Assembly: GCA_016700135.1 (NCBI GenBank)
Contig: CP065004.1
Location: forward strand, 360,001-392,000
DNA: 32,000 bases
Direction: 5' to 3'
Source of the DNA: Candidatus Saccharimonadota bacterium
Lineage (GTDB): Bacteria > Patescibacteriota > Microgenomatia > UBA1406 > GWC2-37-13
Shown: one piece after another, positions 1 through 32,000 of the stretch
How the letters are laid out: each line of letters opens with the position of its first letter
How positions within the stretch are numbered: position 1 is the stretch's first letter
Notes under the pieces: generated by a model
What the model saw: only the letters and a program-made list of their open reading frames with translations
Database searches by the model: none
Told to the model about the DNA's origin: nothing
Translations under genes and position numbers: made by a program

Positions 1-112
1 CCGTTGCATAATCATAAACCGCAACTACCGATATCCCCAGTTTCTGAGGATCATCAACTTCGCGGAACGTGTGTTTTGTCTCAAGATCAAGAATCAGCGG
101 AAACTTAGACAT
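1..112 (-). CDS. N-terminal fragment of an RNase H-fold / DEDD-type 3'-5' exonuclease-like protein (continues past the window edge)
   Basis: Reverse-strand ATG at 110-112. My translation is MSKFPLILDLETKHTFREVDDPQKLGISVVAVYDYAT, which has a D-x-E (LDLET) ExoI-like motif. It starts 1 nt after the stop (114-116) of the upstream ORF. Only ~37 codons are visible. Confidence 0.4.
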   Translation of the reverse strand, partial: MSKFPLILDLETKHTFREVDDPQKLGISVVAVYDYAT

Positions 113-113
113 A

Positions 114-515
114 TCAGTTTATTTTCAGATTATTGTCTTTGATAATCTCAACTTCGAACATGTGTTTCGGACTTTCTTCAAAGTCAATCGATGCAATATT
201 TGCCTTATTCAGCTGCTGCTGAAAGTTGAAACGAATATCATCAACCAGGCGATAAAATGCATCTTTCTCATCATCAGAAACGTTGTTGTATTCTTCGCGG
301 AAAAACTCGTCCAGCTTTCCAAGACTCCACAAAGCATCGATAAAATCAAAATTGGAAAAGTCAAGTTCAGAGACATTCCCGGAAAGAGGACGAAGCTTAA
401 AATTCATCATTCGTACTTCATGCATCATTTCCTGTGAAGCGGGTTTTTTCGACAGAATAGTCAGTTGAAAATCCCGTATTTTCTCGAACAAATCTGTTTT
501 TTTCGGTGTTCTCAT
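114..515 (-). CDS. hypothetical protein (133 aa, acidic, no recognisable domain)
   Basis: Intact ORF tightly packed against the next gene. TATTAT -10-like hexamer (revcomp of 521-526) lies 5 nt upstream of the ATG. I recognise no family. Confidence 0.55.
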   Translation of the reverse strand: MRTPKKTDLFEKIRDFQLTILSKKPASQEMMHEVRMMNFKLRPLSGNVSELDFSNFDFIDALWSLGKLDEFFREEYNNVSDDEKDAFYRLVDDIRFNFQQQLNKANIASIDFEESPKHMFEVEIIKDNNLKIN

Positions 516-531
516 ACGGTATAATAGTGAA
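516..531. promoter_or_regulatory. 16-bp divergent intergenic region with overlapping face-to-face -10 hexamers
   Basis: Plus strand has TATAAT at 520-525, 6 nt before ATG 532. Minus strand has TATTAT (revcomp of 521-526), 5 nt before ATG 515. Confidence 0.5.
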
Positions 532-969
532 ATGATAAAACAAACAATACAGGCAGATCAGATCGCTGCAATGAAGGCTCACGATACCGACAAACTGCAG
601 ACCTTACGTTATATTTTAGCACAGATAAAAAACAAAGAAATCGAAAAGAGAGAAGATCTTACAAATGAAGAAGCAGTCGATGTCTTGAGAAAAGAAAACA
701 AGAAACTGCAGGAAGCCGCTGAGGCTTTCAAACAAGGCGGACGCGAAGACTTGGCAGCAGAAAACGCCAAACAGGCAGAAATCATAGCAGCCTACCTTCC
801 CAAAGAATTATCTGATGACGAACTGAAAGCAAAGGTACAGGAAATTATCGCGCAAAATGAAGAAATGTTTAAAAAGAATCCGAATGCCATGATCGGCATG
901 TGCATCGGACGGCTGAAATCAGAAGCTGAATCTTCACGAATCGCAGCGGTCGTAAAATCTCTTCAATAA
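532..969 (+). CDS. yqeY: GatB/YqeY domain-containing protein
   Basis: The 145-aa product (MIKQTIQADQIAAMKAHD..LRYILAQIKNKEIEK..) matches the YqeY-like GatB C-terminal domain over its full length. Confidence 0.88.
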   Translation: MIKQTIQADQIAAMKAHDTDKLQTLRYILAQIKNKEIEKREDLTNEEAVDVLRKENKKLQEAAEAFKQGGREDLAAENAKQAEIIAAYLPKELSDDELKAKVQEIIAQNEEMFKKNPNAMIGMCIGRLKSEAESSRIAAVVKSLQ

Positions 970-1044
970 ATCTCATCCTGTGTTCCAATCTTTTTGTGGA
1001 TTGCTGTTTTCACGGGAATGACAGATTCGTGTTAAACTTTAGGT

Positions 1045-1377
1045 ATGCAACGTATCAAACGCCTGCTCCTTTATTTGCTTATTTTATTCTTTATCACTTC
1101 TCTCACAAGAAGTCTCATCGATTACGGGAAAAATCAGCAGTTTTATCAGGACTACAAGAATGAATACGAAAACGAAAAAAAACGGAATGTCGAGCTGAAA
1201 ACACAACTGGTAAAATCACAGGACATAAATGAATTTGAAAAAATCGTTCGCGACAAACTGAATCTTCATAAATCCAACGAGTATATTCTCGTAATCCCGA
1301 ACCCGACCCCCACCGTCCTCACGCCCACTCCCACACCGGTCCCGAACTATCAGCAATGGATAGACGTCTTCAAGTGA
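1045..1377 (+). CDS. septum formation initiator (FtsB/DivIC family) with Pro/Thr-rich tail
   Basis: N-terminal TM helix, coiled-coil segment, then EFEKIVRDKLNLHKSNEYILVIP typical of the FtsB/DivIC C-terminal motif. The tail is PNPTPTVLTPTPTPVP. Confidence 0.7.
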   Translation: MQRIKRLLLYLLILFFITSLTRSLIDYGKNQQFYQDYKNEYENEKKRNVELKTQLVKSQDINEFEKIVRDKLNLHKSNEYILVIPNPTPTVLTPTPTPVPNYQQWIDVFK

Positions 1378-1383
1378 TCCAAA

Positions 1384-1412
1384 TTGACAGATCAAGCTAA
1401 AATAGATATAAT
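1384..1412 (+). promoter_or_regulatory. perfect consensus sigma-70 promoter upstream of the tRNA
   Basis: TTGACA (1384-1389), 17-nt spacer, TATAAT (1407-1412). The predicted transcription start lies ~22 nt upstream of the mature tRNA 5' end. Confidence 0.65.
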
Positions 1413-1441
1413 TACTCATACTCGCTTGAGTGTAGACCCTT

Positions 1442-1511
1442 TCCGGGGTAGTGTACGGCTGCACAGGAGGCTCATAATCTCCTAGGCCAGGTTCAACTCC
1501 TGGCCCCGGAA
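1442..1511 (+). tRNA. tRNA with CAU anticodon (elongator Met or lysidine-modified Ile2; not initiator-like)
   Basis: Hand-folded cloverleaf. Acceptor TCCGGGG/CCCCGGA, D stem GTGT/GCAC, anticodon stem GGAGG/TCTCC with loop CTCATAA, T stem CCAGG/CCTGG with loop TTCAACT, discriminator A. No encoded CCA. It lacks the 1:72 mismatch and GGG/CCC anticodon stem of initiators. Confidence 0.8.
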
Positions 1512-1590
1512 CAAGAAAATATTGCTTCGCGGTGATCAAATTTGTTTTATAATATACTCAATAATTGTTTATTGATTACCGACAAACTTT

Positions 1591-2511
1591 ATGCTTCTCT
1601 CAATCGTTATTCCCGTTTACAACGAAAAAGACAATATTGCTCCTCTCCTTGAAAGACTTGTTCCGATAATTGAAAAGTTTGATTTTGAAATTTTATTCGT
1701 TAATGACGGATCACGTGACGGTACTCCGGAGATTATCAAAGAACATGCAAAAAAAGATAAACGAATCAAGCTTCTCTCCTTTAACCGCAATTTCGGCCAT
1801 CAGGCCGCACTTATTGCCGGTTATCGATTCGCCAAAGGTGATACGGTAGTCAGTATGGATGCAGACATGCAGGATCCTCCTGATATCATTCCTGAGATGG
1901 TCGAGAAGTGGAAAAGCGGTGCAAAAATCGTTTATGCAAAGCGGGAAAAGCGTGATGTAGACAGTCTTTTTAAGAAAATGACCGCAAAGCTTTTTTACCG
2001 GTTTATGAATGCCCTGTCCGATCGGAAAATCCCGGAAGATGTCGGTGATTTCAGACTCATGGATCGCGAAGTTGTGGATTTTATTGCATCACTTCCGGAA
2101 CACTCACCGTTCCTAAGAGGCCTGGTGGCCTGGAGCGGATATCCCGAAGAATATGTGTACTTTGTCCGTGAAAAGCGTTTTTCTGGAGAAACTCATTACT
2201 CCTTTTCAAAGATGCTGAGCTTTGCTATGGACGGGATCACTTCTTTTTCCGTCAAACCGCTCCGAATGGCAAGTTATATGGGATTTGCAGCGGCTACTGC
2301 CGGTTTTATCGGCATGATTTATGCCATTATCGGAAAATTTTTGTTACCGATTCCGTGGGTCACGGGTTGGACCGGACTTTTTGTCGGTGTCATGTTCATA
2401 GGAGGAATCCAGCTGATCACCATCGGGATCATCGGTGAGTATATAAGCAAAATATATCTGGAAGTTCTCAATCGTCCGCACTTCACGGTCAAGGAAAAAG
2501 TCAACTTATGA
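1591..2511 (+). CDS. GT2 polyprenol-phosphate glycosyltransferase (GtrB/ArnC/DPM1-like)
   Basis: LSIVIPVYNEKDNI...FVNDGSRDGT...VSMDADMQDPP, plus two C-terminal TM helices, is the classic GtrB/ArnC architecture. Confidence 0.9.
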   Translation: MLLSIVIPVYNEKDNIAPLLERLVPIIEKFDFEILFVNDGSRDGTPEIIKEHAKKDKRIKLLSFNRNFGHQAALIAGYRFAKGDTVVSMDADMQDPPDIIPEMVEKWKSGAKIVYAKREKRDVDSLFKKMTAKLFYRFMNALSDRKIPEDVGDFRLMDREVVDFIASLPEHSPFLRGLVAWSGYPEEYVYFVREKRFSGETHYSFSKMLSFAMDGITSFSVKPLRMASYMGFAAATAGFIGMIYAIIGKFLLPIPWVTGWTGLFVGVMFIGGIQLITIGIIGEYISKIYLEVLNRPHFTVKEKVNL

Positions 2512-2657
2512 AAAACTGGAAAATCATACTCATCTCTGTAGTCCTTGCTTTGGTCGTTTACGGCATTTACTCCTGGATCACAGGACAGCAAACGTCCATT
2601 TCACCGATCCCTGAAGATGGAATCAAAGTCATACAGATCGCCCCGACTGATAAATAA
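2508..2657 (+). CDS. small single-pass membrane protein (49 aa), translationally coupled to the GT2 gene
   Basis: Below the ORF-track cutoff. My translation is MKNWKIILISVVLALVVYGIYSWITGQQTSISPIPEDGIKVIQIAPTDK. Its ATG overlaps the GT2 stop in an ATGA (2508-2511). It ends exactly where the convergent pilin gene ends. Confidence 0.4.
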   Translation: MKNWKIILISVVLALVVYGIYSWITGQQTSISPIPEDGIKVIQIAPTDK

Positions 2658-3101
2658 TTACTCTCCGATCTTGAGCTGGAAGATATCCCCTTTCCCTCCG
2701 AGGAAAAGCTGATCAATGGTAAAGAGAATCAGATACGCACTCACATACACGACAAGTCCTATCACCGCCCAGGTAAAGGTCTTTTTCGCATCCTCCACTT
2801 TCCCAGGGTCACCGAGAGATAAGAGATATTTGTAGCTTCCGATGACAAACATTACAAAGATTACCAGCAGAATCAATGCGTTAGTCATCAACAGCAGGTT
2901 TCCCGTCACGACTTCCAAACATTTCAATGTCGGTACCCCGTTTACAAGACAGGTATTTCCCGGAGCATCAGGCGGTAATCCCGTATCTTTCCCGTCCAGA
3001 TCATTCCATTCTTTGATCTGAGCGGATACCTGATACGGCATCAGAATAAAAAGAGAAATTATGAATGATGAGGTTAACCAATACGCAGTTTTGAATTTCA
3101 T
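2658..3101 (-). CDS. TrbC/VirB2-type (T4SS-like) pilin, paralog 1
   Basis: Signal peptide (..YQVSAQ), a short Cys-containing ectodomain, then two TM helices flanking a small charged loop (LGDPGKVEDAKK). This is the layout of conjugative-type pilins common in CPR genomes. Confidence 0.65.
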   Translation of the reverse strand: MKFKTAYWLTSSFIISLFILMPYQVSAQIKEWNDLDGKDTGLPPDAPGNTCLVNGVPTLKCLEVVTGNLLLMTNALILLVIFVMFVIGSYKYLLSLGDPGKVEDAKKTFTWAVIGLVVYVSAYLILFTIDQLFLGGKGDIFQLKIGE

Positions 3102-3147
3102 ATCATTAGTGTAGATTATGTAAGGCGGAATAGCAACGGTTGCAGGC

Positions 3148-3182
3148 CAAAAAAAACTGCTGCAGAAATATCCTGCAGCAGT
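3148..3182 (-). terminator. rho-independent terminator after pilin paralog 2
   Basis: Minus-strand sense reads ACTGCTGCAG-gatattt-CTGCAGCAGT, a perfect 10-bp stem, followed by an 8-T run (the A-run ending at 3156 on the plus strand). Confidence 0.85.
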
Positions 3183-3200
3183 TTATGAATTTCAAGTTGC

Positions 3201-3782
3201 TTATTTACAGGTCTTGGTCGGATCAAATGCGTCGATGACAACATTGGTACAACCGTTAGTTGCATTAACAGCGCTACACAGTCCCCCTGTATTGGAGACA
3301 CAGGTACAACAATTTTCTCCTGTTGTTGTCTCAACAAGTCCGGGAAGAGTCAAAGGACAGGAAAGTCCGAGACAGATTCTTCTCTTGAAAATAACCTGCT
3401 CGAGTGTCCAGATGATGGCAAGTACCGCAACGATCAAAATCATCCCGATTACCGCTGCCTGTATCTTTTCACGTGCTGCCGATACTGCATCCTTATCTCC
3501 TCCTGAGGTCACCCATGCAAAGGCGCCGATCAGCATGTAAAACAGTGCCGCAAGTCCCGCAATCACAAAGAAAGCGCGGATTGCAAATGTCAAAATATCC
3601 CCAAGTGACGGAATCTGAAATCCAAGTTCACCCGTCTGAATGGAGGTACATGCCGGGTATTCTTGATATTTAGCGGCCGAACATGCAGCTGAGACGTCTC
3701 CTCCTGTTAAAAAGATGAATGCGGTAAAGACCAGTGACAGTACCAGTCCGTGCATCATCAGTTTTCTATAAATATTTTTCAT
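3201..3782 (-). CDS. TrbC/VirB2-type pilin paralog 2 with Cys-rich C-terminal extension
   Basis: Signal peptide (..GGDVSAA), a two-TM pilin core with loop SGGDKDAVSAAREK, then a tail ICLGLSCPLTLPGLVETTTGENCCTCVSNTGGLCSAVNATNGCTNV.. with many Cys. TATTAT lies 6 nt upstream of the ATG. Confidence 0.7.
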   Translation of the reverse strand: MKNIYRKLMMHGLVLSLVFTAFIFLTGGDVSAACSAAKYQEYPACTSIQTGELGFQIPSLGDILTFAIRAFFVIAGLAALFYMLIGAFAWVTSGGDKDAVSAAREKIQAAVIGMILIVAVLAIIWTLEQVIFKRRICLGLSCPLTLPGLVETTTGENCCTCVSNTGGLCSAVNATNGCTNVVIDAFDPTKTCK

Positions 3783-3824
3783 AACCTGATAATAAATGTA
3801 AAAAATTAATAATAAAAGAAATAA

Positions 3825-4505
3825 TTACAATGCCGTGGCCTGCCCTGCATCATCACATTTATACTTTGCCGTATTGACAATCTGGCCAAGAGCATTCGTA
3901 TTTCTGTTCACACAGACACAGCAATAATCACCATCTGTAGTTCTCTCAATAAGTCCGGGAAGTGTCAAAGGACAGGAAAGTCCGAGACAAACTCTTCTCT
4001 TGAAGATTACCTGCTCCAATGTCCAGATGATCGCTAGTACAGCAACAATCAAAATCATTCCGACTACAGCTGCCTGTATCTTTTCGCGTGCTGCCGACAC
4101 CGCATCTTTATCTCCTCCTGATGTCACCCAGGCAAATGCTCCGATCAACATATAGAAAAGAGCTGCAAGGCCCGCAATCACGAAAAATGCACGGATCGCA
4201 AATGTCAATATATCCCCCAAAGACGGTATCTGAAACCCAAGCTCACCTGTCTCAATATTGGTACAGGAAGGAAACCGGCTTTTTGCATCGTTTGAGCTCC
4301 AAGTAAGTTCTGCGTTTGTTTTTGAATTGTATTGTTTCGGGCAATCAAGAGCTGCAGCATTTGCGTCTACAGCAAAAACAGACGCACCTGAGCTTACCAT
4401 CGGAAGGAAAAATCCGTATACAAAAATTCCAATGACAAACAAAAGTGAGATTTTGGAAAGTAGCGAATGTTTTGACATAGATAAATAAAATGGTATTTCC
4501 TTCAT
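3825..4505 (-). CDS. TrbC/VirB2-type pilin paralog 3 with a different Cys-rich C-terminal extension
   Basis: Its 100-aa core is identical to paralog 2 at 98 of 100 positions. The N-terminal ectodomain and C-terminal tail (..DGDYCCVCVNRNTNALGQIVNTAKYKCDD..) are divergent. The start is uncertain: ATG at 4505 or the in-frame ATG at 4478 (MSKHSLLSKISLLFVIG..). Confidence 0.7.
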   Translation of the reverse strand: MKEIPFYLSMSKHSLLSKISLLFVIGIFVYGFFLPMVSSGASVFAVDANAAALDCPKQYNSKTNAELTWSSNDAKSRFPSCTNIETGELGFQIPSLGDILTFAIRAFFVIAGLAALFYMLIGAFAWVTSGGDKDAVSAAREKIQAAVVGMILIVAVLAIIWTLEQVIFKRRVCLGLSCPLTLPGLIERTTDGDYCCVCVNRNTNALGQIVNTAKYKCDDAGQATAL

Positions 4506-4541
4506 TCTATATATATTTTTCTCTTCTTGTCAACACGTGAT

Positions 4542-6062
4542 TTAAGACTCTTTTGCTCGATACTGGAGAGCTTCGGTGATATGCGGAGTACTAATCTTTT
4601 CAGAACCATCTAAATCAGCAATTGTACGGGAAATTTTGATCATCTTAAAATATGATCGTGCGGAAAGACTGAGACGCTCAACAGCTTGATTCAGTATCTG
4701 AAATGCCTGTTCTTCAAGTGTGCAGCATCTTTTGGTATCCGATGAACTCATCTCACTATTAAACGAAATATTAGTTTTATCGAACCTCCGTTTTTGCATG
4801 AAACGAGCTTTTTCAACCCGAACACGAATTTCTTGACTCGATTCTGATGTATACGTCTCGGACAGTTTTCCCACCTCCACAGGCTGCACGTCAATATGCA
4901 GATCAATCCTGTCAAGAAGAGGCCCGGACAATCTTTTCTGATAACGGTATACAAGGCTTGGTGAACACTTGCATGCTCTTTTCGGATGTCCGAGATATCC
5001 GCATGGACAGGGGTTCGATGCCGCCAGAAGAAGAAATCTGGCCGGAAATGTCAAAGTGCCTGCAGCCCTGGAGACCGTCACAATACCGTCCTCTATCGGT
5101 TGTCTCAAAGCCTCAAGGACACTTCGTGGAAATTCGGGAAACTCATCAAGAAACAATACGCCCCGGTGGGACATCGATATCTCGCCTGGAGTTGGATTGC
5201 TCCCGCCGCCGATCAATCCGACGCGGGATATCGTGTGATGTGGAGCACGGAAAGGACGAACTCCGTCAAAAATCTCTCTTGAGATTTCACCTGTGACGGA
5301 ATAAATTTTGGCTACTTCCAGCATCTCGCGTTTATCAAGTAAAGGAAGAATAGTCGGCATTGATCTTGATAGTAAAGTTTTACCTGCCCCCGGTGAGCCT
5401 TTCAGATGCACATTATGAAATCCCGCAGCCGCAATCTCAAGAGCTCGCTTTGCCTGTTCCTGACCCTTGATCTGAGAAAAATCATACAAACCGGGCGGGT
5501 TTCCGTTTTCTCTCCGGTCAACAACGTGTAAATATCGGTCTATACGTTCTTTTCCTGTAAGATGAGATATCAATTCTTCAAGGGAACCTACCGGATAGAT
5601 ATCAATATCATCAAAAATTGATGCTTCTTCAACATTTTCTTTCGGAATATAAACTGTGGTAATTTGTTTTTCTTTAGCCAGAATAATGAGCGGGATAATC
5701 CCGTTCACACGCCGTACATGCCCTTGAAGTGAAAGCTCTCCGATAAACATGCTTTCTCTAAGTGCGGACTGTTCCAAAACCCGGGAAGACGTCAGAATAC
5801 CTATTGCAATCGCAAGATCAAAAGCAGTTCCTGATTTGGGAACATCGGCGGGAGCGAGATTGACGGTGATGCGAGAATCAGGCATTTCATATCCGGCATT
5901 GGAAACTGCAGTCCTGACCCGCTCTTTTGCTTCATCAATTGATTTTCCAGGCAGGCCGACAATAGTAAAAGTGGGAAAGCCGCGGCCGGCAACGTCTACT
6001 TCAACTTCTACAAGCACTCCGTGAAGACCGAGAGTTGATCCGGCTGTAACTTTTGAAAGCAT
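4542..6062 (-). CDS. comM: YifB/ComM family Mg-chelatase-like AAA+ ATPase
   Basis: Full-length 506-aa match to the ComM pattern: N-terminal Lon-protease-like domain, Walker A GSPGAGKT, ..LFLDEFPEF.., C-terminal ChlI-like region. TATAAT lies 7 nt upstream of the ATG. Confidence 0.92.
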   Translation of the reverse strand: MLSKVTAGSTLGLHGVLVEVEVDVAGRGFPTFTIVGLPGKSIDEAKERVRTAVSNAGYEMPDSRITVNLAPADVPKSGTAFDLAIAIGILTSSRVLEQSALRESMFIGELSLQGHVRRVNGIIPLIILAKEKQITTVYIPKENVEEASIFDDIDIYPVGSLEELISHLTGKERIDRYLHVVDRRENGNPPGLYDFSQIKGQEQAKRALEIAAAGFHNVHLKGSPGAGKTLLSRSMPTILPLLDKREMLEVAKIYSVTGEISREIFDGVRPFRAPHHTISRVGLIGGGSNPTPGEISMSHRGVLFLDEFPEFPRSVLEALRQPIEDGIVTVSRAAGTLTFPARFLLLAASNPCPCGYLGHPKRACKCSPSLVYRYQKRLSGPLLDRIDLHIDVQPVEVGKLSETYTSESSQEIRVRVEKARFMQKRRFDKTNISFNSEMSSSDTKRCCTLEEQAFQILNQAVERLSLSARSYFKMIKISRTIADLDGSEKISTPHITEALQYRAKES

Positions 6063-6090
6063 ATATGTAATTATATAACATATATGACAG

Positions 6091-6127
6091 AATAAAACTA
6101 TACCCCGTTTCCGGGGTATGAGTTTTT
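6091..6127 (-). terminator. rho-independent terminator after the 679-aa surface protein gene
   Basis: Hairpin ATACCCCG-tttc-CGGGGTAT (6100-6119), with T-rich runs on both strands (AGTTTTATT in minus sense). Confidence 0.8.
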
Positions 6128-8167
6128 TTACATTCCTTCTGTTTCAGCAGCCTTTTTCTTGTAGACATATACTGCTAGCAGCGCACCGGCTCCTCCTACA
6201 AGAAGAAGCAAGATTGCGGCAACAAGGATCATCGGGTTCCGCTCACCTTCTTCAGTCGTTTCTGCTTGCTGAGTAGCCTGTTTGTCTTTTGTCTGGTCTT
6301 CAGTCATGATCGGACTGACCTGCTGTTCGGGTACAAATTCCGGAGTGACTGTGCGGCGCGGATTAGTCGTTGCGGTAACCGGAGTGTATAAAGCAATCTG
6401 CTCCGCCGTCAGGAACTCTTTATTCTGATTGAGATAATCTGCAATCCTGAGTTCTGCAGTCGGCTTGTACTCTTCTCCGTCTGCTGTCAGGTACTTGATG
6501 ATATACGGTTCTTTCGGGATATTTTCTGATGTAATTCTGTAGAAACCGTTATTATCAATCGGCGCAACATATTGAGGCACCGGCATACTGATGAGGTACA
6601 GGCCTACATATCCTCCGCGGATAAGCTTTCCGTCTTGATCGTATGCATAACCTTCCAGATAGGAAGGGATTGAATTGAGGGCAAAGCCGCCTTTCAACGA
6701 TTCTGTCTCAGATGACGTCATTGTCTGAAGATTTATCTTTCTGAATGACCTCTTGTAATATTCACCGGGTTGAAGCTCTGACTGCTTCAAAGTTACATTA
6801 AATCTTCCTTCTTTGTCAGCCCCACCGTTAAGTTTTCCGAAGATTTTTCTGTCACCGCAGACCTCAACACCGTTGTTCAGCCTACAGGTGTCAACAATAA
6901 CTTCGGCAAACGGATGTGAGACGCGCCCCTGAAATATGAGATCTCCGTTTGCTGCCGTTTTACTTTCGGAAGACAGGACAACCAAATCATAAGTTTTTCC
7001 AATGCCGTCCGTCGGTATAAACGGAATATCTCTGTGTTGGATAGCACCTCTTTGAAGAATTGCCGGGGAATCATTGAGATAAAAGTCAGAATAAATCTGG
7101 GCAGCATTTCCTTTTTGAGTCCAGTCTTTGGTCAAAGGATGGACATAACTTGCCAAGACCGGTGTCAGTCGATAGTCACCGTCCTCGACAAAGAATGAGA
7201 AGTCTCCGGCTGATCCTGTCATAAACGGATTCATAATCAGATTGTTTCGCTGCTTTGCATATCCTGCATCAAATGCCCCTTGAGGGTTTTTCTGAAGGAG
7301 TGAAACGGAAACACCCGGGATCGGTTCAAGTGACACAGAGTCAAAGACACGACCGTACGGATCCCAACCCGGTCCGAAATCACACTCATCCTGCTGGAAC
7401 TCCGTGACATCCCTCCATGTCAATTGGTCCTGTTGTTGTCCGCCCGTCCCCGATGCATCACGGCTTGCCGGTGTCGGGAGTACCTCCGGAACATAGTAGA
7501 CGACGTATTTACGTCTTGCCGCATACATCGTATATCCCTGTACTTCTCCGAACGTGACATTCAACTTCCCGGTTGCGTCTGTTTTCAGTTCTGTTGACGC
7601 ATCTGCTTGTCTGAACGGATCATTAACATCATTCAGATCTGAATTGGATTTATAGAAAAATCCGTGAGTATCGTTTAAGACAAATGAAGCCCCGTCACGA
7701 TTTTTGACGGTGTCGCCGTTTATTCCGTATGTGACACGATCAAGCTGATTGAGGTATGATTTCACGTCACAGGATGCACTGTCGCTTCCTCCAGCACAAT
7801 AAAATTGTTTATCGTTTTCCGAAAAACCGGTCGTACAGTACCAGTCAGCTTCACCGTCATTGTTATCATCACGTGCCGGTTCATCAGGCTTTATACATTC
7901 CATAAGAATGACTTTTTGGCCCGCAGGAATTGACAGTCCCCGGAAATCAAGCTGTGCGCGATGTCCCCAGTGCGAACTTGTATGAATCAGATCTGCCTGA
8001 GGATTATTTTTTGAAAGAGGGGCACAGTTCTCATTTCCTGCTCCGCCGCCACAGTGCTTGAAGGGCACACAAAGCGGCTGCCACACTGCAGGAGGAGTTT
8101 CTGCCGAAACGGTTTGAGGAATAATTAAAAGGGTTAGTAAAAGAAGGAAAATGCGTATATGTCTCAT
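6128..8167 (-). CDS. secreted, C-terminally membrane-anchored surface protein with carboxypeptidase-regulatory-like beta-sandwich modules (adhesin-like)
   Basis: Signal peptide MRHIRIFLLLLTLLIIPQTVSAE. Two segments have the G-x-V-x-D...G-x-F/Y-x-F...G-x-Y pattern (GRVFDSVSLEPIPGVSVSL..GDFSFFVEDGDYRL and GYAYDQDGKLIRGGYVGL..NGFYRITSE). C-terminal TM helix ILVAAILLLLVGGAGALLAVYVY followed by KKK. Confidence 0.7.
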   Translation of the reverse strand: MRHIRIFLLLLTLLIIPQTVSAETPPAVWQPLCVPFKHCGGGAGNENCAPLSKNNPQADLIHTSSHWGHRAQLDFRGLSIPAGQKVILMECIKPDEPARDDNNDGEADWYCTTGFSENDKQFYCAGGSDSASCDVKSYLNQLDRVTYGINGDTVKNRDGASFVLNDTHGFFYKSNSDLNDVNDPFRQADASTELKTDATGKLNVTFGEVQGYTMYAARRKYVVYYVPEVLPTPASRDASGTGGQQQDQLTWRDVTEFQQDECDFGPGWDPYGRVFDSVSLEPIPGVSVSLLQKNPQGAFDAGYAKQRNNLIMNPFMTGSAGDFSFFVEDGDYRLTPVLASYVHPLTKDWTQKGNAAQIYSDFYLNDSPAILQRGAIQHRDIPFIPTDGIGKTYDLVVLSSESKTAANGDLIFQGRVSHPFAEVIVDTCRLNNGVEVCGDRKIFGKLNGGADKEGRFNVTLKQSELQPGEYYKRSFRKINLQTMTSSETESLKGGFALNSIPSYLEGYAYDQDGKLIRGGYVGLYLISMPVPQYVAPIDNNGFYRITSENIPKEPYIIKYLTADGEEYKPTAELRIADYLNQNKEFLTAEQIALYTPVTATTNPRRTVTPEFVPEQQVSPIMTEDQTKDKQATQQAETTEEGERNPMILVAAILLLLVGGAGALLAVYVYKKKAAETEGM

Positions 8168-8173
8168 AATTAC

Positions 8174-8224
8174 ATAATTGCAGAGAAATACAATATTGTC
8201 AATCTTCTTTATCTATACTAATAT
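8174..8224. promoter_or_regulatory. back-to-back divergent promoters with overlapping -35 hexamers
   Basis: Plus strand: TTGTCA (8196-8201), 17 nt, TAATAT (8219-8224). Minus strand: TTGACA (revcomp of 8197-8202), 17 nt, AATTAT (revcomp of 8174-8179), which is 6 nt before ATG 8167. Confidence 0.55.
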
Positions 8225-8257
8225 GAAATAAGAGGCATATCTCTTAACCCTTTGTTT

Positions 8258-11200
8258 ATGAACATACGTAAGCTCATCATCATCGCAGCTTTTTTCTTCT
8301 TTTTTGTCCCGGCTAAACCGGTGAGTGCACAGATGGATTTTTACGGTTTTCCGCCTGTTGATAAGCCTCCGATTTTCTGCGGAAACCGCGAATCTCTGAC
8401 ATGTCCGAATGAAGTCGAGCCGATATATCAGGCCCTGCGTGATGCTGGGGAAAAAGACATATGTGCGACGAGCTACGCGGATTTCCTAACAGATCCGAAA
8501 ACAAAACATTACTGGATAGAAGACCCTGCCATTACGGCTCAGGGAAAAGCCGATGAACGTGCCAGACAGTTTTTGTACTGGGTCCTGAATACCAGCGCAA
8601 TTGACAATGCACGAGTTCTTACTGATATTTGGCAGTATACTGCGATGCTTGCTCTCTTCGGTGTAGTACTCGTAGCAGCTGTCTTCGGAATCGGCTATAT
8701 CATCAGTCAGCGTACAAACTATGACTTTAAAATCCGGATCTGGCCGACGATTATCAAAATAGGAACCATGTTGTTGTATGTGGCCTTCTCAGCTTCTATC
8801 GTGTTTTTCCTGATCCAGTTCTCGGAGGTCCTGATGAAATTTTCATACGAAAATCTGGGAGGTCAGAAGCTCTTTAATATATACTTTGCGGCAGACGACA
8901 ATCTTCTTGGCCGGACTGAAGCCAGCTACACAACATTCGTCGGCTGTCGTGACCTGAATATCCGTGTGCAGGAAGGAGTCGATGCTGAAATCTTTATGCT
9001 GAAACTGACCAATGTCAGTTACTACGTGATGGGAAGCATGCTCCTCTTGAGAAAAATTCTTCTCTGGTTTTTGCTTTTTGTATCGCCGTTTTTGGCGCTT
9101 CTTATGCCGTTTATTTTTATCAGGAACACGGGATGGATTTGGATCGGAGTATTTTTTCAGTGGCTTTTTTACGGACCTCTTCTCACTCTCTTTTTAGGTG
9201 CAATGGCAAAAATTTGGGAGTACGGTATTCCCTTTAGTTTTGACTTTTCACGTGTTGAAAAAATCGGCGGGTATATTTATCCGACAGGTATAAATATCGT
9301 ATACGGAGGACCTGCTCAAAGAATCTATGGAGCCGCTTCAGAAATACCTTCCCGTCCTATTAGCGCCATGAACAACGGCAGCTATGTCGACACCTTTGCC
9401 GAATATGTCATCACACTTCTCATGCTGTGGGCTGTCACATTCTTCCCCTGGTGGCTCCTTCGAATTTTCCGTGATTATTGCTGTGATGGGATATATGCTA
9501 TGAAGAATATTCTTCTGGCAATGTATGACAACATGCGCGGCGGACCTTCAAAAGGACCTACTCCATCCGGCCCCACAGGTCCTACTATGAAGTTGGATCG
9601 AAATATCCCGATCGAAACCGATATTAAAGTCTCTCTCGGATCACTTGCCCAGATGAAGAAATCCATGACAATCGATCTGGCGAAGAACCTCAATCTTTCC
9701 GCTTCCCGTATCACGGATATCGCAAGAGTCGAAACAAACAAGCAGATGCAAAGTGTCGTGAACCAAAATCTCACCTTCCTCGCAAATCCAGTAAAAGCGC
9801 AAAGACCTGCCGAAAGACAGCAGTATATGAATCTGCGGTCTGAGCTTTTTGCACGAGCTATTAAGAATGACTCAATGGCCCGCACGATCCTTGCCTCTAC
9901 TTCGACATCCGTGTCCGAGAAAACAAAGATCCGCGAATCGATCATCAAATCAATGCCTCAGACAATTACGATTTCTCAGGTTGTGACCGAAGAGACCCAC
10001 GTGCCGAAAGAAAAAGTCACGAATATAACAAATACCTATACCAAGAATATTACCAACAATACAAAAGCTATAGAATCGATTGCAAGATCCACGAACACTC
10101 CTCCGCAGATTGTAAACAACATTTTGAACTCATATAACAAGACAACGAACAGTCCAGTATCCAAAGTCGTCAACAATATTGCCAAAGAGAATAACACTTC
10201 AGTGAGTACCGTAAAACAGGTCCTCCAGCAGGCAGGTACAATCAGCTCACAGGCACATATGCTCCGACAGATTGCCACGGTGGAAAAACTGGACAGTAAA
10301 CAGATTACGAAGGTTCTGACCAGTATCAGATCCTCAGTCACCCGTGAAGAATCTACCGTCCAGGCAGTGGCCTCAACTACCCAACTTCCGCCGCCTCAGG
10401 TCGAACAGCTTGTCCAGCAGGCTTTTACTTCCGCAGTATCAAATGAACAGGTGATTGAGCAAATCGCACCGCCGACCGGTCAGCCGACAGTAATTGTCAA
10501 AGCGGTCGTCCAGTCTTTCGTCAAAAACATGAGTATGCCTGCAACGAGATTGGTAGAAAAAATTTCCGATGAGACAAAAGTCGAAAGAAGTACCGTTTCC
10601 CGTATCCTGAATCAGACATCAAAAGTAATGGAAAACAGCACTCTGGTGAAAGAAGTGGCCGAGAAAAATAATGTCACCACTCATGACGTCCAGACCGTCA
10701 TTGAAAAAGCCGTAGAAGTCTCAACAGTACAGACAAATCAGCCGGCCATTGCCGGTGTCGTCAAAGCAGCATCAAGTCAAACCACTGTAACTTCAAAAAC
10801 AATCCAAAATGTCATCAACGAAATTGCAAACAACCCAACAACAATCAAAAGCGTCGCAAATCAAACGAACATGCAGGAACATGAAGTTTCCAGTGTCATC
10901 AAAAGTTATGCCAATAACCTGAACCAAACGTCCGAGAATATCACTCACAAGATTGCACAGGAAACACAAATAAATGAAGGACAGGTCCAGAACATTCTGC
11001 AGAATGTTTCACAGGCAGTAACAAACTCGAAGACCGAACAAGCAACGATCGCAAAATCATCAAATGTCCAGAATGAAACCGTGCAGAAGATTTCACAGTC
11101 CATAGGCAGAACCGTTGAGGTTTCAAAAGACAAAACGGCACCGGCTGTCCAAAACATTGCAACCGCCTCATCCAGCGAAAGTACGACTATTCAGCAGATT

Positions 11201-12910
11201 CTTGAGACCTTCAGTCAGAACACAAACCTCACTACTCAGGTTGCTGAAGAAACCAATATGGAACAGCAGACTGTCTCACAGGTCCTCCAGTCATTCAGCA
11301 CCCATCTGAATGAATCCTCAAACACCATTATCAAATCAGTGGCATCAGACACAAAGGTGAGCGAAGAACATGTGAATTCAATTATTCAGTCAGCTGCAAC
11401 CGCTGTCTCAAATTCAAATACCTATCAGGAACAAATCACCCAGATTACGAATGCTCCTGTTGAAACAATCAAACAGATTGCTCAATCAGTCACGACTATC
11501 ACTCAAAAAACTGATACGACCCCGGTTGCAGATACCATCATTACGGATACCGCGACTAGTACAGCCTTGACAGAAGGAGATGTCACCAATGTCATCCAGA
11601 CATTTGCATCCAATGAAGAACTTATAAATCAGGTGGCACAGCATACTCAGATCGATGCAGCAACAGTCAAAAATGCATATGCCAGTTATACGCAGCACCT
11701 GACCGAGGCTCCGACAGAACTGGTGAAATCCGTGGCTACTGAAACTAACCTGACCCAGGAACAGGTCCAGAATATCATGCAGTCTTCTTCTGAAATATTG
11801 ACAAATGCTCCGCAAACTGTCACCCAGATCGCACAAACCACGAACATGTCCGAAAGCAATGTACAGAAGATTGCCAATGCAATGCCTCAATCAGTAACAA
11901 CTACTGCCGGACCGGAGACATCTATCATCAAACAGGTTTCACAGCAATCAAATATCTCAGAGACCGAATCACAGAAGATTATCCACAATCTTATGATGAC
12001 CGCCATCCAAAACGAAACCTTTGTCGAAAACCTGGCCAATCAGACACAGCTGAAAACACAGCAGGTGAAAAACATTATGTCAACCTATGCCAATAACATC
12101 AATCAGCCGTCAGAAAAAATTGTCCAGACAATCAACGAATCATCAGGAATACCAAAAGCAAGTGTCCAGACAGTTCTCATAACCCTTGCTGACTCCGTCA
12201 TCTCATCCGATCAGATCGTGGCACAGGTAGCCGAACAGGAAGGAATGGAACCTCAGCAGGTCAGCGATGTCATGCAGAAGCAGATGGAAGTAGCAAGCGA
12301 ACCGGAAAAACATATCGAAAAAACAATCTCGATTCCTCAGAGTATCTCACTCGAAGACTATGAGGAAGTGAAAGACATGTGGACTAAGCACTATGAGGAA
12401 GGTGAAGTTCCCGTCACGGATACGATCCAAACCCGAAAAGACTGGGTCGATCAGGAGATTGTATATATCACAAATACCCTCAATAAAATCCTCTCACCTG
12501 ATGAGCGTATGCAGCAGGAAGGACTGGACGAGCTCGGCTATCTCCTCCCGATTTTCCTGATCAACAACCTGAAGGGAGAGGAACTGATCGTGTATCTGAA
12601 AGCGAAGCTCGAAGCCGCCAAATTGACACAAAAGATACTCGAGCGCGAAGAAGCCGTAAAAGACCAGATGAAGAAAGATCAGGGCGAGGAAGAAGAAGTC
12701 CTGGTCGATGTGGCAAAGAAAGAAGAAGAAAATAAAGAAATGCACATGGATCTGGATGACGAAGAACAGGCTCCGAAAAGCATCGAAGACCGAGTCAAAG
12801 CCGTCCAAGAAAAGCTCGAATCTGTAGACACCCCCGAACCGACCGGTGATCAGACCGCCGATTCCATCAATGCCATTAAATCAAAACTACAAGAAAAGGC
12901 TGACAAGTGA
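8258..12910 (+). CDS. giant (~1550 aa) polytopic membrane protein, possibly TrbL/VirB6-like at the N-terminus, with a long HTH-like repeat tail and an acidic coiled-coil C-terminus
   Basis: Signal peptide MNIRKLIIIAAFFFFFVPAKPVSAQ (ATG 8258 preferred over the TTG at 8252). At least 5 TM helices in aa ~130-410, a Gly/Pro linker GGPSKGPTPSGPTGPT, ~25 degenerate repeats, then a KE-rich tail. The VirB6-like assignment is inferred from topology and the pilin neighbourhood only. Confidence 0.8.
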   Translation: MNIRKLIIIAAFFFFFVPAKPVSAQMDFYGFPPVDKPPIFCGNRESLTCPNEVEPIYQALRDAGEKDICATSYADFLTDPKTKHYWIEDPAITAQGKADERARQFLYWVLNTSAIDNARVLTDIWQYTAMLALFGVVLVAAVFGIGYIISQRTNYDFKIRIWPTIIKIGTMLLYVAFSASIVFFLIQFSEVLMKFSYENLGGQKLFNIYFAADDNLLGRTEASYTTFVGCRDLNIRVQEGVDAEIFMLKLTNVSYYVMGSMLLLRKILLWFLLFVSPFLALLMPFIFIRNTGWIWIGVFFQWLFYGPLLTLFLGAMAKIWEYGIPFSFDFSRVEKIGGYIYPTGINIVYGGPAQRIYGAASEIPSRPISAMNNGSYVDTFAEYVITLLMLWAVTFFPWWLLRIFRDYCCDGIYAMKNILLAMYDNMRGGPSKGPTPSGPTGPTMKLDRNIPIETDIKVSLGSLAQMKKSMTIDLAKNLNLSASRITDIARVETNKQMQSVVNQNLTFLANPVKAQRPAERQQYMNLRSELFARAIKNDSMARTILASTSTSVSEKTKIRESIIKSMPQTITISQVVTEETHVPKEKVTNITNTYTKNITNNTKAIESIARSTNTPPQIVNNILNSYNKTTNSPVSKVVNNIAKENNTSVSTVKQVLQQAGTISSQAHMLRQIATVEKLDSKQITKVLTSIRSSVTREESTVQAVASTTQLPPPQVEQLVQQAFTSAVSNEQVIEQIAPPTGQPTVIVKAVVQSFVKNMSMPATRLVEKISDETKVERSTVSRILNQTSKVMENSTLVKEVAEKNNVTTHDVQTVIEKAVEVSTVQTNQPAIAGVVKAASSQTTVTSKTIQNVINEIANNPTTIKSVANQTNMQEHEVSSVIKSYANNLNQTSENITHKIAQETQINEGQVQNILQNVSQAVTNSKTEQATIAKSSNVQNETVQKISQSIGRTVEVSKDKTAPAVQNIATASSSESTTIQQILETFSQNTNLTTQVAEETNMEQQTVSQVLQSFSTHLNESSNTIIKSVASDTKVSEEHVNSIIQSAATAVSNSNTYQEQITQITNAPVETIKQIAQSVTTITQKTDTTPVADTIITDTATSTALTEGDVTNVIQTFASNEELINQVAQHTQIDAATVKNAYASYTQHLTEAPTELVKSVATETNLTQEQVQNIMQSSSEILTNAPQTVTQIAQTTNMSESNVQKIANAMPQSVTTTAGPETSIIKQVSQQSNISETESQKIIHNLMMTAIQNETFVENLANQTQLKTQQVKNIMSTYANNINQPSEKIVQTINESSGIPKASVQTVLITLADSVISSDQIVAQVAEQEGMEPQQVSDVMQKQMEVASEPEKHIEKTISIPQSISLEDYEEVKDMWTKHYEEGEVPVTDTIQTRKDWVDQEIVYITNTLNKILSPDERMQQEGLDELGYLLPIFLINNLKGEELIVYLKAKLEAAKLTQKILEREEAVKDQMKKDQGEEEEVLVDVAKKEEENKEMHMDLDDEEQAPKSIEDRVKAVQEKLESVDTPEPTGDQTADSINAIKSKLQEKADK
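9677..12290 (+). repeat. protein-level tandem array of ~25 degenerate ~30-34-aa helix-turn-helix-like units in ~130-aa super-repeats
   Basis: Recurrent [IVL]xx[IV][AS]xx[TS]x[IVLM]xxxx[IV]xx[IV][ILM], for example ISDETKVERSTVSRILNQ, IAQETQINEGQVQNILQN, VAEETNMEQQTVSQVLQS. Every fourth unit ends in [ST][YF]xxx[LI]N, at nt ~10130, 10514, 10904, 11291, 11684 and 12083. Confidence 0.75.
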
Positions 12911-12934
12911 GGCTGAAGTTGATACAATACCTAC

Positions 12935-13474
12935 ATGAGTTATTATGATGAACAACAGGAAATTGCTCACGTTGATGAGCATGATACTATTCTTGACTCC
13001 GTTGAAAAATGGACAGCACACAAGAAGGGACTTCTTCACCGTGCGATAACTGTGGCAGTTTTCTACAACGACTATGCCATTCTGCAGCATCGGAAGCATC
13101 CCGTATTTGACAATGTATTTGATCTTTCAGTTTCCTCTCACCAGCTGATGATAAACGGAGAAATTGAAGCTGATGAAATTACTTTATACCGTACGATACA
13201 GCGTGAACTCGGTTTGACAGAGGAGCATTTGATTCAGAAACCGGTACACGACGGTTCTATTTATTACAAAGCAAAAGATCCCCATTCCGACTACATTGAG
13301 CATGAAGTCTGTCATATTTATACTTGCCGTACGAAAATCGTTCCTAAAATCAATCTTGAGTTTGCATACGGCTACTCTTTGCAGAAAGTTGAAGAAATTA
13401 AAAATAAAAAAAGCCCTCTCTACTCCATTCTGGCTCCCTGGGTCAAAGAGATGATTGCGAAAGAACTGATTTGA
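12935..13474 (+). CDS. idi: type 1 isopentenyl-diphosphate delta-isomerase-like Nudix-fold protein
   Basis: GLLHRAITV.., ..SVSSHQ.., ..RELGL.., ..EHEVCHIY.. and ..APWV.. align by eye with the E. coli Idi motifs (LHLAFS, SVCGHP, YELGV, ENEVCPVF, SPWM). TACAAT lies 6 nt upstream of the ATG. Confidence 0.7.
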   Translation: MSYYDEQQEIAHVDEHDTILDSVEKWTAHKKGLLHRAITVAVFYNDYAILQHRKHPVFDNVFDLSVSSHQLMINGEIEADEITLYRTIQRELGLTEEHLIQKPVHDGSIYYKAKDPHSDYIEHEVCHIYTCRTKIVPKINLEFAYGYSLQKVEEIKNKKSPLYSILAPWVKEMIAKELI

Positions 13475-13483
13475 AATTCTTAT

Positions 13484-14314
13484 TCAGATACCTGACATCA
13501 ATCCCTCGGAACGTTCCAGTGCATTATTGTAAAGGTCCATGAGTTCACGAAACTGCGGCGAAATCTCCAAGGGCTTCCCGTCTATCTGAGAAATAGGGAT
13601 AATTTTGGTACTGGTACTGCTCAAAAACGCCCCATCGTATGAAAGAAGTGAGGTATACGGAATGCGTTTGTATTGTAGGGTAAAAGGTGATTCCCGGATG
13701 GCCTTTTCCAGTGTCATCATAGTCACACCTTCCAACACGTCTTCTTTCGGAGGGGAAAATATTTTTTTTCCTTTCATTACATAAAAATTCGTTCGTGTTC
13801 CTTCCCTGATATTAAGAGCGTTGTCAACAAAAAGAGCATCGTAATGTCCTTCTTTTTTTGCCTGGGTAAAGTAATAATAACTCGGAAGCATATTCAGTGA
13901 TTTTGCCTGCGGCATCCACCGTTCATAAACGAAACTGCAGACACTTACTCCGTCCCGGTACCATATCCTTTTCGGGAAAAAGGGAGCAAGCGGGAACAAA
14001 TACAATGTCGCCTCTTCCGGATTCTGACTTCCCATGAGAAGCATTTTAAGGTTGAGTGCGTCTTCGGAAAGTTCAGTCAGCAGTGCATGGATCGAAGCCT
14101 CAACTTCTTTTGCAGTAAACGGATGTTGAAGCTCTATACACGACGCAGAATGAAACAACCGATCGATATGATTTTCTGCAAAATAGAGTGTTCTGTTTCG
14201 TACTTTCATGGTTTCGTAAACACCGAAACCATACATTGTCTCAATACGTTCTGCAGGAATTTGAGCTTCTGACAGAGGCTTGATCTGTCCGTTAACGGAA
14301 AAAATCTGTTTCAT
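13484..14314 (-). CDS. class IV (fold type IV) PLP aminotransferase, D-amino-acid / branched-chain type
   Basis: YGFGVYETMKV.., ..AKSLNMLPSYY..A...G.DALFVD.. with the candidate catalytic Lys, and ..REGTRTNFYVMKGKKIFSPP..VLEGVT.. are the family signatures. Confidence 0.85.
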   Translation of the reverse strand: MKQIFSVNGQIKPLSEAQIPAERIETMYGFGVYETMKVRNRTLYFAENHIDRLFHSASCIELQHPFTAKEVEASIHALLTELSEDALNLKMLLMGSQNPEEATLYLFPLAPFFPKRIWYRDGVSVCSFVYERWMPQAKSLNMLPSYYYFTQAKKEGHYDALFVDNALNIREGTRTNFYVMKGKKIFSPPKEDVLEGVTMMTLEKAIRESPFTLQYKRIPYTSLLSYDGAFLSSTSTKIIPISQIDGKPLEISPQFRELMDLYNNALERSEGLMSGI

Positions 14315-14329
14315 ATGAGTTGCATTATA

Positions 14330-14941
14330 CTACCTACAGTTCACCCAGGCTTTGTCACCTCCCCGGGACAGTTTGAAGGCTGTTGTTTCTATCGCTTCTT
14401 TTGCACCGAATCTGAGATCCGGATTTGTATCCGCTCCCATTTGAACCCGGGTTGCCTGCCAGGTCTCCACTGAGTACTGGAACATGCCGCCATACTCCCC
14501 GTTGTTTGCTCCAGGGTGACCGCCTGATTCACAGTATGCGATTTTTTTCATTACTTCCTTGTCCACTCCATACTGTCTGCTGTATTGGTCGAAATAGTTT
14601 TCAAAATCACTGGTCGGCATCGGAGTCGGGGTGGAAGTAGGAGTAGGACTCGGAGTATTGGTCGGGGTGGGAGTGTTGGTGGGAGTGAGTGTCGGTGAAG
14701 GAGTAAATGTCGGGGTAGGGGTTTGCGTAGGGGTAGGTGTCAGTGTCGGTATTATCACTACCCCGAGTACCTGACCGGTCGCCCTGACCCGATACGTCAC
14801 AAACAAAGATATGAAAAGCAGCGCGACTAGTGCCCATTTGTATTGTGAAAATAGGGAAACTGTTGCATCAGTCCGCCGCAGAGGACGCTTTCTGGTTGTG
14901 TGATACAAAGAATCTAAATACATACAAAAATAACAAAACAT
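14330..14941 (-). CDS. membrane-anchored Rpf-like transglycosylase-domain protein with a long Pro/Thr linker
   Basis: TM helix WALVALLFISLFVTY, a ~46-aa PT linker, then IAYCESGGHPGANNGEYGGMFQYSVETWQ, matching the resuscitation-promoting-factor type transglycosylase-like motif. The start is uncertain. The ATGs at 14941 and 14923 overlap the upstream gene by 74 and 56 nt. Confidence 0.7.
   Translation of the reverse strand: MFCYFCMYLDSLYHTTRKRPLRRTDATVSLFSQYKWALVALLFISLFVTYRVRATGQVLGVVIIPTLTPTPTQTPTPTFTPSPTLTPTNTPTPTNTPSPTPTSTPTPMPTSDFENYFDQYSRQYGVDKEVMKKIAYCESGGHPGANNGEYGGMFQYSVETWQATRVQMGADTNPDLRFGAKEAIETTAFKLSRGGDKAWVNCR
14612..14749 (-). repeat. low-complexity Pro/Thr linker-coding repeat
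   Basis: Encodes PTLTPTPTQTPTPTFTPSPTLTPTNTPTPTNTPSPTPTSTPTPMPT. The DNA is an imperfect (ggt/gg(a/g)gt)n-type repeat. Confidence 0.9.
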
Positions 14942-16184
14942 TGATTGCCGAAAGGATTATGACTATCGGATCTGATGATAGAGCCTGCACGATCGGCTCA
15001 ACTTTCGGAACCGACCAGCTTTTATATAAATTCAGAAAACTAATAAGTGAAAGTATACCCCATGCATACATAATGGAACGATATTTCACTGCCGGGACAA
15101 GAAGAAACGGCAGAATAAGTATAAGATACCGTTCATGCATTTTGGTTAAAAACAGGAATGACGCAAAAGCACAGAGTGAAAGTGCAATAAACAATGACAA
15201 CTTGCCCGAGCGGTTTTTCCAATATAAAACGGATAAGGCTAAGATAAACCCTCCGGCGATAATTGTCCCGACAGTCCCGTACGTAATACTGCCGATCAAT
15301 GAAGTCTCTGCCGGAACGAAAAACAATGGCGGATACAGGGCCCAGGCATTGTATGCGGCATTCGTTACCGCTCCGATACTCTGCGTATCAAGTATTCCTT
15401 CTTTGTAGAGAATAAACGGATACAGCGGGTCTCCCGGTTTCTGTGCCATCGGCTGAAATGCAAGCCAGAACAACAAAATACTTATCACAGCACCCTTCAA
15501 AGTTGTTTTCAAACCGTATCTTGAAAAAAATGAGATCATAAAAACCGGCAAAAAAACAAATACAGTAGGTTTAACAAGAACGGCAGCTGTCAGAATAACG
15601 AAACTCCAGTAAGGTTTCTTTACAAAAAAACTAAAATATACCGCCAGTGCCATAAGAAACAGCGGGATACTGTCAATCTGTCCGAAGAATGCGCTGTTGT
15701 AAAAGAAGGTCGGATGAAGAAGAATTAGGGACATGACCAGGACTTTCAGGTGTTTTCTTTTCGGATAAAGTTTTTCGGTGATCTGTGCTAAGATCCACGC
15801 AAGACCGAAATCGGAAAGGATCGCCGGGATTTTCATCAGACCTGCCTGAAAATGCAGACGCTCCATAAAAATCACAACGACAGAAGGAAATGCCGGAACG
15901 GTAAGATTGAGTTGCCAGAACGTCCCGAACAACCATTGATACAACGGATAAAACGGTGCAAACAATCCGATCGCAAGCGGCGGATAATTCGGGTATTCCG
16001 TACCATAAACGTCGATTGACCGCGTTTCATAAAACGCATAAAGCCCACGGTTCCATACGTCTTTTGCCCAGGAGATATGATTAAGCACATCAAAGCTGAA
16101 ATCGACAAACATAATACTGAGCCGGATGAAGATACCAAGAAGGATAATAACAAAAAAAGGAGACATCATTTTTTTCAGCGACAT
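14868..16184 (-). CDS. GT-C fold polyprenol-phosphate-sugar-dependent glycosyltransferase (DUF2029 / Gpi18-like mannosyltransferase type)
   Basis: 438 aa with ~11 TM helices. The first loop is FDVLNHISWAKDVW..YGTEYPNYPPLA, typical of this GT-C group. TATAAT lies 8 nt upstream of the ATG. Confidence 0.7.
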   Translation of the reverse strand: MSLKKMMSPFFVIILLGIFIRLSIMFVDFSFDVLNHISWAKDVWNRGLYAFYETRSIDVYGTEYPNYPPLAIGLFAPFYPLYQWLFGTFWQLNLTVPAFPSVVVIFMERLHFQAGLMKIPAILSDFGLAWILAQITEKLYPKRKHLKVLVMSLILLHPTFFYNSAFFGQIDSIPLFLMALAVYFSFFVKKPYWSFVILTAAVLVKPTVFVFLPVFMISFFSRYGLKTTLKGAVISILLFWLAFQPMAQKPGDPLYPFILYKEGILDTQSIGAVTNAAYNAWALYPPLFFVPAETSLIGSITYGTVGTIIAGGFILALSVLYWKNRSGKLSLFIALSLCAFASFLFLTKMHERYLILILPFLLVPAVKYRSIMYAWGILSLISFLNLYKSWSVPKVEPIVQALSSDPIVIILSAINVLLFLYVFRFFVSHNQKASSAAD

Positions 16185-16256
16185 ACTACTCTATTATATA
16201 CTGTCCAGACCGTACTTTTCAGGTATAATGTAAGAATCTACCAATCTTTTTCAGAC

Positions 16257-17705
16257 ATGAAGATAAAAAAAGAAATCGTTATACTGCTGGCAATCTTCTT
16301 AATCGGAGCTTTCTTACGGATATACAGAATGGATGAATTAGCGGTTTTTCTGGCAGATCAGGCTTCAGATTCTACAAAAGTATTTAATATTACCCATGGA
16401 GATTTGACGCTTCTCGGTCCGATTACTTCAGTCGGAGGATTTTACAACGGACCGATCGTCTACTATCTTATGGCTCCGTTCTTTTTTTTGATGAACAATC
16501 ATCCTCTTTCGGGAACGGTATTCCAGACGACTTTATCACTTCTGACAATCCCGCTGATATTTTTGATCGGGAAAAAGATAAAAAATACCGAGGTGGGACT
16601 TATTGCCGCTTTCTTGTTTGCAATTTCTCCGCTGATGGTAGAGTATTCCCGAGCCGCTTTCAATTCCTATCCGGCAGTTTTCTTCTCAACACTCATTCTC
16701 TATCTTTTTGTTACCATAGATGAACGGTTTCGGATGGTAAGATATGCTGTGCTTGGACTTTGTATCGGATGGATCATCCAAATGCACTATTTTACCTCCG
16801 TTTTTGTCGCCGTAGCTCTTGCTTTCCCATGGCTTACCTCAGTAAAAATTAAAAAAGTCCATTATTATCTTCTTCTTTTGGCCGGTTTTATCATCGGGAT
16901 TTCGCCGTTTTTACTTTTTGAAGTACGTCATGAATTTCTGAATATCAAACTGATGATTCGGTATTTCAGTGCCTCCCCCCTCCAGGAAAGAAGTCTCTTG
17001 CACGGACTGATCATTTGGCCCAAGATGATCGGATATCTGATATTCGGGAATAATATTGTGATGGGAGGATTGGGAATGATCAGCTTACCGATATACCTGT
17101 ATACAATCCTCAAAAAAAAGCCGCGACTGATTGAAAACCTTATTCCGATACTTCTTTTGTTCTTTTTTGTTTTTCTGGTCGGGATTGGTTACGGCAGATA
17201 TATGCAGTTGCATTACGTGATTTCATTTCACACTGCTTTTTTCCTGCTCTCAGCACTTGCTCTGTATTATGTTCTTAAAAAAAAGCTTTTTTTTATAACT
17301 GCAGTCGGAGCTCTTTTGATCCTTTTGAATATGCAGGCCTGGAACCTGCATCTTGACAAACATTATGATCAGGACGGTCTTAACATTGCCGACTTCAGGA
17401 CGGCGGCAGAGATTATCTCGAAAGATAACCCGATCGATTCATTCAATGTTGCCATGCATGCACAGGGGGACAACAGGGCGATGCCGCTTCGATATGCACT
17501 TCTACTTAAAGATATCCATCCTGAACCGTATGAGAATTATTCAAATATTGATCTTTTGTATTTTATCAGCCGTAAAGACGATCCTATTCAAAAACAGGTA
17601 ATGTGGGAATACACTGCTTTCGGCCCGTCAAGAGTCACTAAAAGCTGGGAAGTTAACGATCGCTATATGCTGTATCGGCTGGAAAAAATCACCATGCCAT
17701 TATAA
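16257..17705 (+). CDS. GT-C fold glycosyltransferase (ArnT/PMT family 39/83-like)
   Basis: Starts at MKIKKEIVILLAIFLIGAFLRIYRMDE. The 16077 extension runs into the divergent gene. Polytopic N-terminal domain plus a soluble C-terminal domain. TATAAT at 16224-16229. Confidence 0.75.
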   Translation: MKIKKEIVILLAIFLIGAFLRIYRMDELAVFLADQASDSTKVFNITHGDLTLLGPITSVGGFYNGPIVYYLMAPFFFLMNNHPLSGTVFQTTLSLLTIPLIFLIGKKIKNTEVGLIAAFLFAISPLMVEYSRAAFNSYPAVFFSTLILYLFVTIDERFRMVRYAVLGLCIGWIIQMHYFTSVFVAVALAFPWLTSVKIKKVHYYLLLLAGFIIGISPFLLFEVRHEFLNIKLMIRYFSASPLQERSLLHGLIIWPKMIGYLIFGNNIVMGGLGMISLPIYLYTILKKKPRLIENLIPILLLFFFVFLVGIGYGRYMQLHYVISFHTAFFLLSALALYYVLKKKLFFITAVGALLILLNMQAWNLHLDKHYDQDGLNIADFRTAAEIISKDNPIDSFNVAMHAQGDNRAMPLRYALLLKDIHPEPYENYSNIDLLYFISRKDDPIQKQVMWEYTAFGPSRVTKSWEVNDRYMLYRLEKITMPL

Positions 17706-17721
17706 TTTTAAAATTTTTCTT

Positions 17722-18033
17722 ATGAGTAAATTTATCGAATTTATTCGGGAACAGGGAGTCATCGGTCTTGCTATCGGATTTATCCTGGGAGGCGCGGTTA
17801 CGAAAGTTGTGACATCGCTGGTTGAGGATATTATTAACCCGGTAATCAGTATTATTGCCGGAGGAAGAACCGAAAGTCTGGCAACAGCTATACTGACTAT
17901 CGGCAAAGCGGAAGTTCATTACGGTCAGTTTATCGGCGTCCTTATCAATTTTGTTATCATCGCAGCCGTTGTGTACTACGTATTCAAAGGACTCGGCCTG
18001 GATAAGCTCGACAAAAAGAAAGAAAAGAAATAA
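17722..18033 (+). CDS. mscL: large-conductance mechanosensitive channel
   Basis: MSKFIEFIREQGVIGLAIGFILGGAVTKVVTSLVEDIINP....FINFVIIAAVVYYVFK is a near-textbook MscL sequence. Confidence 0.9.
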   Translation: MSKFIEFIREQGVIGLAIGFILGGAVTKVVTSLVEDIINPVISIIAGGRTESLATAILTIGKAEVHYGQFIGVLINFVIIAAVVYYVFKGLGLDKLDKKKEKK

Positions 18034-18035
18034 TG

Positions 18036-19805
18036 CTAGCTAAGCTCGTATTTCTCAAGCAGCTTTTTGTTTCCTTCAATCTGATATCTGAGAAGCTCAG
18101 AATAAACGCCCTTTCGCTTGGCAAGATCACCCGGTGCTCCTGAGTCAACAATTCTGCCCTGATCAAGGACCATAATGCGGTCTGCATTTTGTATTGTTGA
18201 AAAACGATGTGCGATGATAATAACCAATCGGTTTTTCATAAGTTTCTCGAGTGCTTCCTGTACCAGTCTTTCACTCTTGGCGTCAAGAGAACTGGTCGCC
18301 TCATCTAAAATGAGAATCGGAGCATCGGCAAGGATGGCACGGGCTATCTGGATACGTTGTTTCTGTCCTCCGGAAAGCCGTACTCCCCGTTCTCCGATCT
18401 CGGCATGGATCCCTTTCGGGAACTTCATCACGAAATCATATGCATTTGCTTTTTTCAAAGCAGAGATGACGTCCTTTTCCTTCGCGTCAGTCCTGCCGTA
18501 TGCCACGTTATCAAAAATCGTAGTTGAGAACAATTCGTTTTCCTGAAATACCAATGAGATATGGGATCTCACCTCCTGATGAGACATATCCTTGTAACTT
18601 GATTTTTCCATCAATATCTGCCCTTCCGTCGGCTCATAAAACTTTAGAATTAGATTGATAAGGGTCGTTTTCCCGGCTCCACTGTGACCGACCAATGCAA
18701 CCGTTTCTTTCCCGGGAAGGGTAAAGCTGACATCTTTTAGGACAAGACCACTTTCCGGATATTCAAAAGAAACATGGTCAAATGTGATTGAGGGGTGGTC
18801 AAATACCGGTTTTTTTATCTTATCCGACAATGTTTCCGTCGACTCAAGTTCAAGAACCTCAAAATATTCTTTTGAACCGGTCTCGGCCTGTTTCATCCGT
18901 TCAAGAATAAAGCTCATGGCAAAAAGAGGCCGTCTGATTTGATTAAGGTATTGAAGGATCAGTACCATTTCTCCTAAACTCAATACTCCGATAAATGTAT
19001 TCCGGAATACGATGATCGAAACAATAAACAGTCCGACTTCCAGCCCGAAGTTGCGGAAGAAGTTCAAAATGTGATACGTCAATGATTGTTTATCATAAAT
19101 CTTCACACTCTTCTCCATGTTATCCGATACAAAAGTCCATTCTTTTTTCTGTGTATTGTAGCTTTTGACAAGTCGGATATTTGTGATGACCTCCTGGATG
19201 CGGCCCCGTGTCACATCTTCAATCTGATTCTTCTTGATCTGGAACTCTCCCCATTTTTTCGTTGAAAAATGACTTACCAGGACATAGAACGGAAAGACCA
19301 GCATTGTAAAAAGCGCGATCGGCCAGCTGTAAAAAGCCAAAACTACGATAATAAAAATGCTTCTTAAGAATGCAGGAATAATGAAATTAGTAGCTGCTCC
19401 CAAGAAGTCCTGAAGAGAAACAATCCCTCGGGAAAGGAGACTCAGAATTTTTCCTGAAATCTGAGTATCGAAATATCGTTGAGGAAGCGTAAAAATTTTT
19501 CGATAGAATTTCTCCGTCAGAAACTTCCCCATCCGGGCGGTTGTATAGTCTCCGATCCTTTGATTGACCGCTTCAAAAAGTGCAGCAAGAGTACCCGATG
19601 CAACAAGAATGCCGATCAGAAAGTAAAGGCGGGAAATATCTCCCGTCCCGCTTGTTACCTGCATTTCAATCTGATCCACAATCAGTTTGAGGATATACGG
19701 GGACACAAGCTCAAGTGCCGTTGTCAGAATAATGATCAGGGCAATAACTAAGAAGTAGATATGATACGGCTTTGCGTATTTGATTACCTTGATAATGTTG
19801 TTCAT
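18036..19805 (-). CDS. ABC exporter, fused permease/ATPase (MsbA/MdlB-like type I exporter)
   Basis: Six-TM domain followed by Walker A GHSGAGKTT, the signature LSGGQKQR and Walker B ILILDEATS. TACAAT lies 6 nt upstream of the ATG. Confidence 0.92.
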   Translation of the reverse strand: MNNIIKVIKYAKPYHIYFLVIALIIILTTALELVSPYILKLIVDQIEMQVTSGTGDISRLYFLIGILVASGTLAALFEAVNQRIGDYTTARMGKFLTEKFYRKIFTLPQRYFDTQISGKILSLLSRGIVSLQDFLGAATNFIIPAFLRSIFIIVVLAFYSWPIALFTMLVFPFYVLVSHFSTKKWGEFQIKKNQIEDVTRGRIQEVITNIRLVKSYNTQKKEWTFVSDNMEKSVKIYDKQSLTYHILNFFRNFGLEVGLFIVSIIVFRNTFIGVLSLGEMVLILQYLNQIRRPLFAMSFILERMKQAETGSKEYFEVLELESTETLSDKIKKPVFDHPSITFDHVSFEYPESGLVLKDVSFTLPGKETVALVGHSGAGKTTLINLILKFYEPTEGQILMEKSSYKDMSHQEVRSHISLVFQENELFSTTIFDNVAYGRTDAKEKDVISALKKANAYDFVMKFPKGIHAEIGERGVRLSGGQKQRIQIARAILADAPILILDEATSSLDAKSERLVQEALEKLMKNRLVIIIAHRFSTIQNADRIMVLDQGRIVDSGAPGDLAKRKGVYSELLRYQIEGNKKLLEKYELS

Positions 19806-19863
19806 CTTCTTATTGTAGCATGAAGCCGGGTTTTTTCAGTTAAAAATAAGTTACAATGTGAGT
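19806..19863. promoter_or_regulatory. divergent promoter pair in a 52-58 bp intergenic region
   Basis: TACAAT (revcomp of 19812-19817) lies 6 nt before ATG 19805 on the minus strand. TACAAT (19852-19857) lies 6 nt before ATG 19864 on the plus strand. Confidence 0.5.
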
Positions 19864-21336
19864 ATGCAAAAGTGGGTTCTTCCGGCAACCGTCTTTATTT
19901 CAGGAATGCTTGTCATGATTCTGGAACTTATCGGGACAAGAATGATTGCACCTTATTTCGGTTCATCGTTGCATGTCTGGACTGCCATGATCGGTACCAT
20001 TCTCGGTTGTTTAAGTATCGGATATTTTATCGGGGGACGCATCGCAGACAAAAAGGCTTCATATGAACAACTCGGCTTCGTACTTCTGCTGAATGCGTTT
20101 GCCTGTCTTTTTCTTGTTTTTACAGCAAGATATATTCTGATTTTTCTCGCAAATACTATCGCATTTACATCCCTAGGGGCTCTTATTGCCACATTTCTCC
20201 TTTTCAGTATTCCCAGTATACTGTTCGGCGTTGTCTCTCCTTATGCCGCTAAATTGCAATTAAACTCACTTAAAAGTTCGGGAAGAACCGTTGGGAATTT
20301 GTATGCTCTCGGCACGATCGGAAGCATTACCGGGACGTTTCTGGCAGGTTACTATCTGCTTAGTGTTATGGGAAGTTTCCAGCTTATTTTTTTGATCAGT
20401 GTGGCATTGATGATAAATGCAGCAGTACTTCTGAAAAAAAACTATAGAGCTTTGATTGGGATGAGTATTATCTCCACCTTTTATTTCGGTTTTCTGTCAC
20501 CGACCAAGTATTACCAGATACCGTATGATACCCACGTTATGGCAGTCGAGCATACACCGTATAGTGATTACTTTATTCTGCAGTATGAAGATAATGGAGA
20601 TATTTTTCGTATGCTTATGACTGATTTTGCCGGGGTACAGTCTAAACATAAAATGGGACACAGGGACGAACTTGCAGCTGCATACTCCAGATTTTTCACA
20701 CTGCCTGCGTGCTACAACCTGAATAGTCGCGTTCTTCTCATAGGAGGAGGCGCCTTTACGTACCCCAATTATTACTCAAGTCAATTTCCGGACGGAGAAA
20801 TGGATGCTGTGGAAATCGATCCTGCGCTAACGAGTATTGCCCGGGAATACTTCGAACTTGCAGCCGATACTGAACAGGTGCGGATTATTAACGAAGACGG
20901 GCGGGTCTATCTGAATAGGAATACCAAAAAATATGATACCATCTTGGTCGATGCATATGCCAACTCCATACCTCCTTTTCAACTCACGACAAAAGAAGCA
21001 ATTGAAAAAATGTACGATTCGCTGGAAAAAAACGGTCTTCTCATCATGAATGTTCTGTCGGTCATAGATGATAAGAAACCCACACTTGTTGATGTAGAGA
21101 TGAAAACAGTACAAGAAGTGTTTGGGAATATAACCGTCTATCAGGTGATGAAAGATAAAGATTTTGAGGAGACACAAGGTTTTATTCTCGTTGCAGAAAA
21201 GGGTGATGTGAGATTGCAAAATACCTGCTTAGTGACAAATCAAGGTTTGCTGAACAATATCCTGCACTACCGACCGAAAGGACAGACTCCAATCTTTACC
21301 GATTCCTATGCGCCTGTCGAAAGCGTGATTTTTTAA
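19864..21336 (+). CDS. membrane-fused spermidine synthase-like aminopropyltransferase
   Basis: About 7 N-terminal TM helices, then a SpeE-like Rossmann domain (VLLIGGGAFTYP..AVEIDPALTSIAREYF..NEDGRVYL..YDTILVDAY). The ORF track starts at GTG 19858. I prefer ATG 19864 because of the -10 spacing. Confidence 0.8.
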   Translation: MQKWVLPATVFISGMLVMILELIGTRMIAPYFGSSLHVWTAMIGTILGCLSIGYFIGGRIADKKASYEQLGFVLLLNAFACLFLVFTARYILIFLANTIAFTSLGALIATFLLFSIPSILFGVVSPYAAKLQLNSLKSSGRTVGNLYALGTIGSITGTFLAGYYLLSVMGSFQLIFLISVALMINAAVLLKKNYRALIGMSIISTFYFGFLSPTKYYQIPYDTHVMAVEHTPYSDYFILQYEDNGDIFRMLMTDFAGVQSKHKMGHRDELAAAYSRFFTLPACYNLNSRVLLIGGGAFTYPNYYSSQFPDGEMDAVEIDPALTSIAREYFELAADTEQVRIINEDGRVYLNRNTKKYDTILVDAYANSIPPFQLTTKEAIEKMYDSLEKNGLLIMNVLSVIDDKKPTLVDVEMKTVQEVFGNITVYQVMKDKDFEETQGFILVAEKGDVRLQNTCLVTNQGLLNNILHYRPKGQTPIFTDSYAPVESVIF

Positions 21337-21372
21337 CCCACGAAAAAGGGCCCGCCGGTATGGGCAGGCCCC
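21336..21372 (-). terminator. rho-independent terminator, copy R1 of a duplicated terminator module
   Basis: Minus sense reads GGGCCTGCC-catacc-GGCGGGCCC followed by TTTTTCGTGGGT. The one imperfect pair is G-U in minus sense but C-A in plus sense, so the hairpin is better formed for the minus-strand gene. Confidence 0.8.
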
Positions 21373-21398
21373 GTTTCTTGCTTCAACATGCGACTGGG

Positions 21399-22244
21399 TC
21401 AATCCGTCGTGACGGACGGCAGATAGAGAAAAGTGTCCTCACTCTGGGCCGATTCTGCTGTGATGGTGACGCCGCCGTCTACAAGCTCCGTTTGCGTCGG
21501 AGCGTCGGTTACGAAACTCTCAATGCGAAGGTGGGAGGCTCCGACCTCCATACCTCGGAATCTGAGGAGCAAAAGCTCCCCATCAAGCAGGAACTTATCC
21601 GACCCGCCGCCGTAGAATACGAGTCGACCCTCCTTGACGAGGATGTCGTTGAGCGCAATGTCGGAACTACGAGGCAGAATCGATCCGCCTTCAAGATCCA
21701 GGAATTCGAGAGACTCCGAATCAAAGTGGACTTCGCCTGCGAAGAGCTTGGCTGAGACAGTCGACGAGACGGTGAGCGGGATCGTGATCTCATACGTCGT
21801 AGTGACGGTTGCAGTGGGCAGCGACACAGTGACGCCCGGAAGACCTTGCGGCCGCTCCGTCGTCAAGGTGAGCCGAAGTTCCTTCATATTGCCCCACCAT
21901 TCTCCGATGATGGGGTCGCTGAAAAAGAATTTGCCGCCTACGAAAAACTCGACGCCGGGGTCGAACCGTCCTGATTGGTACACAGTCATGAGAGGGATGA
22001 CGCCGTACTGCAGCGTCTCCCCGCAGCCCACGACGTATCCTGAATCGTCGACTGCGATGACTTCCAAGCCTTCCGGGACCGGTACTCCGTTGTCGTAGGC
22101 ACGCCCGTAGACGTACCCCCGAATCGAACCACCCATGATTGCCGGGCAATCCGATTCCTCCTCTCCCTGTGCGTTTACCACCCCGAAAAGACCGAGGGCA
22201 GCGATAGCGATAAGAAGAGCTCCGAACCACTTTCTTGTTTTCAC
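21399..22244 (-). CDS. secreted protein with a C-terminal cohesin-like beta-sandwich domain
   Basis: GTG start with signal peptide MKTRKWFGALLIAIAALGLFGVVNAQ. The C-terminal half (ITIPLTVSSTVSAKLFAGEVHFDSESLEFLDLEGG...LLLLRFRGMEVGASHLRIES) fits the cohesin pattern. High GC. Confidence 0.65.
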   Translation of the reverse strand: MKTRKWFGALLIAIAALGLFGVVNAQGEEESDCPAIMGGSIRGYVYGRAYDNGVPVPEGLEVIAVDDSGYVVGCGETLQYGVIPLMTVYQSGRFDPGVEFFVGGKFFFSDPIIGEWWGNMKELRLTLTTERPQGLPGVTVSLPTATVTTTYEITIPLTVSSTVSAKLFAGEVHFDSESLEFLDLEGGSILPRSSDIALNDILVKEGRLVFYGGGSDKFLLDGELLLLRFRGMEVGASHLRIESFVTDAPTQTELVDGGVTITAESAQSEDTFLYLPSVTTD

Positions 22245-22249
22245 GATAG

Positions 22250-22256
22250 CCTCCTT
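22250..22256 (-). promoter_or_regulatory. Shine-Dalgarno AAGGAGG
   Basis: CCTCCTT on the plus strand, 5 nt from the GTG start (22242-22244). Confidence 0.7.
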
Positions 22257-22310
22257 AGCTAGTGAACGTTATGACCCGCCGATTGCGGAACTCTGAAGAT
22301 AACACTATTT

Positions 22311-22376
22311 GTCATCCTGAACTTGATTCAGGATCCATGGATTTGTACTGGATTCCCGATCATAGTCGGGAATGAC
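22311..22376. repeat. REP/MITE-like nested palindrome (two inverted hairpin units)
   Basis: The plus strand has GTCATCCTGAAC-ttga-TTCAGGATCCA. The minus strand has GTCATTCCCGAC-tatg-ATCGGGAATCCA. The two units are arranged head to head around ttgtac. Confidence 0.6.
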
Positions 22377-22637
22377 ATGAGTCTCAACTTCTCCTCAAAA
22401 TACCGCAATCAGCTTTAATCGCATGTTATTAAAGTGCTCCAACTTTGCATATATAGGCATAGCTGGACAAGCAAGTCTACAGGATGGGATTCGTTCTTTT
22501 TGCCACTACACGATACAATGCTTATATGTATGGTAATAACAAGATGAAGAATACATCGTAAGTAGGAATTGTGAGTTCAATAATACACCCGATAAGACCG
22601 GAAATCAAGACTATAGGACTTTATGGCATACGATTTC

Positions 22638-22673
22638 ACCCACGAAAAAGGGCCCGCTGTTTAAGGCGAGCCC
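22638..22673 (-). terminator. rho-independent terminator, copy R2 of the duplicated module
   Basis: Minus sense reads GGGCTCGC-cttaaaca-GCGGGCCC followed by TTTTTCGTGGGT. The first 20 nt on the plus strand (ACCCACGAAAAAGGGCCCGC) are identical to R1. Confidence 0.8.
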
Positions 22674-22795
22674 TGTTTTCTTGCTGTTACAACTTGTGGA
22701 GTTCCGTGTTGAACGGAACTAGTGATTGAGTGCTTTTATGCGGTCACTCAGCCCGCTCCCATCTTCTTTGATGAGATTATTCAGTTTTCAGACAA

Positions 22796-24862
22796 CTACT
22801 GCAGCGGATCGGGGCCTTCCCCTAAGGCTCCCTCGACATAAGCGGAGACCAGCGGAAGGTACAACTCAAGCTGCAGGATCGGCATCTCGTCCTGGGGATC
22901 CAACGACATTGTCGGACCGTTGACTGCCGAAAGCTCATCGACCGTGATTGACTCCAACGTGAGCACTTGCGTGCCTTCCGTCGGAATAATCGTAAGATCA
23001 ACCGAACTGACAGGATCAGTCATGGAAGCCAAGGGTACGAAGCCGGCGTTCGGTTGAACAGTGTCGAAACCTGCCGCCATCACAGACTGAACACTCTGAT
23101 CAAACTGGAGTGCCAGGCCGCTAAACGGCTGTTCCGAGCTGATGCGGACCACCAGAGGCTGTGTGCTGATCACGGTCGTCGTGATGTTGGGCGTCTCTGC
23201 CACTTCAGCCGCAGCAACGGAATCACCGGGCAACCAGTTGCCGGTGACGTCACACATCAACCAAAGCTTGGTGATATGCCCACTGCTTGTCGGACCGTTC
23301 ACTTCAACAGTGATTGCTTCGCCGCGCCAATCGCCGCAAGCAGCATCCGAATCATTGTAACGCGCAGCGAACCGCAGGATGCGGTTGGCATCGTAGCTCG
23401 TGATGGGTTGCTTATCGTCGGCGTCCGCGCTCCACTCCATATACGGAATACCGAAGGTGGTGCGGAGAGCCGCCCGCTGATGAGTAAGTGCGGCATCCAT
23501 AGAGCTTACGGCATGCCGATCGTACTCGGACTTCTGCTTGGAGAAAGTCGCGGTCCACGTTCCCATAGTCGGGAGTGCGGCAGTGTAGCCGCCGTCCCAA
23601 CCGGTCGTGGCCGTGACAACGTCGATCCCGTTAGACAGAGTGACCGTCACATCCTTCATGGGCTTATTGCCGTTCCAGAAGTAGACAGCGCCCGTCCAGA
23701 GGCTGGCGTTTACGGTCACCTGACCGTATTCACCCGCCACGGGCATCGAACCGCCGTTGATCAAGACCTCCGGCACCTGTACGCCCGAAAGCATCACAGG
23801 AACGGTCCCTGCCCGCAGCGCCCGAAACTTCAGGCGAAGCATGAGGCCGGAATTGGTCGTGATCGGCTGTTGTCCCTGTCCGGTGATGATAATCGAGCCG
23901 GGAGTACCCGTGTTCAGGATGTACTGGAAGTTCTGCGTCGCCGTTCCTGCCTGATCAATACCCACAAACGAAAGATGCGTCGGCGAATACTGCAGCCGCG
24001 CATCGATGCTGTAGATCTGACCGGTGTTGTTGCGGAATTCCAGCGGAACCATGATCTCATTCCCCACGACGGTTGTCGTATCGGGGATGGTCAAAGTCAC
24101 AGGCAAGGTCCAGTCCCAACTGACCAGAAGACACAAAGGTGCCTGGTCGGTGGGCTGTAGCTTGATCTCAACGCTGCCTTGATTCTGATTCAGGCGCCAG
24201 CCTTCATAGGCATTGTTAGCCAGTTGGCGCCAATCAGTTGCCCCCACCAGTCGATAGTAGATCTCCCGCCCGACAAAGATGTTCTGGATAGTCGGATAGG
24301 TAGAGCCGTCATTCCAACGGTTGATTACGACCATCGGGCCGTTCAGGCACGTTGTTGCGTCATGCATGCTGTTGGTCTGACCACCATGAGACATACTCAC
24401 GTGGACCGCAACAGGATCAGTTTCCTGTCCGTTGCGAACGAAGTAGGTGCTTTTGGGTGTCATGTTAGCAGAAAGCTGACGCATGTCGATCTGGCCATTC
24501 TTGAGGCGGGCCTGGATGACAAAGTCACTGAACACCGTAGAGCTTGTGTTGTTGACATACACCTGGAGGTTACCAGGGTAACCCCAGTGGTGTCGGACAC
24601 TACTGCCCATCACGGGTTCAGCCGCCGCCCGAACTTCTTCGCCGTTCTCCAAAACGCTCAAGTCGCCTTCGAGAAGACCCTTCAAAACCACCTCATCGGT
24701 GATCTGAACGGGCTGCGAATCGACTTCTTGAGCATAGGCCGAGACGTGGGTCGCGAACATAGCCAAAAGTGCCATAAGCACCGCGACTGCCGCGAGTACG
24801 GTCCAATTCACACTCCGCTGCGGCATCGCCGCTACTTTGACCTGATACTTCTTGGTATACAT
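22796..24862 (-). CDS. secreted multidomain protein with a cohesin-like domain and a dockerin-like module
   Basis: Start moved to ATG 24862 (MYTKKYQVKVAAMPQRSVNWTVLAAVAVLMALLAMFATHVSAYAQE), which has a GAGAGGA SD 4 nt upstream. Cohesin-like segment at ~23705-24112 (VVGNEIMVPLEFRNNTGQIYSIDARLQYSPTHLSFVG...LRLKFRALRAGTVPV). Dockerin-like segment at ~23355-23525 (AVSSMDAALTHQRAA ... DADDKQPITSYDANRILRFAA). Confidence 0.65.
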   Translation of the reverse strand: MYTKKYQVKVAAMPQRSVNWTVLAAVAVLMALLAMFATHVSAYAQEVDSQPVQITDEVVLKGLLEGDLSVLENGEEVRAAAEPVMGSSVRHHWGYPGNLQVYVNNTSSTVFSDFVIQARLKNGQIDMRQLSANMTPKSTYFVRNGQETDPVAVHVSMSHGGQTNSMHDATTCLNGPMVVINRWNDGSTYPTIQNIFVGREIYYRLVGATDWRQLANNAYEGWRLNQNQGSVEIKLQPTDQAPLCLLVSWDWTLPVTLTIPDTTTVVGNEIMVPLEFRNNTGQIYSIDARLQYSPTHLSFVGIDQAGTATQNFQYILNTGTPGSIIITGQGQQPITTNSGLMLRLKFRALRAGTVPVMLSGVQVPEVLINGGSMPVAGEYGQVTVNASLWTGAVYFWNGNKPMKDVTVTLSNGIDVVTATTGWDGGYTAALPTMGTWTATFSKQKSEYDRHAVSSMDAALTHQRAALRTTFGIPYMEWSADADDKQPITSYDANRILRFAARYNDSDAACGDWRGEAITVEVNGPTSSGHITKLWLMCDVTGNWLPGDSVAAAEVAETPNITTTVISTQPLVVRISSEQPFSGLALQFDQSVQSVMAAGFDTVQPNAGFVPLASMTDPVSSVDLTIIPTEGTQVLTLESITVDELSAVNGPTMSLDPQDEMPILQLELYLPLVSAYVEGALGEGPDPLQ

Positions 24863-24866
24863 GATA

Positions 24867-24874
24867 TCCTCTCT
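24867..24874 (-). promoter_or_regulatory. Shine-Dalgarno AGAGAGGA
   Basis: TCCTCTCT on the plus strand, 4 nt from ATG 24862. Confidence 0.6.
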
Positions 24875-25492
24875 TGTACTTGATTGTGTTAATTGAAGGC
24901 CGGATGATAGCAATGAAACACATTCCGGGACGTACGGGGATCAGGGCATTTCTGCCCTTTATCCTCTATTCTTTTTTTCCTTTCTTATGATTTTCATCTT
25001 CCTTTCGTCCTGACACAGTGAGTGTCAAAGGTAGATGATTGCGAATTCTAAAGCTAAGGGATTAGCCTCAAAACTTCGCAATCATAACCTCAAAAGACTA
25101 AGAAAAATGATATTGTCATAAAAATTGACATATTTCGTATAAGCTCAATATGAGCTTATTTCATTTTCCACAAGTTGTTAATGTGCCCCAACTTCGTTGA
25201 ATTTGAGCTCAACTTCGTTGGACAATAGCAAGTCTGCGACTTTGTTATCTCGTTTAGACACTATTCCCGCTAAAAGCTGTTTCAGGGGTAAGGATCTAAG
25301 TGAAGATAATCAGTACGTAGAATTCGAATTGTGTTGAGGTGAAAAGTAACAGCTTGTGTTACATTACACACTCAATGTGTATATTATACCACAAAATGCC
25401 ATATTTATCTACTACTATAGGATATATAAAAGCTGATATACTCCGTGTGTATTTTTACTCAAAAACCTTTGAAACTATAAGTATAATAACGT

Positions 25493-26365
25493 ATGGGAAT
25501 GGGAGAGAACCTTAATAAGCAAGTCAGAGAACTTTCACAGGATGAACTGAGAAGAAACCGGGCTCAATTTATCGAATGGTTCGATACGCGATCAAGACAA
25601 ACGATACAGATTCAAAACCACCACTACACTCTTCCGTACGGGACTGATTCCCAACAAATTGATGACAGGAGTGTCGCTCTTGATGAATACCTCATTGATC
25701 CTCAAAGCGTCACCGATCACAACTGGGGAAGGACGATTATGTCTGAACTTGCATTTGAGGATATGTTGAGGCGGGAAATGGGAGAAATTCTTGCTGCCCA
25801 GGGACTACATATCGTACCGGCTACTACTTCACTTGATGGTTCACGCCGTGATCATCCTCCCGAGAATGACCAACATCGACTTCTTCTTCCGGATGAGGCG
25901 CTTGAATCTTTTGCTAATGGCCATCCTCCCTACAATCAAAAGGGGGCAGATCTTGTCCTTCTTGATGATAAACAGCACGCCATAGTCGGATTTGACGCCA
26001 CAATCGGAGGCAGGTCAACCCTTCAGGAGAAAAGAAAACGCGTCCCGCTTCAACCGTATCCGGCTATGCCTGTTATTACATTAGGACTTCAAAAGCTTCC
26101 TATCGCCGGCCACTGGGGTTTTATTCCCTTTCTTGACCGTACGGCACGGAATTCGGTGCTATTGCACGGACAACTGAAAATTGAGCAATATCGCTGGGAC
26201 GAGGATACCGTTCGTTATCTAAGACATACCCTGACAACCGGGATACAAGCTGCCCGCCGCGGCTTAAAGCAAGATCTGGAGCTCGGTTTTCCTTATCCAT
26301 ACCTTGATGAAGTGAGACACAAACTGAATGTGACTGAAGAGTTATTCCAAAACGCTCTGGGGTGA
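25493..26365 (+). CDS. hypothetical protein (290 aa, soluble, no recognised domain)
   Basis: Clean ORF with TATAAT (25482-25487) 5 nt upstream of the ATG. I cannot place it in a family. Confidence 0.6.
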   Translation: MGMGENLNKQVRELSQDELRRNRAQFIEWFDTRSRQTIQIQNHHYTLPYGTDSQQIDDRSVALDEYLIDPQSVTDHNWGRTIMSELAFEDMLRREMGEILAAQGLHIVPATTSLDGSRRDHPPENDQHRLLLPDEALESFANGHPPYNQKGADLVLLDDKQHAIVGFDATIGGRSTLQEKRKRVPLQPYPAMPVITLGLQKLPIAGHWGFIPFLDRTARNSVLLHGQLKIEQYRWDEDTVRYLRHTLTTGIQAARRGLKQDLELGFPYPYLDEVRHKLNVTEELFQNALG

Positions 26366-27163
26366 TGCATACTGACGGAGCTTGCTCATCGTATAATACT
26401 CCTGAATCTTCTTCTTTCTATCTTCTAAAGAAAGAGTACTGACCACACCCGGTCCGTTGATACACCCGCCTTCACAAAACAGAATATCAACAAGGCGGAT
26501 TTTCGGATTAGTTTCAAATTCTTTGAGAGCTTCCTCACAGGCTTTCCATCCCGAAACAATTCGTATTTCTTCGTCAGATAGGATGTCGCGGACTCCGCTG
26601 CTGTCCGTGAGACCGCCGTCATACGGATAAATACGGGTTGATATCTCTGAAACATCAAACGCATTATTTCCAGGTTCTCCGGACAATGCTTGTAATTCTG
26701 CAAACACTTCCTCCAGTTCTTTGTATGTGACAACCAGAATATTCAATTCAGGATAATCCTGTGAAGATTCAAGTTTTTTCACGTTGCAGGGGCCAATGAA
26801 TACCGGACGATACCCGGGATACGTTTCCTGAGCAATTCTTGCTGTTGCAATCATCGGAGAATCGACCTGTTCGGCAAGATACTTCTCATACTGAGGGTAT
26901 TTTGTACGGACAAACCGCACAAAACTTGGGCACGGACTGGTGATAAAACGGGCGTTCGGATCATCCCGAAGGGCTTTTACTACCGCTTCATTGGTGCGTT
27001 TTGCCCCGGCTGCTACTTCGAGGATATACGTAAAACCGATTCCCCGAAGCTTTGCAATGAGCTCATTTTCTTTATACATAATCGGAAATGAAGGTGCGAC
27101 CATTGCGGCAAGCGGCTGTTTTTCTTTCAAGAGCGCAACAAGGGTTTGGGCATCCTGTGTCAT
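26342..27163 (-). CDS. [FeFe]-hydrogenase H-cluster-domain-like protein (Fe_hyd_lg_C type only, no ferredoxin domain)
   Basis: ITSPCPSFV (compare L1 TSCCPxW), FIGPCNVKKLE (compare L2 MPCxxKxxE) and DILFCEGGCINGPG (compare L3 CxxGCxxGGG) occur in the right order and spacing. The start overlaps the upstream stop in an ATGA. Confidence 0.7.
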   Translation of the reverse strand: MTQDAQTLVALLKEKQPLAAMVAPSFPIMYKENELIAKLRGIGFTYILEVAAGAKRTNEAVVKALRDDPNARFITSPCPSFVRFVRTKYPQYEKYLAEQVDSPMIATARIAQETYPGYRPVFIGPCNVKKLESSQDYPELNILVVTYKELEEVFAELQALSGEPGNNAFDVSEISTRIYPYDGGLTDSSGVRDILSDEEIRIVSGWKACEEALKEFETNPKIRLVDILFCEGGCINGPGVVSTLSLEDRKKKIQEYYTMSKLRQYASPQSVLE

Positions 27164-27675
27164 GTTGATTTTATGAAATTCCGTACGATAATGAGCAAGG
27201 TTCCGCCTGCCAATGCAGTATAAAATTGCATCATTCCCATTGCGGTCAAAAATAATGAAGGCACAATGCTCAGCTGAAAATAGATCAGGGCGGCTGCATA
27301 CATGATGACAACTTTTGCAGTCGAACCCAAAAGAACCCCGACAAACGGTGAAACGGAACGGCTGATTGCTTTATAGGTACTGACCAGCACAAAATTTCCG
27401 AGCCAGATAAAGGGAAGGAAATATAATAAAAACGGAGTATAACTCCCGAACAATACACCGTGTGCTACCGCACCCAAACTGGGAAGTACGACAATCGGAA
27501 GTATGTTTTTTTTTGGTAGTTCCGATACAAAAGCAAATAATAGGAAATTGACCAGCGTGCCGGTAAGCCACTGAGGGCCGGAGACCAACAGCGGAATTAG
27601 AAATGATCCGACAGTCAGAACCAGATCAAGCTGAAGCAATGCAGGTTTTGGTAAAGCGACAGTTTTTGCCGTCAT
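27160..27675 (-). CDS. small polytopic membrane protein (171 aa, ~5 TM), translationally coupled to the hydrogenase-like gene
   Basis: Start moved to MTAKTVALPKP.. (ATG 27675), with TATAGT 6 nt upstream. The longer ORF would overlap the divergent gene. ATGA overlap at 27160-27163. Confidence 0.6.
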   Translation of the reverse strand: MTAKTVALPKPALLQLDLVLTVGSFLIPLLVSGPQWLTGTLVNFLLFAFVSELPKKNILPIVVLPSLGAVAHGVLFGSYTPFLLYFLPFIWLGNFVLVSTYKAISRSVSPFVGVLLGSTAKVVIMYAAALIYFQLSIVPSLFLTAMGMMQFYTALAGGTLLIIVRNFIKST

Positions 27676-27759
27676 GTATTCACTATAACAGGTTTTTACC
27701 ACTCTGAAAAGCCATACTGATTGAGAATATACGCTCACATTTTTGATATACTGAAACAA

Positions 27760-28860
27760 ATGAAAAAGCACCTACTTTTCATACTTCCGCTCCTTTTTAT
27801 GTATGTTATTATTCTGGCACTGTTTCACCCGCGAGTGTTCTCCTATCGGTTTGATCACGAACTAATCGACAGATATTTCTGTTCACAGGATATTCCGTAT
27901 GAACCGCCCTGTCCCCGAGTATGGCTATCCGATGAAGAGCTTCACATTGCAGCGGGGTATCTATACGCCAAAGGGCATGATCCCGCTGTTATTGATTTTC
28001 AGCATATGCCGTTTGTTGCCACACTCTACGGATTTTCCATCGTTCTTTTCAACAATCCGTTTTATGTGGAGATCCTTTTCGGAATGAGCTATCTTGTCCT
28101 GGTGTACATACTCGGTCTGAAACTGTTCAAATCTCAATTGGTTGCCGCACTCGGCAGTTCTGTTTTTCTTATTGATCCGCTGTTTATGGAACTTTCTTCT
28201 CAAGCTTCGTATGAACTCGGGCAGGCGGTCTTTTTGCTTTCGTATTTGATCCTTATGATCTTTTATCGGAAAAAAGTGATTCTTCAGGGAATTGTACTCG
28301 GACTTTTGGCTTCCACAAAGTTCTGGGGGGCAGCATTATTTTTCATCGCCGCAACGGTGGCATATCGGATTGTAAAGAGGCAATTTAATATAAAGGAATA
28401 TATCATCCATCTTGCAGTCGCCTTTGTGGCATTTTCCTTGACGTATATTACGTCTTTTGTAAAACAGGGAATCCAGTTCAATATCGTTTTTTTTCAGCTG
28501 AAAGTTTTGAAATTCTGGCTTGATCATTCTGTGAGCAACATACCATTTGCCTCTTTCATTTTATTCACAACCGGTTTCTTCAAAAGTTGGTGGGGAGAAC
28601 ACGAAATCATAAGAACTCACATCTGGTCAGTGCTATGGCCGATATCCCTTGTTGCATCAACTTCGTTGAGCATCAAACCGCTTCTGAAATGGGACATCAC
28701 ACCGAAACTCTTCTTCTCGTCCATTCCGTTGGTGTATCTCGTGTATCTCGGAGTACAGGCTCCGTTCTCACGGTATTTCATCCTTATTCTCCCGTTTTGT
28801 TATTTATCTCTTTCCTATTTGATCTTTCTGGCAAAAGACCGGTTTTTGAAAAAGAAATAA
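27760..28860 (+). CDS. GT-C fold glycosyltransferase (PMT-like, with a DE motif in loop 1)
   Basis: Start at MKKHLLFILPLLF (ATG 27760), with TATACT 7 nt upstream. The first loop is WLSDEELHIAAGYLYAKGHDP..HMPF, followed by ~9 TM helices. Confidence 0.6.
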   Translation: MKKHLLFILPLLFMYVIILALFHPRVFSYRFDHELIDRYFCSQDIPYEPPCPRVWLSDEELHIAAGYLYAKGHDPAVIDFQHMPFVATLYGFSIVLFNNPFYVEILFGMSYLVLVYILGLKLFKSQLVAALGSSVFLIDPLFMELSSQASYELGQAVFLLSYLILMIFYRKKVILQGIVLGLLASTKFWGAALFFIAATVAYRIVKRQFNIKEYIIHLAVAFVAFSLTYITSFVKQGIQFNIVFFQLKVLKFWLDHSVSNIPFASFILFTTGFFKSWWGEHEIIRTHIWSVLWPISLVASTSLSIKPLLKWDITPKLFFSSIPLVYLVYLGVQAPFSRYFILILPFCYLSLSYLIFLAKDRFLKKK

Positions 28861-28918
28861 TCCCTCCTATAGAAAATATCTATCTCACAATGTATACTAG
28901 GGCTTCAAAACAGCTCTC

Positions 28919-30220
28919 ATGGAAACAGTACAACCAAAACCATCAGAACAGAATAATCCCTACTTTCAGCAGCTGCTGGCTCAAGCACAGGAAGATCTTT
29001 ATAACAATCCGGAGGAAGTTAAGCCGAACACTGCCCGCGGCCTTTATTGGTACTATTTAGTAGGTCAGGATATTCATACTCCGCCTGATTCAGCAAACCG
29101 AAGGAAAATGCTCCAGCTTTCTCAGCATCTTGAAGCTACCAGTCCGATCGTGGCTGCCGCCACTCAGTCGTTATACGATCATGCAGTGCGACATGAAGAT
29201 CTACCTGATTCACCTGATCGTTGGTACGCGGATGGTGTTGAAGACGCTCATCAGGCTCTCACTGGGATGTACGCTTTTTTTCATCAGATTCAAAATAAAA
29301 ATCCGTCACCGGAGCTTGCTGCTTTTTTGCAGACATGGGAAGATCAGCTCACACTTTCCGTGACTGAAGCACTGGCGATATATAATGCTTTAGCTATTCA
29401 TCTGAAAAGTTCCCCTTGTGCCGTATTCTTCGATGCCCTTGAGTTGCGGTTTCCTAAGGATAGACCACGGTCTCAAGTATTCAATGAATTACTCCCACTT
29501 TGGCAGGCATCCTATCAAGGCCAACCCAATGTTCTTGAGAGATACCAATCATATCTTAGAAAAATGTTGGAAAAACAGCAGGCTACCAATTTTACAGAGA
29601 GTATTTATATGCCGGCTGTAGTAAATGTATTTGATTATAGAGAGTATCTGAGGACACTAAAAGGTTTTTGGAGCGATATCGGATCAGCAGATCCAGCGAA
29701 GCTGAGAGTACATAAAGAAGATAATACTACCGTGATATCTGTTTCCAGAAACGCACATATTTTTATTCGCCATACTCCCGACACGAAAGGTCAGGCACGT
29801 ATTAATATCGCGGGAAACGGTGACACGTTCAGAAAAATTAGTTATCGGGTCGATCAGGAACGGGACGGCAAACTGGGGATAGATTTTTGCAGAGTGGGAT
29901 ATGATGAATTATTAAAGATAGCGCAGGGTATAAGTCAACTTGATCCTGCGTTAGTCAACGAATATACACATGCTGTAGATTCTCAGGGAAGAATGAAAGC
30001 AGGTGTCGGACCTTTTTATACACCGACACTGAATCGCGGCATCAAAGAACTAAATGCCGGTCATGTTTTCGGGATGCTCGCTGCATTGGGAATGCAGGAA
30101 GGAAAAGGACTTGGTATTCAAAGAGGTCCTACCTTCAACTATCATGTAAGCGGAGTTATGGATCAGTTTGAAGGGAATTTCGAACAACTCAGCCGGGAGT
30201 TTGCGGGGTTATTTCCCTGA
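28919..30220 (+). CDS. hypothetical protein (433 aa, soluble, no recognised domain)
   Basis: Long clean ORF with normal-looking composition. I recognise no motif. It overlaps the convergent methyltransferase gene by 12 nt. Confidence 0.6.
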   Translation: METVQPKPSEQNNPYFQQLLAQAQEDLYNNPEEVKPNTARGLYWYYLVGQDIHTPPDSANRRKMLQLSQHLEATSPIVAAATQSLYDHAVRHEDLPDSPDRWYADGVEDAHQALTGMYAFFHQIQNKNPSPELAAFLQTWEDQLTLSVTEALAIYNALAIHLKSSPCAVFFDALELRFPKDRPRSQVFNELLPLWQASYQGQPNVLERYQSYLRKMLEKQQATNFTESIYMPAVVNVFDYREYLRTLKGFWSDIGSADPAKLRVHKEDNTTVISVSRNAHIFIRHTPDTKGQARINIAGNGDTFRKISYRVDQERDGKLGIDFCRVGYDELLKIAQGISQLDPALVNEYTHAVDSQGRMKAGVGPFYTPTLNRGIKELNAGHVFGMLAALGMQEGKGLGIQRGPTFNYHVSGVMDQFEGNFEQLSREFAGLFP

Positions 30221-30946
30221 TTTCGGGCCGAGGGTGAGAGTTCCCCACAAGCCGTTTTGAGAATCGAAAAAATTATCCTGAAGAACCTGATTATCTCCTT
30301 GCGTAAACTGAACCTCGACTCCGGAAGAAATCAGTTTTTGCATAATTCCGGTTAAATGATTATCGGAAGACTGCATGAGCACCTGGACATATCCGCCCTC
30401 TGACAGCCCTTTATAGAATTGCTGCAATACGTATAACTGCTTGGCAGGTGAAGAACTCCGATCAGGCATAGCCCCGACACAATACAGGAGATCATAAGAG
30501 GGAACTAAATCAGGAACAACATGATAACTATCCTGGTAAAAGTCGATGTGATGATCAGAAAATAATCTACGGCCGGTTGTATTCCATCCCGTACTCTGAT
30601 CTGTAATAGTCCAAAGAGAAGCGTTTCGTACATCAATGCCATGCAATTCCGCATCAGGAAGGTAACGCCGGAGATCGGCAAGAGCCAATCCTGCCGCACA
30701 ACCGGCATCTACGATTCGGGGAGAAACATTCCTTTGATCAAGGACCTGCAATAACGTATTCGGAGCTCCGTTATGATGAAGAATCCGCTCATACTCAAAC
30801 CATCTGCGGCCCCAAAAACTTCCGGGGGTGGCAACCGTTACCGGATCAACACATATCCCGGGCTCTTTCCGCCAGTAATCCCGCTCTGCCTCAAGTTCAG
30901 CAATAATCTGAGATGTTTCTTCTGATGTAAAAATTTCACCTGACAT
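30209..30946 (-). CDS. class I SAM-dependent methyltransferase
   Basis: Start moved to MSGEIFTSEE (ATG 30946), with TATAAT 6 nt upstream. Motif I is RIVDAGCAAGLALADL, an acidic post-I residue occurs in ELHGIDV, and later comes YDLLYCVGAMP. Confidence 0.72.
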   Translation of the reverse strand: MSGEIFTSEETSQIIAELEAERDYWRKEPGICVDPVTVATPGSFWGRRWFEYERILHHNGAPNTLLQVLDQRNVSPRIVDAGCAAGLALADLRRYLPDAELHGIDVRNASLWTITDQSTGWNTTGRRLFSDHHIDFYQDSYHVVPDLVPSYDLLYCVGAMPDRSSSPAKQLYVLQQFYKGLSEGGYVQVLMQSSDNHLTGIMQKLISSGVEVQFTQGDNQVLQDNFFDSQNGLWGTLTLGPKSGK

Positions 30947-30977
30947 CCTATTATTATACCATACTATAGGATATGTT

Positions 30978-31805
30978 TTAGGCAAATCCGTCCTGTTGCC
31001 AAATGTATTGGGCAGCACACCACTTTTGGAGATTTTTCTGATCCTCTCCTACATCATAGTTGTCAAAAACAGATTGCCGGATTTTAATAAAGGCCTCCGT
31101 TATAAGATCTGCATTTTCACTCAGGAAAAAAAACACGGCAGGATACCGCTCTGCCGCCTGCAGAAGTGACGGAATTTGATTCTGTAAAACATTGCTGGCT
31201 GCCCACTGAAGACCGTCTCTAAAATCAGGATTATCAATTTGCTGACTGAGATCGAATGCATTCAGACCGGTGCGAAGATACCCAATCTGTTCAATCACCC
31301 GGAACATCTGCCCCAATCTCGTATCACGGTTTTCTACGACCTCACAAATAACCCGTTCAACACGTTCCGGCAGCTCATCCCCTCCGTTTCCGAACATTTC
31401 ATGAATGATACCCCGTATTGCTGATGATTCATCGTTCTCGACTTCAACCGTCTTGAGATCGAACATCACATCCCCCACAACTGCCTCTCCCCAATCATGA
31501 GAGACTGCTGCAAGAAGAAGATCTTCCTGATCAGGGCGTGAAAGGACGTCTTCACCGTACATATTCTGATACCGAATAAACTGTCGGGCCAGACCGTACG
31601 TTAGCCGCATATGCTCTAGGTTATTTACATCTGCACCGAGTGCATTCCGCCATTCTTCTTCAGAAATACTTGTCGGTCGATACCGTCCGTATCTGACACG
31701 GGGTGCCAATGTCTTTCCGTAGGAAGTTTCTGCAAATAGCCGATGAAGATCGGTAAATTGATATGTCTGATCACTTGTTGCAAATGTTATAGGTATCTCT
31801 GACAT
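30978..31805 (-). CDS. HD-domain phosphohydrolase (YfbR-like 5'-nucleotidase type)
   Basis: ..LEHMRLTYGLA.. provides the first His. ..LLLAAVSHDWGEAVVGDVMFDLK resembles the YfbR segment HDASEVLTGDLPTPVK. TATAAT lies 6 nt upstream of the ATG. Confidence 0.65.
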   Translation of the reverse strand: MSEIPITFATSDQTYQFTDLHRLFAETSYGKTLAPRVRYGRYRPTSISEEEWRNALGADVNNLEHMRLTYGLARQFIRYQNMYGEDVLSRPDQEDLLLAAVSHDWGEAVVGDVMFDLKTVEVENDESSAIRGIIHEMFGNGGDELPERVERVICEVVENRDTRLGQMFRVIEQIGYLRTGLNAFDLSQQIDNPDFRDGLQWAASNVLQNQIPSLLQAAERYPAVFFFLSENADLITEAFIKIRQSVFDNYDVGEDQKNLQKWCAAQYIWQQDGFA

Positions 31806-31848
31806 GAAGGTATTATAGCAGTTTTACGCTCAAATTAGCTATACCCAT

Positions 31849-31875
31849 AAAAAAACCCTCTCATGAGGGTTTTTG
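31849..31875 (-). terminator. rho-independent (bidirectional-looking) terminator
   Basis: An A-run, CCCTC-tcat-GAGGG, then a T-run. In minus sense the hairpin is followed by 7 T. Confidence 0.75.
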
Positions 31876-31916
31876 TTGGTGGACACCGTCTCCGAGAGTT
31901 GGAACGATGTGTATGA

Positions 31917-32000
31917 TTATGTGAATGAGTGGGGAAATAGGATACAAGCATTTACATAGGAGACTATCACCACAAGAAAGAAGAGCCTTCTATACTCACA
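31917..32000 (-). CDS. possible C-terminal fragment of a membrane protein gene entering from the right edge
   Basis: This is the only reverse frame open from the window edge (..CEYRRLFFLVVIVSYVNACILFPHSFT*). The stop at 31917-31919 lies ~40 nt upstream of the terminator. Only 27 codons are visible. Confidence 0.25.
   Translation of the reverse strand, partial: CEYRRLFFLVVIVSYVNACILFPHSFT

Follow-up and report, generated by a model that had tools for sequence, protein, structure and literature searches.

A VirB2-like pilin, ComM and giant membrane protein gene cluster as a probable part of a divergent patescibacterial type IV secretion system

The gene cluster described here, which belongs to an ultra-small CPR bacterium of the Roizmanbacteria, lies within a 32-kb window (the whole stretch of DNA that was analysed) and comprises six ORFs, all of which are found at the positions given by a first-pass annotation of the sequence (Table 1). 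The length of 1550 aa assigned to the giant protein holds if translation begins at the ATG, but becomes 1552 aa if the TTG start is used. Promoter- and terminator-like patterns occur in several of the gaps. In the intergenic region between the anchored-protein and giant genes, consensus scans detected TTGACA-17-AATTAT at 8202–8174 on the minus strand and TTGTCA-17-TAATAT at 8196–8224 on the plus strand. The -10 hexamer of the promoter-like site upstream of pil3 overlaps its ATG at 4505, and the true start of this gene may be Met10, at position 4478. Gene neighbourhoods were compared across 84 non-redundant related loci, all from Roizmanbacteria/Microgenomatia and from one class-level clade.

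Table 1. Coordinates of genes, protein regions and putative regulatory signals in the window
Feature	Position	Strand	Description
pil1	2658..3101	-	147 aa; VirB2-like T4SS pilin
Terminator-like hairpin, pil2/pil1 gap	3154..3184	-	14-bp stem, then T-run; consensus scan, pattern match only
pil2	3201..3782	-	193 aa; pilin paralogue
pil3	3825..4505	-	226 aa from first ATG; pilin paralogue
Promoter-like site, comM/pil3 gap	4504..4533	-	TTGACA-18-TAGAAT, 11/12 matches; pattern match only
comM/yifB	4542..6062	-	506 aa; Mg-chelatase-like AAA+ ATPase, ComM family
Intrinsic-terminator-like hairpin, 679-aa gene/comM gap	6099..6120	-	ATACCCCG-GAAA-CGGGGTAT, then T-rich tail; pattern match only
Anchored surface protein gene	6128..8167	-	679 aa; type-I anchored
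Divergent intergenic region	8168..8251	.	84 bp; promoter-like sites on both strands, overlapping; pattern matches only
Giant gene	8252..12910	+	1552 aa from TTG start; 1550 aa from ATG two codons on
Giant protein, N-domain	8252..9547	+	aa 1-432
Giant protein, repeat region	9908..12295	+	aa ~553-1348
Giant protein, C-terminal domain and acidic tail	12302..12910	+	domain ~110 aa, aa 1351-1460
Transglycosylase-like secreted protein	14330..14941	-	PF06737 match

The products of pil1, pil2 and pil3 had been described as pilins of TrbC/VirB2 layout, and they belong with the T4SS_pilin/VirB2-like family of the CPR, pil1 passing the Pfam model and pil2 and pil3 being weaker paralogues. In hydropathy profiles each of the three has a hydrophobic leader at its N-terminus and, further on, two hydrophobic helices with a short charged loop between them; the loop reads SLGDPGKVEDAKK in pil1 and SGGDKDAVSAAREK in both pil2 and pil3. 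Pil1 carries a signal peptide, a mature N-terminal segment with two cysteines, and TM helices at residues 61–97 and 108–135 that flank the loop; it matches PF18895 (T4SS_pilin) in a Pfam scan with an E-value of 7.6e-11 (42.4 bits, cutoff 26.6) and the NCBIfam Mbov_0395 pilin-like model with an E-value of 2e-4. The corresponding PF18895 scores of pil2 (E 0.0028, 18.1 bits) and pil3 (E 0.011, 16.3 bits) lie below the same cutoff, and these two are counted as putative T4SS_pilin members only through their homology to pil1 (BLASTP, E 5e-7) and their matches to the NCBIfam pilin-like model (E 6e-4 and 2e-3). They share 79% identity, and over the 108 codons of their core, 65 are identical, 37 differ synonymously and 6 differ non-synonymously. 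Within pil2 the two-helix core is invariant, the N-terminal segment variable and the C-terminal tail rich in cysteine, and orthologues at two related loci (L010 and L011) have nearly the same core, with single substitutions, and different tails. The three pilins would share a strongly constrained two-helix core that serves in both membrane and pilus, with the variable N-terminal segments and Cys-rich tails facing the pilus exterior. A type IV pilus was also considered and rejected, as the leader layout is that of VirB2 and not of a prepilin, and the larger ORFs scanned include no PilB-type ATPase; nor did any of them match PilA, PilB, PilT or secretin-type families in Pfam or NCBIfam.

The 679-aa surface protein begins with a signal peptide and a Cys-containing N-domain, continues as a string of Ig-like/CarboxypepD_reg beta-sandwiches and a disordered linker, and ends in a TM helix (aa 643–670) and a KKK tail. 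Its AF2 model (pLDDT 80.9) is all-beta to about residue 573 and has a helix at 645–677, and the top Foldseek matches are to the Gram-positive pilins BcpA (E 5.5e-6) and EbpB, an S-layer protein and MG domains. Like BcpA and EbpB, which are sortase-assembled pilins/adhesins, it is a chain of CnaB/Ig-like beta-sandwiches, but it lacks an LPXTG or pilin motif and is anchored by its C-terminal TM helix, and the TM-scores are low (0.10–0.18), so that the likeness extends no further than domain type. Its previous description as an anchored beta-sandwich protein is borne out by fold and anchor, whereas the carboxypeptidase-regulatory-like signature also assigned to it is not significant in the protein itself (among CarboxypepD_reg-like models the Pfam scan gave only PF13715, E 0.17), although PF13620 is present in most of its homologues and is passed by the L005 orthologue (48.8 bits, cutoff 32.3). 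In 51 of 67 informative loci the gene lies directly upstream of the giant gene or is separated from it by a cohesin gene. As a membrane-anchored stalk of Ig-like beta-sandwiches, the protein most likely serves the machine as a strut across the envelope or as an adhesin.

According to hydropathy and the AF2 model, the N-domain of the giant protein consists of a signal peptide, a Cys-containing ecto-domain of about 100 aa and five TM helices. Loops 1 and 3 and the segment following TM5 have the higher density of lysine and arginine, and the predicted topology is N-out/C-in. The repeat region contains about 24 copies of a two-helix, HTH-like unit of 28–33 aa with a super-period of about 130 aa (24 units were detected by a repeat HMM of our own), and autocorrelation of the protein peaks at 32, 129 and 260 aa; no tandem repeat was found in the gene at the DNA level. 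This region is free of cysteine and abundant in T, S, Q and N. In Pfam it gives weak summed matches to HTH families, but none of the single repeats matches an HTH family significantly, and the best whole-protein HTH rows contain no stretch that passes alone. The C-terminal domain has no Pfam match; it is conserved in the consensus sequence of the Roizmanbacteria set and in that of a divergent subfamily. Members of the giant protein family range from 607 to 2233 aa (median 866).

The label VirB6-like, given to this protein earlier, has indirect support, but direct HMM and structural matches are absent. Searches of Pfam and NCBIfam gave no match to PF04610 (TrbL/VirB6) with the N-domain alone to an E-value of 10 or the whole protein to an E-value of 1, and a profile search of sequences in the PDB was likewise empty. 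When the AF2 model (pLDDT 70) was compared to the PDB by Foldseek, no T4SS chain was returned (best E 0.58), a weak negative, since this program copes poorly with long helical membrane proteins. On the other side, the N-domain profile recovers a family of 1071 cluster representatives; the Roizmanbacteria N-domain set aligns with the broader, divergent CPR subfamily at 100% probability (hhalign, E 1e-80), and 20 of the 41 members of that subfamily match PF04610 at E ≤ 0.01 (best 3.9e-6), with no other TM family recurring. The match spans TrbL positions 1–181 of 215, and the Pfam matches of relatives mostly fall below the gathering score (18–19 bits against a cutoff of 25.9 in the two members examined in detail). 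A family profile aligned with seven MPF_T VirB6 proteins of the R388 TrwI type (hhalign, 72% probability, E 3.3e-5), in an alignment of 154 columns that takes in the central helices, and with TrwI alone at 51%; the Roizmanbacteria-only profile gave no alignment with TrwI. One member of the family is named 'type IV secretion system protein' by NCBI.

VirB6 of A. tumefaciens has its N-terminus outside, five TM helices and its C-terminus inside, and the giant protein, like this and R388 TrwI (both MPF_T), is predicted to have the TrbL/VirB6 layout of at least five TM helices with N-out/C-in topology. It is encoded here with VirB2-like pilins and in relatives lies 4–6 genes from VirB4, TraC-like and PrgI genes, being the sole polytopic protein in their VirB4-containing modules. 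Compared to TrwI/VirB6 it is only about 25% identical, at profile level only and with no Foldseek match, and adds the Cys-containing ecto-domain and a C-terminal extension of about 1100 aa. We infer that it is a very divergent, repeat-expanded VirB6, the homology being transitive. A closer parallel in architecture is provided by the extended-VirB6 proteins defined in PMC12857230, examples of which, as summarised there, are F-plasmid TraG and the VirB6 paralogues of Rickettsiales, e.g. Anaplasma VirB6-4 (Alvarez-Martinez & Christie 2009). These likewise combine at least five hydrophobic helices with a very large hydrophilic C-proximal domain, and the length of the repeat-bearing extension varies greatly across lineages. 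The giant protein differs in that its extension has no sequence similarity to theirs, its N-domain is only remotely TrbL/VirB6-like, and its repeats are two-helix, HTH-like units with a predicted cytoplasmic location.

The fourth gene encodes a bona fide YifB/ComM, as first proposed, with a match to TIGR00368 across aa 7–502 (E 6.7e-179, 595.6 bits, cutoff 362.4) and all three Pfam domains (ChlI, Mg_chelatase and Mg_chelatase_C). The part in the cluster's function that the first-pass annotation had implied for it is putative, and consensus signals suggest separate transcription: between the anchored-protein gene and comM lies a terminator-like hairpin, and between comM and pil3 a strong promoter-like site, so that comM is probably a separately transcribed neighbour. 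It lies between the pilins and the anchored-protein gene in 36 of the 84 loci, adjoining a pilin in 29 of these, and the adjacency is kept even after inversions (L024 and L025), a persistence that exceeds expectation for a pure passenger gene.

That persistence speaks for a ComB-like machine, in which DNA would be imported by the pilins together with the VirB6-like and the surface protein, received by the HTH-like repeats and processed by ComM for recombination, a reading we consider unlikely. The ComB DNA-uptake T4SS of Helicobacter pylori shares with the cluster a VirB2/3/4/6-type set without a relaxase and a genomic association with a transformation gene (here comM). It has further components, ComB7 to ComB10; in the present case comM is apparently transcribed separately and DNA is only a putative substrate. 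The weak HTH matches of the repeat units would suit such a machine, though no single one is significant, and patescibacterial T4SS loci generally lack relaxases and in class ABY1 co-localise with comF, recG and radA (PMC12102498). Besides the signals flanking comM, the gene is missing from the neighbourhood in both VirB4-containing layouts described below, and Southlakia has an essential T4SS but a dispensable comEC (PMC12857230), which indicates that this essentiality does not act via ComEC-dependent DNA uptake. We also hold it very improbable that the Roizmanbacteria T4SS handles DNA by means of its approximately 24 cytoplasmic repeats, which would bind nucleic acid at the channel's inner face and hand it to the co-located ComM helicase; if it did, the pilus system would represent a second, ComB-like route of DNA import or exchange in the CPR, beside ComEC and type IV pili. 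Most likely, comM is an independently transcribed neighbour kept by ancestral synteny, and not part of the machine.

Conservation of the gene neighbourhood had been set beforehand as a check on the cluster, and conserved synteny was indeed found, the arrangement being repeated in dozens of related genomes, which argues against chance adjacency. Homologues of the cluster proteins carry the names Candidatus Roizmanbacteria or Microgenomates. Three layouts can be distinguished: the arrangement of the window (pilins, comM, anchored protein, giant) recurs among relatives; a second, in about 15 loci, has VirB4, TraC-like, PrgI, S1, DUF5667, cohesin, anchored protein and giant genes; and a third has VirB4, dnaA, dnaN, pilin, SpoIID, cohesin and giant genes. 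A pilin or VirB4 gene is within reach in 40 of the 46 loci having at least 9 kb upstream, and about 20 loci have VirB4 no more than 10 kb from the giant orthologue, with TraC-like and PrgI/VirB3 genes beside it in about 15. In a neighbour-joining tree the window layout is scattered over the clade and the other two form derived clades, a pattern indicating that the linkage has outlived independent rearrangements.

As all loci come from a single class-level clade, part of this synteny is phylogenetic inertia, and the same genes could in principle be functionally unrelated, an array of pilins, a housekeeping comM and two further proteins, one a generic surface protein and the other an unrelated membrane protein, held together only by slow rearrangement in a narrow clade. 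The housekeeping flanks (yqeY, divIC, and the GT2 and nudix genes) are just as syntenic, and each gene of the cluster apparently has promoter or terminator signals of its own. We nevertheless regard this as quite improbable: the giant gene stands beside T4SS genes in all three layouts, the flanks of which differ; a T4SS_pilin gene lies 3–12 nt upstream of a giant-family member in two distant CPR loci; and the giant protein has its remote TrbL/VirB6 homology.

No ORF similar to the VirB4, TraC-like or PrgI proteins of the relatives was detected in the 32-kb window by phmmer, and the only NTPase/P-loop Pfam family among its larger ORFs, besides ComM, is that of an ABC transporter. Together with the Pfam/NCBIfam scans for ATPases of the T4SS and type IV pilus types, this agrees with the initial report that no secretion ATPase is present, which had been put down either to energising components encoded elsewhere or to a reduced, ATPase-less surface system. 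The first of these is favoured, since related loci have VirB4 near the giant orthologue and two genomes that share the window layout (GCA_002792315.1 and GCA_002788865.1) are listed with 'Presence of VirB4: Yes' (PMC12102498, Table S1). Among the best-scoring 120 relatives listed, VirB4 identity is 83–93%, and the protein is very strongly constrained in this clade. We infer that VirB4 is present in this genome outside the window, and the energising module (VirB4, a TraC/TrsD-like protein and PrgI/VirB3) would be situated elsewhere on the 1.45-Mb contig. VirB2-type pili are not known to form without VirB4, and a reduced appendage that would attach with no such motor, built from the pilins together with the polytopic and the anchored protein, is extremely doubtful: a window free of T4SS and type IV pilus ATPases and the lack of VirB4 within 10 kb of the two distant CPR pairs are what it would explain, but the orthologues of these genes are linked to VirB4 in relatives, adjoining VirB4, TraC-like and PrgI genes in some and lying near VirB4 and dnaA in others.

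The cluster is best seen as a divergent member or variant of the patescibacterial T4SS already described, and in our judgement it likely represents the part of that system that comprises pilins, membrane platform and surface protein, with the motor ATPase encoded elsewhere and the giant protein as its divergent VirB6. Its composition had been called unlike that of a textbook T4SS or type IV pilus, which is correct, but it does fit the patescibacterial T4SS described in 2023–2025 (PMC12102498, PMC12857230), for which Southlakia epibionticum (Wang et al. 2023) and a survey (Quinonero-Coronel et al. 2025, PMC12102498) served as the comparison. Common to both are a chromosomal location in a monoderm lineage, absence of relaxases, tandem arrays of divergent PF18895/VirB2-like pilins, and a polytopic VirB6-like protein; relatives of the cluster also share VirB4, TrsD/TraC-like and PrgI/VirB3 proteins, and in some of them virB4 is near dnaA. 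In the survey, VirB2 arrays are abundant in Microgenomatia and virB4 lies near dnaA, while VirB6 is 'scarce', 'suggesting extreme sequence divergence' (PMC12102498), and the giant protein is a candidate for this VirB6. It differs in escaping standard HMMs and in bearing an HTH-like repeat array of about 900 aa. Further differences are a pilin and VirB6-like part that lies physically apart from the VirB4 module, the embedded comM, and the CarboxypepD_reg/Ig-like anchored protein (with a cohesin protein in relatives), both of them conserved partners missing from the survey's list. No adhesins were found in that survey (PMC12102498), and the 679-aa protein is a candidate for one.

For this T4SS we propose that the giant protein would act as an 'extended VirB6', in which an N-out, five-helix, C-in domain would form the membrane platform that pilins are drawn from and that substrate crosses. 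To this domain are fused about 24 HTH-like repeats, in a long array that is probably cytoplasmic, and the conserved C-terminal domain. Loci that have the window layout keep, downstream of the giant gene, a gene for a secreted transglycosylase-like protein (PF06737, E 1.1e-6, 29.7 bits, cutoff 27); its product is possibly a cell-wall opener of the VirB1 type, with uncertain membership in the system.

The ORF list of the window agrees with the gene layout described in the first-pass annotation: three tandem genes for VirB2-like pilins (pil1, pil2 and pil3), comM, a gene for an anchored protein with Ig-like beta-sandwiches and, 84 bp away, a gene for a giant polytopic repeat protein, which starts with TTG and has an ATG two codons further on. 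As had also been stated, VirB4, VirD4, VirB11, PilB, PilT and secretin genes were absent from the Pfam scan of the larger ORFs of the window and from the NCBIfam scan of the cluster genes, and the window ORFs gave no match to the VirB4, TraC-like and PrgI proteins of relatives. The larger ORFs outside the cluster are housekeeping and envelope genes, an ABC transporter and a few without a Pfam family match, and no Rfam elements were found in the window. A type IV pilus was rejected, as the pilins are of the wrong type and PilB is missing.

Genes of the cluster (window coordinates) and parts of the giant protein (residues)
Feature	Position	Strand	Size	Description
pil1	2658-3101	minus	147 aa	pilin
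pil2	3201-3782	minus	193 aa	pilin
pil3	3825-4505	minus	226 aa	pilin
comM	4542-6062	minus	506 aa	
anchored protein	6128-8167	minus	679 aa	
giant protein	8252-12910	plus	1552 aa	
giant, signal peptide	N-terminus			
giant, ecto-domain			~100 aa	conserved Cys
giant, membrane domain	to aa ~430			five long helices
giant, Gly/Pro linker	aa ~431-445			short
giant, repeat array	aa ~553-1348			~24 two-helix HTH-like units of 28-33 aa; super-period ~130 aa
giant, conserved C-domain	aa 1351-1460		~110 aa	
giant, acidic tail	aa 1461-1552			

The VirB2 layout proposed for the pilins (leader, helix, short charged loop, helix) is present in all three. The product of pil1 matched PF18895 (T4SS_pilin) with 42.4 bits, and those of pil2 (18.1 bits) and pil3 (16.3 bits) fell under the Pfam cutoff of 26.6; both are homologous to pil1 (BLASTP, E 5e-7), and all three gave weak matches to the NCBIfam Mbov_0395 pilin-like model. 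Pil2 and Pil3 are 79% identical overall, and their 108-codon core shows 37 synonymous versus only 6 non-synonymous differences. The core is also nearly identical in orthologues from two related genomes (giant N-domain identity 97% and 82%), while the mature N-segments and Cys-rich C-tails vary in sequence and length. In VirB2-type pili both termini point outward, so the core may be fixed for assembly and the ends, if similarly placed here, exposed and variable. This agrees with the published picture of patescibacterial T4SS pilins (PMC12102498), and a near-constant core with termini that vary even among close strains is the pattern expected of host-range determinants.

In the giant protein, an N-terminus on the outside together with five TM helices would place the repeats in the cytoplasm, and both the denser K+R in the short loops and the lack of any Cys past residue 411 are in keeping with such a topology. 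TRF reports no tandem repeat at the DNA level in the gene, so the array is probably old. The length of orthologues varies between 607 and 2233 aa (median 866), with conserved N- and C-domains and a variable middle. Homologues of the N-domain (aa 1-432) carry the names Candidatus Roizmanbacteria, Microgenomates or Patescibacteria, which assigns the window to a CPR bacterium.

The VirB6-like label originally given to this protein failed the direct tests and gained support through more divergent members of its family. The TrbL/VirB6 models of Pfam and NCBIfam matched neither the whole protein nor the N-domain alone, profile searches against PDB sequences (with a Roizmanbacteria alignment and a broader one) returned coiled-coil noise only, and an AF2 model of the N-domain (pLDDT 70) had no meaningful Foldseek match in the PDB. 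However, the N-domain profile finds 1071 cluster representatives, and 41 more divergent members belong unambiguously to the same family as the giant protein (hhalign 100%, E 1e-80). Twenty of these 41 match PF04610 (TrbL/VirB6) at E <= 0.01 (best 3.9e-6), the matches spanning TrbL positions 1-181 of 215, and no second membrane family recurs among them. The divergent set aligns with seven MPF_T VirB6 proteins at 72% (E 3.3e-5, 154 columns) and with TrwI of R388 (NC_028464) at 51%; one family member is already called 'type IV secretion system protein' by NCBI. These indirect results are positive but moderate, and by sequence comparison the N-domain is probably a distant homologue of VirB6. The giant protein fits the definition of an extended VirB6 (PMC12857230).

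For the anchored protein, the carboxypeptidase-regulatory signature noted at first is not significant in the window protein itself (E 0.17) but is present in its orthologues: that of locus L005 passes PF13620 with 48.8 bits, and most of 52 homologues carry the domain. In the AF2 model (pLDDT 80.9), a signal peptide is followed by beta-sandwich domains as far as about aa 573, and a disordered linker leads on to a helix at aa 645-677; the C-terminal TM helix is followed by KKK. The best Foldseek matches of the model were the Gram-positive pilins BcpA (E 5.5e-6, probability 0.99) and EbpB, followed by an S-layer protein and macroglobulin domains, but the TM-scores are low and the similarity therefore goes no further than domain type. 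The protein lacks an LPXTG motif, and a sortase pilus was rejected on this ground. The features are those of a putative type-I anchored, Ig-like stalk or adhesin.

Gene neighbourhoods were compared at 80 loci around N-domain relatives, and several more found by exact protein look-up, with phmmer used to place the proteins of the window and a set of markers on six-frame ORFs. Three layouts recur, and the synteny expected of a genuine cluster is conserved. Layout A, that of the window, runs from YqeY, DivIC and GT2 through a minus-strand stretch with one to five pilins, comM and the anchored protein to the giant gene and a nudix gene, in some loci with a cohesin gene just ahead of the giant gene. 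Layout B consists of VirB4, a TraC-like protein of ~216-233 aa, PrgI/VirB3, S1, DUF5667, cohesin, one or two anchored proteins, the giant protein and M24; in layout C, VirB4 and intervening genes precede dnaA, dnaN, PIN, two small genes, a pilin, SpoIID, cohesin and the giant gene. Of the non-redundant loci, 46 include 9 kb or more of upstream sequence; among these, the anchored protein was found in 38, cohesin in 31, a pilin in 27, comM in 20 and VirB4 in 17, and a pilin or VirB4 lies within reach in 40. In 51 of 67 loci, the gene for the anchored protein comes next upstream of the giant gene, either directly or with cohesin in between. In a neighbour-joining tree of the N-domain, layout A is spread throughout the clade, and derived clades hold layouts B and C; thus the association of the giant gene with T4SS genes has outlived independent rearrangements in which the housekeeping flanks changed. 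The giant protein is the only polytopic protein in layout B modules, which is what a VirB6 slot would predict. In two distant CPR genomes, a PF18895 pilin gene lies 3-12 nt 5' of a giant-family member (L099:9707-16944 and L100:9698-15473).

Several further features of these loci were seen. At L099 and L100, a gene for a ClpB-like double-AAA+ protein lies one or two genes downstream, and VirB4 was not found within 10 kb. DUF5667 and S1-domain proteins are fixed members of the VirB4/TraC-like/PrgI/cohesin module of layout B (L055:6228-6770, L097:6573-7097 and L098:6679-7203). Many GTDB representative records with a Roizmanbacteria-type locus (among them L010, L013-L015, L020 and L021) bear the title 'uncultured Gammaproteobacteria bacterium' and look like mislabelled MAGs.

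The first-pass annotation had allowed for a reduced surface device that works with no secretion ATPase, and the gene content of the window by itself would suit such a reading, but the relatives do not bear it out. The layout A genomes GCA_002792315.1 (L009, L022) and GCA_002788865.1 (L023) are entered as 'Presence of VirB4: Yes' in Table S1 of a 2025 survey of patescibacterial T4SS (PMC12102498). VirB4 is far more conserved (83-93% identity among the best-scoring 120 relatives listed, all from genomes in which VirB4 adjoins the giant gene) than the VirB6-like N-domain (45-65%). The survey also remarks that in Microgenomatia VirB3 is frequently not beside VirB4, and it describes VirB6 as scarce there, 'suggesting extreme sequence divergence' (PMC12102498). 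Together, these data point to a modular, dispersed T4SS with its ATPase encoded elsewhere in the genome. Conservation is very uneven inside this one presumed machine, from VirB4 through the N-domain to the anchored protein, where identity drops to about 20-30% in distant homologues.

The identity of comM, as first annotated, is not in doubt (full-length match to NCBIfam TIGR00368, E 6.7e-179). Consensus scans gave pattern matches to a hairpin (6099-6120, T-rich tail) directly 3' of the anchored-protein gene, a TATAAT-like hexamer at about 6068-6073, 6-7 nt 5' of the comM ATG, and a sigma-70-like promoter (11/12) at 4533-4504, between comM and pil3, which suggests three separate transcription units rather than one operon. 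A similar hexamer lies at 8174-8179, also 6-7 nt 5' of the ATG of the anchored-protein gene, and such spacing before both start codons suggests that the two mRNAs are leaderless. The promoter-like -10 of pil3 (site 4504-4533) overlaps the first ATG (4505), so translation of pil3 may start at Met10 (4478). Most likely comM is a bystander with its own signals; it adjoins the pilins in 29 of 36 loci, a persistence compatible with a DNA-related role.

From linkage and remote homology, VirB4, TraC-like and PrgI proteins encoded elsewhere would dock on a platform in the membrane built from the extended VirB6. Sec would insert the pilins, which, going by family membership and conservation pattern, would be extracted into a pilus displaying variable Cys-rich termini. 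The fold and linkage of the Ig-like anchored protein suggest that it spans or decorates the envelope and touches the host cell, and a transglycosylase-like gene (14330-14941) might conceivably open the wall. More speculatively, the cytoplasmic HTH-like repeats and conserved C-domain could be candidates for recruiting substrate or ATPases.

Patescibacterial T4SS are thought to mediate the epibiotic lifestyle and are reportedly the first of all T4SS for which a requirement in the growth of the bearer itself was demonstrated; the system type was reportedly described by Wang et al. in 2023. That type is already known (PMC12102498, PMC12857230), and the 2025 survey hardly detected VirB6 in Microgenomatia and reported no adhesins whatever (PMC12102498). 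For this gap in VirB6, the locus and roughly 80 relatives give a concrete candidate, whose family is large and mostly unannotated and combines a conserved C-terminal domain with an HTH-like repeat array that varies between lineages; they also offer the conserved Ig-like anchored protein, with the cohesin protein of relatives, as candidate host-contact components. The T4SS genes of these genomes are split into modules, and surveys within 20 genes each side of virB4 therefore miss parts of the machine. Not described in PMC12102498 or PMC12857230 are the large family as a divergent, extended VirB6 of Roizmanbacteria, its HTH-like repeat array, the Ig-like anchored protein and cohesin protein as conserved partners, the split-module genome organisation and the comM linkage.

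Elsewhere in the window, the transglycosylase-like ORF overlaps by 74 nt an ORF at 14868-16184 (438 aa, polytopic, unknown family). The former recurs 3' of the giant gene in many layout A loci; the latter was detected in six loci in total, and the two occur together only in the window and in L010, its closest relative. A 273-aa ORF at 26342-27163 (minus strand) matches the C-terminal domain of the Fe-only hydrogenase large subunit (E 4e-30), the remainder of the hydrogenase being missing. Two secreted cohesin-domain proteins are encoded at 21399-22244 and 22796-24913 (both minus strand), one also with a CarboxypepD_reg domain; they were rejected as equivalents of the cohesin found beside the giant gene in relatives, to which they show no similarity. 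The GC content of the surrounding region (21000-25000) is 0.51-0.59, compared with ~0.43 elsewhere, and this region may have been horizontally acquired.

Follow-up and report, generated by a model that had tools for sequence, protein, structure and literature searches.

The gene at positions 8258..12910 on the plus strand of the window (the whole stretch of 32,000 nt that was analysed) encodes, by open reading frame and translation, an extended VirB6/TrbL-like protein of 1550 aa. It is best explained, with somewhat better than even confidence, as an "extended VirB6" of Microgenomatia in which a helical spacer of variable length holds a conserved C-terminal head, predicted to be cytoplasmic. 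A database of 5.8 billion proteins contains 390 homologues, all of them unnamed or annotated as "hypothetical" and all from Patescibacteria/Microgenomatia. In the only member of the Patescibacteria that is genetically tractable, epibiotic growth requires the T4SS (PMC10633639), and VirB6 homologues were found to be scarce in the class Microgenomatia in a phylum-wide survey, "suggesting extreme sequence divergence" (PMC12102498). The family, present in at least 177 species-level genomes, is a candidate for this missing channel subunit, and the subunit bears a new helical module, conserved at its ends, which are of opposite charge, and variable in the middle. With sharply bounded modules whose natural number ranges from 0 to about 15, the family is a tractable system for studying the length of the extension and the binding partner of the head. 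The role of the extension in extended VirB6 proteins is a general T4SS question, and its function has been described as not yet known (PMC12857230).

Membrane domain and gene neighbourhood

All parts of the gene given below are on the plus strand. The protein starts with a signal peptide or N-terminal anchor, aa 1–24 (8258..8329, ...PVSA|Q), indicated by hydropathy and by an AlphaFold helix at residues 3–16, and its basic n-region is kept across the family. The following N-terminal region, aa 25–128 (8330..8641), is predicted to be extracytoplasmic, shows invariant Cys41, Cys49 and Cys69 in the alignment, and is net acidic in 60 family members. The TrbL/VirB6-like membrane core, aa 129–427 (8642..9538), was delimited by hydropathy, AlphaFold and BLASTP and has five helices, TM1 at 129–152, TM2 at 163–188, TM3 at 254–284, TM4 at 291–317 and TM5 at 381–404, the last with a helical extension to residue 427. 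A hydrophilic part of 1107 residues follows. The Pro/Gly linker after the core, GGPSKGPTPSGPTGPT (aa 428–443, 9539..9586), is apparent from the sequence, has a pLDDT below 50 and is Pro-rich in all relatives.

The N-terminal 430 aa are homologous to TrbL/VirB6 domains. The link is transitive because the window protein itself does not match Pfam TrbL (PF04610) at E ≤ 0.01, nor do its N-terminal 481 aa at E ≤ 0.1, and membership was tested through Pfam-positive relatives. Three of these, P0286, P0326 and P0290, score 29.5, 26.3 and 26.0 bits against the profile (cut-off 25.9), and aa 86–451 of the window protein align to P0286 with a BLASTP E-value of 9e-46 and 30% identity, in an alignment of 383 aa that spans the five membrane helices. 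The N-terminal HMM matches all 98 relatives in the group of P0286, and 7 of 44 family members match TrbL, the highest count for any Pfam family. There is no NCBIfam match to the N-terminal domain. Its AlphaFold model (pLDDT 71, pTM 0.65) was compared by Foldseek with 350,542 PDB chains, and the top three matches are TrwI/VirB6 of R388, at a level that is not significant (E = 0.37, TM 0.25–0.40).

By hydropathy and AlphaFold, the topology consists of the signal peptide and five membrane helices with loops of 65 and 63 aa. The third hydrophobic stretch, of 34 residues, forms one helix in the model and lacks the length for a hairpin, and four invariant Cys are all located within predicted outside segments. 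The orientation is predicted to be N-terminus outside and tail cytoplasmic; since the short loops give a weak positive-inside signal, the cytoplasmic placement rests mainly on the helix count. In canonical VirB6 the N-terminus is periplasmic and the C-terminus cytoplasmic (PMC7648143). Like canonical VirB6/TrbL proteins (TrwI of R388 and VirB6 of A. tumefaciens), the protein would have its N-terminus and its large loops outside and five helices in the membrane, and the family gene is linked to VirB4, VirB3/PrgI and VirB2-like pilins; unlike them, it adds a cleavable-looking signal peptide, a Cys-containing outside N-terminal region and 1100 extra residues.

Three tandem genes for VirB2-like T4SS pilins are located on the minus strand at 2658–3101, 3201–3782 and 3825–4505 (2658..4505). 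The first matches Pfam T4SS_pilin (PF18895) with E = 7.6e-11 and the second with E = 0.0028, and all three have weak pilin-like matches in NCBIfam. A divergently transcribed gene (6128..8167, minus strand) encodes, by translation, a protein of 679 aa that carries a signal peptide and, at its C-terminus, a membrane anchor. It matches no family in Pfam or NCBIfam, and 27 of 32 related loci with full flanks have a homologue immediately upstream. No VirB4 gene is found within the window. In 29 of the 32 loci with 10-kb flanks, VirB4/PrgI or T4SS pilin genes are found no more than 10 kb away; VirB4 is present in 14, VirB4 together with a TraC-like gene and PrgI in 11, and pilin genes in 15, and in 15 a gene for a ComM/Mg-chelatase-like ATPase is adjacent. 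The assignment as an extended VirB6 is made because of the TrbL/VirB6 homology and this T4SS gene neighbourhood, which also bear out the T4SS-type membrane component assumed in an earlier note on this DNA. In the definition of this category (PMC12857230) a VirB6-type membrane domain is combined with a large hydrophilic C-proximal domain, and both are found here.

A tandem array of helical modules

A single HTH-like unit, aa 466–497 (9653..9748, ...LAKNLNLSASRITDIARVETNKQ), is detected by the unit HMM ahead of the modules and is kept as LxVPxLRDIARxE even in distant module-less relatives. The module HMM then finds seven tandem copies of about 130 aa at aa 503–1413, each with an E-value between 9e-22 and 3e-37, and the array extends from nt 9764 to 12496. 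Module 1 (aa 503–631, 9764..10150; E = 9e-22) is conserved and basic. Modules 2–6 (aa 632–759, 760–889, 890–1018, 1019–1149 and 1150–1282; 10151..12103) are recognized with E-values from 1e-22 to 1e-35. Module 7 (aa 1283–1413, 12104..12496) is the top-scoring module (E = 3e-37) and a conserved, acidic terminal variant with a net charge of -14, and ends with the motif S.EDYEEVK.MW..YE.GEVP....R..W......ITNTLNK, the columns of which are invariant in the family alignment. A post-module motif, GLDELGYLLPIFLINNLKGEELIVYLKAKLEAAK (aa 1414–1460, 12497..12637), is the most conserved segment of the whole protein, and is followed by an acidic, Lys/Glu-rich C-terminal tail, aa 1461–1550 (12638..12907), with a pI of 4.4 and a net charge of -14, calculated from its sequence.

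The BLOSUM62 autocorrelation of aa 461–1360 has its top peak at lag 32 (z = 7.8), with further peaks at lags 18 (6.9), 14 (5.0), 65 (6.6), 97 (4.2), 129 (3.4) and 260 (5.5), where z reached at most 4.1 in 200 shuffles that preserved composition. The super-repeat of about 130 aa is the evolutionary unit, with a signal much stronger than that of the 32-aa unit. The four units of a module form two pairs, (A-B)-linker-(C-D), which are its two halves, and the profile self-similarity peaks at lag 68. Identity from module to module within the protein is only 10–30%, and there is no tandem repeat at the DNA level apart from a 23-bp chance match; the repeats are therefore ancient and not products of slippage.

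Most of what the earlier note had read from the product of 8258–12910 is recovered. The peptides that it quoted are all present in the 1550-aa translation where it had placed them, and its range nt 9677–12290 corresponds to aa 474–1344, with the array ending slightly further, at 12496. Of its roughly 25 units the 32-aa period holds, with a count of 19 by the unit HMM at a domain E ≤ 0.01 and of 24 when a looser threshold is applied. The proposed residue-spacing pattern has 4 exact matches against a shuffle mean of 0.01, and 12 in relaxed form against a shuffle mean of 0.30 and a maximum of 3, at spacings that are multiples of about 32. The four-unit super-repeat agrees with the seven module HMM copies, and its [ST][YF]xxx[LI]N anchors (aa 625, 753, 883, 1012, 1143 and 1276) turn out to be module ends. 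The bias in composition is likewise as described; S, T, N and Q make up 42% of the array and G 1%, with Cys and Trp absent, and in the other window proteins tested S, T, N and Q make up 13–28%.

The pI is 10.1 and 9.5 for modules 1 and 2, 4.3–6.7 for modules 3–7 and 4.3–4.9 for modules 4–7 alone, and the whole tail has a net charge of -35, with a family mean of -2.8 per module. The conserved module positions form the hydrophobic core, and the second helix has no conserved basic residues. The tail had been expected to be all-alpha, and the AlphaFold model of modules 6–7 is all-helical with a mean pLDDT of 78, its pTM of 0.52 leaving the geometry between modules undefined. Module 6 is modelled as eight helices in four hairpins with pLDDT 74–94, and no strands are predicted in the modelled modules. 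At the level of secondary structure, 7 of the 8 modelled units consist of helices of 9–12 and 13–17 residues joined by a 3-residue turn (N-x-S/T).

Searches of Pfam, NCBIfam and PDB sequences, and of PDB and BFVD by Foldseek, do not place the module in any known family, in agreement with the claim that no described repeat family fits; the helical module is previously undescribed. Foldseek with the two-module model gives nothing at E ≤ 0.001 in PDB or BFVD, and the two-module profile finds in PDB only de novo designed helical proteins and weak matches to HU and sigma-28. In NCBIfam the tail has only a sub-threshold match to BcepMu_gp16, again to two helices, the C-terminal 221 aa match nothing in PDB (sequence) or Pfam, and the whole window has no match in Rfam. 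Among 1.84 billion representative proteins the module sequence recovers this family alone. An occurrence of the module in other protein architectures was considered and rejected, as all full-length proteins recovered by the module profile also have the N-terminal membrane domain and the rest are short fragments. Tandem helix-loop-helix units of about 32–33 residues are shared with alpha-hairpin repeats such as the designed alpha/alpha toroids (dTor 3x33L/5byo) and designed helical repeats, which are the best, insignificant matches (dTor_3x33L with E ≥ 0.03 by sequence; E ≥ 0.2 and TM <0.3 by structure); unlike these artificial proteins, the natural array is built of 130-aa four-hairpin modules parted by loops and is not a uniform solenoid.

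Conservation and copy number among relatives

Between 2 and 13 module copies are found in 120 homologues by the module HMM, and the copy number follows protein length with r = 0.97 and a slope of about 148 aa for each copy, on top of a constant length of about 600 aa; a representative of 3266 aa has 15 matched module stretches. The earlier note had proposed to look for variation in unit number between strains, and this was not found, as the four relatives with 65–98% identity have seven modules each. Copy number differs only between deeper lineages.

At equal distance, identity is 76% in the membrane core, 53–62% in module 1, 20–45% in modules 2–6, 52–69% in module 7 and 77–87% in the post-module motif. 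Compared with orthologues, module 1 is 53–98% and the post-module motif 77–100% identical, the latter being kept also in distant relatives. The first module has a mean charge of +7 and is positive in 99% of 93 homologues, and the last has a mean charge of -12 and is negative in 100% of homologues. In distant relatives of about 665–740 aa, which have no complete modules, the pre-module unit is still present together with the terminal motif and the motif YLKAKLEAAK, and the last 50 aa or so of module 7 are the part of the tail present in the most distant relatives. The minimal family architecture is a basic first module and an acidic last module only, and the middle modules are lineage-specific, fast-evolving insertions, numbering from 0 to more than 10. 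The content of 42% S, T, N and Q together with the fast divergence looks more like that of surface proteins.

Placement and role of the C-terminal extension

A repeat-bearing hydrophilic extension on VirB6 is a known category, the extended VirB6 (PMC12857230, PMC3556328), and the architecture is therefore less unprecedented than the earlier note held, with the module itself being new. Like the extended VirB6 proteins (VirB6/RvhB6 paralogues of Rickettsiales and TraG of the F plasmid), the protein combines a TrbL/VirB6-type polytopic N-terminal domain with a large hydrophilic C-terminal extension, and in VirB6-3/VirB6-4 of Anaplasma phagocytophilum this consists of tandem repeats that differ in number between genomes and are increasingly acidic (PMC3556328, PMC7648143). 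The repeats of Anaplasma are nearly identical in DNA sequence, of recent origin and strain-variable, whereas the modules described here are ancient and stable at 65–98% identity. Unlike the proteins of Rickettsiales and F, this one belongs to a monoderm CPR bacterium, and unlike in known extended VirB6 proteins, the ends of its tail are conserved and charge-polarised.

In the explanation that we favour, an outside N-terminus and five membrane helices would place the tail in the cytoplasm, with the basic first module probably under the membrane and the middle modules serving as a semi-rigid spacer of adjustable length, with which the tether or fibre suggested earlier is compatible. The acidic head, made up of the last module, the LPIFL...YLKAKLEAAK motif and the acidic tail, would be the functional end and might dock to a partner at the machine's base, such as VirB4 or its accessory proteins, or to a substrate or its carrier. 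The HTH-like hairpins would be structural building blocks and not readers of DNA.

A serious, though rather unlikely, rival is that the same family carries its tail outside the cell, as a length-adjustable helical surface fibre or tether that crosses the wall to the host of these presumed epibionts, or as a part that is released or translocated. The S/T/N/Q-rich and Cys-free array would suit such a location, as would the Pro-rich linker after the last membrane helix, the pilin genes and the secreted, anchored 679-aa protein in the neighbourhood, and middle modules that diverge fast and shift in number between lineages as in partner-facing surface proteins. There is also precedent: in VirB6-3 and VirB6-4 of Anaplasma, trypsin reaches the C-terminal repeats on intact cells, and F TraG has a hydrophilic domain at its C-terminus that acts in mating-pair contacts and entry exclusion (PMC7648143, PMC3556328), the Anaplasma extensions being surface-exposed despite similar predictions (PMC7648143). 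However, the signal peptide and five membrane helices put the C-terminus inside, the third hydrophobic stretch leaves no room for a hairpin, 99% of homologues have a basic membrane-proximal segment and a basic module 1, and the C-termini of canonical VirB6, Brucella VirB6 and ComB6 are cytoplasmic (PMC7648143). The far end is moreover the most conserved, which is atypical for a host-facing tip under diversifying selection.

Two further readings keep the tail in the cytoplasm. It is improbable that the array is a new fold family forming a length-tunable T4SS arm that replaces a substrate-recruiting coupling factor, with the basic membrane-proximal modules holding nucleic acid on its way in or out at the mouth of the channel and the acidic head recruiting the ComM-type ATPase or VirB4; if true, it would tie the T4SS of Patescibacteria to DNA uptake or delivery. 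An array of nucleic-acid-binding HTH domains, also entertained in the earlier note, that works with the ComM-type ATPase to guide DNA towards or away from the channel, in a role resembling competence or conjugation, is quite unlikely because most modules are acidic. The resemblance is real at the level of the motif, with hydrophobic-x-x-hydrophobic-Ala...turn...hydrophobic-x-x-hydrophobic-hydrophobic spacing and a predicted helix, 3-residue turn and helix, as in HTH motifs and the N-terminal helix pair of HU/IHF. Weak Pfam matches recur to Bac_DNA_binding, HU-CCDC81, HU-HIG, Sigma70_r3/r4, IclR/MarR HTH, MarR_2 and HTH_Tnp_ISL3, with HTH_IclR summing to 30.1 bits over the whole protein; relatives show the same Pfam pattern, and a consensus module, for which scores are inflated, matches about 100 HTH-type families. 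Modules 1 and 2 are basic, and the ATPase gene is adjacent in 15/32 loci. However, in the natural protein no individual stretch reaches the threshold of any family. The matches span 20–40 residues per profile and cover the two-helix piece only, those to HU lying at positions 2–43 of 90 without the DNA-binding arms, and those to the full 90-aa HU/IHF domain (Pfam Bac_DNA_binding) ending at profile position 32–43. Unlike HTH domains, the units have no third helix, wing or beta-arms, and their turn is Asn with a Ser/Thr cap and not Gly. The conserved positions are hydrophobic and the second helix lacks conserved basic residues, and the acidic pI of modules 3–7, the net charge of -35 and the family mean charge also speak against DNA binding. 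The HTH likeness is a shared building block and not family membership.

That the gene instead encodes a polytopic membrane protein unrelated to the T4SS, with a low-complexity and largely unstructured tail whose periodicity comes from composition bias, could be argued from the strongly biased composition, the window without VirB4 and the missing direct Pfam TrbL match, but is hardly credible, as the periodicity is far above that of composition-preserving shuffles, the modules are recognized at E-values down to 3e-37 and conserved in at least 177 species-representative genomes, the AlphaFold helices are confident, the protein is homologous to TrbL proteins that pass the threshold, and T4SS genes lie within 10 kb in 29/32 loci.

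Membrane domain and topology

The ORF at 8258–12910 (+) is translated into a product of 1550 aa that, in a hydropathy scan, begins with a segment that resembles a signal peptide and whose end reads PVSA|Q, and continues with five strongly hydrophobic stretches, the last reaching to about aa 404. These are followed by the linker GGPSKGPTPSGPTGPT and about 900 residues rich in T/S/Q/V/N/I, with 1% Gly and neither Cys nor Trp, and the C-terminal end is acidic and Lys/Glu-rich. The range in which the earlier note placed the repeats, nt 9677–12290, corresponds to aa 474–1344, and every peptide that it quoted is found in the translation. The AT skew is strongly positive (0.27–0.34) at nt 10001–13000, only in the repeat-coding part of the gene, and within that part the GC skew is negative at nt 10001–12000; the skew at 10001–13000 reflects Q/T/N/K/E-rich codons of the coding strand and not replication.

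The protein has no direct match in Pfam. An AlphaFold model of aa 1–481 (pLDDT 71, pTM 0.65) consists of the signal helix followed by five long helices in the membrane, and its top three Foldseek matches among 350,542 PDB chains are all TrwI/VirB6 of the R388 T4SS, with insignificant scores. TrbL/VirB6 is also the Pfam family most often matched in the family (7 of 44 members). Among relatives of the short form P0229, from Levybacteria and Daviesbacteria, likewise Microgenomatia, are proteins that exceed the Pfam TrbL cut-off of 25.9 bits with 29.5, 26.3 and 26.0 bits, and the N-terminal domain aligns with P0286, a TrbL-passing relative, over 383 residues covering all five helices (BLASTP E = 9e-46), indicating that it is a divergent TrbL/VirB6. 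The protein thus falls among the extended VirB6, an already known class for whose extensions no function has been established (PMC12857230).

A signal peptide that looks cleavable, together with four invariant Cys in predicted outside segments, indicates that the N-terminus is outside, and with five membrane helices the C-terminus should then be cytoplasmic, as it is in canonical VirB6 according to the topology mapping reviewed in PMC7648143. The basic juxtamembrane region is consistent with a cytoplasmic tail, and the short loops show a weak charge bias. A surface fibre or tether, which the surface-protein-like composition and rate of change of the tail would suit, is set against these topology signs and appears rather unlikely, and on balance the tail is probably located in the cytoplasm. 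A Cys-Cys pair directly past the last membrane helix (aa 408–409, FRDYCCDG; nt 9479–9484) is invariant in the close family and missing from short Levybacteria-type relatives.

Repeat hierarchy and structure of the tail

BLOSUM62 autocorrelation of aa 461–1360 has a peak at lag 32 (z = 7.8, the highest z in shuffles being 4.1) and further peaks at lags 65, 97, 129 and 260, while the peaks at 14 and 18 correspond to the pair of helices in a single unit. The residue pattern proposed in the earlier note has 4 matches in its original form (0.01 expected) and 12 in a relaxed form (0.30 expected); a unit HMM finds 19–24 units. The super-repeat of about 130 aa, also proposed there, turned out to be the strongest signal, with seven tandem copies at aa 503–1413, each with an E value between 1e-22 and 3e-37, in a module HMM built on the copies of the window and then refined with homologues. 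The module consensus contains four related units in the order (A-B)-linker-(C-D), and the self-similarity of the profile has maxima at lags 32, 36 and 68, indicating a hierarchy from hairpin (32 aa) to pair (66 aa), module (130 aa) and array. The seven modules are 10–30% identical to each other, no DNA-level repeat remains among the module copies of the gene, and the copies are old, judging from their sequences.

An AlphaFold model of modules 6–7, made with an alignment of 39 orthologous sequences, has a mean pLDDT of 78, with 74–94 in module 6 except in its internal linker, and bears out for these two modules the expectation of an all-alpha tail. Each module has eight helices, and a unit consists of a helix of 9–12 residues, a turn of three (N-x-S/T) and a helix of 13–17. 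The pTM of 0.52 leaves the placement of the modules relative to each other undefined. No match at E ≤ 0.001 was found with Foldseek in PDB or BFVD, the top ones being designed alpha/alpha toroids with TM < 0.3, and a sequence profile matched only de novo helical proteins and, weakly, HU and sigma-28 among PDB chains. The module is without a counterpart in Pfam, NCBIfam or PDB, as was anticipated when no described repeat family could be named.

The HTH-like character of the units is real at the level of the motif. Summed sub-threshold Pfam matches of the protein are to HTH_IclR, MarR_2, HTH_Tnp_ISL3, Sigma70_r3 and HU, with similar HTH-type sums in the relatives, and an idealised consensus module matches about 100 HTH-type families, best of all the HU N-terminal helix pair (positions 2–43 of 90) in four stretches. 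The further suggestion of an HTH array handling nucleic acid did not hold up and is quite improbable, since every match is confined to a two-helix piece of 20–40 residues, the conserved module positions are hydrophobic core residues, and the modules are mostly acidic, with a net charge of -35 for the tail. We conclude from sequence comparison that the hairpins are structural units, HTH-like in shape, rather than domains that bind DNA; contact with nucleic acid or lipid is conceivable only for the two basic modules next to the membrane. That the protein is unrelated and its tail disordered is hardly credible beside the TrbL/VirB6 alignment and the modelled helices.

Conserved ends and variable middle

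Among 5.8 billion proteins searched there are 390 relatives, all of them lacking a name or called 'hypothetical'; the entries that state an organism assign it to Roizmanbacteria, Woesebacteria, Microgenomates or Patescibacteria. The best 120 contain 2 to 13 modules, and protein length follows module number (r = 0.97) with about 148 aa per copy and a constant part of about 600 aa. The number proved constant where strain differences had been looked for, with seven modules in all four relatives at 65–98% identity, indicating a number that strains share and that changes only from one deeper lineage to another. A profile of the last two modules, run exhaustively against 1.84 billion representative proteins, matched 199 at E ≤ 0.001, one of them with 3266 aa and 15 matched stretches; every full-length match has the N-terminal membrane domain and the others are fragments, so the module is exclusive to this architecture.

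In orthologues with a membrane core about 76% identical to that of the window protein, module 1 shows 53–62% identity, modules 2–6 only 20–45% and module 7 52–69%, and the 47 residues after module 7 (GLDELGYLLPIFLINNLKGEELIVYLKAKLEAAK) are the best-conserved segment of the protein with 77–87%. Homologues with two copies contain the first and last module types only. Distant relatives of about 665–740 aa have no complete module, and keep the single unit preceding module 1, the YLKAKLEAAK motif and the end of the last module (S.EDYE.VK.MW..Y...VP...R..W). From module 1 to 7 the pI is 10.1, 9.5, 6.7, 4.9, 4.4, 4.7 and 4.3, and across homologues the mean net charge is +7 for the first module (positive in 99%) and -12 for the last (negative in 100%).

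The protein is a VirB6-type channel subunit with a polarised tail, in which both ends are conserved and the middle is a variable count of fast-evolving helical modules. The middle modules are proposed to serve as a spacer setting the reach of the conserved acidic head, which would bind a partner at the base of the machine on the cytoplasmic side, for instance VirB4, one of its accessories or a substrate carrier; with a pentameric VirB6, as in R388, five arms would stand round the channel entrance. The extended VirB6 of Rickettsiales carry recent near-identical DNA repeats, whereas the modules described here are ancient and structurally defined, the ends are conserved and charged, and the host is of a monoderm CPR lineage. 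An extended VirB6 with helical modules is of interest for both T4SS and CPR biology.

Gene neighbourhood

Relatives of the giant gene occur in 177 of 185,579 species-representative genomes scanned, and neighbourhoods were counted in 32 loci with full 10-kb flanks. The family fits a survey of Patescibacteria T4SS in which VirB6 was scarce in Microgenomatia and extreme divergence was suspected (PMC12102498). VirB4 is not encoded within the window; it is present in 14 of the 32 loci, 11 of them with the set VirB4, TraC-like and PrgI, pilin genes with ComM are present in 15, and one or the other set in 29.

Upstream and divergent lie three small tandem VirB2-like pilin genes at 2658–4505 (-), the first matching PF18895 (E = 7.6e-11), the second weakly so (E = 0.0028), and all three with weak NCBIfam matches to Mbov_0395-type pilins; T4SS loci of Patescibacteria are noted for the unusual feature of several divergent pilin genes (PMC12857230). 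A ComM/YifB-type Mg-chelatase-like AAA+ ATPase is encoded at 4542–6062 (-), between the pilin genes and that of a secreted protein, a position kept in 15 of the 32 loci. ComM-family proteins have a role in natural transformation in other bacteria, and the linkage to T4SS pilins might therefore hint at DNA uptake. The secreted protein (6128–8167, -; 679 aa) starts with a signal peptide, is rich in Cys in its N-terminal part, ends in a membrane anchor and belongs to no Pfam or NCBIfam family. In 27 of 32 loci a homologue of about 660 aa is encoded directly upstream of the VirB6-like gene in divergent orientation; in some of them it is duplicated and shows faint matches to CarboxypepD_reg (Ig-like). 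The 679-aa protein is a possible conserved partner for the extended VirB6. Ig-fold 'Pam' pilins of Saccharimonadia and Microgenomatia are described in a 2026 preprint (10.64898/2026.03.03.709456).

Immediately downstream on the same strand, 12935–13474 (+) encodes a 179-aa protein with a weak NUDIX match (E = 0.002), which may be co-transcribed with the giant gene; 16 of 32 loci have a homologue in their flanks, and in most of these it follows directly downstream, in some it lies on the opposite strand several kb off. The 203-aa product of 14330–14941 (-), encoded 1.4 kb beyond the end of the giant gene and present in 11 related loci, combines a linker rich in Thr and Pro with a transglycosylase-like domain (PF06737, E = 1e-6; SLT weak) and is a candidate VirB1-like wall hydrolase. 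This ORF overlaps that at 14868–16184 on the same strand by 74 nt.

Many contigs with the giant gene, which is specific to Patescibacteria (among them L008, L011, L012 and L014), are TPA_asm records titled 'uncultured Gammaproteobacteria bacterium', including L008, which is 98% identical to the window, and one each is titled Weeksellaceae and Limisphaerales; these look like mislabelled bins and not a true taxonomic spread. At nt 21000–25000 the G+C content is 49–59%, compared with about 43% in the genome, and both strands have long ORFs. Among 87 loci, the syntenic Roizmanbacteria UBA1450 locus L001 is the only one with similar sequence, and the segment may have been acquired horizontally. It encodes a cohesin-domain protein at 22796–24913 (-; PF00963, E = 2e-10), whose true start probably lies downstream of the listed TTG.

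Follow-up and report, generated by a model that had tools for sequence, protein, structure and literature searches.

Two GC-rich genes for secreted cohesin-module proteins in Candidatus Roizmanbacteria: a probable clade-conserved cassette locus

Introduction

As Peer et al. are said to have described in 2009, non-cellulosomal cohesin- and dockerin-like modules occur across bacteria and archaea. The locus analyzed here, which comprises two genes that we call A and B, resembles these systems in several ways: gene B has a Pfam Cohesin match, its module unit is homologous to hundreds of environmental proteins, and it carries a signal peptide without a carbohydrate-active enzyme partner. It differs from them in the degenerate putative dockerin of gene B, the sub-threshold cohesin of gene A, and the combination of orphan domains, a [YF]LPx[VIL] tag, a CPR genome and a stereotyped cassette. 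With horizontally acquired islands the locus shares atypical GC content, codon usage and translation signals, as well as variable content beside a conserved gene. Unlike such islands, it lacks an integrase, tRNA, att site and transposase and is present in all relatives examined; its anomaly is confined to the CDSs, its leaders look native, no donor was found for it, and its lineage shows no net amelioration.

Abundant surface-protein mRNAs, such as those of S-layer genes and ompA, have long stabilizing 5′ leaders. Here, too, a gene for a secreted structural protein has a long, structured predicted 5′ leader before it and a strong terminator behind it, but the leaders belong to a new family that no Rfam model matches beyond chance. 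In the icaR mRNA of Staphylococcus aureus, the 3′ UTR pairs with the Shine–Dalgarno (SD) region and represses translation (PMC3868564). The cassettes described below likewise have a 3′-UTR segment, just 5′ of the terminator, that is complementary to the 5′ UTR of the same mRNA, although the predicted pairing is bipartite (6 + 9–12 bp) and is separated from the SD, which follows it, by 150 nt or more. A hypervariable surface gene fragments a CPR Gracilibacteria genome assembly, the variation being in a tandem PTD repeat (PMC6851277). Our locus also encodes extracellular proteins in a CPR genome, breaks contigs and differs between alleles, but its alleles differ by the exchange of entire domains, and what stands out is its GC bias. 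Finally, integron cassette arrays resemble the locus in having tandem single-gene units, each with a related imperfect hairpin, one of which is missing, with repeats as its bounds, in a relative. They differ in that each unit here has its own promoter and leader, and in that T-runs follow the hairpins, which a terminator scan recognizes. The window encodes no IntI integrase, and the predicted promoters of the cassettes are conserved, which argues against an integron.

Results

Genes A and B lie on the minus strand of the window, the 32,000-nucleotide stretch of DNA that was analyzed. Their products match, at 100% identity, two proteins encoded on a 1,448,136-bp Ca. Roizmanbacteria contig, IPM65_02145 and IPM65_02150, and have the following parts.

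21399–22244, minus strand: gene A (IPM65_02145), 281 aa; Sec-type signal peptide, N-terminal orphan domain, diverged cohesin, C-terminal YLPSV tag
22796–24862, minus strand: gene B (IPM65_02150), 688 aa, with a signal/TM region, an orphan domain, a cohesin, a CarboxypepD_reg-like domain, a dockerin-like region and a C-terminal domain
Gene B, aa 1–45: signal/TM region
24104–24727, minus strand: gene B lineage-specific orphan domain (aa 46–253)
23792–24100, minus strand: gene B cohesin (aa 255–357), Pfam Cohesin PF00963
23531–23668, minus strand: gene B CarboxypepD_reg-like domain (aa 399–444)
23225–23512, minus strand: gene B degenerate dockerin-like region (aa ~451–546), placed by homology, with no Pfam match
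Gene B, C-terminal domain: ends in a YLPLV tag

Judged from the sequences, profile–profile comparisons (hhalign) align gene B to a cohesin–CarboxypepD_reg–dockerin unit (aa 242–555, 99.9% probability), of which it would carry a diverged form, and show that gene A encodes a diverged cohesin (aa ~133–264), which matched the cohesin of remote homologues with 96.4% probability and E = 1.4e-9. Among the remote homologues of the gene B unit, 21 of 23 carry Cohesin, CarboxypepD_reg and Dockerin_1, and this unit is frequent in homologues that include Acidobacteria/Chloracidobacterium. An earlier note on this DNA had described both genes as secreted and of cohesin/dockerin type. The secreted, cohesin-type part of that description stands, the gene B cohesin scoring 41.5 bits against a Pfam gathering threshold of 24.1 bits, but the cohesin of gene A reaches only 13.4 bits, being recognized by the profile–profile comparison alone, and the putative dockerin is degenerate, Dockerin type I (PF00404) giving no Pfam match in gene B even at E<5. 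Within this region, ADADDKQPITSYDANRILRF aligns to the dockerin consensus ADVSGNGxxTSFDAALIAR, with Lys at one calcium-loop position and a poorly conserved first repeat. Structure predictions for both proteins were of low confidence (pLDDT 36 and 35).

Both CDSs encode a signal peptide and, at the C-terminal end, a [YF]LPx[VIL] tag. The tag is found at the extreme C-terminus of nine of nine cassette proteins in the window and its relatives, 2–17 residues from the end. Among the ORFs of 90 aa or more in the window and the related genomes L001–L004, no other one has it. FLPLV-type C-terminal tags recur in the remote homologues, the only named example coming from a Chloroflexaceae bacterium. With respect to a sortase/exosortase-type sorting signal, the tails inspected have no transmembrane segment after the motif, and there was no NCBIfam match. 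Each protein has one cohesin, and the cassette proteins and their neighbors contain no CAZyme domain, which argues against a cellulosome.

In composition, the two genes differ sharply from the 23 host genes of the window. The latter have a GC content of 40–50% and a GC3 of 0.433 on average (sd 0.041, maximum 0.52), compared to 57.0% and 0.66 for gene A (z = 5.5) and 56.6% and 0.68 for gene B (z = 5.9). In 500-bp windows, GC ranges from 0.48 to 0.59 over 21501–25000 and from 0.35 to 0.50 in the rest of the window. The codon usage of genes A and B is GC-rich and A3-poor. Sliding-window GC and codon usage mark both genes as outliers with the composition, atypical for the host, by which genomic islands are recognized, in agreement with the earlier description of high-GC CDSs. 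Two long plus-strand ORFs (397 aa and 234 aa), previously listed as spurious, are indeed both antisense to gene B. Elevated GC3 spans the full codon length of both genes with the exception of the gene A signal peptide (aa 1–27; GC3 0.48), and the lineage-specific N-terminal domain of gene B has the same GC3 as the remaining gene. High GC is restricted to the CDSs: the leader regions, already suspected of being AT-rich, have 42% GC on the gene A side (22245–22795) and 36% on the gene B side (24863–25492), and AT-rich sequence switches sharply to GC-rich at the start codon.

Genes A and B also differ from the host genes in their translation signals, as had been claimed for both SD sites.

22250–22256, minus strand: SD site of gene A, AAGGAGG, 5 nt from the start codon, kept in L001, L003 and L004
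24867–24873, minus strand: SD site of gene B, GAGAGGA, 5 nt from the start codon

In none of the 23 host genes do the 19 nt before the start contain an SD core (Fisher P = 0.003 versus genes A and B). The closest host SD-like core, AGGA, precedes the 8252 gene at −20 and was scored as no SD. A TAnnnT box peaks at −12 in the host genes (8/23) and lies within −15 to −10 in 15 of them. This peak supports the view of the earlier note that the host genes of the window are mostly leaderless. SD sites are confined to genes A and B.

We show that each gene forms a stereotyped cassette, composed of a predicted promoter, structured leader, SD, CDS, 3′ box and terminator. The control elements are as follows.

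21347–21372, minus strand: gene A intrinsic terminator (terminator scan), a 10-bp stem followed by TTTTTCGTGGG
21377–21393, minus strand: gene A 3′ box, between stop codon and terminator, mRNA UCGCAUGUUGAAGCAAG (RNAduplex)
22281–22410, minus strand: cassette A leader helix, arm 22388–22410 pairing with arm 22281–22303
22419–22480, minus strand: cassette A leader boxes, box ii AACAUGCGA at 22419–22427 and box i GUAGACUUGCU at 22470–22480
22580–22608, minus strand: gene A predicted promoter, −35 TTGATT, 17-nt spacer, TG-extended −10 TATTAT
22649–22674, minus strand: gene B intrinsic terminator (terminator scan), repeating the terminator module of gene A
22675–22795, minus strand: gene B 3′ UTR, conserved and structured
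22680–22700, minus strand: gene B 3′ box, mRNA UCCACAAGUUGUAACAGCAAG, complementary to cassette B leader boxes i and ii
25037–25083, minus strand: cassette B leader helix, GAUUGCGAAGUUUUGAGGCUAA / UUAGCUUUAGAAUUCGCAAUC, without a MITE insert
25166–25235, minus strand: cassette B leader boxes, box ii ACAACUUGUGGAA at 25166–25178 and box i AGACUUGCU at 25227–25235
25383–25411, minus strand: gene B predicted promoter, TAGATA, 17-nt spacer, TG-extended TATAAT (10/12 match)

The promoters, transcript ends, leader helix and 5′–3′ pairing are all predictions. The gene A promoter is kept in all A-type leaders, including the leader of a 375-aa gene in L004, and that of gene B is invariant in four genomes. 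They predict leaders of ~330 nt for gene A, with a fold z-score of −4.9 in sense and −1.9 in antisense orientation, and ~510 nt for gene B (z = −7.1). The right border at 25260 given for the supposed island is thus arbitrary, falling inside a conserved gene B leader that reaches to the promoter. Leaders of different cassettes are paralogous, and both leaders and terminators are AT-rich and conserved across genomes. A search of 21000–25800 against Rfam 15 at E≤1 returned just two chance-level eukaryotic matches. The palindrome TACACAnnnnnTGTGTA (25365–25381) overlaps the predicted start site of gene B, and the motif GATTGCGNNNTTTTGAGG occurs only upstream of cassette genes (two in the window, two in L001, one in L002, one in L003 and two in L004).

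The predicted leader helix (23 bp; about 20 bp) is present in the MFE folds of nine of nine leaders, with 86.5% of cells paired versus 35–53% in slid controls; 10 pairs are changed on both sides, and G-U pairs are many. The loop of the cassette A helix contains a MITE-like nested palindrome (22310–22377). The gene A 3′ box is complementary to both leader boxes of cassette A, and by pair counts the 5′–3′ boxes are 95.7% paired versus 30–44% in slid controls. A-type and B-type boxes covary (AACAUGCGA/UCGCAUGUU versus ACAACUUGUGG/CCACAAGUUGU), through only one or two independent events. Downstream, the gene A terminator is probably bidirectional, since a convergent speE-like gene faces it. Its region forms a 45-nt direct repeat with 22634–22678. 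The 19-mer CCCACGAAAAAGGGCCCGC occurs twice against zero expected, and terminator stems vary among genomes via compensatory changes.

The segment begins where it had been said to begin, at the TAA of the speE-like gene (21334–21336), whose ORF ends at 21336. Equally sound was the claim that it lacks means of mobility: no integrase or transposase (ORFs, Pfam) and no tRNA lies in or beside it, the only tRNA of the window being 20 kb away (1442–1512). Its direct repeats are the terminators, and no viral copy of its genes was found. Other checks turned out differently. In five further lineages of Roizmanbacteria (L001, L002, L003, L004 and L007), one of them with a speE that is just 54% identical, orthologues occupy the same site 3′ of speE, and no empty site was found among these few relatives. 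The protein search for a donor lineage yielded none, the best matches outside the clade being ~20–24% identical; every match with E<1e-100 is an orthologue in the same locus, and a set of 5.8 billion proteins contains 5 clusters of the gene A family, each of them from this clade.

Synteny comprises an Fe-hydrogenase-like gene, a 290-aa gene, the cohesin gene, gene A, speE and ABC (seen in L001 and L002, L003 and L004, and L007–L010), in assemblies that are independent (ENA, Logan, JGI, NCBI). Nucleotide homology is unbroken from speE through gene A to the 3′ end of gene B. Flank orthologues are 72–94% identical and island orthologues ~77%. Comparisons between lineages give a dS of 1 or more, or saturation, for island and flanks alike. 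The earlier claim of a foreign island inserted in this genome does not survive these same-site orthologues at dS of at least 1. L004 retains a remnant of the gene B C-terminus upstream of gene A, so the order B–A–speE is older than a deep split. Presence and absence differ among the relatives at one point only: L002 has lost gene A, and the two terminator repeats mark the exact ends of the missing stretch.

Gene B also has mosaic alleles: both of its termini are kept, and lineages exchange what lies between them. Contigs of four independent assemblies break inside this gene, and L004 has another ORF, of 62% GC, at the same hotspot. One tract is shared with L003, with flanking DNA that is only 70–89% identical.

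21004–21431, no strand: 428-bp tract identical to L003, from the speE 3′ end across the terminator into the final 33 nt of gene A

The orthologues of the five other lineages share the high GC3; it is 0.65 in L001 gene A and 0.68 in L002 gene B, and lower, 0.55–0.60, in L007 and L004 (in L007, 0.56 for gene A and 0.64 for a gene B fragment). To polarize synonymous changes we used parsimony, at a dS of ~1 and with few sites, which gave 31 S>W and 33 W>S changes on the window's branch. A host-like bias predicts a ratio of 2.66:1, from which 31:33 departs (P = 5e-5). For gene A, rooted with the outgroup L007, the ratios on this branch were 12:9 and 12:14. Host controls showed a parsimony artefact of opposite direction, with S>W inflated in GC-rich genes. 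As the two kinds of change balance, the GC bias in the window's lineage seems to be maintained rather than decaying. Elsewhere there is an AT-ward synonymous excess (46:28 in L003, 23:13 in L002, 18:4 in L007). The W>S rate per site in the island is ~3.4 times that of speE, and S>W rates are similar.

Discussion

These data suggest that the segment is probably a long-standing, clade-conserved Candidatus Roizmanbacteria locus with two autonomous cassettes for secreted cohesin-module surface proteins. In each, a predicted sigma70-type promoter would drive a 330–510-nt AT-rich folding leader, followed by the SD and a GC-rich CDS. The proteins may be abundant components of a surface or adhesion scaffold, assembled via putative cohesin–dockerin-like contacts (e.g. 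the gene B dockerin with the cohesin of A or B) and under diversifying pressure. The long helix, 5′–3′ pairing and strong terminator could stabilize or regulate these SD-led mRNAs in a cell whose other mRNAs would be leaderless. Selection for codon usage or for mRNA stability might keep these genes GC-rich and A3-poor, or GC-biased repair might do so at a locus prone to recombination. The products of genes A and B are specific candidates for the proteins that form the surface, or serve attachment, in a CPR lineage that is uncultured. A candidate new structured leader and predicted 5′–3′ UTR pairing, on the only SD-led genes of a leaderless-looking set, make the question of two translation-initiation modes in such genomes testable.

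The ultimate origin of the genes may be an ancient transfer; nothing requires a recent one. One specific form of this idea, acquisition from a higher-GC bacterium by the ancestor of the group, with vertical inheritance since and GC still passively decaying, is a real if lesser possibility. The foreign-looking composition (GC3 5.5–5.9 sd above host genes) and the SD sites, the part of the proposed horizontal acquisition that holds up, are consistent with it, as are the cohesin–CarboxypepD_reg–dockerin units and FLPLV-type tags of remote homologues and the 62% GC ORF at the L004 hotspot. Given the AT-ward excess in L003, L002 and L007 and the lower GC3 in L007 and L004, part of the data also agrees with an ancient import that is ameliorating slowly. 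On the other hand, insertion into this particular genome is contradicted by the same-site orthologues and lack of a donor, and the clade-only gene A family and the ~20–24% identity of the best outside matches weigh against such an ancient acquisition. High GC limited to CDSs, next to conserved, paralogous AT-rich leaders and terminators, is not what block transfer from a high-GC donor predicts, and the lineage-specific N-terminal domain of gene B matches the GC3 of the rest. Continuing decay is further at odds with the balance on the window's branch, which arose despite the inflation of S>W by parsimony.

An extension of the favored reading, that of a long-standing cassette locus, is more doubtful: the cassettes might represent a small, dedicated class of surface-protein genes with its own expression rules (SD-led, long leader, closed-loop mRNA, actively maintained GC-rich A3-poor CDS, exchangeable interiors), whose cohesin and degenerate-dockerin products, marked by a new C-terminal tag, would build a surface lattice or host-attachment scaffold. 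Under such rules, the conserved gene ends would make interior domains exchangeable between lineages.

GC-biased gene conversion, which has been proposed for bacteria (PMC4450053), could in principle act at a recombination hotspot, where exchange among co-occurring lineages would fix AT-to-GC changes in the exchanged CDSs. The mosaic gene B alleles with conserved ends, the loss of gene A by recombination between terminator repeats, the identical tract at the speE/gene A junction, the raised W>S rate beside similar S>W rates and the contig breaks in gene B all speak for such exchange. We nevertheless consider this account unlikely. A GC3 rise of 25 points is large beside the reported effects of biased conversion in bacteria, the conserved leaders, although they adjoin and separate the CDSs within the same recombining locus, remain AT-rich, and in L003 the 428-bp tract could have arisen as an artefact of assembling a mosaic of strains.

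A recent foreign island after the speE stop codon of this genome, or an assembly or binning chimera, would explain the sharp change of composition at that codon and the binning of the related contig L003 as 'Gammaproteobacteria', but is highly improbable given the same arrangement in independent assemblies, the continuous nucleotide homology, island genes as diverged as their flanks and the lack of mobility genes, tRNA and viral copies. A sharp compositional 'island' can thus be old, CDS-restricted and apparently maintained, which calls for caution in GC-based transfer calls and in binning; the related contigs assigned to Gammaproteobacteria, and the assemblies that break at the locus, are examples.

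Composition and translation signals of genes A and B

The two genes are convergent with the speE-like gene (end at 21336):

21399-22244, minus strand: gene A, 281 aa
22796-24862, minus strand: gene B, 688 aa

Their products are 100% matches to IPM65_02145 and IPM65_02150 of a Candidatus Roizmanbacteria MAG (1,448,136-bp contig). Both genes are 57% GC, with GC3 values of 0.66 (A) and 0.68 (B), compared to a mean of 0.433 (sd 0.041, maximum 0.52) for the 23 surrounding genes, placing them at z = 5.5 and 5.9. The codon shift consists mainly of fewer A-ending codons (A3 0.11 versus 0.25) and more C- and G-ending ones, and GC3 is raised over the whole length of both coding sequences except for the signal peptide of gene A. 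GC falls abruptly to 41-45% at the start codons, and the two long intergenic regions of the segment are 42% and 36% GC.

Shine-Dalgarno (SD) cores precede gene A (AAGGAGG) and gene B (GAGAGGA); in the 23 host genes, the 19 nt before the start contain no such core (Fisher p = 0.003). Host genes show a TAnnnT box, most often placed at -12 (8/23 genes) and lying within -15 to -10 in 15/23, with about one per position elsewhere. Based on the box position and the lack of SD sites, the host genes look leaderless. No integrase, transposase or tRNA was found within or adjoining the segment. An earlier note had pointed to the pair as compositional outliers with SD sites, and this observation is confirmed by the GC3 z-scores, the SD cores unique to genes A and B, the AT-rich intergenic regions and the absence of mobility genes or a tRNA at the segment.

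Age and conservation of the locus

The same note read the genes as a foreign island inserted after the speE-like stop codon. Contigs of related lineages from independent assemblies argue against this. Two of them (L001, L002) have the order Fe-hydrogenase-like gene, 290-aa gene, cohesin gene, (gene A), speE-like gene, ABC transporter, and in a third (L003), speE is found with genes A and B. L007-L010 represent a single population recovered in four independent assemblies, and L004 is Roizmanbacteria UBA1450, with a speE identity of only 54%. Nucleotide homology is unbroken between speE and the 3' end of gene B, taking in gene A and its leader. Identity to orthologues is 72-94% in the flanks, ∼77% for gene A and ∼77% for residues 254-672 of gene B, and dS is at least 1 or saturated in island and flank genes alike. 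The relatives are GC-rich too: GC3 is 0.65 for L001 gene A, 0.68 for L002 gene B, 0.56 for L007 gene A and 0.64 for the L007 gene B fragment, and GC is elevated across the equivalent region of L004. Hence, the reading as an inserted island does not hold. In L004, a remnant of the last ∼30 codons of gene B (DEMPILQIELYMPLV...PDPLQ-stop) lies upstream of the gene A homologue, and the B-A-speE order is therefore older than this deep split. Because independent assemblies agree, an assembly chimera is ruled out.

The sole presence/absence difference is gene A, absent from L002, with indel edges exactly at two copies of the repeated terminator module. As the outgroup carries gene A, this absence reflects deletion. 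Homologues of both proteins are confined to a few clusters. A profile search with gene A found no relatives past five clusters, no record matched exactly when four window proteins were looked up, and viral-contig scans for both protein families found no matches. The one contig recovered in a metagenome scan with a 21-base leader motif is unrelated and has ∼67% GC (62-71% by window), a chance match.

The best-supported reading is that the locus is a clade-conserved, content-variable set of autonomous surface-protein cassettes, each comprising a promoter, long AT-rich leader, SD site, coding sequence, 3' box and terminator. No description of such cassettes was found in a literature search; one of the nearest analogies is a surface gene that is hypervariable in a CPR Gracilibacteria genome (PMC6851277).

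Apparent maintenance of high GC

If foreign genes were decaying under the host AT bias (equilibrium GC3 0.43), GC-to-AT synonymous changes should outnumber AT-to-GC changes by ∼2.7:1. Parsimony is known to produce artefactual changes from the common state to the rare state, such that GC-to-AT counts in GC-rich genes would be inflated. A first polarised-substitution test had an uncertain root and was rerun with a rooted outgroup (L007) and host-gene controls. On the window's branch, the counts, which are small and polarised by parsimony at dS ∼1, are 31 GC-to-AT versus 33 AT-to-GC (p = 5e-5 against 2.66:1). For gene A with the rooted outgroup, they are 12:9 and 12:14 on this branch. Elsewhere, the same ratio is 46:28 (L003) and 23:13 (L002), and 18:4 for L007 with L004 as the outgroup. 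Host genes in the same analysis show an AT-to-GC excess, which is the parsimony artefact. Given the balanced counts on its branch, the GC bias looks stationary in the window's lineage; it looks to be eroding in some others. The AT-to-GC rate per site in the island is ∼3.4 times that in speE.

Passive ancient horizontal transfer, which would predict the GC-to-AT excess, is unlikely to be the entire story. Deep ancestral acquisition is possible. The high GC is confined to the coding sequences and apparently maintained. Candidate causes of maintenance would be selection acting on the codon usage or stability of highly expressed mRNAs, or GC-biased repair at a recombining locus (PMC4450053).

The encoded proteins

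Gene B encodes a Pfam Cohesin domain (41.5 bits) and gives a weak CarboxypepD_reg match. A HMMER search of 1.84 billion representatives yielded 447 relatives, only five of them at E<1e-30. Among the 23 remote relatives covering profile positions 220-520, 21 have the architecture Cohesin+CarboxypepD_reg+Dockerin_1. In profile-profile comparison, residues 242-555 of gene B match this three-domain unit with 99.9% probability, and ADADDKQPITSYDANRILRF aligns with the dockerin loop-helix consensus. As Pfam detected no dockerin in gene B despite this alignment, we term the dockerin-like segment, aa 451-546, degenerate. The C-terminal half of gene A matches cohesin with 96.4% probability. The N-terminal domain of gene A and residues 46-253 of gene B are orphan domains. 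NCBIfam gave no matches for either protein, nor did PDB sequence searches at E≤1, and AlphaFold models from 5-sequence alignments were unusable (pLDDT 36 for gene A, 35 for gene B). The Pfam Cohesin match and the profile-profile alignments support the function class proposed earlier, with the products predicted to be secreted cohesin-type and degenerate-dockerin proteins. The named organisms among the remote relatives are Acidobacteria/Chloracidobacterium, a Pacebacteria bacterium and a Chloroflexaceae bacterium, all too distant for naming a donor.

Between lineages, the interior of gene B is swapped, while the N-terminus (KYQxKxAAMP plus transmembrane segment) and C-terminus are retained. A C-terminal [YF]LPx[VIL] is present in 9/9 cassette proteins and absent from all other ORFs of 90 aa or more in the window and L001-L004. 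In many distant cohesin proteins, the extreme C-terminus reads ...[FY]LP[LAV][VIL]x[RKH], and other homologues have T9SS-like tails. The remote homologues listed for the [FY]LP tail are P0024, P0039, P0059, P0064, P0066, P0075, P0108, P0112, P0137 and P0145; the single named one is from a Chloroflexaceae bacterium. Judging from these tails, [FY]LP may be an undescribed C-terminal tag common to Chloroflexota and the cassette proteins.

Leaders, 3' boxes and terminators

Both window genes and their orthologues have a common scaffold, which also occurs in L004 with a third secreted-protein gene, GC-richer and 375 aa long. The predicted promoters are conserved and sigma70-like, with a TG-extended -10, and in the window would start transcription near 22573 and 25376. 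The long, AT-rich leaders contain the motif GATTGCGNNNTTTTGAGG and share the boxes GUAGACUUGCU; UUAAYAACWUGYGR; and GAUUGCGRNRUUUUGAGG ... CUUYAGRNYUYCGCAAUC. The 18-nt leader motif is confined to sites upstream of cassette genes. In the MFE folds of 9/9 leaders, the last two boxes pair as a helix of ∼20-23 bp. Across the nine, 86.5% of cells are paired, compared to 35-53% with the partners slid, and 10 pairs are changed on both sides. Several helix positions are mostly G-U, and hence the structure is specific to the mRNA strand. Relative to shuffled sequences, leader folds have z = -7.1 and -4.9 in the sense orientation and -5.3 and -1.9 in the antisense.

Between the stop codon and the terminator, a 3' box shows complementarity to boxes i and ii in the leader of its own cassette (6 + 9-12 bp). 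Here, 95.7% of cells are paired versus 30-44% in slid controls. The box sequences compensate by type, with AACAUGCGA/UCGCAUGUU in window-clade gene A and ACAACUUGUGG/CCACAAGUUGU in gene B and L004. Because the spacing between boxes i and ii varies (5 to 48 nt) and G-U pairs occur, albeit few, we consider an interaction at the RNA level more likely than a recombinase site. Pairing between the 5' and 3' UTRs of icaR (PMC3868564) is another of the nearest analogies. The terminators form one family, with compensatory stem changes. An Rfam search gave no credible family. Integron cassettes were considered and rejected, given the separate promoter of each unit, the identity of the hairpins as terminators and the lack of an integrase. 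The best-supported description is of cassettes with a new structured leader, 5'-3' complementarity and putatively SD-dependent initiation in an otherwise leaderless-looking genome.

A MITE-like nested palindrome (TGTCATTCCCGAC...GTCGGGAATCC / GGATCC...GGATGACA) occupies the loop of the leader helix in 8/9 leaders, the exception being the window's gene B leader:

Window 22310-22377: MITE-like palindrome (partial copy at 1011-1023)
L001 7330 and 9852: MITE-like palindrome
L002 4908: MITE-like palindrome

Another palindrome (TACACAnnnnnTGTGTA, window 25365-25381), with arms invariant in four genomes, lies over the predicted start site of the gene B promoter. Because it straddles this site, a 5'-terminal protective hairpin was rejected and a candidate operator is more likely. 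The gene B leader also contains a purine-rich block that is conserved (GGACGAAAGGAAGAUGA, window 24960-25005, minus strand). A short ORF starts at this block; because its length and frame vary from genome to genome, it is unlikely to encode a conserved leader peptide.

Possible recombination and neighbouring genes

An exact 428-bp match links window 21004-21431 to L003 1132-1559, covering the speE 3' end, the terminator and the final 33 nt of gene A. The DNA around it is only 70-89% identical, and speE identity to L003 falls into three tiers (77%, 87-90% and 100%). The tract reflects either recent recombination between lineages or strain-mosaic assembly of L003. Together with the mosaic gene B alleles, it suggests recombination at the locus. 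In the comparison with L003, dS had seemed higher in the island than in the flanks; this reading was discarded, as the L003 speE is mosaic and includes the tract identical to the window.

L003 (CAZDDM010000061.1) and L005 (CAYMVU010000086.1) are Roizmanbacteria-like, overlap by 55 bp and belong to two different 'uncultured Gammaproteobacteria' MAGs; they were probably mis-binned, in connection with the GC-rich genes. At position 1 of L007-L010, the contigs of four independent assemblies terminate within gene B, and other homologues (P0003, P0005, P0010) are on contigs of 1.5-2.7 kb. These breaks and short contigs suggest that strains differ at the locus.

A TTG-start ORF of 1552 aa (window 8252-12910) has conserved counterparts in L002 and L004; Pfam gave only scattered, weak helix-turn-helix matches for it. 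At the same hotspot in L004, a 180-aa ORF of ∼62% GC without a family match (14972-15514) stands in place of most of gene B. The 375-aa secreted protein of L004 (11553-12680) is also at this hotspot; it has a Pro/Thr-rich linker and shares its leader, 3' box, terminator and C-terminal tag with the other cassettes.
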